From contig CM059431.1 in NCBI GenBank assembly GCA_030390025.1, forward strand, positions 158,598,001-158,662,000: a stretch of DNA of 64,000 nt, in the 5' to 3' direction. A program made the translations under genes and the position numbers. This document shows positions 1 through 64,000 of this stretch, piece by piece (within the stretch, counting starts at the first letter, position 1; each line of letters begins with the position of its first letter). Source of the stretch: Squalus acanthias (taxonomy: Eukaryota). Under the pieces are notes generated by a model, which saw nothing but the letters and a program-made list of their open reading frames with translations, did no database searches and had not been told where the DNA came from.

Positions 1-1270
1 AATAACCTGCTCTGCTGATGCCCAGTTTAGGTTCCTCCAAGATCTCTCGGCTCCCGACCTCATTACAGCTTTGGTACAAACATGGAGAAAGGAGCTGAAT
101 CCAGAGGTGAGGTGAAAGTGATTGCCCTTGACATCAAGGCAACATTTGACCGAGTGTGGCATCAAGGAGCCCTTGTAAAACTGAAGTCAATGGGAATCAG
201 GGGGAAAACTCTTCACTGGCTGTAGTCATACCTAGCACAAAGGCAGATAGTTGTGGTGATTGAAAATCAATCATCAGAGCCCCAGTACATTAATGCAAGA
301 GTTCCTCAGGGCAGTGTCCCAGGCACAACTATCTTCAGCCGCTTCATCAATTAACTTCCCTCCATCATAAGGTCATAAATGGGGACGTTCGCTGATGACT
401 GCACAGTGTTCAGCGTCATTCACAACTGCTCAGATAATGAAGCAATCCAAGCCCGAATGTAACAAGACCTGGACGTGGTTCCGGCTTGGGCTGATAAGTC
501 GCAGTTAACATTCGCGCCACAGAAGTGCCAGGCAATGAATCTCTTCAACAAACTAGAGTCTAACCACCGCCCAATGACATTCAACGGCATTACCATTCTC
601 GAATCCCCCATCATCAACATTCTGGAGGTCACCATTGACCAGAAACTTAACTGGACCAGCTACATAAATATTGTGGCAACAAGAGCAGGTCACAGCCTAG
701 GTATTCTGCGGCGAGTGTCTCACCTCCTGACTCCCAAAAGCCTTTCCACCATCTACAAGGCACAAGTAAGGAGTGTGATGGAATACTCTCCTCTTGCCTG
801 AATTAGTGCAGCTCCAACAACATTCAAGAAGGTCGACACCATCATGGAATTTGCTTGATTGGCAACCCATCCACCACCTTCAACATTCACTCGCTCCACC
901 ACCGGCGTACCGTGGCTGCATGTGTACCATCTACAAGATGCACTGCAGCAACTCGCCAAGGCTTCTTCGGCAGCACATCCCAAACCACGACCTCTTCCAC
1001 CTTGAAGGACAAGGGCAGAAGGTGCATACGAACAGCGCCACCTCCAAGTGCCCCTCCAACTCACACACCATCCTGAGTTGCAAGTATATCGCCGATCCTT
1101 CATCCTCGCTGGGTCAAACTCCTGGAACTTCCTACCTAACAGCACTGTGGGAGTATCTTCACCACACGGACTGCAGTGGTTCAAGAAGGCAACTCACCAC
1201 CACCTTCTCAAGGGCAATACGGTATGGGCAATAAATGCTGGCATTGCCAGCGATGCCCACATCTCATAAT
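1..1270 (+). mobile_element. Non-LTR retrotransposon 3' part (RT domain to 3' end), CR1/L2/Crack-group, degenerate
   Basis: RT-like motifs ALDIKATFDRVWH, VPQGSV, FADD and YKAQVRSVMEYSPLA, broken by stops. The 3' end 'aataaatgctggcattgccagcgatgcccacatc' recurs on the - strand at ~3515, ~20495 and ~52680. Confidence 0.85.
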
Positions 1271-2334
1271 CGAATTTAATTCATTTCTCAGGCCTTTCTA
1301 CTTCCATCCCACTGCATTTTAGAACCAGGTACATTCAATTATGAATCCTTAGGCATTGTCATGTTTCAGAAATGCTATTAGAGATTATTTTATTATTTTA
1401 ATTCGATATCAATAAATATTTTCCCAATGGTGTGTTCTTATAATTGGTGTTTTGATATCTATCAAAGTTATTTTGCGTACGTTTAGTTTCACAGTATTTT
1501 AATTTCTCGGTTCCATATCCTAGTTTATTTATCGAAGAAAGAAGGAAAGAACTTGCATTTACTGTTTCATTCTTTAAATGTATGTACATTATTTATTAGC
1601 TCTTTAGACAAACAAGCGAAAATCACGACTACTTCTAATTGCTCAGCAGCATCTGGTGATTCCATGCAATAAAATATGACTTGGAATCTCAGGTCTCTGT
1701 CCGCAACCATATATTGTTAATTTTCTGGATATATATTAAAATATGAATATTTGCTCCTGCTTTATTCCCGCTTCAGAGATTAAGACTCGATTCCTCAATG
1801 ATCTTTGTAATAGAAACTCCAGAGTGCGACTGCTTCAATTCAAAATTTCACATCATTTCCAGTTATCCGTAATCCCCTACGTCAATGACCTACATTCAAT
1901 TGTTATCCCAGTTCATTTGTGAAAACCTCCTATTCAACTACAATTCCCTTTACGATCCGGAGCGTCTTAGCTCCACAGTTTTCTTCAGATGCACTTCCAT
2001 AACTCTAGTCCATCCTTTCCCTTTGCTGTGGTCTCCACATTATTGGTTCATCTGCTCCGGACTCCAACCAAGTCTTCAGCACCACTGGCAGGAACTCCGT
2101 TGCTATGGGTCTCCACTCGTTACTTCTAATTACTTTAAATAACCTCCACATGTTGCAATATCTGGGACGTTTCGCATAACGCGACCAAATAGAGTTAGCT
2201 CTGTTAGGCGCCATTGCCGTCTCACTGCTTGAAGGGCTCTCAATAAACGCTGCTGCTCTTGAAGTTAGTTCAAATTATGCACTGCTTCAAAGCGGGTACC
2301 TTCTTTCAACCTGTTCTCATTTACACCTTGACAG

Positions 2335-2504
2335 TAAATTCAGATACTAAAATATTACTAATGTTGGCGCGCTGCACGGATATCCAGCTGGGAAGAATTA
2401 TCGTTTGCTACCGTCAGAGACCAGAACAGTCAATTGAAGATTTCGTGGAAGCTGTCAGTCAGTCGCTCTTAAATGCAAACGTGTTTACTGAAATAGATCA
2501 CGAG
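2335..2504 (+). CDS. NLR copy 1 exon: first half of N-terminal death-fold (CARD-like) domain
   Basis: Polypyrimidine tract plus ttgacAG acceptor (alternative AG at 2342-2343), and GAG|gtatgt donor in phase 0. Encodes DTKILLMLARCTDIQLGRIIVCYRQRPEQSIEDFVEAVSQSLLNANVFTEIDHE, which resembles the N-terminal module of elasmobranch NLRs as I recall it. Confidence 0.72.
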
Positions 2505-2589
2505 GTATGTTATATATATGTTGGAATCAAATAATGTTAAATGTGTCATACGATTGACTGTTTAGAATCTTCTTTTTCTTTCGCATGCT

Positions 2590-3020
2590 CGTAGCAAAGC
2601 AAATCAAATGTCAATATCTAATCAGATATCCAAGCCAAAGTTTCCAGTGTAACAGCATGGATATCTTGTAGTCTGCCTGCGAATTTCCTCTGAGTGGAGT
2701 GGTCAATGATGTGCTCCAGGGTCTGATTAGGAGCTCCACAGTCGCACGATGGGGATGCTTTCATCTTCCATCTATGGAGAAGGTGGCAGCATCTACCATG
2801 ACCGGTTCTGAGGCGGTTGATGATTATCCACTGTTTGCGAGGAAGGTTTGATACTTCTGATTGTACCGTGGGCTCCTTTATAAGGTCTCCATTCCGAATG
2901 TCACATTTCCTCCAAGCATTTTGCCATTGGTCATCAAGGCTAAAGGGCTTCAGCGACTGTCCAATATGGCCTTCTAGATTTGAGCCAGGTTGGTGGTAGC
3001 TTGTTCAAGACGGCCTTGCT
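2590..3020 (-). mobile_element. I-group (Ingi/Vingi-like) LINE 3' fragment
   Basis: The minus strand reads ...LPRKQWIIINRLRTGHGRCCHLLHRWKMKASPSCDCGAPNQTLEHIIDH..., the RLRTGHG / CxCG..QT..H C-terminal signature of I-group non-LTR elements. Confidence 0.65.
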
Positions 3021-3509
3021 CGGCATGTCTTTGCTGGTGTAAAGGTTGTATTCTCTGGGATGACAACTTGAATGATGACAGCCTTTTCACGGCCATACCT
3101 TTTACATGATCTTAGATTACAACGAATGTCGTCTCAAAGGACACCAAACTTGTGATTATATCGACATCCCGGTGATGGTAACAAACTAAGCTAATCGAAC
3201 GGTCGTCTCCACAAGCAAACAAAATTGTTTACAATAACTGTATTCCGTGAAATCCAATGATATAAACAGTAGGCTAAGCTCTGCTGCTTTAACTTAAATA
3301 ATAACACTGAACTAATTGTCCGGTGCCAATGTAAATAACATTTGAAATGCTCTTCTGCGAACTCTCCCTGGTTAATTAGTTTTTACTGAAATTTTCAATT
3401 AATGCATTAATAATAAGAGAACAACATATCATACTATAACCATGAGATCATCGTGGCAGCATTCTCGGCCTAAATATCCTCAGCTGCTTCATCAGTGAAT
3501 TTTTTATTT

Positions 3510-3762
3510 CGTTTATGGGATGTGGGCGTCACTGGCAGGGACAGGATTTATTGCCTTTCCTAAGTTGCCCTTGAGAAGTTGGTGGTGAGCCGCCTTCTTG
3601 AACCGCTGCACTCTGTGTGGTGATGGTACTCCCAAAGTGCTGATAGGGAGGTAGTTCCATGAATTTGATCCAGCAACGATGAAGCATCGGTGATATACTT
3701 CTGAGAGAGTAGGGGGGGGTGACTTGGAACGGACCTTGGAGGTGGTGGTGCTCCTATGCACC
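3510..3762 (-). mobile_element. 3' end fragment of the LINE family seen at 1-1270
   Basis: Reverse-complement similarity to 1040-1270. Confidence 0.8.
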
Positions 3763-4437
3763 TATTAATCCAAATTCAGGATTGCAAGTAAGACGCCAAG
3801 ACACATTATAATGAATAACTTTTTGAGACACCAGTAGCAGAGCAGGCATCACAAGTCCTCAGCACAGACCCAATGGAAATCATGGACCAAGATAAAACCT
3901 GTAATAGCCCCATATATCTAATCTCTGGTGAAGAAATTAATTAACATATAAAAACAAAACTGTCGGTCACGGCCTAGAGTTTCTGTCCGTTTTTTTATCA
4001 AAGCAGCCTTGCGTTCCAACTAAAGTATAAGATTCGTGTGATTCACTGCCTGTGGCACGAATTTCCAGCGCATTCAACTGAGCATTACCAAGTCGTTGCT
4101 TCCATTACTTTTCTCCTTCCAAGTTCACTGCATATCTGATTTTACTTACATTTCCAACACCTTCTCTGCCACAGTTCATCCAGCCCATGGTTTACGCATC
4201 CTTTTGCCTTGACCCCAGGGCAGCTCAGGCCACGCCCGTTTACCGGCCCATTGTTCAGGTGCATCAACAATGCCGGCCTCTTATGTCAAGACTGCTATAA
4301 TCCCCCATTTAAAAAACAACCCATTGTCCCATCTATGATGTATATCTGCTCTCTCTCCGAATATTTCCTCGAGATAATTAATATATATGTTAATAAAGTA
4401 ACATGAATAATGCTGGTTAGTTGAAGGCACCGATTGT

Positions 4438-4815
4438 CTGATACAAAAGCAAAATACTGCGGATGCTGGAAATCCGAAATAAAAATAGAAAATGCTGGAA
4501 ATACTCAGCAGGTCAGGCAGCGTCAGTGGAGAGAGAAACAGAGTTAACGTTTCAGGTCGATGAACCTTCGTTAGAACTGGAATAAGCTGGAGATGGAACA
4601 CGTTTTTAAGCAAGTGCAGGGACAGGGAAAGGGGGAGGGGAGGAAAGAACAAAAGGGGAGGTCTGTGAAAGGAGGATGGAAGGCAGGAGAGAGTAAGAGA
4701 CAAAAGGGATGATGGTGCAAGGCAAAAGGAGATGGTAATGGGACAAGTTAAGACCCAAAAGATGGCTCCAGATGAAGTGTAAATGGCACTGGCAGAATCA
4801 AAGACAGCTGCCATG
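4438..4815 (-). mobile_element. Penelope-like element terminal-repeat remnant
   Basis: Similar to 58545-58660. Carries a minimal hammerhead motif on the - strand. Confidence 0.7.
4542..4578 (-). ncRNA. Minimal type I hammerhead ribozyme motif, core mutated
   Basis: The minus strand reads agtt-CTAACGA-aggt-tcatcg-acct-GAAA-cgtt-aact. Stems I and II are present, but the CUGANGA core has G>A. Confidence 0.6.
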
Positions 4816-5100
4816 TGAGAGAGAGATTGTCTGATGATGCTCCAGGAAATTATAATATGAAGACATTAACAGCTACGTGGGGATGGGCAGGGCTGGGAGC
4901 AAGGAGCTGAAATAGGGAAGAGTAATTGTTGTTATTAACTACACATAATGCTTGATTTTGGCTTAATCATATTCGTGTAATCGGACTTGTTTCCCTTTTA
5001 TTTGGCACTTTATCCTTCTTTCATATCAATTGCGAAAATCCAGTTTCCCTCAGTGACTCAACGCTGGTCCTCTCTATCTCTGCAACCTTCTCCAGCCCTG

Positions 5101-7030
5101 CATAGAAAAATAGAAGATATGAGCAGGAGTAGAACGTCCGGACCCTCGAGCCTGCTTCGACATTGAATAAGAACATGGCTGATCATCCAAATTCAGTACC
5201 CTGTCCCCGCTTTCTCCCCATATCCCTTGATCCCTTTAGCCTTAAGAAATATATCTAACTCCTTCTTGAATATATTTAATGAATTGCACTCAACTGCCTT
5301 CTGTGGAAGAGAATTCAACAGGTTCACCAATCTCTGGGTGAAGAAATTCCTCCCCATCTCAGTCCTACATGGCTTACCCCTTATCCTTATACTATGACCC
5401 CCCACCATCGGAAACTACCTTTCTGCATCTAGTCTGTCTAGTCCTGTTAGAATTTTATAAGTTTCAATAAGATCCCCTCTCATTCCTCTAAACTCTAGCG
5501 AATATAAGCGTAATCGGAACAATCTCTCCTCATACGTCATTCCTGCCAAACAGGTATCAGTCTGGTGAATTTTCGCTGCACTCCCTCCATGGCAAGAACA
5601 TCCTTCCTCAGATAAGGCCACCTAAACTGCACACAATACTCAAGGTGTGGTCTCACCAAGCCCCTGTACAACTGCAGCAAGACATCCTTGCCCCAGTACT
5701 CCAATCCACTCGCTATGAAGGCCACCATACCATTTGCCACCTTAACAGCCTGCAGCACCTGCATGCTTACCTTCAGCGACTGGTGCACAAGGACACCCAG
5801 GTCTCGTTGCACTTTCCCTTCTCCCAATCTATTGCCGTTCAGATAATAATCTGCCTTCCTGTTTTTGCCACCAAATTGGATAAACGCGCATTTATCCGCA
5901 TTGTACTGCATCTGCCATTCAACTGCCCAATCACCCAGCCTGTCCAAATCATACTGGAGTTTCGCTGCATCCTTCTCACAGCAGACATGCCCACACAGCT
6001 TTGTGTCGTCTGCAAACTTGGAGATATTACATGTAGTTCCCTCGTCTAGATCATTAATATATATTGTGAATAGCTGGGTTCCTAGCACCGATCCCTGCGG
6101 TACCCCACTAGTCACTGCCTGCCACCCGGAAAAAAGACTCGTTTATTCCAACTCTTTGCTTCCTGTCTGCCAACCAGTTCTCTATCCAAGTCAGTGGCTT
6201 AGCCCCAATGCCATGTGCTTTAACTTTGCACGCTAATCTCTTATGGGGGACCTTATCGAAAGCCTTCTGAAATTCCATGTGCTCCACATCCACTGGTTCT
6301 CCCTTATCTATTCTACCAGTTACATCATCAAAAAATTCCAGTGGAAAAGTCAAGCATGATTTACCTTTTGTAAATCCATGTTGAGTTGTCCGATCCTATC
6401 ACTGTTTTACAAGTGCTCTGCTATTACATCTTTTAGAATGAACTCTGGCATTTTCCCCACTACCAATGTCAGGCTTTCCGGTCTATAATTCACCGTTTTC
6501 TATCGACCACTTTTTAAAATAGTGTGGTTATATTAGGTACCCTCCAATCCATGGAAACTGTGCCAGAGTCTATAGAATTTTGGAAGATGACCAGCAATGC
6601 ATCTACTATTTCGAGGCCACTTCCTTAAGTACCCTAAGATGTAGATTATCAGGCCCTGGGGATTTTTCGGCCTTCAATCCCGTCAATTTCCGTAACAACA
6701 TTTCCTACAAATACTGATTTCATTCAGTTCCTCCCTCTCATGAGAGCCTATGTTCTCCGACTTCTCTGGGAAGTTATTAGTGTTCTTTTTTTGAAGTCTG
6801 AACCAAAGTATGTATTTAATTGTCAGCCATTTCTTTGTTCCCCATTATAAATTCCACTGATACTGACTTCAAGGGACCTACGCATGACCAATCTTTTTTC
6901 TCTTCACATATCTATAGAAGCTTTTACAGTCAGTTTTTATGTTCCCTGAAAGCTTACTCTGATACTCTATTTTCCCCATCTTAATTAATCCTTTTGTCCT
7001 CGTTTGCTGAACTCAAAAGTGCTCCCATCC
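5101..7030 (-). mobile_element. CR1 LINE, 5'-truncated, degenerate ORF2 (RT)
   Basis: ORFs 5537-6115 and 6108-6353 give GVPQGSVLG, KFADDTKL and FQKAFDKVPH. The 3' tail lies near 5101. Confidence 0.92.
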
Positions 7031-7109
7031 TCAGGTTTGGTGCTTTTTCGGGCCAATTTATATGTCCTCCGTGATTTCTGTGCTCATCCAATTCTGACCT
7101 TTTTGCTCA

Positions 7110-7270
7110 TGCTCGATACTTTTCACGCCACCATTGGCCGAGGCGTATTGAGCTTTCTCGGCCCAAAGCTTTGGAATTTACTGCCTAATCATCTCTGACT
7201 CTCTGCATTTCTCTCCTCATTGAAGGCGCTCCTTAAATCTTATCTCGTTGACGACGATTTTGGTAACCTG
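7110..7270 (+). mobile_element. L2-clade LINE 3' coding remnant
   Basis: Translates to IGRGVLSFLGPKLWNLLP..L......LKALLKSYL, typical of an L2 ORF2 C-terminus. Confidence 0.55.
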
Positions 7271-7386
7271 ACTGCGAGCTCTTCTATTCATTCCTCTCAT
7301 AAAGAGAGGGAGAAAGAAAACAGTCGTTTCTTAGCTGATTGTGTAAAATACTTTGTTCAATATGTTTGCAATATCTATTTTTTTAG

Positions 7387-7558
7387 GAAATCAGAACGCT
7401 TGCTGAAAGTCAGCGCAGAAATTATGCTTCCCAACTCATTTTCGATACCGTGCTGGAAAAGCGAGCTCGGGGAGAAAGAACATTCTGGAACATAATTCTT
7501 CAACTGATGAATTCAAAACCCAAGCTGAAAGCGACATTGCTAGAGATACAGAACAGAG
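7387..7558 (+). CDS. NLR copy 1 exon: second half of death-fold (CARD-like) domain
   Basis: ttttttAG acceptor in phase 0 and G|gtacag donor in phase 1. Encodes EIRTLAESQRRNYASQLIFDTVLEKRARGERTFWNIILQLMNSKPKLKATLLEIQNR. Confidence 0.75.
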
Positions 7559-7679
7559 GTACAGGGGCAGAAAATATTCTAGAAGGTAGGTCATGTCCAA
7601 ATCTAATGGCAAAAGATCGCGATTACTTTCAGAGGAGCAAAATTCATTATTCATGTCGATGAACTTATTTTATGTTAAT

Positions 7680-8516
7680 GCCCTTCAGGATAAAATCCTA
7701 AGTGGGCGGGGACACAAAACTGGTGAAATCGCATTTGCCGACAGTTACAACACACGCCCGATATTCAATTCAATTCAAGTTTGTTCGGGCGCAGCGTATA
7801 ATAGGTGATGTTTGCGATACCGCCTGCATTAAGTCCTCGCCGAAAAACGACCGGGATTACATCTCTTCCGTTGACTTCAGTAGAACTGCATAGGCTGTAG
7901 TGTCCCCACCCTCCACACACCAACTCCCAGAGCCGGAAATCGGGGAAATTCTCACATCAGGGAAACTGCTGAAATCTTCGACTATTCACAGTAATTGCAC
8001 TCTTAATTTCCCCACTAAAAGTTAGACTGAAAGGCATTGGACGTAAGTGGGTTTCAACAACCTCTTGGCTTCCAAACAAAAGTTATGGGCCTGAAATTCT
8101 AATTTTAATTTTTAGCAGAGATCAACTTTATTCATTTTAATAAAATTAATATTGAAAGGAAACTTTCTCTTAAATGTTTTTTAAATCCTTATTTCAGGAT
8201 TTCCTTTTCCCCATGTGAGATCCTGAATGTTTGTTTTGTTCGCACTAACATTTAAAAAAAAGTTTGATGTTGAAGGGCTGACTCACTTCCTTGTTCGCTG
8301 TCTGTGAGAATTCTGCGCTTTGATTGGCAGCTTAGACAGCCTGTTGACGTCACAGCAGCTTGCACTAGGGCATCCCCATGATTCTCCGTTCATTTGAATT
8401 ACGCTTCAGAAAATCTGAACTTCTTCACATAGAGATTGCGAGACCTTTGTTTGAAACAAACTTTGGGCCTAGCCGCAAACGACTTTGCTTCGCCACTGAC
8501 CACAAATTCCGGGCCA
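7680..8516. mobile_element. Non-coding interspersed repeat (MITE-like), intronic
   Basis: GC-rich ends with an AT-rich core, ending in caaattccgggcc. Its 5' part resembles 60895-61000. Confidence 0.45.
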
Positions 8517-8849
8517 TTCCTTATTTAATAGTGCTATCTCTCAGGCCTTTGTACTTCCATCCCACTGCATTTTAGAACAAGGTACATTCAATTATGAATC
8601 CTTCAAGCTATTATCATGTTTCAGATATGGTATTAGAGATTATGTTATTATTTTAATTTGATATCAATAACTATTTTCCCAATGAAGTGTTCTTGGTGTA
8701 TTGATGTCTATCAAATTGATCGTGACTATCTTTAGATTCACAATATTTCCATTTCTTTGTTTCCATAACCCAATTAAGTTTTCCAAGAAAGAAGGAAAGA
8801 GCTTGCATTTACTGTTGCATTCTTTAAATCTTTGTATATTATTTATTGC

Positions 8850-11800
8850 TAAGGCAGTTCGGGAGGATTTAAACTAATATGGCAGGGGAATGGGAACATA
8901 TGTAGCGAAACAGGGGGAAGTAATATGCAGTCAGAAACAAATGTTAGAAGGGTGAGAAACAATAAGGGTAATCAGAGTAAACAAAGGCAAGAAACACAAA
9001 GGGCCATACTAAATCATAAGGCTAAAAGTACAAAGGGAGTTAATAAAACAAGCCTAAATGCTCTGTGTCTTAATGCAATGAGTATCCGCAATAAGGTGGA
9101 TGAATTGACTGTGCAAATTGATGTTAACGAATAAGTTGTGATTGGGATTACAGAGACGTGGCTCCAGAACAATCAAGGCTGGGAACTGAATATCCAGGGG
9201 TATTCAACATTCAGGAAGGATAGAATAAAAGGAAAAGGGGGTGGGGTAGCATTGCTGGTTAAAAAGGAGATTAATGCAATAGCTAGGAAGGACATTAGCT
9301 TGGAGGATGTGGAATCAATATGGGTTGAGCTGCAGAACACCAAAGGGCAGAAAACGTTAGTGGGGGTTGTGTACAGACCTCCAAACAGTAGTAGTGAGGT
9401 GGGGGAGGGTATGAAACAGGAAATCAGAGGTGCATGCAAAAAAGGCGCAGCAGTTATCATGGGTGACTTTAATATGCATATAGATTGGGCTACTCAAACT
9501 GGAAGCAATACATTGGAGGAGGATTTCCTGGAGTGTTTAAGGGATGGTTTCCTAAACCAATATGTTGAGGAAGCAACTAGAGGGGAGGCCATCCTGGACT
9601 GGGTGTTGTGTAATGAGGAAGGACTAATCAGCAATCTTGTGGTGCGAGGCCCCTCGGGGAAGAGTGACCATAGTATGGTGGAGTTGTACATTAGGATGGA
9701 GAAGGAAACAGTTAATTCAGAGACCATGGTCCAGAACTTAAATAAGGGCAACTTTGAGGTTATGAGGCGTGAATTGGCGAGGTTAGATTGGCAAGCGATA
9801 TTTAAGGGGTTATCAGTGGAAGGGCAATGGCAGACATTTAGAGATCGCATGGATGAACTACAGCAATTGTACATCCCTGTCTGGCGTAATAATAAAAAAG
9901 GGAAGGTGGCTCAACCATGGCTAACAAGGGAAATCAGGGATAGTATTAAAAGCAAGGAAGTGGCATACAAATTGGCCAGAAGTAGCAGCAAACCCGGGGA
10001 CTGGGAGAACTTTAAAACTCAGCAGAGGAGGACGAAGGGTTTGATTAGGGCAGGGAAAATAAAATATGAAAGGAAGCTTGCGGAGAACATTAAAACGGAT
10101 TGCAAAAGCTTCTATAAATATGTAAAAAGAAAGAGGTTAGTAAAAACAAACGTAGGTTCCCTGCAGTCAGAAACAGGAGAAGTCATAATGGGGAACAAAG
10201 AAATGGCAGATCAATTGAACAAGTACTTTGGTTCGGTGTTTACTGTGGAGGACACAAACAACCTTCCCGAAATAAAAGAGATCAAAGGATCTGGTAAGAG
10301 GGATGAGCTGAGGGAAATCCTTATCAGTCGGGAAAAGGTGTTGGGGAAATTGATGGGACTGAAGGCTGATAAATCCCCAGGGCCTGATGGTCTGCATCCC
10401 AGAGAAATTAAGGAGGTGGCCTTGGAAATAGTGGATGCATTGACGATCATTTTCCAAAATTCCTTAGACTCTGGATCAGTTCCGAAGGAGTGGAGGGTGA
10501 CTAATATAACCCCTCTTTTTAAAAAAGGAGGGAGGGAGAAAGCAGGGAATTATAGACCGGTCAGCCTGACATCGGTGGTGGGTAAAATGATGGAATCAAT
10601 TATTAAAGATTTCATAACAGACCATTTGGAAAGTGGCGACATGATAGGTCCAAGTCAGCATGGATTTGTGAAAGGGAAATCATGCTTGACAAATCTTCTG
10701 GAATTTTTTGAGGATGTTTCCAATAGGGTGGAAGGGGGGGGACCAGTCGATGTGGTGTATTTGGACTTTCAGAAGGCCTTCGACAAGGTCCCACACAAGA
10801 GATTGGTGTGCAAAGTTAAAGCACATGTATTGGGGGTAATGTGTTGACGTGGATTGAGAACTGGTTGGCACACAGGAAACAAAGAGTAGGAGTAAATGGG
10901 TACCGCAGGGTTCGGTGCTGGGGCCCCAGCTGGTTACATTATATATTAATGATTTGGACGAAGGGATTAATTGTAATATCTCCAAATTTGCGGATGACAC
11001 TAAATTGGGAGGCAGTGTGAACAATGAGGAGAATGCTAGGAGGCTACAGAGTGACTTGACAGGTTGGGTGAATGGGCAAATGTATGGCAGATGAAGTACA
11101 ATGTGGATAATTGTGAGGTTATCCACTTTGGTGGTAAAAATAGGGAGGCAGAATATTACCTGAATGGTGGCAGATTAGGGAAAGGGGAGGTGCAACGAGA
11201 CCTGGGCGTCATGGTACATCAGTCACTGAAGGTGGGAAGGCAAGTGCAGCAGGCAGTCAAGAAAGCAAATGGCATGATGGCCTTCATAGCAAGGGGATTT
11301 GAGTACAGGAGTAGGGAGGTGAGGCTACAGTTGTACATGGCCTTGGTGAGGCCAGACCTGGAGTATTGTGTGCAGTTTTGGTCTCCTAACTTGAGGAAGG
11401 ACATTCTTGCTATTGAGGGAGTGCAACGAAGGTTCACTAGATTGATTCCTGGGATGTCCAGACTGACATATCAAGAAAGATTGGATCAACTGAACTTGTA
11501 TCCTCTGGAGTTCAGAAGAATGAGGGGTGATCTTATAGAGACGTTTAAAATCCTGACAGGTTTAGACAAATTAGATACGGGCAGAATGTTTCCAATGTTA
11601 GGGGAAACTAAAACCAGGGGTCACAGTCTAAGGATAAAGGGGATGCCATTTAAGACTGAGATGAGGAGGAATTTATTCACCCAGAGAGTGGTGAGTCTGT
11701 GGATTCTCTGCCACAGAAGGTTGTTGAGGCCAGTTCGCTAAATATATTCAAAAGGGAGTTAGCTATAATACTCACATCTAGGGGGATCAAGGGGTATGGC

Positions 11801-11922
11801 GAGAAAGCAGGAATGGGGTACTGAGGAAGCATGTTCAGCCATGAAAGCATTAAATGGCGGTGCAGGCTCGAAGGACCGAATGGTCTACTCCTGCACCTAT
11901 TTTCTATGTTTCTATGTTTCTA
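8850..11922 (+). mobile_element. CR1 LINE, young, nearly complete ORF2 (APE endonuclease + RT)
   Basis: The 569-aa ORF 9138-10847 has ITETWL, MGDFN, SDH, NYRPVSLTS and DFQKAFDKVPH, and continues in ORF 11064-11741. Tail is (tttctatg)n at ~11900-11922. The element splits a sequence that is contiguous at 1591-1630. Confidence 0.95.
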
Positions 11923-13621
11923 TTAGCTGTTTAGGCAAACAAGTGAAAAACATGACTATCGTTAATTTCTCAAATGCACCTGGTCATTCCAAAGCATTAA
12001 CTTTGACCTGGAGTCTCACATCACCATCCGGAACCATTATATGTTAATTTTCTGGATATATGATTCCATATGAATAATTGCAGAGTTTTTATCCACGCTT
12101 TTGTGAGTTTTAGACTCGATTCCTCAAAGGACCTTTGGGCATAGCCGTTCTAAACTCTTGTTTGTCCAGAGCTTCAATTCAAAAATTAACCCCATTTCCA
12201 CTTATCCGTAATCCCTTTCATCAATGACCTACTTTCACTAGTTATCTCAAATCATTGCTGAAATTCTCCTACTCTACGGCCTTGAACAACTTATCTCTAC
12301 AATCTTCTTCACATCCGCTCTATTTCATTCATGTCCCTCCTCTCCCCTTGCTGTGAGCCCCAGATTATTGGATTCTCTGCTCAGGACAATTCGTCAGCGC
12401 CACTGGCTGGAACTCCGTTGCCGTGGGCCTCCGCTCTTTACTTCTTAATTACTTTAAACAGCCTCCACAGTGCCAATAGATTGAATTTATTTTATTTTAT
12501 CGTTCTTAATTTTATTCATCAAAAACATAGTCTTTCATTCCCCTGTGTGTAACGTTGAGTCGAATATCTTCTTCAGAGCCCTCAATCTCTCTTGGTTCCC
12601 TGCTTTACCTTTGAAAAAAAACTCTTATTAATGATAAAAATGCTTTCTGGAATACTTTCTCGGATCGCCAATGCACCCCCAATTTTTCGCAAACTCCAGT
12701 TACTTTAAAATAGTGTAGCTAGAGTCTTCTCTTATATAAACTATCCATTTAATTCCACTGCTCATCAGCACCGAGCTGTACTGGTTCTTGGTGCAAGCAG
12801 ATTTGAGATTAAGGACCTCGAACATGTTGCGGTAGTCCATCCAAGGCTTCCTTCCATTTTCTCTGGGCAGATTTCTCGGCCCGGCTCGTTACCTCTGCTT
12901 CTGTCCCTGAATGTTACTGCAATAGTGTAGCTCCACTATTTCAGGCAGCCCTTCTATCACAACGCACTTGCTCTTATGGACCGTTCATTGTTAATTCCTT
13001 TGCCAGGAAACCTGAACCCTTTCTATCACAACGCCTCTTAAAATCTCTCTCCCAGTCTATATCTGAGATTGCGACGTTAACATTAAAGCCGCAGCTTGTG
13101 TCCTGCTTTAATATTTTATAAATGTTTTCATATGTGTAGATGTAGCTCCAAGGGTGAATTGCTGATGTCTGCTGATGCAAAGAATTCCGGCAGTGGCGCT
13201 TATTCTGATTCTAACTTCAAATTGAGGTATACAGATAGATATCTAGTAATTCTTTCAAAGTTACAATGGAAATTGCCAATATTTATCTTGGAAAATTGCT
13301 CGTCATGAATGGCCTTTGTAATTTTGAAAACGTTACTACAGAAGCTCGGGAACCCTAAGTAAATGGCCCAGAATCCTTAATACAGCTTCATGAAATTCGC
13401 TGATATTTCAGAAAAGTATAATCCGTCAGGCTACTGTCTTTTTCTTATGGTGTCTGGGCGCCAAAGGGTAAAATAATTAAAAGTTGACTCGTTACTCACA
13501 ACGCTTATAGGATTATTTTTCTTGAATATTAGATTTCCTTCATTGAATTGACAGTTGAAATATTTTTCTCCTGAGTCAGAATTGCTATGACAATAAAATT
13601 GTTTATGGATTCATATTCAAG

Positions 13622-15350
13622 AGATAGAACTTCAGCACAAAGCCATTCTCCTAAAACAGTCTCAGAAGCTGAGAGTCATCATCAGAATCACTGGAAGAAA
13701 AGAGACGCCTAGGTCCTGTTCGCTCGATGAGTGTTAAACTGGCGTAAGGATTGTTGCTTCCCTGCGTGAGCGGGCATTGGGAGAAAATGAAGTGAAGGCC
13801 CGGGGGAGAGACCGCGATAAAATACAGAGGGAAAATGTCATGAATGAACATGAAGTTCAACTCGATCAACTTTTCAGAAGCAGTTTCTCTAAAGCAGACA
13901 GTTCTGGGACAACTGCGGTAATTGGGGCTGCAGGGATTGGGAAAAGCACCATGATACAGAAGATAATCCGTGACTGGGCCACAGGAAAAATATACCAACA
14001 GTTTAAATTCATCTTTCATTTTAAGTTTCCACAATTAAATTTAACAAAAGTCAGAACAAATCTAACTGCTCTGATCCTGGATTCCTACCCTTACTTCGAA
14101 AATGCGTTGGAACATCTGTGGGAAGAACCCGAAAACATACTGTTTATATTTGATGATTTTGACAAATTTGATCAAGCCATCGATTTCACCGATGTTGAGA
14201 GAAACAAGGACCCCCAAAATCAGTGTTTCGATTCCGAATGCTGCTGTTCGGTGTCAGACATCGCACGCTGCCTCATTCAGGGAAAGTTACTGAAAGGCTG
14301 TTCAGTACTGATCACAAGCCGGCCGTGGAATCTGCTGTCTCTGGGAAAGGCAAACATAAATCAAACGTTCGAAATCCTAGGTTTCACCTCTGAGAAAATA
14401 AAACGATATTTTCGCCGTTATTTTGGAGATGAGCAGTTTGCGACAGATGTAATCGAGTATATTGAGCAGAATGATACATTGTACACCATGTGCTATAATC
14501 CTCTGTACTGCTCGGTCCTCGCTTCAATATTAGAGTCACACCGGTCACAAGGAGCGGGGGAGAGACCATTGTCCGTCAAAACCAGCACACGGGTGTTCTC
14601 CAAGTACGTCACAAGCCTTTCAGAGAAATGCGGCTGTGACGCGGAAACATCTCGCAATATGTTGCAGAAACTAGGCACTTTGGCGTACGAGGGTATTTGC
14701 AAGAAAACCGTTGTGTTAAAAACCGAACAATTAAATCGCCACAGACACGAACTTTCCAATGTAATCTCTGCGTTTGTGATGGAGATTCGCGACGAAGATC
14801 TGTGCAGTGCTGTCTACATATTCACTCATTCCGTGGTGCAGGACTTTGTCGCTGCACTTATGAAAAGTGTAAGCACTCCAGGAAATGGACTGACACGATT
14901 GCTCAATGACGGTTACACGTGCACTGACGAGAGATTCAATATTTTTTCACGCTTTCTTGTCGGTCTCTCCTCACGGAATTCAACTGATCAGCTTGAACGT
15001 CAATTGGGCGAATTTCCTTCCGATGCATTCCCGTGTGTGTCGAATTGGCTCACAGAACATGTCAAAAGACGTGTTCAGAACTTGGAAAATGGGCAAAGCC
15101 AAAGGACATTCTTACAGATATTGCATTATTGCTTTGAATTTGGAGACATCGAACTGATGAAGGCGGCAATAACACCGATAAAGACAATGAAATTCACACA
15201 GTGTCCTCTTAAACCTTCTGACTGTGCGGTTCTGTCAAACGCACTAATGGCCGTTGAACTGATAGAAGAGTTGAATCTTAGTACATGTGGAATACAAGAT
15301 GAAGGCATCCATCAGCTGAAGTCCTTGCTACACAAATGTAAAATACTCAG
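13622..15350 (+). CDS. NLR copy 1 NACHT exon (FISNA-like segment, NACHT, HD1/WH, HD2, first LRR), with an in-frame stop at 13735
   Basis: Walker A GAAGIGKST, Walker B region ILFIFDDFDK, sensor-1 VLITSRP, EILGF, CYNPL, FTHSVVQDFVAAL, RFLVGLSS and LRR IEELNLSTCGIQDEGI. Donor CAG|gtaatt in phase 2. Confidence 0.93.
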
Positions 15351-15714
15351 GTAATTCACCGAATATGTAAAATATCATTATCAACAACTGCTGTTTTACG
15401 GGCACGTGGGGTAATATTAGGTAAAAGTAAAAACATTCACTGAATTCGATCCAATAATGAGCACATTATCTCATTCCACTCTCTGCTGTGCTAAATTGAA
15501 CCGTAAGAGACGGCACCGGAGTGTCTGTTCGGGTAATACTTGAAAGTGCTGTGATGCTCATTTAATTAGATCAGATTGGATGTAGTCAACATTACATCCA
15601 AATCAAGCGAACTATTTGCACCACGGGGGAGTCTGGACTAATCAGTAAGATATATTATCCTACCCATTAATCTTGATATCTTAGATCGCTGTTGGGAAAA
15701 AAAATAACATTTCA

Positions 15715-16010
15715 CAGATTGGCAGAATCTTACAACATAGATGGAGGCCGTTCATCCCATCCTGCCTGTGCCGGTTTTTCGAAAGAGCTATCCAATTAGC
15801 CCCACTCCCTTGCTCTTTCCCCATAGCCCTGCATATTTACCCCCTTCAAGCATTTATACAAGTCCCTTTGATAAACTACAATTGAATGTGATTCCACTAG
15901 CCTTTCATGCAGAGCTTTCCAGATCATAACAACTCGCTCCATAAATGTGTTTCCTCATGTCACCTCTGGCTTTTTAGCCAATTACCTTAAATCGGTATCA
16001 TCTGGTTACT
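15715..16010 (-). mobile_element. CR1 3' end fragment
   Basis: Similar to CR1 3' UTR fragments at 31510-31630 and 59235-59425. Confidence 0.55.
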
Positions 16011-16846
16011 GACCATGTGCCACTGGAACATTGTCAGCAACAAATTATCTGTTATTTTAAACTGTAAACAAATAACATTGCTATATTTTGCAGTTTCTTT
16101 AATTTACAAGCGATTTTTAACTTTATTTTTCAAAATTTTCCATACACTCGATCAGATCAGATTTTCCAAATCAATAATGTTGTTATTGAGTTCAATGATG
16201 CCAAGTGGGGCAGTTAAATGTGAGTTTGCATCTGCGATTCCTCAAATTCTGAGTACTCTCTCCAGCCGCACTGCTGTGCCAAGGCATCATCAGAGGTGAG
16301 TGGGATTGTCACTCCACCTGCCCTTATGCACATTGGATTCTCCAATAGATATGGGCATGATTTAGTGACATTTGTGAAACTCAGTGCATCAAATAGATAA
16401 CTTTTCTGAAGTAGAGGCAAGATCAAAGGGACGGTCTCTAATTTTACCCTAAATTCTCCTATTAATGAAGAGAATCGTCATGTCAGAGACTTATTTCGTT
16501 GAATCCTCTTCGTTACAGACCAACAATTTAAAACATTTAATCTGCCAACTACTCAGTGCCTACATTAAATGTTATAATTTTATAATGTATGGTTAAATCA
16601 TGACCACGGGCATTAGAGTAACTTCCCGGTAAAACAACTATACTTTGTGATCTTCACTGATTTGAACTCATGCGCTGCAACTAAGTAATTTAATGCAAAT
16701 CAGAGAATTGAGTTTGAATTACGGGTCTTACTTGCGCGTCGTGAATGCTCAAACTGTCCCACATTAAATGCATGATTTAATTACGAATATGTCCTATTTA
16801 TTGCATTGCTACCTATTAATTATTGATTTTGTTTATTCCTGTTTCG

Positions 16847-16933
16847 ACTCAATGAGAATAAACTGGGCGATTTGGGAGTGAAACGGCTCTCTGCCTTACT
16901 GAAGAAAAATGAATGTAAAATACAGAGACTGGA
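16847..16933 (+). pseudogene. NLR copy 1 LRR exon (87 nt, phase 2-2), acceptor mutated
   Basis: Encodes LNENKLGDLGVKRLSALLKKNECKIQRLE, an RI-like LRR. Donor is gtgagt, but the exon is preceded by gtttCG instead of AG. Confidence 0.85.
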
Positions 16934-17197
16934 GTGAGTAATTATGTTTAAAATATTGAACTTTACAACTGGAAAGTTATTTATCTATAATAATTCTAAT
17001 TAGTGCGAATGTTGATCAGGCAGTTCACTTTTCAATTTAAATTAAGACGGAAATAATTTATAAACAGGAAAAAAACGCACATATCATGAATGGTTTCTCC
17101 CGCGATTCTGGAATTTCACAGTAATTATTAGCAAGTGATGTATATTTTAACGTGTGAGCGTTTTATATAATTTCTGTTTATTTTTCGATCGTTGCAG

Positions 17198-17390
17198 GTT
17201 AAAAGCTAACGACATCACAGATCATTGAGTGGAAAATCTGTTCTCTGCCCTCCGTGAAAACGGTTCACTGATGGAGCTGGATCTGAGGAATAGCAATCAG
17301 GATGGCGAACGGGCCAACAGACTGACTGACAAGTCTGTTTCCTTCATTGTCCCGTCTGATCCAGAGTAGAGCTAATCTCAAGGAAATCAG
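17198..17390 (+). pseudogene. NLR copy 1 LRR exon with stop and frameshift
   Basis: tgcAG acceptor, then LKANDITDH*VENLFSALRENGSLMELDL...NRLTDKSV. An extra T near 17340 gives 193 nt. Donor CAG|gtgtgt. Confidence 0.85.
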
Positions 17391-17634
17391 GTGTGTTTCC
17401 AGGTTAACAATTTATTAATTAAATGTTCTTTCACATGTAAAATGCATTTTCGGTATTTTAATTTGAATAGACTACAGATGGGAAAAATAAAATAATTATC
17501 TGGTGGAGAATTTGTTTCCTTCGCATGAGTAAACACATTTATTTTGAATGAATTTAATTATATCGCTACTCACAGTGAGCGGAAGATACCGTCCTAATCG
17601 ATAATAATTTTTTCGTGATATTAATATTTTTCAG

Positions 17635-17722
17635 TTTGACACACAATCAATTCTCTGCAGAAGGACTGAAAATTCTGAAGTTGGTCAATTTATCGGGGCA
17701 TTTGACTGTAATTACAGGATAA
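17635..17722 (+). CDS. NLR copy 1 terminal exon
   Basis: ttttcAG acceptor, then LTHNQFSAEGLKILKLVNLSGHLTVITG-stop. A paralogous exon lies at 57554-57640. Confidence 0.75.
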
Positions 17723-17864
17723 AAGATTGCTTATCATGAAGATTGTTTTATGCAAACATGTTAATTAGGTGATCCTCTACAGAATCAGTTGCATTAATGA
17801 ACAGGTTGTCGGGACATGCTCCAGAGTGAACAAACAACATAACTGAGCTCAGTAGACGCATTTA

Positions 17865-18250
17865 CCCCCTTACCACTGTCCAGTGACCCAAGTACTCCCT
17901 CTAGGTTAAACAGCGATATACAAGTACTTCTTTCACTGCCTTACAGTGTATTCGCTGTTGAGATTGCAGTCTCCGCTACAGTGGGGAGACCAAGTGCAAG
18001 GTCAGTAATCGCTTTAACGAACACACCTGTTCACTCTGCAAGTGTGACGCTGAGCTTCCGGTCGCTGACCATTTTAATTCTCCATCTCACAGTGACCTCT
18101 TTGTACTCGGGCAATGAAGCTCATCGGCAGCTCGAGGAATAGCACATCATCTTTTGAGTAGGAACTTTGCCACCTTCCGGACTCAACACTGAGTTCAACA
18201 ATTTTAGATCATAGCCACTGCTACCATTTTTTACGACAGCAGGAGCCGGT
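17865..18250 (+). mobile_element. Penelope-like element GIY-YIG endonuclease remnant
   Basis: Degenerate translation QVKQRYTST...CIRC..C.L.YSGETK...RF.EH...LPVADHFNSPSH...HIIF.VGTL.PSGLNTEFNNF. A paralog lies at ~57810-58190. Confidence 0.78.
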
Positions 18251-19132
18251 AATGGGTCTATTGTTCAATGAGGAGTATCCCGCTGGATGTTATCACAGAA
18301 TTCAGAGTCGGAGCTCAGATCTGAGCTTGCTGCGATTGGTGATGGAAACCTGCACCTTGTGATTCAGAGGCAAGAATGTTGCCGTGAAGTCGATTTCCTG
18401 AAGTGATCAGGAGCTATACCAAGGGCGGACAGATTTAATTCAGTCCTAAATTTAAAAGCGTGCATTCTCTCCTTATTTGTCTATTAATATTTTGATTTAA
18501 TATTATATTTGATACATAAATACAAAACTATAGGTAACTTAGCTTGCAGAGAGATAGAGTTCGCTGATGCCATGGGATTTCTCTGCAAGTAGTCGGACAA
18601 TGTAATCGGGAGGCACTGCAGCGCCGCCAGTGAGCAGAGGGTGTAATTAAAGCTTAAGAACTAGATCCACAGCGTCAATTAGAAATGTGGACATCAGAAT
18701 GTATAATATATCTGCATAGAGACATAATAATTTTTTATTTATTACCAAACATCTAATACACGAATTATTCAAAGAATAATAAAATAAACGCAATGGAGAC
18801 TGAATTACATGTGCGTGCACTGATTTGTTTATGCAAGGTAGAAAGGGATTGTGGATTGCACTGTTCAGAATGTGGTCATTCAATAGCCAGTGCTGGACAG
18901 CTCAGGACAACAAATAAAGTGGAAACAAACGGATTTTGGCGACATCCTGCAAGTCTGACAGAGAGAATCAGCAGTCACAGGTGGAGCGTCTTCCTGAGTT
19001 ACACGAAGTGTCTAGTAGATACGGGCTGTACCTCTGTTAGTTCAATTGTAGTAGTGACTCAGAGGCGAGTTCTCCTCGGTAATATTGTGGCAAGTTGGTG
19101 ATAAGGTTACCGACGGGATACGATGTATATTT

Positions 19133-19295
19133 GCTGACACTACTGCGCAGTACTAAGGGAGCGTTTCACTGTCTGAGGTGCCATCTCTTGGATAAGACAT
19201 TGAATCGAGGCCAGGTCTCCCTTCTCAGCTGGATTTAAATGATCCAATGGCAAAATTTGAAAGAAGAGCTGGGGAGTTTTGCCGATGTGCTGGAC
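19133..19295 (+). mobile_element. Deu-domain SINE fragment (AmnSINE1/SacSINE1 superfamily)
   Basis: gctgacactactgcgcagtactaagggagcg...gaggtgccatctcttggataagacattgaatcgaggcc...gatccaatggca...gaagagctggggagtt matches the Deu core as I recall it. Confidence 0.7.
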
Positions 19296-19704
19296 AGTAC
19301 ACTGGAGTACCGGCGTCGAAAATGTCCTGAAGTCTCTGGAAAGATGGACACTCACCAAAAGCGGGACAAAATGTATACATATACAACTTTACGTAGTTTC
19401 CTCCCCTTCACTCAGAAGGTCAGTCTATCACCAAATGGCCCAGATCCAACTGAAGCTGAAACACGTGCAGTCCCTCTTCCGACTCTTCTTTAGTGTTGGA
19501 CTACACGGCATGTTCAGTCAGGGAGAGTAAATTCGAGCCGATGGATTCCGGAATGACAGCAACTCAATTGCAGTTTAAAGCAGTAGCCACGAAATAGGGA
19601 TCAGGCGAGGGAGGCATGGCTGATTGATAGCTCCTTTATAAAAGGGGCGCACCTGGAAACACTGGTGCCTCTCCCACGTGGCTACCAACTAACGTTACAT
19701 CGCC

Positions 19705-20465
19705 CAGGGTACTTGTATCCTCTGTAGGCTCAATAGCTCGGGTTACTCTGAGCCGCTGTAGGACCAATAGCGCAGGTCATTTGGTCCCACTGCAGGATCA
19801 ATAGCCCAGGGGACTCTGATACTATGTGGGTCCAATAGCACAGATATTCCAAACCTCTACAGACCCATGATTCCATGGCATCTGACACTCTATATTGCCC
19901 ATGGTACTCTGACCCTCTCCAAACCCAATAGCCGATGCAATCTGTTCCTCTGCATAGCCCAGGGCACTCTGAACCTTTGCATAGCACAGGCAAATCCGAC
20001 CCTCAACATAGCCCAGGGTCCTCACAAACTCTACACGCACAATACCCCATGGTACTTTGCGCCTCTGCAGGCTCGATTGCACAGGGTACACTTATCCCCT
20101 AGCTGCCCTATGGCACAAGCTACTCTGAGCTTCTGCAGTCCCAATACACGCAGGTATTTTGAACCTCTACAGGACAAATAGTCCCTCCACCTTCCCGGGA
20201 GCCCAGGGCACAGTGATTCTCTGTAGATGACGGATCTGTTGCTCTTCAGGTTCATAATTGCTGGGTACTCTGACCCTCTGCAGGTACCCTGGTCCTCTAC
20301 ATAACCTACGGCAATCAAACCATCTACAGATGAAATAGGCCAGAGACTATGATCCTCTGCATAGCCCAACGTACGCTCAGGCTCTACAGTCCCAATTGCA
20401 TTATGATAATCTGTCCGTTGTGGGCTATACAGCCCAGATTACTCTGACGCTTTGCATATCCCTTC
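19705..20465. repeat. Degenerate minisatellite A (~27-36 bp unit, approx. caatagcccagggtactctgaccctctacag)
   Basis: About 20 diverged units. The same family occurs at 58675-60050. Confidence 0.8.
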
Positions 20466-20489
20466 TACATTCCCAATTATTTTTTTTTC

Positions 20490-21335
20490 ATACGTTACTG
20501 GGATGTGGGCGTCACTGGTAAGGCCATCATAAATTTTAAACCCCTAATTGCTCTTGAGAAGGTGGTGGTGCGCAGCCTTTAGCCGCTGCAGTCCGTGTGG
20601 TGAAGGTACTCCCACAGTGCTGTTCTGGAGGAAGTACCAGGATTTTGACCCAGCGACAATGAAGGAATTACGACATATTTCTAAGTCAGAATGTTGTGTG
20701 ACTTGGAGGGTAACTTGGAGGGGATGGTATTCCCATGTGACTGCTGCCGTTGTCCTTCTCGGTAGTGAAGGTCGCCGGTTTGGGAGGTGCTGTCGCAGAA
20801 GCCCTGGCGAGCTGCACTGCATGTTTTAGATGATATACACTGCACCCACGGTGCTCCGGTGGTGGAGGAAGTGAAAGTTTAAGGTGTTGGATAGAGTGCA
20901 AATCAAGAGGGCTGCTTTGCACTGTTTGTACCGTGTTTCTTGAGTGTTGTTACAGCTGCACTCATACAGGCAATTCAAGACTATTCCATCACACTCTTGA
21001 CTTGTGCATTGAGGTGAGGCACTCACCGCAGAATAGCCAGCCTCTAACCTGCACTTGTAGCCACATATTAAAGCGGCTAGTCAAGTTAAGTTTCTGGAAA
21101 ATGCTCACTCCCAAGATGTTAATGCCACTGAATGTCAAGGGGCGGTGGTTAGAAGCGCTCCTGTTGGAGATAGTCATTGCCTGGAACTTGTGTGGCGCGA
21201 ATATTACTTGCCACTTATGGCAAGCCTGAATGTCTTCCAGGTCTTGCTGCATGCGGCCATAGACTGCTTCATTATCTGAGCAGTAGCGAATGGAACTGAA
21301 CACTGCAATCATCAGCGAACATTCCCACTTCTGAC
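20490..21335 (-). mobile_element. LINE fragment of the family seen at 1-1270
   Basis: Reverse-complement similarity to ~380-1270, including KWQVIFAPHKFQAMTISN. Confidence 0.85.
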
Positions 21336-21369
21336 ATCGGAAGGAGCGGACATGGAGGGAGCACAGCAA

Positions 21370-24300
21370 GAACGGAGTATAGGAAAGGAACAGTTGTCTA
21401 CATGGATTTTCGGAAGGCGTTTAACAAAGTGCCACATAGAAGTCTGGTTAACAAAATTGAGGCTCATGGAATAGCTGGGTCAGTGGCAGCTTGGATAAGG
21501 AATTGGCTTAAGGATAGAAAACAGCGTGTTGTGGTAAATGACTTTTTTTCAGACTGGAGGATGGTAGACAGTGGTGTTCCCCGTTGCTCAGTGTTGGGGC
21601 CACTGTTTTTTATATATATATAAAAAACATGGATATTGGAATACAGCGTAGCATTTCAAAATTTGCCGATGACACAAAACTTCGGGGTGTGTGCAAAAAG
21701 TGGTGATGATACCAATCGACTGCAACAGGACATAGAAAGGCTAGCAGAATGGGCAGACAAGTTGCAGATGGAATTTAATACAAAGAAGTATGAGGTGATG
21801 CATTTTGGCAGAAGGAACAGGGAGAGGCAATATACACTTAATGGCAAAATTTTAAACAGTGTGCAGGGACAGAGTGACCTGGGAATTAATGTGAATAGGT
21901 TACTGAAGGTGTCAGGACATATTGAGAGAGTGGTTAACGTGAAATATGGAATCTTGGTCTTCATAATTAGAGGTATTTAGTACAAAAGTAAATAAGTTAA
22001 GCTGAAACATTATAAAGCGCTGGTTAGGCCACAACTGGAGTATTGTATCCAGTTCTGGTCACGACACATTAGGAAGAATAAAAACATGAGAATTTAAGAA
22101 ATAGGAGGAGGAACAGGCCACTTGGCCGAACGAACTTGCTCCTCCATTCAATCAGATCATCGCTTATCTTGGGCTCTAAGCTACTTCCCTCTCCGCTCCC
22201 CATACCCCTTCACTCCCTTATCTTGCAAAAAATGTCTCTATCTTCACCTTAAATGGATTTAATGACTCAGCCTCCACAGTTCTTTACGGCAGAGAATTCC
22301 ACAGATTTACGATCCTCTGAGAGAAGAAATTCCTCCTCATCTCAGTTCTAAAATGGCGACCCTTTATTCTGAAACTATGCCCATGATTTCTAGATTTCCC
22401 CACGAGGGGAATCATCCTCTCTGCATCTACCTTGTCGAGCCCCCTCAGTATCTTATATGTTTCAATAAGATCACCTCACATTCTTCTAAATTCCAATGAG
22501 TATAGGCCCAACCTGCTCATAAGTCAACCCCTTCATCTCTGGAATTAACCCAGTGAATCGTCTCTGAACTGCCTCCAATGCAAGTATATCCTTCCTTAAA
22601 TTAGGACACCAAAACTGTACGCAGTACTCGAGGTGTGGTTTCACCATACGCTGTACAGTTGTAGCAGGACTTCCCTGCTTTTACACTCTAACCCCCTTGA
22701 AATAAAGGCCAACATTGCTTTTGCCTTTTTGATTACTTGTTGCACCTACATGCTAACTTTGTGTGTTTCATGCACAAGGACCCACAGGTCCCTCTGAACT
22801 GTAACCTTTTGTAATCTCTCTCTTTTTAAATAATAATTTGCTTTTTTATGTTTCCTGCCAAAGTGGATATCCTCGCACTTTCCCACATTATACTCCATCT
22901 GCGAAATGTTTGCCCATTCACATAGCCTGTCTATATAACGTTGCAGATTTTTTGAGTCCTCTTCACAACTTGCTATCCCACCCATCTTTGTATCATCCAC
23001 CAACTTGGCTACATTACACTCGCTCCATTCATCCAAGTCATTAATGTAGATTGGAAATAGTTGAGGCCCCAGAACCGATTCTTGTGGCACCCCACTAGTT
23101 ACCGTTTTCCAACCGTAAAATGCCCCATTTATCCCGACTCTCGGCTTTCTCTTAGTTAGAAAATACTCTATCCATTCTAATATATTACCCCCAACTCCGT
23201 GAGCTCTTATCTTATGCAGTAACCTTTCATGTGGCACCTTATCAAATGCCTTCTGTAAATCCAAATACACCACATTCACTGGCTCACCTTTGTCCAACCT
23301 GATCAGTACATCCTCAAAGAGCTCCAGTAAATGTGCTAAACATGATTTTCCTTTCATAAAGCCATGCTGATTCAGCTTGACTGCATTATGAGTTTCCAAA
23401 TGCCCTGCTACTGCTTCCTTAATGAAGGATTCCAGCATTTTCCCAACGACAAATGTTCGGCTAACTGGTCTATAGTTTCCTGTTTCTGTCTCACTCATTT
23501 CTTAAGTAGTGGTGTTACATTTGCGGTTTTCCAATTCGCTGGGACCTCTCCAGAGTCCAGGGAATGTTTGTATATTGTAAGCAATGCATCCACTATCTCT
23601 GCAGCCACTTCTTTTAAGACCCTGGGATGCAGGCATTCCGGTCCAGTGGTCTTGTCATCTTTTAGTCCCATTATTTTACAAAGTACTTTTTCCTTAGTGA
23701 TAGTGATTGTTTTTAGTTCCCCCCTCCCTGTGGCCCCTTGATTATCCATTATTGGGATGTTGTTAGTGTCTTCCACTGTGAAGACAGATACAAAATATTT
23801 TTTCAGAGACCCTGCCATTCCCCCTGTTCCCCATTATTAATTCTTCAGTCTCATTCTCTACGGGACCAACGTTTACATTATCTACTCTCTTCCTTTTTAT
23901 ATACCTGTTGAAGCTCTTACTAACTGTTTTAATATTTATTGCCAGGTTACTCTCATAATTCATCTTCTCTCTCTTTATTATTTTTTTTAGTCATCCTTGG
24001 ATGGTTTTTAAAAAATGTCCAATCCTCTGGCCTCCCACCAATCTTGGCAACATTGTATGCCTTCGTTTTCAATTTGATACCATCCTTTACTTCCTTGGTT
24101 AGCCATGGATGGTGTTCCCTTCTCTTAAGATCTTTCTCTCTCACTGGAATATATTTTTGTTGAGAGTTATGAAATATCTCCTTAAATGCCTGCCACAGCA
24201 TTTCAACTGTCTTACCCTTTAATTTATTTTTCATGCCCACTTTAGCCAATTCTGCTCTCATGCCATTGTAATTGTTTTTGATTAAGATCAGGACACTGGT

Positions 24301-25137
24301 TTGATATACAACTTTGTCACCCTCCAACTGAATTTAAAATTCAACCATGCTATGACCACTCTTTCCTAGAGGACCCTTTATTATGAGATGAGTTCTTAAT
24401 TCTACCTCATTATACAGTACCAGATCCAAGATAGCCTGCTCCCTGGTTGATTCCATTACATACTGTTCTAGGAAGCCAACCCGGATGCACTCTATGAACT
24501 CATGCTCAACGCTACCATGGCCAATTTGATTTGTCCAATCAATATGGAGATTAAAATCACCCATGATTATTACCGTACCATTTTTACAGGCCTCCATTAT
24601 TTCTTGATTTTTACTCTGTCCGACAGTATTGCTATTGTGAATGCCCTTGAGAGGGTGCAGAGGAGAATTACCAGAATGGTTCAGGGGATGGGGTATGTGA
24701 GCTACAAGGACAAGTTAGAAAAGCTGGATTTGTTTTCCTTCGATCAATGGAGTTTGAGGGGTGATTTGATAGAGGTGTACAAGATTATGACCGGCTTGGA
24801 CAGGCTATATTGGGAAAGGCTGTTCCCACTACCTGATGCCACAAGGACTAGGGGACACAGATACAAGGTTTTGGCAAGAGATACAGGGGGGTTGTGAGTA
24901 AAAACATTCTTCCACAGCGAGTGTTGTGGACTTGGAGCTCGCTGCCGGCGGAAGTGGTTGAAGCGGAGACACCAATGTTTTTCAGGGGAAACTGGATAGG
25001 CACTTAGGGGAAATAATCTTACAGGGCTACGGGGATAGAGCAGGGGAAAGGGACTGTCTGAATTGCTCTACAGAGAGACGGCACGGACTCGATGGGCCGA
25101 ATGGCCTCCTTCTGTGCAGTTATGACTATGACTCTAT
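21370..25137 (+). mobile_element. CR1 LINE 3' part (21370-22078 + 24636-25137) split by a second CR1
   Basis: RT motifs MDFRKAFNKVPH and FADDTK. The sequence resumes at 24636 with NALERVQRR and ends in an atgactatgactctatga tail. Confidence 0.85.
22080..24635 (-). mobile_element. CR1 LINE (nested), endonuclease to 3' end
   Basis: ORFs 22746-23498, 23495-23818 and 24334-24597 give IMGDFN, NYRPVS and VPQESVLGP. The tail lies near 22080. Confidence 0.92.
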
Positions 25138-25432
25138 GAGGAGGGGGCCAAGTATAGATCCCTGGGAGGAGGGTGCACCAGAGGTAACGGTGCGGGAGCG
25201 GGAAGAAAAGCCATTGCAGGTGATTCGCTGGCTACGATTAGAGAGATAAGAATAGAACCAGAGTATTGCAGTCCCACCCAGCTGGACAACGGTGGAGAGG
25301 CGTTGTAGGAAGTTGGAGTGGTCAACCGAATCAAAGGCTGCAGACAGGTCGAGAAGTACGAGGAGAGAGAGTTTACCTTTGTGACAGTCACAAAGGATGT
25401 CTTTTGTGATTTTGATAATATCCGTTTCGGTT
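25138..25432 (-). mobile_element. L2-clade RT fragment
   Basis: Translates to TETDIIKITKDIL...LSLLVLLDLSAAFDSVDH...WFYSYLSNRSQ...QGSILGPLL. Confidence 0.85.
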
Positions 25433-25454
25433 TGTGGCAGGAGCAGAAACTGAT

Positions 25455-27510
25455 TGAGTTCTGATAAACTGTGAGGCCCCATACAAACCTGGCAGGATTC
25501 GATAGACTGCGAATCTTCATACACAACTTGCAGAATCCTAATTCACTCTAACACCCCATACATTTTTTGCAGGTACCTGTTAATTTTTGAAACACTGTGC
25601 ACATCTGGCTGGATACCGATTTACAGTGAAGCACCATATATAACTTGCAGGTTCCTTATACACTGTGAAACCATATACACACGTGGCAGGATCCTGATAC
25701 AATGTGAAACCTGATACAAACCTGGCATGATCGCCATATAAAGTAAAAACCCTTAATATTTGTAGGCTTCGCAAAATCCCCCAGAAACACGAAAAGAGCC
25801 CTAAAGGGAGTGTTTTTGGACCTTTCAGACAAACTTGTGATGATGGGACCTGGGGGAAGTGATTTGATGTAAAAACCTCAGTCTTGGACATTTTAAAGAT
25901 CAGGGAAGAAAAACCCTTAGGAAAATGAATTTTGAATCTTACTGTTTGGAAAGACACCTTTCAAAGACACAAGACAGGCTGCGGAGGGGCGCAGCCAGGC
26001 AGTGGACAGCTTTGGGTATTGCGGCCCAATCAAGCTGTCTGGGAATTTTTTACACTGCAATCCTACCAAGGTGGAAGAGACAAATCCAAAGCCTCACACA
26101 CACAGCGAAATATGAATAATCCAAGACCCCCTTTTGAAATTCCCAGGCCCAAACAGGATACCAGAAGCCTGAAATCAATAAAACATTTAGTACTTCATCA
26201 AATACCAATCAACCAGGTATCCACAGAACAGATTTAAAAGCCCGCCAATAAACCTAGGACAATAGGGTTGAGATTTGGCGCGTAGATAAGGCTCGGTTAA
26301 ATCGGAAAACGATCAAGACATGTTTAACACTGAGCTAAAGCCATAGGAACTGGCAAGCCGGCCAAAACTAGACAATGGACGTAGCAAGGCTCATTTGCAA
26401 CCTAAAGGAAACGTTTGAGTAGTGAGTATCTGGGCGCGAAAAAAGACAGTATAATTGAAAGCCTGTCCCAAAACTTCTCTCTCTTTTGGACTCGCTGACT
26501 ACGCTGACACAGCTCGCTCCCTGCTCCAGCAAAAACCACTACAAGCCACGAGGAGCAAGGCCAGCAAACAGACCAGCACACAAGAAGAAACCAGAACGAC
26601 TGCCTCAGTGACCATCGGACACCTCGCAGCAACAAGGGCCTTACGAAATCTTTTAAACAAAATACTCTAAAGTCCTGCCAAGGATTCGTTGGTGAGCATT
26701 ATCCCTGATCTCCTGAAACCAAAAACCTAGCTAGATAGTGGGATCTTTGGGAGGGATAAGGTTTGTTTTTGGTATATTGTCTTCTCTCTCGCCTGTACCG
26801 TGTGCTCCCCAATCTGTGTGTAAGTATTAAGTGTGTTTTAAGTTTGTTACCTTTTTCTTTTAATAAAGTAAAAATTATTTCATTAGAACCTGTTGTCTAC
26901 TGCAATTTTGTTCACAACCCCTAAATAAGTCCAAAGTCTAGGAACCAGAGTGGTGTGGGAGCGATTAGATCCGCTCACTGAGTCAGAAAGTGAAGGCTGA
27001 CCCCATTACCACCCCCTACATATTATGACAGGATCCTGATATACTTTAAAACCCCATATATATTTCGCAGATTCCCGTTACAATCAAAACCCTCATACAC
27101 AGCTGGCAGGATCCTGATACACTGTTCAATCCGAAGATACCTGATATGATCCCGACAAAATTTGAAAGCCCGTACATTCATGGCATTTCCTGATGCACTA
27201 TGATACCCCACTCACACCGGCAGGGTCCCGATAAATTGTTGAAACCTGGTACACACCTTTCAGGACCAAGATTTTCTGAAACCCAGTACACACCTGGCAG
27301 GATCCTGATACGTGGTGAAATCCCGTACACATATGATAGGATGCTGATACATTCTGAAACAAAATACTCACCCGGTAGCATCGTGACACACTTTGAAACT
27401 GCAGGATTAGTTGGCACGATCCCGATAAACTGTGGAACCAAATACACTCCTAGCAAGATTCCAGATGTACTGTGAGTCACCGTCAACATCTGTCAGGTTC
27501 GCCATAATGT
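25455..27510. repeat. Degenerate minisatellite B (~38 bp unit, approx. cctggcaggatcctgatacactgtgaaaccccatacaca), interrupted by a solo LTR
   Basis: Repeated ggcaggatcctgataca..gtgaaacc units at 25455-25760 and 27021-27510. Confidence 0.8.
25761..27020 (+). mobile_element. Solo LTR (ERV1- or Gypsy-type)
   Basis: Termini TGTAGG...CCTACA, a 4-bp target-site duplication TATT (25757-25760 and 27021-27024), AATAAA at 26862, and no coding motifs. Confidence 0.85.
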
Positions 27511-27774
27511 ATGAAATTGTATTGGAGAAGCTGAGCTTGATCCACTTAAAGCAGATAATGTTCCCAAAAGATTTGATACAAATGTTCAAAACAATGAATG
27601 GTTTTGATAGTGTAAATAAGGTGAAAGTAATTGCAGTGGCTGAATGGTTGATACACAGAAGACACAGTTCCAGAAGATTGGGAAAAAGCACAGGCTGCAT
27701 GAGGAAACATCATTTTATGCAGCGAGTTATTAAGATCTTGAATGTACTGTCTGAAAGGGAGTTGGAAGAGGATT

Positions 27775-28748
27775 ACATAGACATAGACATAGAAAATAGG
27801 TACAGGAGTAGACCATTCGGTCCTTCGAGCCTGCACCGCCATTCAATGCGTTCATGGCTGAACATGCTACCTCAGTACCCCATTCCTGCTTTTTCGCCAT
27901 ACCCCTTGATCCCCTTAGTTGTGAGTGTTATATCTAACTCCCTTTTGAATATATTTAGCGAACTGGCCTCAACAACCTTCTGTGGAAGAGAATTCCATAG
28001 ATTCACCACTCTCTGGGTGAAGAAGTTCCTCCTCAGCTCAGTCCTAAATGGCTTCCCCTTAATCCTTAGACTGTGACCCCTGGTTCTAGTTTTCCCTACC
28101 ATTGGGAACATTCTGCCCGCATCTAATTTGTCTAAACCAGTCAGGATTTTAAATGTCTCTATAAGATCCCCCCTCATTCTTCTGAACTCCAGAGGATACA
28201 AGTTCAGTTGACCCAATCTTTCTTGATATGTCAGTCCGGCCATCCCAGGAATCAATCTAGTGAACCTTCGCTGCACTCCCTCAATAGCAAGAATGTCCTT
28301 CCTTAAGTTAGGAGACCAAAACTGCGCACAATACTCCAGGTGTGGCCTCACCAAGGCCCTGTACAACTGTAGCATCACCTCCCTACTCCTGTACTCAAAT
28401 CCCCTTGCTATGAAGGCCATCATTCCGTTTGCTTTCTTGACTGCCTGCTGCACTTGCATTCCCACCTTCAGTGACTGATGTACCATGACGCCCAGGTCTC
28501 GTTGCACGTCCCCTTTCCCTAATCTGCCACCATTCAGGTAATAGTCCGCCTCTCTATTTTTACCACCAAAGTGGATAACCTCACATTTATCGACATTGTA
28601 CTTCATCTGCCATACATTTGCCCATTCACCCAACCTGTCCAAGTCACTCTGTAGCCTCCTAGCATCCTCCTCATTGTTCACACTGCCTCCCAATTTAGTG
28701 TCATCCGCAAATTTGGAGATATTACATTTAATCCCTTCGTCCAAATTA
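27775..28748 (-). mobile_element. CR1 LINE 3' portion, close sibling of 8850-11922, inserted in an older CR1 remnant (27510-28910)
   Basis: The 297-aa ORF 27872-28765 is almost identical to the C-terminus of the 8850 element. The flanks share ttacatag. Confidence 0.93.
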
Positions 28749-28919
28749 CATAGTGATCTTCTCAAAGGAATTGAATAAATACATTGAAGGTAAAAAATAC
28801 AGGGTTATGCTGATAGAGAAGTGGAGTGGGATAATTAGAAATCTCTACCAAAGAGCTGGCGCAAACACGATGGGAAGAATGGCCTCAATCCGTACTACAT
28901 TATTCTATGATGAAAACTT

Positions 28920-31490
28920 AAAATGGCAGTATCAGTGTGCAGTCTCAGATCAGGGGAAAACACAGGTGCAGGAAGGGGTGAGTGTGACTGCCAGCACGGT
29001 ACGAGGAACTCAGTGGAGATGGAGGAGGACGGCCCGCAGACACTGGTCCAACGCAAATAGTATGATGTGCTTCATTCCTGTCAGGATAAGGAGAAAGAAT
29101 GCGGGGAGGACAGCCACAATGCTGATCTAGGCAGACGGGAGGAGCTGATTCGAAATTTTGTAGTTATGAGGGAGTCAAAAATTAGGGCATCCTCTGTAAC
29201 CACAAGCTAGAGTACGAAGGATGTGTTGTCTACATGATGCCTGGGTAAGTGATAGCTCCATGCTTCTGAAAAGGAATTTGGAAAGTAAGGGGAAGATCCA
29301 GTTGTTGTGGTCCATGACAGGACGAATGACAAAGGTTAGAATGTGTAGAAATTTCTGCAGAGGAAGTACCACGACTTCGGAGCTAAACTAAAGCGCAGAA
29401 CATGAAGGGTATTCATTTTAGGGTTATTACCGGAGCCACGTAGTAATCAGCAACGGGGCAAACAGACCAGGAAAATGAGCATGTGGCAAAATGAGTATTT
29501 AAGGGAAGGAGGGGTACGATTTCGTGGGACACCGGCAACAGTACCAGGGCAGGAAGAAGGTGTACCATTTGGCTCGTCTCCTTCTGAACCGGGATTGCAC
29601 CAAAGTCTTAGCGGAAATGACGACCAGGTGGAATAAAAGCACTGTAAACTAAAACATGGCAGAAGGACTACTTCAGACACAGTAGTAAAAATTATAGTTC
29701 ATTCTTTTTAAAAAGGGATAAAATCAAAGTTCAGGTCACAAACAGTGATATAGATTCTACACACGAAATTAATCCTCAAATAACTAAATAAGTTACACGA
29801 GGCGTAACAAGTGATAACCGTGTTCAGTTAAACAGTTTATGAAAAACAGCATCAGCGTAGAATGATAGGGTAGGGTCTCTTGGCCAGAATTCTGTCTTTT
29901 ATACTAACGCATGGAGTATAAGAAATACATTGAGTGAATTTGAGGCTGAAATACAGATTCGAGGGTGTGATTTGTTGGCCATTACTGCAAAGCTGGTCAG
30001 TATTAGGATTTAAATATTCTAGGTTATATTGTCTTCAGTAAGGATAGGAAGCTGGAAGAGGAGGATTGGTAACCTTGTTGATGTAATATACTATTACAGC
30101 ATGAATAAGAGAGGATATAGGGAGGTGAAATCAATCAGCTGACAGATTGGTTAGAAATTACCAATAAAAGCGAACGTAAACCTATAATGGGAGTTTTCGA
30201 GAGACCTCCTGATAGTAACAATGGAGTGGTAGAATGTGCAAGTTCAAATATTAGATAAGCTTGCTGCAAAATAAGATTAGTTTTAATTGGATAATATAAT
30301 TTTCAGAAAGATTAAGAAGAGTAGAGTAGGTCAAGTTAGAAATGTAGGAAATTGATTCAGTGCATTCAAGGTAGGTTTTTTTAGAGCTCAAGAAAAAACA
30401 AGAGGGCAGTAGATACTAAAATTAGTAATAAATAAACAGCCAGCCTTCCTTAATAATCTAACAGTAAGAGAACATTTATCGAACAGTGATCTTAATATGA
30501 TAAAATTCAATTTTAGTTCTCAAAAGAGGATATGAACACTGCAACTAAGATTCTAATTCGTGGTACGGGCCGTGGTATGGACAGAAACTGACGACAGCAA
30601 AATGGTTCAACCTATCATCAGGTAAAACTGCAGATAATCAGTGGGAGATGTTCAAAACAAAATTCAGCTTAATGCAGGACCAGTACATACCCCAAAGTGG
30701 CACGAGCTCTACTTGTAAAAAAACCCAGCCATGATCGAGAAAAGAGTTTCGAGATAACACAAAACTAAAGGAAAGAGCATGCAAAAGTGTAAAGAATAGT
30801 GTAATTCCAGGGTTCAGCATAAAGAACAGCAAAAGAAGAAAAATGGTGCTGTTAAAAGGGAATATGAAAAGAAGTTTGCGGGAGATATCAAGATTAACAC
30901 AAAAAACGTTTTTACAATTACAGTAGAAGAAAAAGGGTAGTCTGGGTGAATATGTGCCCTTTAAAACAGATGTGTGTAATATAACAAAAAAAAATAAGGC
31001 AATAGTAGACATGATGAATAATTACTTCACATCAGTGGTCAAAGAATAGGACATTCTTGGGAAACTATTGGGACTGGTACTGGCAATCGCTGAAGTTATC
31101 ACAATCAGTAAAACAGAATTTAAAAATATAATGGTACTAAGGTCTGACGAATCCCACGGAACTGTTGGTTTCTATCCAAAGATGTAAAAGTTATTAGGTG
31201 TTGAAGTTGCAAAGGCTTTGGCCACAATCTTTCAAAGCTCTTTTGATTCACCAAATGTTCTTCAAATTGGGAAATTAGAAATGTGACTCCATTATTTCAG
31301 AATGTTGAGAGAGAGCAACCAGGAAATTATAAGCCTTTAAGTCTAACATTAGTTGCGGGAAATTATTGGAAACCATAATTAGGAAAAGAGTGACTGAGCA
31401 CTGAGTGAAATTAAAGTAATCACCCATGATATCTTTGAATGGCGGAATGAACTCGAGGGAATGAATCGCCTATTCCTGTTCCTATGTTGT
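28920..31490 (+). mobile_element. Old, heavily decayed CR1 (esterase ORF1 remnant + ORF2 remnant)
   Basis: Recognisable similarity to ORF1 at 33625-34413 (gatccagttgttgtggtccatg) and to ORF2 motifs (SIRN, SD, GNYKPLSLT), with many stops. Confidence 0.7.
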
Positions 31491-31649
31491 TGACGGTAAA
31501 TATATGGATAAAATCTCAGTACCGTCGAAGGACTTTCGCCCCAACGTGCCTATGCCGCTCTTAGAAAGAGCGAGCCAATTAGACCTACTTCCCCGCTCTT
31601 TCTCCATGGCACTGCAATGGAGAAAATGTTAATATTCTGCCGTTTATAA

Positions 31650-32070
31650 TGTTTGCCTATACTCATTGTAATTTAGAAGAATTAGAAGTGATCTTATTGA
31701 ACAATATAAGATGCTGAGGGGGCTCAACAAGGTGTATGCAGCGAGGATGTTTCCCCTCGTTGGGAAAACTAGAACTCGGGAGCATAGTTTCAGAATAAAG
31801 GATCACGCTTTCAGAACTGAAGTGAGGAGGAATATCTTCTCTGAGAGGGTCGTAAATCTGTGAAATTCTCTGCCCCAGAGAGCCGTGGAGGCTGGGTCAT
31901 TAAATACATTTAAGGTGGAGATAGACAGATTTTTGCAAGATACAGGAATGAAGTCTTATGGGGAGCGGGCAGGGAAGTGTCTTTGAGCCCCAAGCTCAGC
32001 CATAATTTTATTGAATGTCGGAGCAGGCTCGAGGGGCCAAGTGGCCTATTCCTGCCCTTATTTCTTATGT
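31650..32070 (+). mobile_element. CR1 3' end fragment
   Basis: ORF2 C-terminus followed by the 3' hairpin ggagcaggctcgaggggcc..ggcctattcctgc and a tttcttatg tail. Confidence 0.85.
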
Positions 32071-32396
32071 GCCAGGAAACAAAACCGGGTTAGCAAAGCC
32101 GGAAAACGAGGTTGTGGGTTACCGTGTCTGTCCATGAATGCTGCGCTATTATAATAGCTTTGAACTACTATCAAGCTACACATTGCACCATGGCGTCGAA
32201 TCTGAAAACACGTTTCCTACCTCCCGTGAGGATTTTGGTAATATGCTGATTCCATCTTTAAGTATTGGTGGTATCTTTAACTTTTACAACGCACAATATA
32301 GGACACCCAATCGAGAGGTTGATCACTGAGCCTCTATCGCCCGTTTGACAGAAGCAAGAAAAGTTAAAGTTTCCCGAGAGTGTGATAGCACCGTAG

Positions 32397-33060
32397 CTAG
32401 AGTGCAGTTTGTCACGGAGTGCAGATTTGGAAAAGAGTGCTAAGCTGCGAGTTTGGTGAGTGAGGGAGTAACTCTTAAACGTTAATCTCTTATTTTTATA
32501 AATTCTAGTCTTGTGTGCTTGCAATTAGTACTTAAATTTACTGTTTCAAGTTTTAAGTTTCTTCCAGGCTTGGGCAGGGCTAAGCAAGCTCTGTGCTGGA
32601 GAGCAGGTGATAGTAATTAATTAATTAACTGGTCTAATCTGGTTCTGTAACTGCCAGAGAGCTCACGTATTTAAATCGCAGCAGTATAAATAAGGGAGAC
32701 TAGAGTGCAGTTTGTCACGGAGTGCAGCTTTGGAATAGAGTGCTAAGCTGCGAGTTTGGTGAGTGAGGGAGTAACTCTTAAACGGTTAATCTCTTATTTT
32801 TATAAATTCTAGTCTTGTGTGCTTGCAATTAGAATTTAAATTTACTGTTTCAAGTTTTAAGTTTCTTCCAGGCTTGGGCAGGAATAAGCAAGCTCTGTGC
32901 TGGAGAGCAGGTGATAGTAATTAATTAATTAGCTGGTCTAATCTGGTTCTGTAACTGCCAGAGAGCTCACTTATTTAAATCTCAGCAGTATAAATAAGGG
33001 AGACTAGAGTGCAGATTTGGAATAGAGTGCTAAGCTGCGAGTTTGGTGAGTGAGGGAGTT
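32397..33060 (+). repeat. ~303-bp tandem monomers (about 2.2 copies) at the 5' end of a full-length CR1
   Basis: Near-identical units start with ctagagtgcag at ~32397, ~32700 and ~33004. Units end with gtataaataagggaga. Confidence 0.9.
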
Positions 33061-36000
33061 CGGGGAGGGAGGTGTGCCTTCCTTTTTCCATCTTTGTCAG
33101 GTTCCTGGTGCGGCGACGGACCTGTGTGAGGCGAGGGGGCGGCAAAGGGCTTAAAAGGCTCCAGAGACCAGGTAAGGCGAGACCAGTCTCCGAACTCGGA
33201 AGGAGGTAGAGAGGTAAAAATAATCGTGGTGTGCCGTCACCAGAAAGCAGGTAAGTAAATGGTTGGTGAGTATTTCTCTCTTTTTAAACTAAAACTCTTT
33301 TGGTTATAGTTAATAAGGCCTTTCTGGTGCAGAGTGACTGTTGGTAAAGTATTTAACTGGTGTAATTTAGAGGGATTGATTTAATTTAAATCCAATTAAT
33401 TAGAGGGGATACTAGCATCTATAATCGGGCAGAGAGTGTCCATAACTAACAATAAAAACATTAAATTAATTACATAGAATGGAGCAGGTGATGTGTTACT
33501 GTTGCGAGATGTGGGAGCCGGTGGACCCCATTGAGGTCCATGTGAGAAGTGTCTGCTGCTACAGGAATTCCAGCTCCGTATTGATGAGCTGGAGTCTGAG
33601 CTTCAGACACTTTGACACATCAGGGTGGGGGAGAAGTACCTGGACTTTGTGTTTGAGGAGGTGGTCACACCTATGAAGTTAATTAATTCAGATGTAGCCC
33701 ATGGTCAGGGACAGGACGGTGCGACTACGACTGAGGTAGGTACAGGGATCCAGGAGGTAGTGTTGGATGAGCCGCAGCCCTTGCTCTTGTCCAACAGGTT
33801 CGAGGTTCTTACTCCCTGTGGGGACGGGAGCAGGGACTGCAGGGAGGATGAGCAACCTGGCCACAGCACCTTGGAACGGGGGGCCATACAAGAGGGGGGA
33901 GTAAATAGAAATGTTGTAGTGGTAGGGGATGGTATTATTAGGGGGATAGATAGAGTTCTCTGCAGCCGAGAGCGAGAGTCCCATAGGCTGTGTTGCCTGC
34001 TCGGTGCCAGGGTTAAGGACATCTCCTCTGGGCTGGAAAGAAACTTGCAGTGGGAGGGGGTGGATCCAGTTGTCGTGGTCCATGTTGGTACAAACGACGT
34101 AGATAGGACAAGGAAGCAGGTTCTGTTAAAGGAGTATGAGCAGATAGGGGTCAAATAAAAAAACAGAACCTCAAGGGTATTAATCTCTGGATTATTACCT
34201 GAGCCACGAGCGAATTTGGCTCGGACAAATAAAATTAGAGAGTTAAATGAGTGGCTCAAAGACTGGTGTGGGAGAAATTGGTTTTGCTTCCTGGGGCACT
34301 GGCACCAGTACTGGGGCAGGAGGGAGCTGTTCCGTTGGGACGGGCTTCACTTGGCCAGTGCTGGGACTAGAGTCCTGGCGGATCATATAACTAGGGCTGT
34401 AGAGAGGGCTTGAAACTAACTAGCGGGGGCGGGGGGCGGGGGGGGGAGGTTCCTAGAGAGCAAATAATAAAAATGACAACAGAGAAGGTCATAGACGTAG
34501 GTAGCAGTCGGGAAATTAAAAACCAGAGTGTGTCAGGAAGGGGCAGAAGGTATGAAGTAATTGGTAAAATAATAAAAAGGGCAAAAGCAGGAACTAAGTG
34601 TCACAAAACATATTTGAAAGTTCTCTATCTGAATGCACGTAGCATTCGTAACAAAATAGATGAGTTGATGGCACAACTAACTACATATGGGTATGATCTT
34701 GTGGCCATTACAGAAACATGGCTGCAGGGTGACAATGCCTGGGAATTTAACATACCAGGTTATTTAACGATCAGGAAGGACAGGCAGGAAGGAAGGGGAG
34801 GTTGGTGTGGCTATGTTAACAAAGGAAGGAATCACTGTAATACAGAGAAATGATATTGGGTCAAAAGATCAGGATAATGAAACAGTTTGGGTGGAGATAA
34901 GGAATAATAAGGGGAAAAAAAACACTAGTGGGCGTAGTATCAATCAGGAAATAGTTGAGGCTTGTAATAAGGGAACAACTTTAATTATGGGCATTTTAAC
35001 AATCATATTAATTGGACAAATCAAATTGGGCAGGGCTGCCTTGAAGATGAGTTCATTGAGTGTATTAGGGATGGGTTTCTTGAGCAGTATGTAACTGAAC
35101 CGACCCGGGAGCAAGCAACCTTAGATCTGGTCCTGTGTAACGAGACAGGATTAATTAAAAATGTCCTCGTAAAGGAGCCCTTTGGAATGAGTGACCATAA
35201 CATGGTTGAATTCCATATTCAATTAGAGATTGAGAAGGTTAGATCTCAAACAAGCGTGCTAAGCTTCAATAAAGGAGACTTTGAAGGTATGCGATCGGAA
35301 TTGTGTAGAGTGGATTGGGAAAATAGATTAAAGGGTAAGACGATACACGATCAGTGGTGCACATTTAAGGAGTTATTTAACAACTTCCAAAAAATATATA
35401 TTCCATTGAGAAGAAAAGGGTGTAAAAGAAAAGACAGTCATCCATGGCTAAGTAAAGAAATTAAGGATAATATTCGACTAAAAACAAGGACTTTTTAGGT
35501 AGACAAATCTTGTGGGTGGATAGAGGATTGGGAAAAATTTAAAAGACAGCAAAAAATAACGAAAAGATTGCTTAAGAAAGGGAAGATAGATTATGAAAGT
35601 AAATTAGCATAACATATAAAAACAGATAGTAAGAGTTTTTATAGTTATATAAAAAGAAAAAGGGTGGCTAAAGTAAATGTTGGTCCCTTAGAGGATTAGA
35701 CCGGGAAATTAATGGTGTGAAATATGGAGATGGCAAATACACTGAATGAATATTTTGTATCAGTCTTTACAGTAGAGGACACTAACAATATCCCAACACT
35801 GAACAAACAGGGGGCTTTAGGGGGGGGGGAGGAGCTAAACACGATCAAAATCGCTAAGGAAGTGGTACTTGGTAAAATAATGGGACTCAAGGCGGATAAA
35901 TAACCTGGAACGGATGGCTTACATCCTAGGGTCTTGAGGGAAGTGGCGGTAGGAATTGTGGATGCATTGGTAATAATTTTCCAAAACTCCCTGGACTCAG

Positions 36001-37620
36001 CAAGGATCCCGGCAGACTGGACAACTGCTAATGTAACACCCTTATTTAAAAAGGGCAGTAGACAGAAGGCTGGAAACTATAGACCGGTTAGCCTAACATC
36101 TGTGGTTGGTAAAATTTTGGAGACCATTATTAAGGAGACAGTAACGGGACATTTGGATAATAATAATTTAATAGGACAAAGTCAGGATGGTTTTATGCAG
36201 GGGAAGTCATGTTTGACAAATTTGCTGGAGTTCTTTGAGGATGTAACACACAGGGTGGATAAAGGGGAACCAGTGGATGTGGTGTATTTAGACTTCCAAA
36301 AGGCATTTGACAAGGTGCCACACAAAAGATTATTGCTTAAGATAAAAAATCACGGAATTGGGGGTAATATTCTGGCATGGATAGAGGATTGGCTATCTAA
36401 CAGAAGGCAGAGAGTTGGGATAAATGGTTCATTCTCAGACTGGCAATCAGTATCTAGTGGTGTTCCGCAGGGGTCAGTGCTGGGTCCCCAACCCTTTACA
36501 ATCTATATTAACGATTTGGAGGGGGGAACGAGTGTAACATATCAAAGTTTGCAGATGATACTAAGATGGGAGGGAAAGTAGTGAGTGAGGAGGACATAAA
36601 AAATCTGCAAGGGGACATAGACAGGCTAAGTAAGTGGGCAGAGATTTGGCAGATGGAATACAATACTGGAAAGTGTGAGGTTATGCACTTTGTTAGGAAA
36701 AATAGTAGAGCAAGTTATTATCTAAATGTCAACAAACTGGAAAGTACTGAAGTACAAAGGGATCTGGGAGTCCTGGTGCACGAAACTCAAAAGGTTAGTA
36801 TGCAGGTGCAGCAAGTGATTAAGAAGGGCAATGGAATGTGGCTTTCATTGCTAGGGGGATAGAATATAAAAATAGGGAGGTGTTGCTTCAGTTGTACAAG
36901 GTATTGGTGAGACCGCACCTGGAATACTGCATACAGTTTTGGTGTCCATACTTAAGAAAGGACGTACTTGCTCTCGAGTCAGTACAAAGAAGGTTCAGTC
37001 GGTTAATCCCGGGGATGAGGGGGTGGACATATGAGGAGAGGTTGGGTAGATTGGGACTCTACTCATTGGAGTTCAGAAAAAGGAGAGGCGATCTCATTGA
37101 AACATATGAGATCGTGAAGGGGTTGGCTCGGGTGGATGCGGGGAGGATGTTCCCGATGATGGGTGAAACTAGAACTAGGGGGCATAATCTTAGAATAAGG
37201 GGCTGCTCTTTCAAAACTGAGATGAGAAGGAACTACTTCACTCAGAGGGTGTTAGGTCCATGGAATATGCTGCCCAAAAAAGCTGTAGAAGCTACATCAT
37301 TACATAAATTTAAAACAAAAATAGACAGTTTCCTAGAAGTAAAGGGAATTAAGGGTTACGGGGAGCGGGCAGGAATTTGGACATGAGTCTAGGTTCGGAT
37401 CGGTCATGGCCCTGTGGGTAGCGTAGCGGACCCAGGGGCCGTGTAGCCTGATTCTGCTCCTAATTTCGTGTATCCAATTCTGTTAGGTTCAGGAGATGGT
37501 TCTGTGATAGTAGATTGGCGGTTAGGATCAGATCAGCCATGATCTCATTGAATGGCGGAGCAGGCTCGAGGGGCCAATTGGCCTACTCCTGCTCCTATTT
37601 CTCATGTTCTTATGTTCTTA
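32397..37620 (+). mobile_element. Near full-length CR1 LINE: 5' monomers, ORF1 (Cys zinc finger + SGNH esterase), ORF2 (APE + RT); inactivated
   Basis: ORF1 33479-34413 has C..C..W, VVVGDGII, VHVGTND and DGLH. ORF2 ~34600-37386 has YLNARSIRNK, ITETWL and PQGSVLGP, with stops and frameshifts. Tail is (ttcttatg)n. Confidence 0.93.
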
Positions 37621-39330
37621 GCCGAGAAGAGGCTACGTGGTCGCGCGACCAATTGTCGTTTGAACAAGATTGGAAAGGATATTCGAGCGGCTATCGGCAC
37701 ATGTTGCCGATGACTCGAGCTAGATTCGCAATCCAACTTGCAAACACTCTCGCACATTCCTTTCGCTATTCACTGCTTTGTCATTCAGTTTTTGGCCGCC
37801 TGCTTGATCTCGGAGTTATAAGGAAATATATGCTCAAAAATTGTCTTGCTGGGGTCATATAGTCATAGAGTCATAGAGTTATACAGCAGAGATAGAGGCC
37901 CTTAGGCCCATCGTGTCCGCGCCGGCAATTAAGACACATCTCTTCTAATCCAATTTTCCAGCACTTGGTCCGTAGCCTTGTAGACTATGGCATTTTAAGT
38001 GCTCATCTAAATGCTTCTTGAATGTTGTGAGGTTTTCTGCCTCTACCACCCTTTCAGGCAGTGAGTTCCAGATTCCAACCACCCTCTGGGGGGAAAAGAT
38101 TTTCCTCAAATCCCCGCTAACAAGACTGCCCCTTACATTGAAACTATGCCCCCTGGTTATAGACCCTTCTACTAAGGGGAAAAGTTCCTTTCTATCTACC
38201 CTATCTATGCTCCTCATAATTTTGTGCACCTCAATCAGGTCCCCCCTGAGCCTTCACTGCTCTAAGGATAACAACCCCAGCCTGTCCAGTCTCTTTGCAT
38301 AGCTGAAGCGCTCCAGCCCAGGTGACGTCCTGTTGAATCTCCTCTGCACCCTCTCCAATGCATCACATCATTCCTATAGTGTAGCGAACAGAACTGCACA
38401 CAGTATTCCAGCTGTGATCTAACTAGCGTTTTGTAAAGCTCCATCATAACCTCCCTGCTCTTATATTCTAAGCCTCGCCTAAAGAAGGCAAATATACCAT
38501 ATGCCTTTTTAACGACGTTATCTACTTGTCTTGCTGCCTTCAGGGATCTATGTACATGCACACCAAGATCCCACTGATCCTCTGTCATTCCTAGCGTCCT
38601 ACGATTCATTGTGTATTCCCTCGCCTTGTTAGTCCTCCCAAAATGCATCACCTCACACTTTTCAGTGTTAAATTCCATTTGCCAATGTTCTGACCATCTG
38701 AACAACCCGTCTATATCGTCCTGTAGCCTGAGGCTTCACTCCTCGCTGTTTACCACACCACCAATTTTCGTGTCATCTGCGAGCTTACTGATCATACCTC
38801 CTACATTCATATCAAATTAATTAATGCACACTACAAACAGTAAAGGAGACAGCACCGATCCCTGTGGTACACCACTGGACACAGGCTTCCAGTCGCAAAA
38901 ATAACCTTCGTCCATCACCATCTGCCTCCTGCCACTAAGCCAATTTTGGAGCCAATGTGCCAAATTTCCCTAGATCCCATGGGCTCTTCCCTTCTTGACC
39001 AGTCTCCCACGCTGGACTTTGTCAAAAGCCTTACTGAAGTACATGTAGACTACATCAACTGCACTACCCTCATCCACGCACCAAGTCACCCCCTTGAAAA
39101 AATCAATCAAATTGGTTAGACATGATCTCCTCCTGACAAAGCCATACTGACTATCCTTGATTAATCCTTGCCTATCCAAGAGGAGACTAATTCGTCTCTC
39201 AAATGTTTTTTTTCCAATAATTTCCCTACCACTGATGTTAGGCTCACTGGCATGTAATTCCCTGGTTTATCCCTATTACCCTTCTTGAATAATGGTACTA
39301 CGTTAGCTGTACTCCAGTCCCCTGTCACTT

Positions 39331-39370
39331 CACCTGAGGAAGGAGCAATCGATAGCTCCGAAAGCTTGTG
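39331..39370 (+). ncRNA. Minimal type I hammerhead ribozyme motif with intact core
   Basis: cac-CTGAGGA-a-ggagc-aatcgata-gctcc-GAAA-gctt-gtg. Stem I is cac/gtg, stem II is ggagc/gctcc, and helix III is the palindrome AAGCTT. Confidence 0.8.
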
Positions 39371-40469
39371 ATTTCAAATAAAACTGTTGGACTATAACCT
39401 GGTGTTGTGCGACCTCTCAATTACATCCCCTGTGGACGGAGAGGATGTGAAAATGTGTGTCAAGAGGCTCTGTAATCTCCTCCCTTGCCTCACACAGCAG
39501 TCTGGGATAGATCTGGTCTGTGCCTGGGGATTTATCCATTTTATGCTCGCTAAAACCTCTAGTAACTCCTCCCACTCAATACTAATTTGTTCAAATATAT
39601 CATAAACCCCTGCCTGATTTATATGCCTACATCGTCCATCTCCAAAGTGAACACAGATGCAAAACATTCATTTGAAACCTCACCCACATCTTCCAGCTCT
39701 ACAAACAGATTGCTACTTTGGTACCTAATGGGCCCTACTCTTTCTCTGGCTGTCCTCTTGCCCTTAATATACTTTTAAAACACCTGGAATTTTCCTTTAT
39801 TTTGCCCGCCAGTGTTTTTTCATGCCCCCTCTTCGCTTCTTAGTTCTTTTTTAAGTACCCCCCTGCACGTTCTATACTCCTCTAGGGGTTCCACTGTTTT
39901 AAGTCCTTTGTATCTGCCAAAAGCCTCCCTTTTTTTCCAAATTAATTCTTGTATGTCCCTTGACATGCAGGGTTCCCTGGGCTTGTTGGTCCCACCCTTG
40001 ACCTTTACGGGAACATGTTGGCGCTGTACTCTATCTATTTCCTATCTGAAAGACTCCCACTGCTCTGATGTGCATTTTCCTACAAGCAGCTGATCCCAGT
40101 CCACTTTGGCCAGATCCTGCCTTATCATTTTAAAAGCGGCCTTCCCCCAATGTAGAACCTTTATTTCCGGTCCATCTTTGTCCTCTACCAAGACTACCTT
40201 AAATCTCACCGAATTGAGCTCACTGTCACCGAAATGCTCTCCTACTGACGCTTCTGCCACTTGCCCGGCTACATTCACTGGAATTATGTCCAGTACCGTC
40301 CCGTCTCTTGTAGGGCTTTCTACATGTTGGCTGAAATAGCTCTCCTGGATGCAATTTAAGAATTCCGCACCTTCTAAGCCTTTCACCCTCTGACTATCCC
40401 AGTTAATATTGGGGAAGTTGAAATCCCCTACTATTATTACCCTATTATTTCTATACTTCTCTGAGATTT

Positions 40470-43400
40470 CTGTGAGCGTCGGATGCAGTTTCAGCGGTGG
40501 CAGTGGGCATATAAAAGGCTCCAGAGACAGGTAAGGCCTCAGAGCGTCGGCGGGAGTTTTAGCGGCGGCAGTGGGCCTATAAAAGTCTCCAGAGACCAGG
40601 TAAGGCGTACCAGTCTCCGAACTCGGAGGGCAAAATAATCGAAGTTTAACGTCACCAAAAAGCAGGTAAGTGATCGTTGGTGAGTATTTCTCTCTTTTTA
40701 ATCTTAAATTCTGTGGTGTTAAATTTCTAGGGTATCTGTGGTGTAGTGGGTACAGTTGGTAAATAAAGCGCCCTAGAGTATATTTTTAACTGGGGTATTG
40801 AATACATTTTTAATTTAATTAAAGGAGTAGGTCATGGCAGGTGGGATCAGCCCCGTGTTATGCTCCTCTTGCTCCATGTGGGAATTCAGGGACGCTGCCA
40901 GTGTCCATGGGGACCGTGTGTGCGAGAAATGCATCCAGCTGCAGCTACTTGTAGACCGCATTGCGGCGCTCGAGCTGCGGGTGGATGAGTTTTGGAGCAT
41001 ACGTGATGCTGAGAGGGTCGTGGACAGCACGTTTAGCGAGTTGGTCACGCCGCAGGGTAGGGCTGCACAGTCAGAAGGGAAATGGGTGACCATCAGGCGG
41101 AGCAGCAGAGGCAGGCAGGTAGTACAGGGGACCCCTGCGGTCATCCCCCTTTCAAACAGGTATACCGATTTGGATACTGTTGAGGGGGATGACTCACAAG
41201 GGGAGAGCAGCAGCAGCTAACTTCCTGGCACCAGGGTTGCTTCTGCTGCTCAGAAAGGGAAGAAAAAGAGTGGGAGAGCAATAGTGGTAGGGGATTCTAC
41301 CGTAAGTAGAACAGATGGGCGTTTTTGTGGCCGTAAACGTGACTCCAGGATGGTTTTTTGCCTCCCTGGGGAAAGGGTCATGGATGTCAATGAGCGGCTA
41401 CAGGGCATTCTTAAGGGGGAGGGTGAGCAGGCAGAGGTCGTGGTTCACATTGGGACCAACGACATAGGGAGGAAGGGTGATGAGGTCCTGCATCAAGAAT
41501 TTAGTGAGCTAGGCAGCTGATTAAAGAGCAGGACCTCAAAGGTTGTAATCTCTGGATTAATCCCAGTGCCACGTGCTAGTCAGTATAGGAATAGGAGGAT
41601 AGAACAGATGAATGCGTGGCTAAAGAGTTGGTGCAGGAGGGAGGGTTTTAGTTTCCTGGATCACTGGACCTGCTTCTGGGGAAGGTGGGACTTGTACAAG
41701 TCGGACGGTTTGCACCTGAACCAGAGCGGGACAAATATCCTTGCGGGGAGGTTTGCTAGCTCTCTTGGGTGGGGGGGGGGGGGGGGTTAAACTAATTTGG
41801 ATGGGGGCTGGGATAAAGAGTGGAGCTACAATAGGGGGTGATGTACAGTCAAATATAGAGAAAAAGACAAGTCAGCTTGGAAGACAGGGCAAACATGTAA
41901 GAGCAAGGCTGGAAGGCATTTATTTTAATGCAAGGAGTCTAGCGAATAAGGTGGATGAACTGAAGGTGTTGATAAATACATGGGAGTATGATGTTGTTGC
42001 TATCACGGAGACATGGTTGAGGGAGGGGCAAGACTGGCAGCTCAATATTCCGGTGTACAGAATCTTCAGCCGAGACAGAGGGGGAGGTATAAGAGGAGTG
42101 GGTGTCGCAATATTAATTAAGGAATCAATTACTGCCATAAGGTGGGATGATACATTAGCAAGTTCCTTCAATGAGGCTATATGGGTGAAGCTTAAAAACA
42201 AAAAGGGGGCAAGCCCTTTGCTGGGAGCGTACTATAGGCCCCCAAACAGTCAGGGTGAGATAGAGGAACAGATATGTACGCAAATCTCAGAGAAATGTGC
42301 AAATAATAGGGAAATAATAATGGGGGATTTCAACTACCCCAATATTAACTGGGATAGTCAGAGTGTGAAAGGCTTAGAGGGTTCAAAATTCTTAAAGTGC
42401 ATCCAGGAGAGCTTTTTTGAGCCAGCATGTAGAAATTCCTACAAGAGAGGGGGCGGTACTGGACCTAATTATAGGGAATGTGGCCGGCCAAGTGGAAGAA
42501 GTGCTAGCTGGTGAGCACTTTGGTGACAGTGACCATAATACGGTGAGAATTAAGGTGGTCATGGAAAAGCCAGGGATGGGCCGGAAATAAAGGTTCTCAA
42601 TTGGGGGAATGCCGATTTTAATAGGATAAGGCAGGATCTGGACAAAATGGACTGGGATCAGCTGCTTGTAGGAAAATCCGCATCGGAGCAATGGGATTCT
42701 TTCAGAAGGGAGGTTGAGATCATACAATGGCAGCATGTTCCCGTAAAGGTCAAGGGTGGTTCCAAAAACACCAGGGAACCTTGGATGTCAGGGGATATAC
42801 GAGAATGGATCAGGAAAAAAAGGAGGGCTTTTGGCAGATACAAAATGCTAAAGATGGAGGAAGCCCTAGAGGAGTACAAAAAGTGCAGGGGGATACTTAA
42901 AAAAGAAATTAGGAGATCAAGGAGGGGCCATGAAATAACACTGGCGAGCAAAATAAAGGATAATCCTAAGATGTTTTATAAGTATATAAAGGGTAAGAGG
43001 ATAACTAGGGAAAAATAGGGCCCATCAGTGACAAAAGTGGCAATCTGTGTGTGGAGCCGGAAGATGTAGGTGGGGTTCTAAATGATTTTTTTGCATCTGT
43101 TTTCACTATGGAGAAGGACGATGCAGACATATAATTAGGGCAGGGTGACTGTGATTTACTCGAACAATTTAACATCTAGAGGGAGGAGGTATTTGCGGTT
43201 TTAGCAGGTCTAAAAACGGATAAATCCCCAGGTCCGGACTAAATGTATCCCAGGCTGCTGTGTGAGGCAAAGGAGGAGATTGCGGGGGCTCTAACACATA
43301 TATTAAGAACCTCTCTGGCCACAGGGGATGTGCCAGAGGACTGGAGAACCGCTAATGTAGTACCATTATTCAAGAAAGGGAGTAGGGAAAAAACGGGGAA

Positions 43401-44790
43401 CTACAGGCCAGTGAGCCTAACATCAGTGGTAGGAAAATTATTGGAAAAAATTCTGAGGGACAGAATGAGTCTCCACTTGGAGAGGCAAGGATTTATCAGG
43501 TTTAGCAAACATGGCTTTGTCAAGGGAAGATCATGTCTGACTAATTTGATTGTATTTTTTGAGAGGGTGACTAGGTGTGTGGATGAGGGTAACGCAGTGG
43601 ATGTGGTATACATGGATTTCAGTAAGGCCTTCGATAAAGTCCCGTACAGGAGATTGGTCAAGAAGGTAAGAGCCCATGGAATCCAGGGTGCCTTGGCACA
43701 TTGGATACAAAACTGGCTCAGTGGCAGAAGGCAGAGGGTGATGGTCGAAGGTTGTTATTGTGACTGGAAGCCTGTGGCCAGTGGGGTACCACAGGGATCG
43801 GTGCTGGGTCCCTTGCTGTTTGTGGTCTACATTAACGACTTGGATATGAAAGTAAAAGGTATGATCAGTAAGTTCGCGGATGATACAAAAATTGGTAGGG
43901 TGGTATATAGCGAGGAGGGTAGCCTCAGTCTGCAGGACGATATAGATGGGTTGGTCAGATGGGCGGCACAGTGGCAAATGGAATTTAATCCGGAAAAGTG
44001 CGAGGTGATGCACTTTGGAGGGACTAACAAGGCAAGGGAATATAAAGTGAATTATAAGACCCTAGGCAAGACGGAGGGTCAGAGGGATCTTGGTGTGCAA
44101 GTACACAGATCCCTGAAGGCGGCGGAACAGGTGGATAATGTGTTAAAAAAGGCATATGGGATACTTGCCTTCCTTAGCCGAGGCATAGAATATAAGAGCA
44201 AGGAGGTTATGATGGAGCTGTATAAAACACTGGTTAGGCCACATCTGGAATACTGTGTGCAGTTCTGGTCGCCACACTACAGGAAGGATGTGTTCGCTTT
44301 GGAGAGTGTGCAGAGGAGATTCACCAGAATGTTACCCGGGCTAGAGTGCTTCAGCTATGAAGAGAGACTGGGCAGATTGGGTTTGTTTTCCTTGGAGTAG
44401 AGGAGGCTGAGGGGGGACATGATTAAGGTGTGCAAAATTATGAGGGGCATAGATAGGATGGATACTAAGGAGCTTTTTCCCTTAGCAGAGGGGTCTATAA
44501 CAAGGCGGCATAGATTCAAGGTAAAGGGCGGGAGGTTTAGAAGGGATTTGAGAAATAACTTTTTCACCCAGATTATGGCTGGAGTCTGGAACTCACTGCC
44601 TGAAAGGGTTGTGGAGGCAGGAACCCTCACAACATTCAAGAAGCATTTGGATGAGCACTTGAAATGCCATAGCATACAAGGCTACGGATCAAATGCTGGA
44701 ATATGGGATTAGATTAGACAGGTCTTGATGGCCGGCGCGGACTCGATGGGCCGAAGGGCCTCTATCCGTGCTGTATAACCTTCTGACCCT
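40470..44790 (+). mobile_element. Near full-length CR1 LINE (ORF1 zinc finger/esterase + ORF2), nested
   Basis: ORF1 40834-41790 has CSSCSMW..C..C, VGDS, VHIGTND and DGLH. ORF2 ~41900-44712 includes the 385-aa RT ORF 43243-44400. Confidence 0.94.
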
Positions 44791-46199
44791 ATTTGTCTGC
44801 ATATCTGTTCCTCTATCTCCCCCTGACTGTTTGGGGGCCTATAGTTCACTCCCAGCCAAGTTCTTGTCCCCTTTTTGTTTTTAAGTTCTACCCATATGGC
44901 CTCATTAGAGGAACCTGCTAAGATATCATCCCTCCTTGCTGCAGTAATTGACTCCTTGATTAATATTGGATTAGTATCGATTACGCCTCCCCCGTAAAAA
45001 TTCCGCGCACCATCCCTGTCCATAAATGTAAAAAATCACTTTTATTATGTTCAGGCAAATCACAGCAAGGTCCCGGTAAAGCAAGGAATGTCAAGATGAT
45101 GAATCGGTGCCTAAGTGGAGAGAGGCGTGAAAAACATTAACAATGTAAATTATAATGTGGGAGTGAAGTATGGGTGGCAGAATAAAAATACATTGAAGCG
45201 GGCACGTACCTGGAAGAAGCAGGTTATGATACGGGAAAAGATGGAGATCGAATTGAGTATGAAGATGATGTTGATGTGCTGGAGTGGGCTGCAAATGACA
45301 AAATAAATGATGAAGAGCGTGACTTTTTGCAGAGCAACTGCAAATGTGCCGGAGAATGAACAGAGCGTCTGATAATCTAGCCATCGGTAAAGCCCTGAAG
45401 CTGTATTTCATTGCAAAGGACGCTTCTTTCTGTATTCTGTATCTAGCACTGATGAATACTGAAACATTTCAATTAGTACCAGACACCAAAAAGTGCTGGA
45501 ACTCTGATTCTTATCTTCAATATTTTTTTTTTATTTACGAGAATTTAGCCGCGGTGCATTTTAATGATCGTTTACAGACCGCAGCGATTCGGAATCAAAG
45601 TTATCCCATTTCCTCACTTATTCGAATCCCATTACATTATGGTAAATCTGAATCCACTGCTGATAGGATTGGCGTTTTTTGTTATGATTATGTTTCAATT
45701 CGTACATGTGTAACACGGATATTGTCGTGTGGGTATTGAATGTTCGAACAAGGATTAGCCGTCTTAACATTCGTCAAAATGCAGGTAATGCACGGATTTA
45801 AATACACTGCCTGAATTAATCACAGAATAACGATGGAGAGTTAAATTAAAATATCTAACGCCACCAGTGATTGCTAAATGCACGTTTAAAAACTAAACTG
45901 ACTTCAAATGACACTTAGATTATTTTATTTAATTTGAGACCGTGCAACTTCAGCTAAGCAGCGTCAGCTGGTGCCAGAAGCGAGCAGGTTTCGCAGTGAA
46001 TTTGTGTAGATTATTTTTAGAAATAGGAAAATATGTTTTTTTAAAAACAGATGTATTTCAGGTGGAGAAAGAGGTAGATGCCCCACACTCTGGAATTCTC
46101 TTAAAAAAAACGGCTCCGCTTCTACAAACGCTGTCATTCCTTGAACGTCTGCATTAAACTCACTTTTTTGACTACACTCTTATATCTTTCATTGGTCCC

Positions 46200-46305
46200 G
46201 GATGTGTATGGGCTTCTGCCTCATTAAAATTTACTTGAGGCGCCTTGGATTATTTACTTATCCACGTTGAATGCGCCATATATGAGCAAGTTGTTATTGT
46301 TGATT
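46200..46305 (+). mobile_element. L2/SINE 3' tail remnant
   Basis: gaggcgccttggat...acgttgaatgcgccatatatgagcaagttgttattgtt resembles an L2-type tail. Confidence 0.45.
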
Positions 46306-46589
46306 GGAAATTGTCTTTCTTTAATAACGCTGTCTCTCACAAACTTCTCCATCCAATCCGTTTGAGATTTGTACTCAGGTAATTCAATTGTGGAATTGTT
46401 AACGCTGCAATCATGTTTTAGCTACATTATTGGCGATTGTGAGAATAATTTATATTGATATCAATAACTATTACCCAAATGTTGTTTTCCGATACGTGGT
46501 TTATTGATATTCATAAAGTTTAGTGAGTGCCATTGGCTGCACAAGATTTCAACTTTTTGCTGCCGTATCCCAATTTACTTTTCTGTGTG

Positions 46590-49500
46590 AGAAAGAAAGA
46601 AAGAAAGAACATAAGAAATAAGAGCAGGAGTAGGCCATTCGGCCCCTCGAGCCTGCACCGCCATTCAATGAGATCATGGCTGATCAGATCTTGGCCTCAA
46701 CGCCACTTTCCCGCCCGATCCCCATAACCGTTGATACCCCTGTAACTCAACTATAACTAAAAGGAGTCAGTCTGCACCTTGAACATGTCCAATGACTCCG
46801 CCTCAGCAGCTCTCTGGGGTAGAGAATTCCAAAGATTCACGACCCTCTGAGAGGAAATTCCTCAGCTCCGTTTTAAATGGGAGACCCCTTATCCTGAAAT
46901 TGTGCCCCCTAGTTCCAGGTACCCCCACGAGGGGAGAACTCCTCAGGGCATTTACCCTGTCAAGCCCCCTCAGAATCTTATATGTTTCAATAAGATCACA
47001 TCTCATTCTTCAGAACTCCAATGAGCATAGGCCCAACCTGCTCAACCTTTCTTCAAAAGACAACCCCTTCATAGAGTCATAGAGTTATACAGCACAGAAA
47101 GTGGCCCTTTGCCCATCGTGTCCATTCCGGCCATCAAGCCCTGTCTATTCTACTCCCATGTTACAGCACTTGGTCCGTAGCCTTGTATGCTATGGCATTT
47201 CAAGTGATCATCTAAATGCTTCTTGAATGTTGTGAGGGTTCCTGCCGCTACCACCCTTTCACACAGTGAGTTCCAGATTCCAAAAACCCTCTGGGTGAAA
47301 AAGTTTTTCCTCAAATCCCCTCTAAACCTCCTGCCCCGTACTTTGAAACTATGCCCCCTGGTTATTGGCCCCTCTATTAAGGCGAAAAGTTACTTTCTAT
47401 CTACCCTATCTATGTCCCTCATAATTTTGCACACCTCAATCAGGTACCCCCTCAGATTTCTCTGCTCAAAGGAAAACAACCCCAGCCTGTCCAGTCTCTC
47501 TTCATAGCTGAAGCGCTGCAGCCCAGGTAACATCCTGGTGAATCTCCTCTGCACCCTCTCCAATGCAATCACATCCTTCTTATAGTGTGGCGATCAGAAC
47601 TGCACACAGTATTCCAGCTGTGGCCTAACCTGCGTTTTGTACAGCTCCATCATAACCTCCCTGCTTTATATTATATGCCTCGGCTAATGAAGGCAAGTAT
47701 CCCATATGCCTTTTTAAGCATCGTATCTACCTCTCCTGCTGCCTTCAGGAATCTATGTACATGCACGCCAAGGTCCCTCTGATCCTCGGTAGTTCCTAGG
47801 GTCCTACCAGTCATTGTGTATTCCCTTGCCTTGTTAGTCCTCCCAAAATGCATCACCTCACACTTTTCAGCGTTAAATTCCATTTGCCACTGTTCTGCCC
47901 ATCTGACCAACCCGTCTATATCGTCATTTAGCCTGAGGCTTCCCTCCTCGCTATTTACCACCCCACCAATTTTCGTGTCATCTGCAGACTTACTGATCAT
48001 ACCTCCTACATTCATATCTAAATCATTAATGTAAACTACAAACAGCAAAGGACTCAGCAGCGATCCCTGTGGTACAGCACTGCACACAGGCCTCCAGTCA
48101 CAAAAACAAACTTCGACCATCACCCGCAGCCTCCTGCCACTAAGCCAATTTTGGATACAATGTGCCAAGTTGCCCTGGATCCCACGGGCTTTTTCCGTCT
48201 TGATCAGTCTCCCATGCGAGACATTGTCAAAAGCCTTACTGAAGTCCATGTAGACCACATCAACTGCACTGCCCTCATCCACAAACTTAGTCACCCCCTC
48301 AAAAAATTCAATCAAATTGTGCAGACATGATCTCCCCCTGACAAAGCCATGCTGGCTATCCTTGATTAATCCTTGCCTCTACAAGTGGAGACTAATTCTG
48401 TCCCTCAGAATTGTTTCCAATAATTTCCCTAGCACTGATGTTAGGCTCACTTTCCTGTAATTCCCTGGTTTATCCCTACTACCCTTCTTGAATAATGGTA
48501 CTACGTTAGATGTCCTCCAGTCCTCTGGCACCTCCCCTGTGGCCAGAGAAGTTCTGAAAATTTTTGTCAGAGCCTCTGCAATCTCCTCCCTTGCCTCACA
48601 CAGCAGCCTGGGATACATCTCGTCTGGCCCTGGGGATTTATCCACTCTTAAGCCTGCTAAAACCGCTAGTACGTCCTCCCTCTCAATACTAATTTGTTCA
48701 AGTATATCACAATCCCCCTGCCTGATTACTATGCCTACATCGTCCTTCTCCATATTGAACACAGATGCAAAATATTCATTTAAAACCCCAACTACATCAT
48801 CTGGCTCTACACACAGGTTTCCACTTTGGTCCCTAATGGGCCCTTCTCTTTCCCTGGTTATCCTCTTGCCCTTAATATAATTATAAAACAAATTGGGATT
48901 TTCCTTTATTTTGACCGCCAGTGTTATTTCATGCCCCCTCTTCGCTCTCCTAATTTATTTTTAAGTACCCCCCTGCACTTTCTATACTCCTCCAGGGCTT
49001 CCACTGTTTTCAGTCCTTTGTATCTGCCAAAAGCCTCCTTTTTTTTCCTAATCCATTCTCGTATATCCCTTGACATCCAGGTTTCCCTGGGCGTGTTGGT
49101 CCCACCCTTGACCTTTACGGGAACATGTTGCCGTTATACTCTCTCTATTTCCTTTCTGAAAAACTCCCACTGCTCTGATGTGGATTTTCCTACAAGCAGC
49201 TGATCCCAGACCAATTTGGCCAGTACCTGCCTTATCATGTTAAAATCGGACTTCCCCAATTTAGAAACTTTATTTCCGGTCCATCTTTGTCTTTTTCCAT
49301 GAATACCTTAAATCTCACTGAATTATGGTCACTGTCACCAAAATGCTCTCCTACTAACACTTCTAGCATTTGCCCGGCTACATTCCCTAGAATTATGTCC
49401 AGTACCGCCCCCTCTCCTTTAGCACTTTCTACATGCCGGTTCAAAAAACTCTGCTGGATGCACTTTAAGAATTCGGCACCCTCTAAGCCTTTCACACTCT

Positions 49501-52500
49501 GACTATCCCAGTTAATATTGGGGAAGTTGATATCCCCTATTATTATTACCCTATTATTTCTACACATCTCTGAGATTTGCCTTCTTATCTGTTCGTCTAT
49601 CTCCCCCTGACTGTTTGGGGGCCTATAGTACTCTTCCAACAAAGTGCTTGCCCCCTTTTTGTTTTTAAGTTCTACCCATATGGCCTCATTAGAGGAACCT
49701 GCTAAGATATCATCCCTCCTTACAGCAGTAATTGACTCCTTGATTAATATTGCGACATCACCTCCTCTTTTACACCTCCCTCTGTCTCGCCTGAAGATTC
49801 TATGCCCCGGAATATTGAGCTGCCAGTCCTGCCCCTCCCTTCATCTCAGGAATCAGCCTAGTGAAACTTCTCTGAATTGCCAATCAATGCAAGTATATCC
49901 CTCCTTAAATAAGGAGACCAGAATTGTATGCAGTACTCCAGGTGTGGTCTCACCAGCGCCCTGTTCAGTTGTAGCAAGACGTCCCTTCTTTTATACTCCA
50001 CCCCCTTGCAATAAAGGCCAACATTCCATTTGACTTCCTAATTAATTGCTATTCCTGCATGCTAACTTTTTGTGTTTCATGTACGAGGTCCCCCAGATCC
50101 CTCTGTTCCGCAGCATTATGTAGTCTCTCTCAATTTGAATAATAAATTGCTGTTTTATTTTTCCTACTAAAGCGGATAACATCACATTTTCCTGCATTAT
50201 ACTCCATCTGGCAAACGTTTTACCCACTCACTTAACCTATCGTTATCCCTTTGCAGACTTTTTGTGTCCTCCTCACAACTTGCTTTCCCACCTATCTTTG
50301 TATCATCAGCAAATGTGGCCATAGTGCACACGGTTCCTTCATCCAAGTCATTAATATAGTTTGTCAATATTTGAAACCCCAGCACTGATCCCTGTGGCAC
50401 CCCTCTAGTTACAGTTTGCCAACCGGAAAATAACCCATTAATCCAGAATCTTTGTTTGCTGTTAGTTAGCCAATCCTCTATCCATGCGATTATATTAAAC
50501 CCAACCCCGTGAGCTCTTATGGTGTGCAGTATCCTTTTATGTGGCAACTTTTCGAAGGCCTTCTGGAAATCTAAATACACTACATCTACTGGTTCCCCTT
50601 TATCCACCCTGCTCGTTACATCCTCAACGAATTCTAGTAAATTTGTCAAACACTTTCATAAATGTTGATTCTGCTTGATTGTATTTAGATTTTCTAAATG
50701 TCCTGCTATTACTTCCTTAATAATGGATTCCAGCAAGTGTTAGTAGGAGAGCATTTTCCCAATGACATATGTTCGGCTAACTGGCCTAATGTTTCCTGCT
50801 ATTTGCCTCCCTCCTTTCTTGAATAGGGGCGTTATATTTGCGGTTTTCCAATCCGCTGGGACCTCTCTGGAATCCAAGAATTTTGGTAGATTACACCCAA
50901 CGCATCCATTATCTCTGCAGCCACTTCTTTTAAGACCCTGGGATGTAGGCCATCAGGTCCAGGGGACTTGTGAGCCTTTAGGCCCATTAGTTTGCCTAGT
51001 ACTTTTTCTCTACTGATAGACATTGTTTTAAGTTACTCCCTCCCTATAGCCCCTTGATTATCAATTATTATTGGGATGCTTTTAGTATCTACTACCGTGA
51101 AAACCGATACAAAATATTTGTTCAAAGTCTCTGCCATTTTTCTTTTTCCCATTATTAGTTCCCCAGTCCCATCCTCTAAAGAACCAACGTTTACTTTAGA
51201 TAATCTCTTCCCTGTTATATACCTGTTGAAGCTCTTACTTTCTTTTCTATATTTTGTGTTAGATTACTTTCATAATCTATCTTCTCCCTCTTTATTATTT
51301 TTCAGTCATCCTTTACTGGTTTCTAAAATGTCCCCAATCCTCTGGCCTACCACTAATTTTTGCAACATTATATGCCTTTACTTTCAATTTGATACCTTCC
51401 TTAACTTCCTCAGTTATCGACAGATGGTTTATCTTTCTCATAGAGTCTTTCTTTCTCACTGGACAGAACCTTTGCTGAGAGTTATGAAATACTTCTTAAA
51501 TGTCTGCCACCGCTTATCTACCGTCTTACACATTAATCTATTTTCCCAGTCTACTTTAGCCAACTCTGTCTTCATACCTTTGTAATTGCCTTTATTTAAA
51601 CTTAGGACACTAGTTTCAGACCCAATTTTCTCACCCACATACTGAATTTCAAATTCTATCCTACTATGTTCACTCTTCCCTAGTGGATCCTTGACTATGA
51701 CATCATTAATTAATCCCTACTCAGTACACATTGCCAGATCTAAAATAGCGTTCTCCCTGTTGGGTTCCACGGCGTATTGTTCTAAGAAACCATCCAGAAT
51801 ACATTATGGGAACTCGTCCTCAAGGTACCCTTGCCAATTTGATTTGCTCAATCGATATGAAAATTAAAATCGCCCATGATTATCGCAGTACCTTTCTTAC
51901 AAGCCCCAATTTTTTATTGATTTATACTCTTTGTTAAAGTGTAGCTAATGTTAGGGGGCGTTTAGATTACTTCCAACAGTGACTTCTTTCCTTTACTATT
52001 TCTTATCTCCACACAAACTGATTCTTCATCTTGATATTCTGAGCCAATATAATTTCTCACAACTGCACTGATCTCATCCTTTATTAACAGAGCTACCCCA
52101 CGTCCTTTTTCCTTCTGACAATCCTTCTGAAATGTCAAATATCCCTGAATATTCAGTTCCCAGCTTTGGTCACATTTCAACACGTCTCTTTAATGGCTTT
52201 CAGATCATACTCATGTATTTCTATTTGTGCCGTCAACTCATCTATCCTGTTATGGATGCTGCGTGCATTCAGATAAAGACGTTTTATTTTTTTCTTTATA
52301 CCATTTTTACCTACTCTGAAACTATTTGCTGGCGCACGCTAATGTTCGTACGATCTATTTCCTCCTGTCACGCACTGATTATCATCATCCCTGTCGTTAC
52401 CCTGCACTATTAGCTTCTCCTTTCTCTTTGACTTTCTAAATTCCCCTTCACCTGAACCCCCCCCCACCCACCCCACTATTTAGTTTAAAGCCCTTTTTAG

Positions 52501-52505
52501 TTTAA
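46590..52505 (-). mobile_element. CR1 LINE (46590-47070 + 49841-52505) split by a second CR1
   Basis: Tail is agaaagaaagaacataagaa. ORF2 fragments lie at 50197-50649, 50832-51023 and 51962-52183. cccttcat is duplicated at both junctions of the inner element. Confidence 0.9.
47071..49840 (-). mobile_element. CR1 LINE (nested), same family as the 37861 and 40470 elements
   Basis: Tail is atagagtcatagag. ORFs 47671-48315, 48379-48891 and 49235-49642 carry RT and APE motifs. Confidence 0.92.
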
Positions 52506-52674
52506 AGAAGTATGGAGCTTCATTTACTGATTCGTTCAGTTAAACTCTGCACGTTATTTATTAAAACTTTACGCAAAAATATGAACGTCACGAGTAACGT
52601 TAATTGTTCAACAGCATCTGGTGATTCTAAGGCACTAAATGTAACCTGAAGTCTCAGATCGTCAACTGGATTTA

Positions 52675-54612
52675 ATGGGAGGTGGCGTCGCTGGCATTGG
52701 CATTTATTGCCCATACCTAATGGCCCTTGAGAAGGTGGTGGTGAGCCGCCTTCTTTGGCCGCTGCAGTCCGTGTGGTGAAGGTACTCCCACAGTGCTGTT
52801 AGGGAGGGAGATCAATGATTTTGAGCCAGCGACGATGAAGGAACTGCGATATACTTCTAAGTCAGGATGCTATGACTTGGAGGGTAACTTCGTGGTGGTG
52901 GTGTTCCCATGCGCCTGCTGCCCTTAGCATTCTAGGTGGAAGTGGTCGCAGGTTTGGGAGGTGCTGCCGAAGAAGCCTTGGCAAGTTAGTGCAGTGTATC
53001 TTGTAGATGGTACGCACTGCAGCATGGTGCGCCGGTAGTGGAGGAAGTGAATGTTTAAGGTTGTTGATGGGGTGCCGATCAAGTGTGCTGCTTTGTCCTG
53101 GATGGTTTCGAGCTTCTTAAGTGTTGTTGGAGCTGCACTCATCCAGGCAAGTGGAGAGTATTCCATCACACTCCTTACTTGTGCCTTGTAGATGGTAGAA
53201 AGGCTTGGGGAAATCAGGAGGTGAAACACTCGCCGCATAATAGCTAGGCCTGACCTGCTCTTGCTGCCAGAGTATTTATGTGACTGATCCAGTTAAGTTT
53301 CTGGTCAATGGTGACCCCCAGGATGTTGAAGGTTGAGGATGCGGCGATTGTAATGCCGTTGAATGTCAAGGGGCTGTGGTTAGACTCTCGCTTGTTGGAG
53401 ATAGTCATTGCCTGGCACTTCTGTGGCGTGAATGTAACCTGCCACTTATCAGCCCAAGTCTGAACGTCGTCCAGATGTTGTTGCATGCGGGCATGGACGG
53501 CTTCAATATCTGAGTGGTTGTGAATGGCACTGAAAACTGTGTAGTCATCAGCAAATATCCCCATTTCTGACTTTATGTTGGAGGGAAGTTGATTGATGAA
53601 GCAGATTCGGCACAGGAGACTGCGTTAATATGGAACATCTGCCGCGATTTCCTGGGCTGTGATGATTGAGCTTCAATCACCACCAGCATCTTCCTTTTTG
53701 TTAGGTATGACTCCAGCCAGTGGAGATTTCCGGCCCCCTCCCCACTGACTTCAGTTTTACTAGGGTTCCTTGATGCCACACTCGGTCAAATGCTGCCCAG
53801 GACAGTGACTCTCAACTCACCACTAGAATTCTGCTCCAATATATATGTATATATATATATTTGGATCAAGTCTCTAACGAAGTCGGGAGCCGAGTGGGTC
53901 TTGGCAGAACCGAAACTGGGCATCAGTAAGCAAGTTATTGGCGGGTAAGTGCTGCTTGATAGCACTGTCGATGACACCTTCCATCACTTTGCTGATGATT
54001 CAGAGTAGACTGATGCGGCGGTAATTCTCCTGCTTTTTTTGGACAGTACATACCTGGGCTAAATGCCACATCATCGGATAGATGCCAGTTATTGTAGCAG
54101 CTTGGCTAGAGCACAGCTTGATAGTCGGGATCCCTAACATTTGCTATATCCAGTGCACTCAGCGTGTAGTGAATCGATGGTGGGGATCTCAGGAGTCTGT
54201 CGATATGGATCATCCAATAAGCACTTCTGGCTGAAGATGGTTTGCAGATGCATCAGCCTTCGCTTTTACACTCCACCATCTAGGTTGGGGATATTCAGTC
54301 TTCTTCCTGTTAATTGATTAATGACTTGATGTGGCAGGGGTGCAGAGTTTCGATCTAATCCGTTGAATGCGGGGTCTCTTAGCCCTGTCTAGAACATGCT
54401 GCTTCCGCTTTTTAAGCATGCATTCATGTAGTCCTGTGTTGCAGCGTCCCCAGGTTACAATTCGGCTGCTACCTCATGGGTGCCTAGTTTTAAACTGCTA
54501 GATCTATTCTGAATTAAGCACGGTGGGTGTTCTCAGTGTGAAGACGGGATCTTCGTCACTGCTACGGACCGATGCATCTGCGACAGGTACGTTGGCGAGG
54601 ACGAGGTCAATC
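52675..54612 (-). mobile_element. LINE of the family seen at 1-1270, longer internally deleted copy
   Basis: ORFs 52924-53238 and 53244-53564 give IFADD and YKAQVRSVMEYSPLAW. The 3' end at ~52680 matches the family. Confidence 0.85.
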
Positions 54613-54782
54613 CGATAGTTTCATGGTTACCATTACGGTAACTAGCTTTTTATTCCAGATGTATTTAATTAACTGAATTTAAATTCCCCAGCTGTTGTAG
54701 TGAGATTTGAACTCATGTCTCTTGATCATTTTTCCATGCTTCTGGATTACTCGCCCAGTGACATTACCACTATGCTACCATT
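54613..54782 (-). mobile_element. tRNA-derived SINE-type head (Pol III A and B boxes)
   Basis: The minus strand reads tggTAGCATAGTGGtaatgtcactgg...GAGTTCAAATCtcac, with the A box at ~54767-54777 and the B box at ~54704-54714. Confidence 0.7.
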
Positions 54783-55323
54783 CCAGTCTCATGTGCTGGT
54801 CAATAAAACGTTTCTGACCGTAAAAGCACGGAGCAGCAGAATCAGAACAAAGAAACCCCCAGGATTAGAAAGCAATGAATGAACTCGATTGCTGGCCAGA
54901 CCCGTGACTTCCCAACATCGTTTATTACATGACGAAACCAGAGGTCGTTCATAACCCTTATTGACCTGTGAACATAAATTGACAGTAATTTACCAATATT
55001 GACGTTTGCTATTTTTCTCGTAATTTAGAAATCTTCATTACCAGAAGCTGAAAATCCAAAAACAAACTGCCCACAAACCTCAAGCGTGCTTTATAACGCA
55101 TTGTCTTGATACTTGAGAAATGTATGATATGTACGGATATTGTCTTTTTTGCTCAGAGTGTCTGGGCACTAAACTGTAAAATAATTAATGGCTGAACCAT
55201 TGGTCAGAATCTTTCTAGTTTTTTTGTTTCATAATGATTAGTTTTTCCTTCATAGCACTGAGCTGTCAAATATTTATCTCTTGAATTAAAAGGACTACAC
55301 CAATGACGTTGTTCATATTCAAG

Positions 55324-57640
55324 AGATAGAACTGCAGCACAAAGACACTCTCCACAAAGAAAATGTGAAGATGACATTGAAAACCACTGTAGGAAAAAAA
55401 AGATTTCGAAGATTTTTTCTGGATGAAAAATCAACTAAATAACGATTGTTGCTTCCCTGCGTGAGCGGAGATTCGTAGAAAATGAACTGAAGGCCCGAGG
55501 TAGAGAGCGTGAAGAACTACAGAGCAAAATCCTCTAGAATGAAATAGAAGAAATTCACCTGAATCAATTGCTGAGTTTCACGAAAACAGGCAGTTCTGGG
55601 ACAACCGTGGTAATTGGGGCCGCGGGGATTTGTAAAAGCACCATGCTGCAGAAGATAATCCATGATTGGGCCGCAGGGAAAATACACAAACAGATTAAAG
55701 TTGTCTTTCCTTTTAAGATTCGACAATTGAATTTAATAAAAGGAAAAACATGTCTAACTAGCCTGATCCTGGATTCCTATTCCGAATTCCAAACTGAGTT
55801 GGAACTTCTGTGGAAAGAACCTGGAAAGATATTCTTTATATTTGATTATTTAGACAAATGTAACTATCGATTTCACAGAAATTCAGAGAAACAACGACCC
55901 GCAATATCAATGTTTCGATCCCGACTGCTGCAGTGAAGTGTCAGACATCATACAGGGACACTTACTGAAAGGCGGCTCAGTACTGATCACAAGCCGGCAG
56001 TGGAAACTGAAGTCTCAGGGAAAGGCAAACTTATTTCCAACGGTGGAAATTCTGGGTTTCACCTCTGAGAAAATAAAACATTACTTCCAGCGTTACTTTG
56101 TAGATGAACAGATTGCGACAGATGTAATCGAGTACATTGAACAGATTGGCCCAGAAATTAAACATCGATGGTTCCCGCGGGGGTAAGGATTCCCCGCGAT
56201 ATCGCACTCCACGCCTACCTTTTTGTTTCGTGTCCACACGAACTTCAGTTTCAGGGCCTCTCCCTGTTGCCAGCGTGCAGTGCTTGCATGTCCCTGAGGC
56301 GCAATTAGTTCGTGCGAGCTCTGGGATCACGTGATTCAATTAGAGTCAATGGCAGCACACCTTATTCCATTCATAGTTTTGACAGCAAGGGCAATCAAAG
56401 CTATGAATACTACAAGCCCCCAAAAGAACAGCTAAACCTCAATTAAATTTAAAAAACCCATCACATTAATAAAATAACTATAGTTAAATAAATTAACCAC
56501 TTTAAACAAAAAATTTAATTTTTGAAATTTTTTTAAATATTTTTAAAATTATAAAAATAAACTTACCTTTCTTTAAAGTCTCTAAAAAGGATAAACCTGC
56601 TGAAAAAAATTAAAAATAACACGTAATTAACTACTTACCTTGTTAAAAGGGGTCCTACGCCTGCTTTCTTTATGTGTAAAATCTTCACCACTTACCTGCG
56701 CGTTCAAATCTGAAAAAAATTCTAACTGCACTGCGTGCGCACAACCTGTAGTGCGCACGCGGTTCACTTAGGAACCGCCCCCTTTGCAGTACACGAAGCG
56801 CCGGTTTCCCGCGGATGCGCAGTGCATGCAGGAAACCGGCAATTCGGGACCTAATACGCGAGAGTACACAGTGCGTACTCTCGCGTATTAGGTCTAATTT
56901 TCGGATACACCATGTGCTACAATCCTCTTTACTGCTCGTTCCTCGCTTCATTATTAGAGTCACACCGGGTACAAGGAGCGGGGGACAGACCATAATGCAC
57001 ATATCATGAAAAGGTTTCTCCCGCGATTCTGGAATTCCACAGTAATTATTAGCAAGTGGTGTATATTGTATAGTGTGAGCGTCTTATATAATTTCTGTTT
57101 ATTTTTCTGTCACTGCACGTTAAAATCTAACGATCTCACAGATGATTGTGTGGAAAATCTGCTTTCTGCCCTCCGTGAAAACGGTTCACTCATCGAGCTC
57201 CATCTGAGTAACGATAATCAGGAGGCGAACGGGCCAACAGACTGAGTGACAATTCTGTTCCGGCATTGCGTAGTCTCATCCAGAGTAGAGCTAATCTCAA
57301 GGAAATTAGAGGAGTTTCCGAGTTATCTATTTCTTAATTTAATGTTCTTTCACGTGTAAAATGTATTTCCGTTATTTTAATTTGAATAGACCAGACATGG
57401 GGAAAATGAAATCATTATCTTGTGGAGAATTAATCTCCTTCGCATGAGTAAGCACGTTTATTTTGAATGAATTTAATAATATTGCTACTCACAGTGAGCG
57501 GAAGAATCCACTCCGTATCGATAATTTTTTTTCGTTCTTTTAATGTTTTTCAGTTTGACTCACAATCAATTCTCTGCAGAAGGACTGACAAATCTGAATC
57601 GGTCAGTGTATCGGGTCATTTGACTGTAATTACAGAATAA
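55324..57640 (+). pseudogene. NLR copy 2 (NACHT + LRR exons), heavily decayed paralog of copy 1
   Basis: Aligns by eye with 13622-14569 and 17074-17722. Walker A is GAAGICKST. It has stops and frameshifts, an insertion at 56146-56903, a deletion junction at ~56993, an LRR acceptor AC at 57117-57118 and a lost donor at ~57310. Confidence 0.92.
56146..56903. mobile_element. Non-autonomous insertion (MITE-like) in the NACHT exon of copy 2
   Basis: Absent at the paralogous site (14470). Imperfect terminal inverted repeat ccagaaatta / taattttcgg, with multiple hairpins. Confidence 0.8.
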
Positions 57641-57809
57641 ATGATTACTTAACATGAAGATTGTTTGATGCAATTGTGTTAAGTATATTTTGTAGGTGAT
57701 ACTCTATTGAAACGGGCCTATTTTTGAACATTTTCGGGATGTGCTCCAGAGAGAAAAGAAACCACAAGCGAGCGCAGGAGATGCAACACCTGCCCTTTCC
57801 TTTCCTCCC

Positions 57810-58190
57810 TTACCACTGTCCAGGGACCTAATTACTCCATCCAGGTTAGACAGCGATATACTAGTAATTCTTTCAATTTCTTATACTGTATTCGCTGTTC
57901 ACGACGTGGTCTCCACTACAGTGGGGAGACCAGTGCAGAATCAATCATCGCTTTGCTGAAAACCTCTGTTCACTCCGCAAGCGTGGCCCTGAGCTTCCTT
58001 TTGGCTTGCCATTATAATTCTCCATCACACTGTGACCTCGTTGTGCTCGACCAATGATGCTCATAGGAAGCTCGCGGAATGGTACATCATCTTTTGATTA
58101 GGCACTTTACAACCTTCCGGAACGAACACTATGTTCAACGACATTAGATGATAAACACTGCTCCCATTTTTTTATGACAGCAAGTCCCGG
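57810..58190 (+). mobile_element. Penelope-like GIY-YIG remnant (duplicated with the NLR locus)
   Basis: Paralog of 17865-18250 in the same position relative to the last exon. Confidence 0.75.
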
Positions 58191-58544
58191 TAATGCTTCT
58201 ACTGTTGCCGTTGGATGTTATCACAGAATTCAGAGCCGGAGCTCAGGTCTCAGCCCGCTGAGATTGGTGATGGAACTGTGCACGGTGTGACTCAGAGACA
58301 AGAATGTTTCCACGAAGTTGATGTCCTCAAGTGAAGAGGAGTTATTCCAGAGATGGGCGGATATAATTCCGTCCTAATTTTAAAGACATGCATATTGCCC
58401 TTATTTTTACATGAATAATTTCATTTGCAATAATCTTTTGATACATATTGATAAAACTATTGAAAATTTAGTTTGTAGAGCGGTAGAGTTCACTGATGCC
58501 ATGGAATTACTCTGCAATGAACCGAACAATGATATCCTGAAGAA

Positions 58545-58660
58545 AATCAGAAAATGCTGGAAATACTCAGCAGGTCAGGCAGCATATGTGGAGAGAGTGA
58601 CAAAGTTAACGTTTCAGCTCGAAGATCTTTCATCAGAACTGGTAAAAGTTAGAGATGTAA
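58545..58660 (-). mobile_element. Penelope-like terminal-repeat fragment
   Basis: Similar to 4485-4600 and contains a hammerhead motif. Confidence 0.7.
58604..58640 (-). ncRNA. Minimal type I hammerhead ribozyme motif with intact core
   Basis: The minus strand reads agtt-CTGATGA-aagatcttcgagct-GAAA-cgtt-aact. Stem II is imperfect, and helix III is the palindrome AACGTT. Confidence 0.7.
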
Positions 58661-58674
58661 CATCCCAGGCAAGG

Positions 58675-60050
58675 CAATAGCCCAGGATACTCTGACCCTT
58701 GCATCTCCAATAGCCTCAGGGTACTCTGACCATCTACATGCCCATTGGCCAGGGAATCTTATCCTCTCCATAGCCCGGGGTACTCTAACCCTAAGTATTC
58801 CCAGTAGCCATGGATATGCTGAGTTGAAGCCTAGCCCAAGGTACTCTGACCCACCCAAGACCCAATAGCTCAGGGAACGCTGACATACTATTGGCCGAAT
58901 ATCCAGGGTACTCTGAGCCACTACAGTCCCAGTGGCACAGGAATCTCTGACACTCTACTGGCCCAATAGCAGATGTTCATCGGAATTTCTGCAGTCCCAA
59001 CAGCATAGAGCATTCTGACCCTTTACAGGTCCAATAGCAGAAGATACTCTGACCTTCTGTATTGCCCAGGGCAGGCTGCTCCTCTGCAGGAGCAATAGCC
59101 CATGACGACTGAACCATTGATTAGCTCAGGCTAGACTGACCCACTATACAGCCCAGTAGCCAAGGGTGTCCTCTATATACCCCAGAATGCTTTTGAACTC
59201 TTCATAGACTAGGGTACTCTGAAATACTACAGGCCCAATACAGAGGAGGCAATTCCGCCCATCGTGCCTGTGCCAGCTCTTCTGTAGAACTATCCAATTA
59301 GTCGTACTCCCCGTTCTTTCATCATAGCCCTGAAATTGCTTTCCTTCATGTATTTTTTCCAATTTTCTTTTGAATGTTACTGTTCAGTCTTCATCCTCCA
59401 CCCTTTCGAGCAATGCCTTCCAGTTCCCTCTCTGTCCAGTAGCTGAGGGTACTCTGAACCTTAGCATTGCCCATTGCACGTTGGCGCTCTGATCCTTTAC
59501 AGACTCAATATCCCAGGGTACTCTGAGTCTCTACTGCCCCAACAGCTCGTGGTATTCTGACGAACTACAGCCTCAATTTCCCAGGGAACTCCGACACAGT
59601 ACATGCGCAAAAGCCCAGGGAATTCTGACCCACTGTATAGCCAAAGGCAGTCTGAGAATATACAGGCCAAATAGCACAAGTAATCTGAACCTCCATATAA
59701 GCCAGGTCACTCTCATCCCCCACAGATCCAATAGCCCCGGGGAAATCTGACACTCTGCAGATTCAATAGCTCAGGATACGCTATCCATCTTTATAGCTCA
59801 GGCTACTCTGAACCTCTACAGGCCCAATAGACCAGAGAACTCCTAGCCTCTTCAGGCCAATATACCAGTGTACTCTTTTCCTTTTTATACCCAAGGTACT
59901 ATTAACCTCTACATATCATCACATGGTAATCTGACACTCTACATAGCACATGGTACTCTCGCCCTCCGCAAAACACAGGTCAAGCTTTGCATCTGCCTCG
60001 CCCAATAGCCGAGAGTACTCTGAGTCTCGACAGGTACAATTTCGCAGGGA
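58675..60050. repeat. Degenerate minisatellite A, second array (CR1 3' fragment inserted at ~59235-59425)
   Basis: Repeated caatagcccagggtactctga units, as at 19705-20465. Confidence 0.8.
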
Positions 60051-60159
60051 ATGGTGACACAATTCAGCCTCATTTACCCTTATACTAGACTGATTCCTGC
60101 GATAAGAGGGGTGTCCTTTGAGTAGTCATGCTGTAGAATAGGCCTATATGTTTTGTCGC

Positions 60160-60570
60160 TTGGAAGAAGAGGGGTGATCTCACTGAAACGTATGAAATTC
60201 TTAGAGAGCTTAGCAGGTTAGATGCTGAGCGCATGTTGCCCCTGGCTGGAGGATATACAACTAGGAGTCATAGTTTCAGGATGAAGGGGGCGGCCACTTA
60301 CGACTGAGATGAGAAGAAATTTATTCACTTAGACGGTTGTGAATATTTGCAATTCTCTAGCCCAGAGGGCTGTGGATGCTCAGTCGTTGAGCATTTTCCA
60401 GGCTGAGGTCGATAGATTTGTGGCCACTAAGGGAATCGAGGGAATTGGAGATAGTGGGTAAGATGGAGTTGATGTAAAATATCAGTCATGATCTTATTGA
60501 ATGGTGGAGCAGGCTTGAGGGGCCGCTCGGCCTACTCCTGCTCCTAATTATTATGTTCTTATGTTCTTAG
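60160..60570 (+). mobile_element. CR1 3' end fragment
   Basis: ORF2 C-terminus followed by a 3' hairpin and a (ttatgttc)n tail. Confidence 0.85.
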
Positions 60571-60999
60571 TCGCTGAGAAAGTCACCGTGAGAAGCCACA
60601 GGCACAGGGACAGTCCAAAATCCAATTGAAATAGGCTCGAGATCGCTCACTTCTAAATGAAACAGCAATGGATGGGAAACATTACTAGATTTGGCCCTTT
60701 TTGATGAACCAATAAGTGTCACTGTGGATTTCACCAGGATCACGCAACAAAAACCATCACAAATGCCACTTGTAGGCATATGCGATGGTGCCATCAAAAT
60801 AAAAAGATGCAAAATAAGCATCAGGTGCCACCAAAACAAAAGGATACCATCCCAACTAAATGAGGATATGCTTATTGATGGCTAAAAAAAACAATAGGCT
60901 GGAAATTCGTCTTGGGCGGTGGAGAAAAACTGGCGGTATCGGATCGGATCGGCCGCCCGTTATACGCAATACTTGATATTCAATTCTATTGCAGTCAAG

Positions 61000-61880
61000 A
61001 AGAAAGCTGTTGACTGCAGGAAGATATCAATGAACTGCTCAGGTGGGCAAAACAGTGGCAAATGGAATTCACTCTGGACAAGATTGAGGTAATGCATTTG
61101 GGGAGGCCTAACAAGGCAAAGGAATACAAATTAAATGGTAGGACACTGAGAATTGCAGAAGATCAGAGGTTGCATGGAGTGCATGTCCACAGATCGCTGA
61201 AGGTAGCAGGACAGCTAGATAAGGTGGTTAAGAAGTCATACGCGATACTTGCCTTTATTAGCCGAGGCATAGAATATAATAGCAGGGAAATTATGCTTGA
61301 ACAGTATAAAACACTAGTTAGGCCGCAGCTAGAATAGTACGTTGAGATCTGGTCACCACATTACAGGAAGGATTTGATTGAACTAGAGAGGGTCCAGAGG
61401 AGATTTACGTCGATATTGCCTCGTCTCGGGAATTTTAGCTATGAGGAAAGATTGGAGAGGCTGGGGTTGTTTTCTTTGGAACAGAGGAGGCTCAGGGGAG
61501 ACGTAATTGAGGTGTATAAATTTATGATGGGAGGAGATAGTGTGGATAGGAAGGATCTATTTCCCTTAGCACAAGGGTCAATAACCAGGGGTCACAGCTT
61601 TAAAGTAATTGGTCGCAGGTTTCGAGTGGATTGGAGGAGAAATGTTTCCACACAGAGGTTGGAGGGGGTCTGGAACTCACTGCTTGAAAGCGTGGTAGAA
61701 CCAGAGACCCTCATCACATTTAAGAAGTACTAGTATATGCACTTGACGTGCGATAACCTACAAGGCTACGGACCAAGCCCTGTCAAGTGGGATTAGGGTG
61801 GATAGCTCTTTGTCGGTCGCCACGGACAAGATGGGCAGATTGGCTTCCTTCTGTGCTTTAGATTTCCAAGATCCTATGAT
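61000..61880 (+). mobile_element. CR1 3' portion
   Basis: ORFs 61062-61337 and 61374-61733 give YKTLVRPQLE and LERVQRRFT. Confidence 0.88.
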
Positions 61881-62699
61881 TATATCTTGCCGTTCGGGAA
61901 TGGACACAAGCATACACCAGGTGGTCCCTGCACCCTGGCACGGGCAGCCAGAGCGACCCCACTGTGGTCCCCGCCAGGCCTGGACCCACAAATTGCTGTC
62001 TTATTCAAAAATTTGGATTAGCGAAAGGATTGGGAATCTTTCATAGATCGTGAACTCTCAATCGATTGCAAACCGTCAATAATCTGTGAAATTATCAATA
62101 GATTGATAATCGATGAATCAGGAAACATTAATTGTTCTGAGATCATGAAGAAGCGGCAAAGATCTGCGATAAATAATTTATGTACGTAACATCGAACGTC
62201 TGGAACACAATGTTCACTCTGTGTCAATCGAAAATAAAATTTAAACTGTAGTGAATACTGACCTCAAAAAACGCTACTCCATGGTAAACTACTGCAGCAG
62301 AATTTTTAAATGTTCATTGTTTACATGGCGTGTTTGACATTCCAGCGAAGACGATGGGAGACAAGGGAATTGGGGCTATTAAGAGCCTTTCGCGAAAAAA
62401 ATAGTTTGTTAAAAATTGGAGCCTCAAAGCTTACACGTACAATGATCGAAACTGCACTCTTCGGTTTATGAGACCGACGCCTTTCTACTTGGACATTGCA
62501 ACACACGGCAGTACAGCATATGCTGATGACTGGGCTAAAATGTTTAAATTCAGAAGACAGGTTACAAAGACTAGGCTTGTTTTTCAATGAGTATAAAAGA
62601 TTAATGGATCCTCTAATTGAGCTGTTAACATGATTATCTGATTTGATAGCGTTTCTAATTACACGTACAATTAAACTGAATTAAATAAAACAAGGTTTT

Positions 62700-64000
62700 A
62701 TAGGGATGGCAGTGCAGATGGTGTGCCGCAACTGCAGCATGTGGGAGTTTGTGGAGAGCCTTGTGATCCGGGACAACAACGTTTCCAGTAACTGACTGCA
62801 ACTTGAGGAACTTCAGCTCAGAGTTATTGAGCTGGTTTCTGAGGTGTGGACATTGCGGGGTTTCAGAGATGGGGAGAGTTACCTGGAAGCTTTGATCCAG
62901 GAGGCAGACACACCCCTTAGGTTAGGTAATGATACAGATCTGTTTAGCGGTCAGGGACAGGAGGGTGTGACTGCAACTCAGACAGCGAAGGGGACCCCAG
63001 CTGAAGTGCTGGAGGCGACTCAGCCTTTGCCCTTGTCCAACAGGTATGAGGTTCTTGCTGCATGTGTGGATGAAGGAAAAGCTTGCAGGATGGATGAGCA
63101 AGCTGACCATGGCACTATGGTGCAGGAGGCCATTCAAGTGGGTGAGTGAAAGGGAATGTAGTTGTGGTAGGGACAGTATACTCAGGGAGATAGATACGGT
63201 TCTCTGCAGCCGCGACCGAGAGTTTCAAAGGTTGTGTTGCCTGCCCGGTGCCAGGGTGAAAGACATCTCCTCGCGGCCGGAGAGGAACTTGGAGTGGGAG
63301 GGGGAGGATCCAGATGTCGTGGTCTTCGTAGGAATCATCAAGATAGGTAGAACTAGGAATGAGGTTCTGCTGAGGGAGTTTGAGGAGCGAGGCTCCAAAT
63401 TAAAAAGCAGAATATCAAAGCCAAATATCTCTAGATTGGTACTTGAGCCACGTGCAAATTCGCATAGGGACAAACAGATTCGAGGTTTAAATGCGTGACA
63501 CAAAGACTGGTGTGGAAGGAAGGGGTTTCACTTTATGGAGCACTGGCACCAGTACTGGGGAAAGAGGCAATTGTTCCGTTGGGACGAGCTCCACTTAAAC
63601 CAGACTGGGAAAAATGTCCTGGCGAACCGAATAGCAAGTGCAGTAGACAGGGCGTTAAAGTAATGAAGGAATGGGGGTGGGAGGTTAGAGGAAAGAGCCA
63701 GTTTTAAAGTAGCGAGAGAAATGTCAAGCTCTAGAGCAGAGTAGAGTTTTGGGTAAAAATCAGCAGAGTGGGTCAAAAAGGGACAGAGAGAGTAACCAAG
63801 ATAATAAGGCATCAGTGACAAATTGTTATCAGGGAAGAATAGAAATATGTCAAAGCTGAAGAAGTGTGTTGGATAGTACAGGAGGGGAAGGTAGCTGCTG
63901 GAGGCAGAAGTAGTACCATATTAGATAGGAGCAGACTAAGAAAGAGTAGGAAAATTCAAAAAGGGGTTTAGAATGAATGTACATAAACCCAAAAAGTGTG
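62700..64000 (+). mobile_element. CR1 ORF1 (zinc finger + esterase) remnant, running off the window end
   Basis: MAVQMVCRNCSMWEF, PLPLSNRYEVL and CCLPGARVKDIS. Similar to 33479-34413. Confidence 0.85.

What the first reader, a model, noticed from the sequence alone, without database searches (positions are those of the whole stretch)
39331..39425. Intact minimal hammerhead ribozyme carried by a ~90-bp insert inside a CR1
Seen: a short non-CR1 segment interrupts the CR1 at a site that is contiguous in the sibling at ~48520-48545, and the CR1 sequence (c)ac.tc.cctg appears on both sides. The insert has a complete hammerhead core (CTGAGGA, 5-bp stem II, GAAA), a 3-bp stem I and a palindromic helix III (AAGCTT). 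Known: Penelope-like elements and retrozymes carry such minimal hammerheads, which are proposed to cleave as dimers. Inference: this is the end of a ribozyme-bearing mobile RNA that integrated via short homology, and it is a different family from the two other hammerheads here.
Basis: partly seen in the sequence, partly recalled or inferred. Interest (0 to 1): 0.7.

Follow-up and report, generated by a model that had tools for sequence, protein, structure and literature searches.

The report
Penelope stub with minimal hammerhead
This 96-base insert in an older LINE belongs to a very abundant repeat family and matches a known tiny self-cutting RNA motif, and it is likely an idle end-piece of a Penelope-type jumping gene, ordinary except that its landing site hints at how such elements would cut and join DNA.

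Summary
A 96-bp insert (39327-39422) interrupts a minus-strand CR1; two sibling CR1s lack it. It carries an intact minimal type-I hammerhead: 4-bp (not 3-bp) stem I, an extra nucleotide before stem II, a 4-nt (not 6-nt) helix-III palindrome and U at position 17; 1 of 300 shuffles gave as good a motif. Thousands of contigs in 7 of 7 public runs laid match the insert, so it is one copy of a very abundant family. The repeat on both sides is not a target duplication: the left copy is the element's own 5' end, matching the target at 9 of 12 bases. The empty site is the CR1's only 7-bp inverted repeat around a 12-nt spacer, and the right junction sits exactly at its edge. Best reading: a Penelope-like pLTR stub copied from uncleaved RNA, joined by microhomology, now likely idle. 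No linked RT/GIY-YIG gene was found, so Penelope membership is inferred; cleavage is untested. This scan has reported such stubs, the start-site clustering and the symmetric target before on other DNA. New member of a known kind; low interest.

The parts
39327..39422 (+). 96-bp insert, one copy of a very abundant short repeat family; likely a Penelope-like pLTR stub (ends ambiguous by about 2 bases)
   Evidence: Absent from two sibling CR1s; contig pile-up over 39324-39431 that collapses in the flanks
39330..39371 (+). Minimal type-I hammerhead motif: stem I 39330-33 with 39368-71, core 39334-40, extra A 39341, stem II 39342-46 with 39355-59, 8-nt loop II, GAAA 39360-63, palindromic helix-III bases 39363-66, U17 at 39367; predicted cut between 39367 and 39368
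   Evidence: Descriptor scans and shuffles, numbering and pair probabilities, fold
39325..39331 (+). Initiator-like sequence; its A (39327) is the commonest listed upstream end of sister copies; predicted transcription start
   Evidence: Loose ends with unrelated flanks before 39327 in 15, 20 and 4 contigs of three runs; Inr-like TCACT described in a rotifer pLTR (PMC3846280); Inr consensus recalled
39377..39382 (+). AATAAA hexamer just after the motif (possible polyadenylation signal; untested)
   Evidence: Sequence
39423..39434 (.). 12-nt spacer of the symmetric CR1 target; present once, matches the insert's first 12 nt at 9 positions
39320..39326 (.). Left arm of the target inverted repeat (perfect 7-bp arms in both siblings; 5 of 7 complementary in the host copy)
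   Evidence: host arms read from the sequence
39435..39441 (.). Right arm of the target inverted repeat
37854..40469 (-). Host CR1-type LINE (decayed ORF2, 8-bp tandem repeat at its 3' end); the hammerhead is antisense to it
   Evidence: Self-BLAST, Pfam endonuclease on the minus strand at 40045-40785 and RT in siblings, tandem repeat 37854-37883
47069..49578 (-). Sibling CR1 with the empty site at about 48523-48548
42282..44792 (+). Second sibling CR1 with the empty site at about 43313-43338

Best explanation
The insert is one copy of a very abundant short repeat with a sequence-intact minimal hammerhead, and it is likely a stub of the terminal repeat (pLTR) of a Penelope-like retroelement that would have been reverse-transcribed from uncleaved RNA into a symmetric site of an older CR1 and is likely idle there. 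Shown: the insert, the motif, the family, the symmetric empty site, the junction at the arm/spacer edge, the 9-of-12 match, no target duplication. Inferred steps: (1) the element's RNA starts at an initiator about 7 nt before the core (39327); (2) the element's protein nicks both strands 12 nt apart, at the inner edges of the two 7-bp arms; (3) reverse transcription starts inside the RNA about 96 nt from its 5' end and runs to that end, through the uncleaved ribozyme; (4) the 12-nt 3' overhang pairs with the cDNA end at 9 of 12 bases, primes the second strand and is resolved to element sequence, so no duplication is left; (5) alone, with a zero-loop helix III and U17, this copy would cut little or not at all. 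Confidence is about 0.85 for 'Penelope-type stub, idle' and about 0.4 for steps 1-4 together.
For: All four min-hammerhead traits of metazoan PLEs in PMC4209133 that a single copy can show are present (extra nucleotide between 9 and 10.1, G10.1-C11.1, palindromic 15.2-16.2, 4-5 bp helix I); that paper says most such motifs are single, probably truncated PLEs. Family: 6,490, 13,639, 1,301 and 1,388 contigs laid in 4 of 4 runs, depth collapsing outside 39324-39431; 2,880, 4,541, 859 and 448 in 4 of 4 runs (one run shared; these counts include some CR1 flank contigs). Sister copies vary at N7 and loop II while the listed loose-end consensus lines keep the core. Upstream ends with unrelated flanks (agreement 0.45-0.64) lie mostly at 39327; downstream the family shares about 10 more bases, then diverges. 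Target: the only 7-bp-arm, 12-nt-spacer inverted repeat in 2,485 and 2,484 positions of the two siblings, hairpin strength in the top 0.3-0.5% of 35-nt windows. Precedents: a rotifer Penelope inserted in a LINE with no duplication and a microhomology 5' junction, and an Inr-like TCACT in a pLTR (PMC3846280); an anole PLE protein cuts both strands, is predicted to be a dimer, starts reverse transcription inside its RNA and uses mainly unprocessed RNA (PMC11167929). Idle: stem I pairing probability about 0.79 in 56 nt, 0.05 in the whole insert, 0.18-0.39 with CR1 flanks; a single Schistosoma min-hammerhead did not cleave; 8 of 9 Xenopus dimers did not cleave.
Against: No RT or GIY-YIG gene was linked to this family: none by Pfam in 24 + 139 open frames of the window other than LINE RTs, no genome held, loose ends limited to 30 letters. 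One insertion cannot establish a target rule; with any spacer of 0-20 there are 6 and 3 such inverted repeats per sibling, and the host's own arms are only 5 of 7 complementary. The anole protein prefers AT-rich ATT sites, not a GC-rich symmetric site. Upstream loose ends also occur at 39325, 39328, 39330 and 39332, and only 24 rows were shown per call (211 and 117 hidden), so the start-site peak is not a full count. A variant that breaks one stem-I pair (39370) holds about a fifth of the depth in two runs and CpG-type core changes occur. Covariation on single copies was not tested.
Confidence: 0.75

Rival explanations
1. The insert is a dispersed monomer of a non-autonomous, tandemly organised retrozyme that moves through a small circular RNA, as the first reader partly implied.
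For: Length is within the 51-972 bp range of vertebrate retrozyme consensus units, monomers exist, and one cartilaginous fish has them (bioRxiv 10.64898/2026.07.22.740005). Sequence on both sides of the cut site is compatible with a circular template.
Against: No tandem copy here; contigs laid on the insert show no head-to-tail joint in the joint tables, only one opposite-strand joint and a few short replaced stretches (contigs can hide tandems); classical retrozymes carry canonical type-I motifs whereas minimal ones resemble PLEs (PMC7229834 passages); flanks of sister copies are unrelated on both sides.
Confidence: 0.08
2. The stub is what is left of a longer Penelope copy, either by ordinary random 5' truncation or by later deletion/recombination between the element's 5' motif and the similar CR1 stretch; the coincidence with the initiator and the spacer edge is accidental.
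For: Most PLE insertions are 5'-truncated; solo pLTRs without duplications were ascribed to recombination or deletion; the pLTR is both the start and the end of the element, so one copy cannot tell them apart.
Against: CR1 sequence is not lost at either junction; sister copies also begin at the same base with unrelated flanks.
Confidence: 0.13
3. The ribozyme is active at this locus and cuts a host transcript that reads the plus strand (for example around the NLR-like genes in the window).
For: Core intact; NACHT-domain frames lie on the same strand at 13738-15354 and 55538-56186.
Against: No partner copy for helix III in the window; U17; poor stem I in context; a loop-II palindrome favours an inactive duplex between two copies (-25.3 against -2.5 kcal/mol for helix III); no evidence that the locus is transcribed or conserved.
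Confidence: 0.03
4. The motif is a chance match in a random insert.
For: Rfam finds no hammerhead; folding z-scores are unremarkable (-1.57, -0.11, +1.30).
Against: 1 of 300 shuffles; family-wide retention; a second family in the window has the same architecture with different stems and a different palindrome.
Confidence: 0.01

Closest known systems
Minimal hammerheads (min-HHR) in pLTRs of metazoan Penelope-like elements (Cervera and De la Pena 2014, PMC4209133; parts 1-2 of 4 read, supplement file 2 searched, file 1 not available)
   Same: Type-I layout with no closed helix III, extra nucleotide before stem II, G10.1-C11.1, palindromic 15.2-16.2, 4-bp helix I, dispersed single copies in large numbers.
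   Different: Stem II is 5 bp (7-8 bp in the Schistosoma families); cartilaginous fish are not named in the parts read or in supplement file 2; link to an ORF not shown here.
Poseidon PLE of Anolis carolinensis, PAc (Frangieh et al. 2024, PMC11167929; parts 1-2 of 4 read)
   Same: Hammerhead near the RNA's 5' part; copies end a short fixed distance downstream of it; uncleaved RNA is the main template; both DNA strands are cut.
   Different: No ATG in this insert, whereas the PAc frame starts at stem II; this copy ends 80 nt after the start of stem II (111-118 in PAc); target is GC-rich and symmetric rather than AT-rich.
Pen2_Av of Adineta vaga inserted in a non-LTR retrotransposon (Arkhipova et al. 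2013, PMC3846280; passages read)
   Same: PLE inside a LINE, no target duplication, 5' junction by microhomology; Inr-like TCACT in a related pLTR.
   Different: That copy is a partial tandem with an intact ORF; no symmetric target was described in the passages read.
Metazoan non-LTR retrozymes (PMC7229834, passages; bioRxiv 10.64898/2026.07.22.740005, parts 1-3 of 5)
   Same: Short non-coding unit with a type-I hammerhead, related to PLE pLTRs.
   Different: Defined by tandem units with a ribozyme in each; this copy is single.

Membership tests
min-HHR of metazoan PLEs | Core CUGANGA ... GAAA ... UH intact | tested here: met
   H17 is U, allowed by the NUH rule (PMC2238771 passage)
min-HHR of metazoan PLEs | [quoted passage not shown] | tested here: met
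   A39341; G39342-C39359
min-HHR of metazoan PLEs | Palindromic 15.2-16.2 with no closed helix III; short helix I | tested here: met
   4-nt palindrome 39363-39366, 4-bp stem I
min-HHR of metazoan PLEs | Family of copies with compensatory changes in the stems | tested here: inconclusive
   Family shown; N7 and loop II vary; G-U-compatible changes in stem II; a stem-I change at 39370 and a possible partner change at 39331 were seen only in separate table rows; no per-copy alignment
min-HHR of metazoan PLEs | Self-cleavage as a dimer or with protein help | not testable with these tools
   Folding only
Endonuclease-positive Penelope-like element | pLTR joined to an RT plus GIY-YIG reading frame in full-length copies | tested here: inconclusive
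   None in the window (163 frames of 65 aa or more); no genome held; no locus from three collection scans. A stub is not expected to carry it
Endonuclease-positive Penelope-like element | Optional 30-40 bp tail; partial tandem or inverted copies | tested here: inconclusive
   This copy has no tail; some sister contigs run on with shared bases; one opposite-strand joint in two runs
Non-LTR retrozyme | Two or more tandem units, each with a hammerhead | tested here: not met
   Single copy in the window, no tandem repeat at the site
Non-LTR retrozyme | Circular monomer RNA | not testable with these tools
   Only contigs were available
Rfam hammerhead families | Match to a covariance model | tested here: not met
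   No hammerhead among 4 matches at E up to 5
CR1 LINE (host) | APE endonuclease plus RT ORF2, short tandem repeat at the 3' end, esterase-type ORF1 | tested here: met
   (GDSL frame upstream of the plus-strand sibling); clade assignment from these traits is recalled, no tree was built

The most novel reading that the evidence does not exclude
The many solo minimal hammerheads of this family are not random truncations but complete copies of the first ~100 nt of the Penelope transcript, from the initiator to the internal priming site, made from uncleaved RNA; a two-headed enzyme cuts a symmetric site 12 nt apart and the resulting overhang captures the cDNA end by pairing, which leaves no duplication when the two happen to match, as here.
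Probability: 0.35. Interest if true: 0.55.

Novelty: new member of a known kind. Interest (0 to 1): 0.22.

Why it matters
As a ribozyme find it matters little: minimal hammerheads at Penelope ends are described and occur by the thousand per genome. What could matter is the junction: how Penelope-like elements choose and cut targets, attach their 5' end and why they leave so many lone ribozymes are open questions, and this copy shows an end at a predicted start site, a junction at the edge of a symmetric target and a 9-of-12 pairing in one place. It is one example; a family-wide count would turn it into a test.

Tried and rejected
Whole-genome search: no genome is held, so copy number, full-length copies and ORF linkage stay open. 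Collection scans with a 23-base motif of the insert found 0 loci in viral, metagenome and prokaryote contigs, as expected for an animal repeat. Rfam: no hammerhead. Runs: no RNA holder listed; runs guessed to be RNA were laid as contigs and show neither strand nor start. No listed contig spans the whole stretch, so presence of this very insertion in other individuals or species is untested. A peak of copies beginning at the predicted cut (39368), suggested by earlier scan notes for other families, was not among the 24 loose-end rows shown in either call (211 and 117 rows hidden): not seen, not excluded. Earlier-finding look-ups by sequence and by nearby place were empty. Rejected: a 10-11 bp target duplication (left copy matches the element family); a 6-bp helix III (would consume A14 and U17); tandem retrozyme at this locus. 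Literature; one search found one paper holding Penelope, shark and hammerhead ribozyme, where 'shark' only describes the shape; listings showed no title or abstract start on a symmetric Penelope target. The library lacks most subscription papers and Repbase; supplement file 1 of PMC4209133 and the preprint's supplements were not seen and may list shark families.

Full report
Observation. The window is a repeat-rich vertebrate stretch, mostly CR1-type LINEs with two NLR-like (NACHT) frames; a cartilaginous fish is likely, from recall and from earlier scan notes, not from a test of mine. A minus-strand CR1 at 37854-40469 carries 96 bases that two siblings lack; the siblings are 88.0% and 82.8% identical to it. 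The insert holds a minimal type-I hammerhead: stem I 39330-33 with 39368-71, core 39334-40, an extra A, 5-bp stem II, GAAA, a 4-nt palindrome with no loop and U17. It was the only hit of a strict descriptor in the window; 10 of 300 shuffles gave any hit and 1 of 300 an equally good one. Rfam misses it and folding energy is unremarkable. The two other hammerheads (4469-4600, 58531-58662, minus strand) are another family with other stems and another palindrome; one has a broken core, the other a mismatch in stem II.

Family. No genome is held, so I laid contigs of public runs that share part of the region. On 39300-39450, 6,490, 13,639, 1,301 and 1,388 contigs were laid in 4 of 4 runs, with depth collapsing outside 39324-39431; on 39290-39405, 2,880, 4,541, 859 and 448 in 4 of 4 runs, including some CR1 flank contigs. 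That is 7 distinct runs of 5 coded organisms, out of 20 runs listed. These are contig counts, not copy numbers. Sister copies differ at N7 and in loop II and the loose-end consensus lines keep the core; stem II shows G-U-compatible changes, and CpG-type changes hit C11.1 and G12 in part of the copies. A change at 39370 that breaks a stem-I pair holds about a fifth of the depth in two runs; a matching change at 39331 shows in a separate consensus line, but linkage on one copy was not seen. Covariation is thus not shown.

Ends. Upstream loose ends with unrelated flanks lie before 39327 in 15, 20 and 4 contigs of three runs, with smaller groups at 39325, 39328, 39330 and 39332 (24 rows shown per call, 211 and 117 hidden). 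A39327 is the A of an initiator-like sequence (consensus recalled; an Inr-like TCACT is described in a rotifer pLTR, PMC3846280, passages). Downstream, sister copies share about ten more bases after 39419-39422 and then diverge. The copy keeps 41 nt upstream of the predicted cut, so it was not copied from a self-cleaved linear monomer.

Target. In both siblings the empty site is a perfect 7-bp inverted repeat around a 12-nt spacer, the only such site in 2,485 and 2,484 positions (6 and 3 sites with any spacer of 0-20), and among the strongest 0.3-0.5% of 35-nt hairpins. I looked for symmetry after an earlier scan note named a palindromic target and fixed the spacer at 12 from the notes. The right junction (39422/39423) falls exactly at the arm/spacer edge, the spacer is present once, and the insert's first 12 nt match it at 9 positions in register, reached by 1 of 2,499 and 2 of 2,498 same-strand positions and none on the other strand. 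The host's own arms are 5 of 7 complementary, with one change mirrored on both arms. CR1 contigs in three runs align through the homology and then continue as CR1, which fits the empty-site reading.

Mechanism. Most likely a Penelope-like protein nicked both strands at the inner edges of the arms, primed reverse transcription inside its RNA about 96 nt from the 5' end, copied through the uncleaved ribozyme to the start, and the 12-nt overhang paired with the cDNA end; repair to element sequence left no duplication. These steps are inferred. They follow precedents: the anole PAc protein cuts both strands, is predicted to be a dimer, starts inside its RNA and uses mainly unprocessed RNA, and its hammerhead cuts only with protein (PMC11167929, parts 1-2 of 4); a rotifer Penelope sits in a LINE with a microhomology junction and no duplication. 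Against: PAc prefers AT-rich sites; one insertion cannot prove a rule; no RT/GIY-YIG frame was tied to this family (none besides LINE RTs in 163 frames scanned). At this locus the ribozyme is likely idle: no partner copy, U17 (allowed, but GUC is reported most effective, PMC2238771, passages), stem I pairing probability 0.05-0.39 outside the bare motif, and a loop-II palindrome that favours an inactive duplex between two copies. Single min-hammerheads did not cleave and dimers only weakly in PMC4209133; 8 of 9 Xenopus dimers did not cleave.

Comparison and novelty. It meets every sequence trait of the metazoan PLE min-hammerhead that one copy can show (PMC4209133, parts 1-2 of 4), a paper that already reports thousands of dispersed single motifs per genome. 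It fails the tandem criterion of retrozymes. PLE membership is inferred, not tested. Solo pLTRs, tails and 5' truncation are described (PMC8557442, passages). In seven literature searches I saw no listing on shark PLE hammerheads or a symmetric PLE target; the library is partial and some supplements were not seen. This scan has reported such stubs, start-site clustering and a symmetric 12-nt-spacer target many times on other DNA; those are unchecked AI notes and were used as leads only.

Verdict. Real feature, new member of a known kind, interest 0.22. The boldest reading not excluded, that solo stubs are complete start-to-priming-site copies captured by a 12-nt overhang, has probability about 0.35 and would deserve about 0.55.

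Noticed in passing
window 4469-4600 and 58531-58662 (minus strand): Two copies of a second minimal-hammerhead family (different stems, helix-III palindrome ACGU); one has a broken core, the other a mismatch in stem II; the first extends further upstream into a pyrimidine-rich stretch.
   Followed up: partly
window 39347-39354: Loop II is 8 nt with a 6-nt palindrome; most laid depth in two runs of one organism carries a loop of this length, other organisms have shorter loops. Two copies are predicted to pair through stem II and loop far more strongly than through helix III.
   Followed up: partly
window 39320-39326 and 39435-39441: The host CR1's arms differ from both siblings at 4 of 14 bases, and one change on the left is mirrored by the complementary change on the right.
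   Followed up: no
window 13738-15354 and 55020-56186 (plus strand): Two related NLR-like (NACHT, winged helix, HD2) frames about 74% identical, the second broken; shared downstream blocks 17074-18602 and 56994-58531 suggest a local gene duplication.
   Followed up: no
window 40474-40606: 68-bp tandem duplication with a TATA-like motif, near the 5' part of the plus-strand CR1 that carries a GDSL-esterase frame at 41521-41787.
   Followed up: no
window 10952-11917 and 27781-28746: Two LINE 3' ends 94.8% identical in opposite orientation, the youngest long pair in the window; also a 44791-44968 / 49575-49752 block 92.7% identical that suggests a nested or duplicated junction.
   Followed up: no
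window 32397-33059: About 300-bp tandem duplication, 92.6% identical, without a hammerhead by my scans.
   Followed up: no
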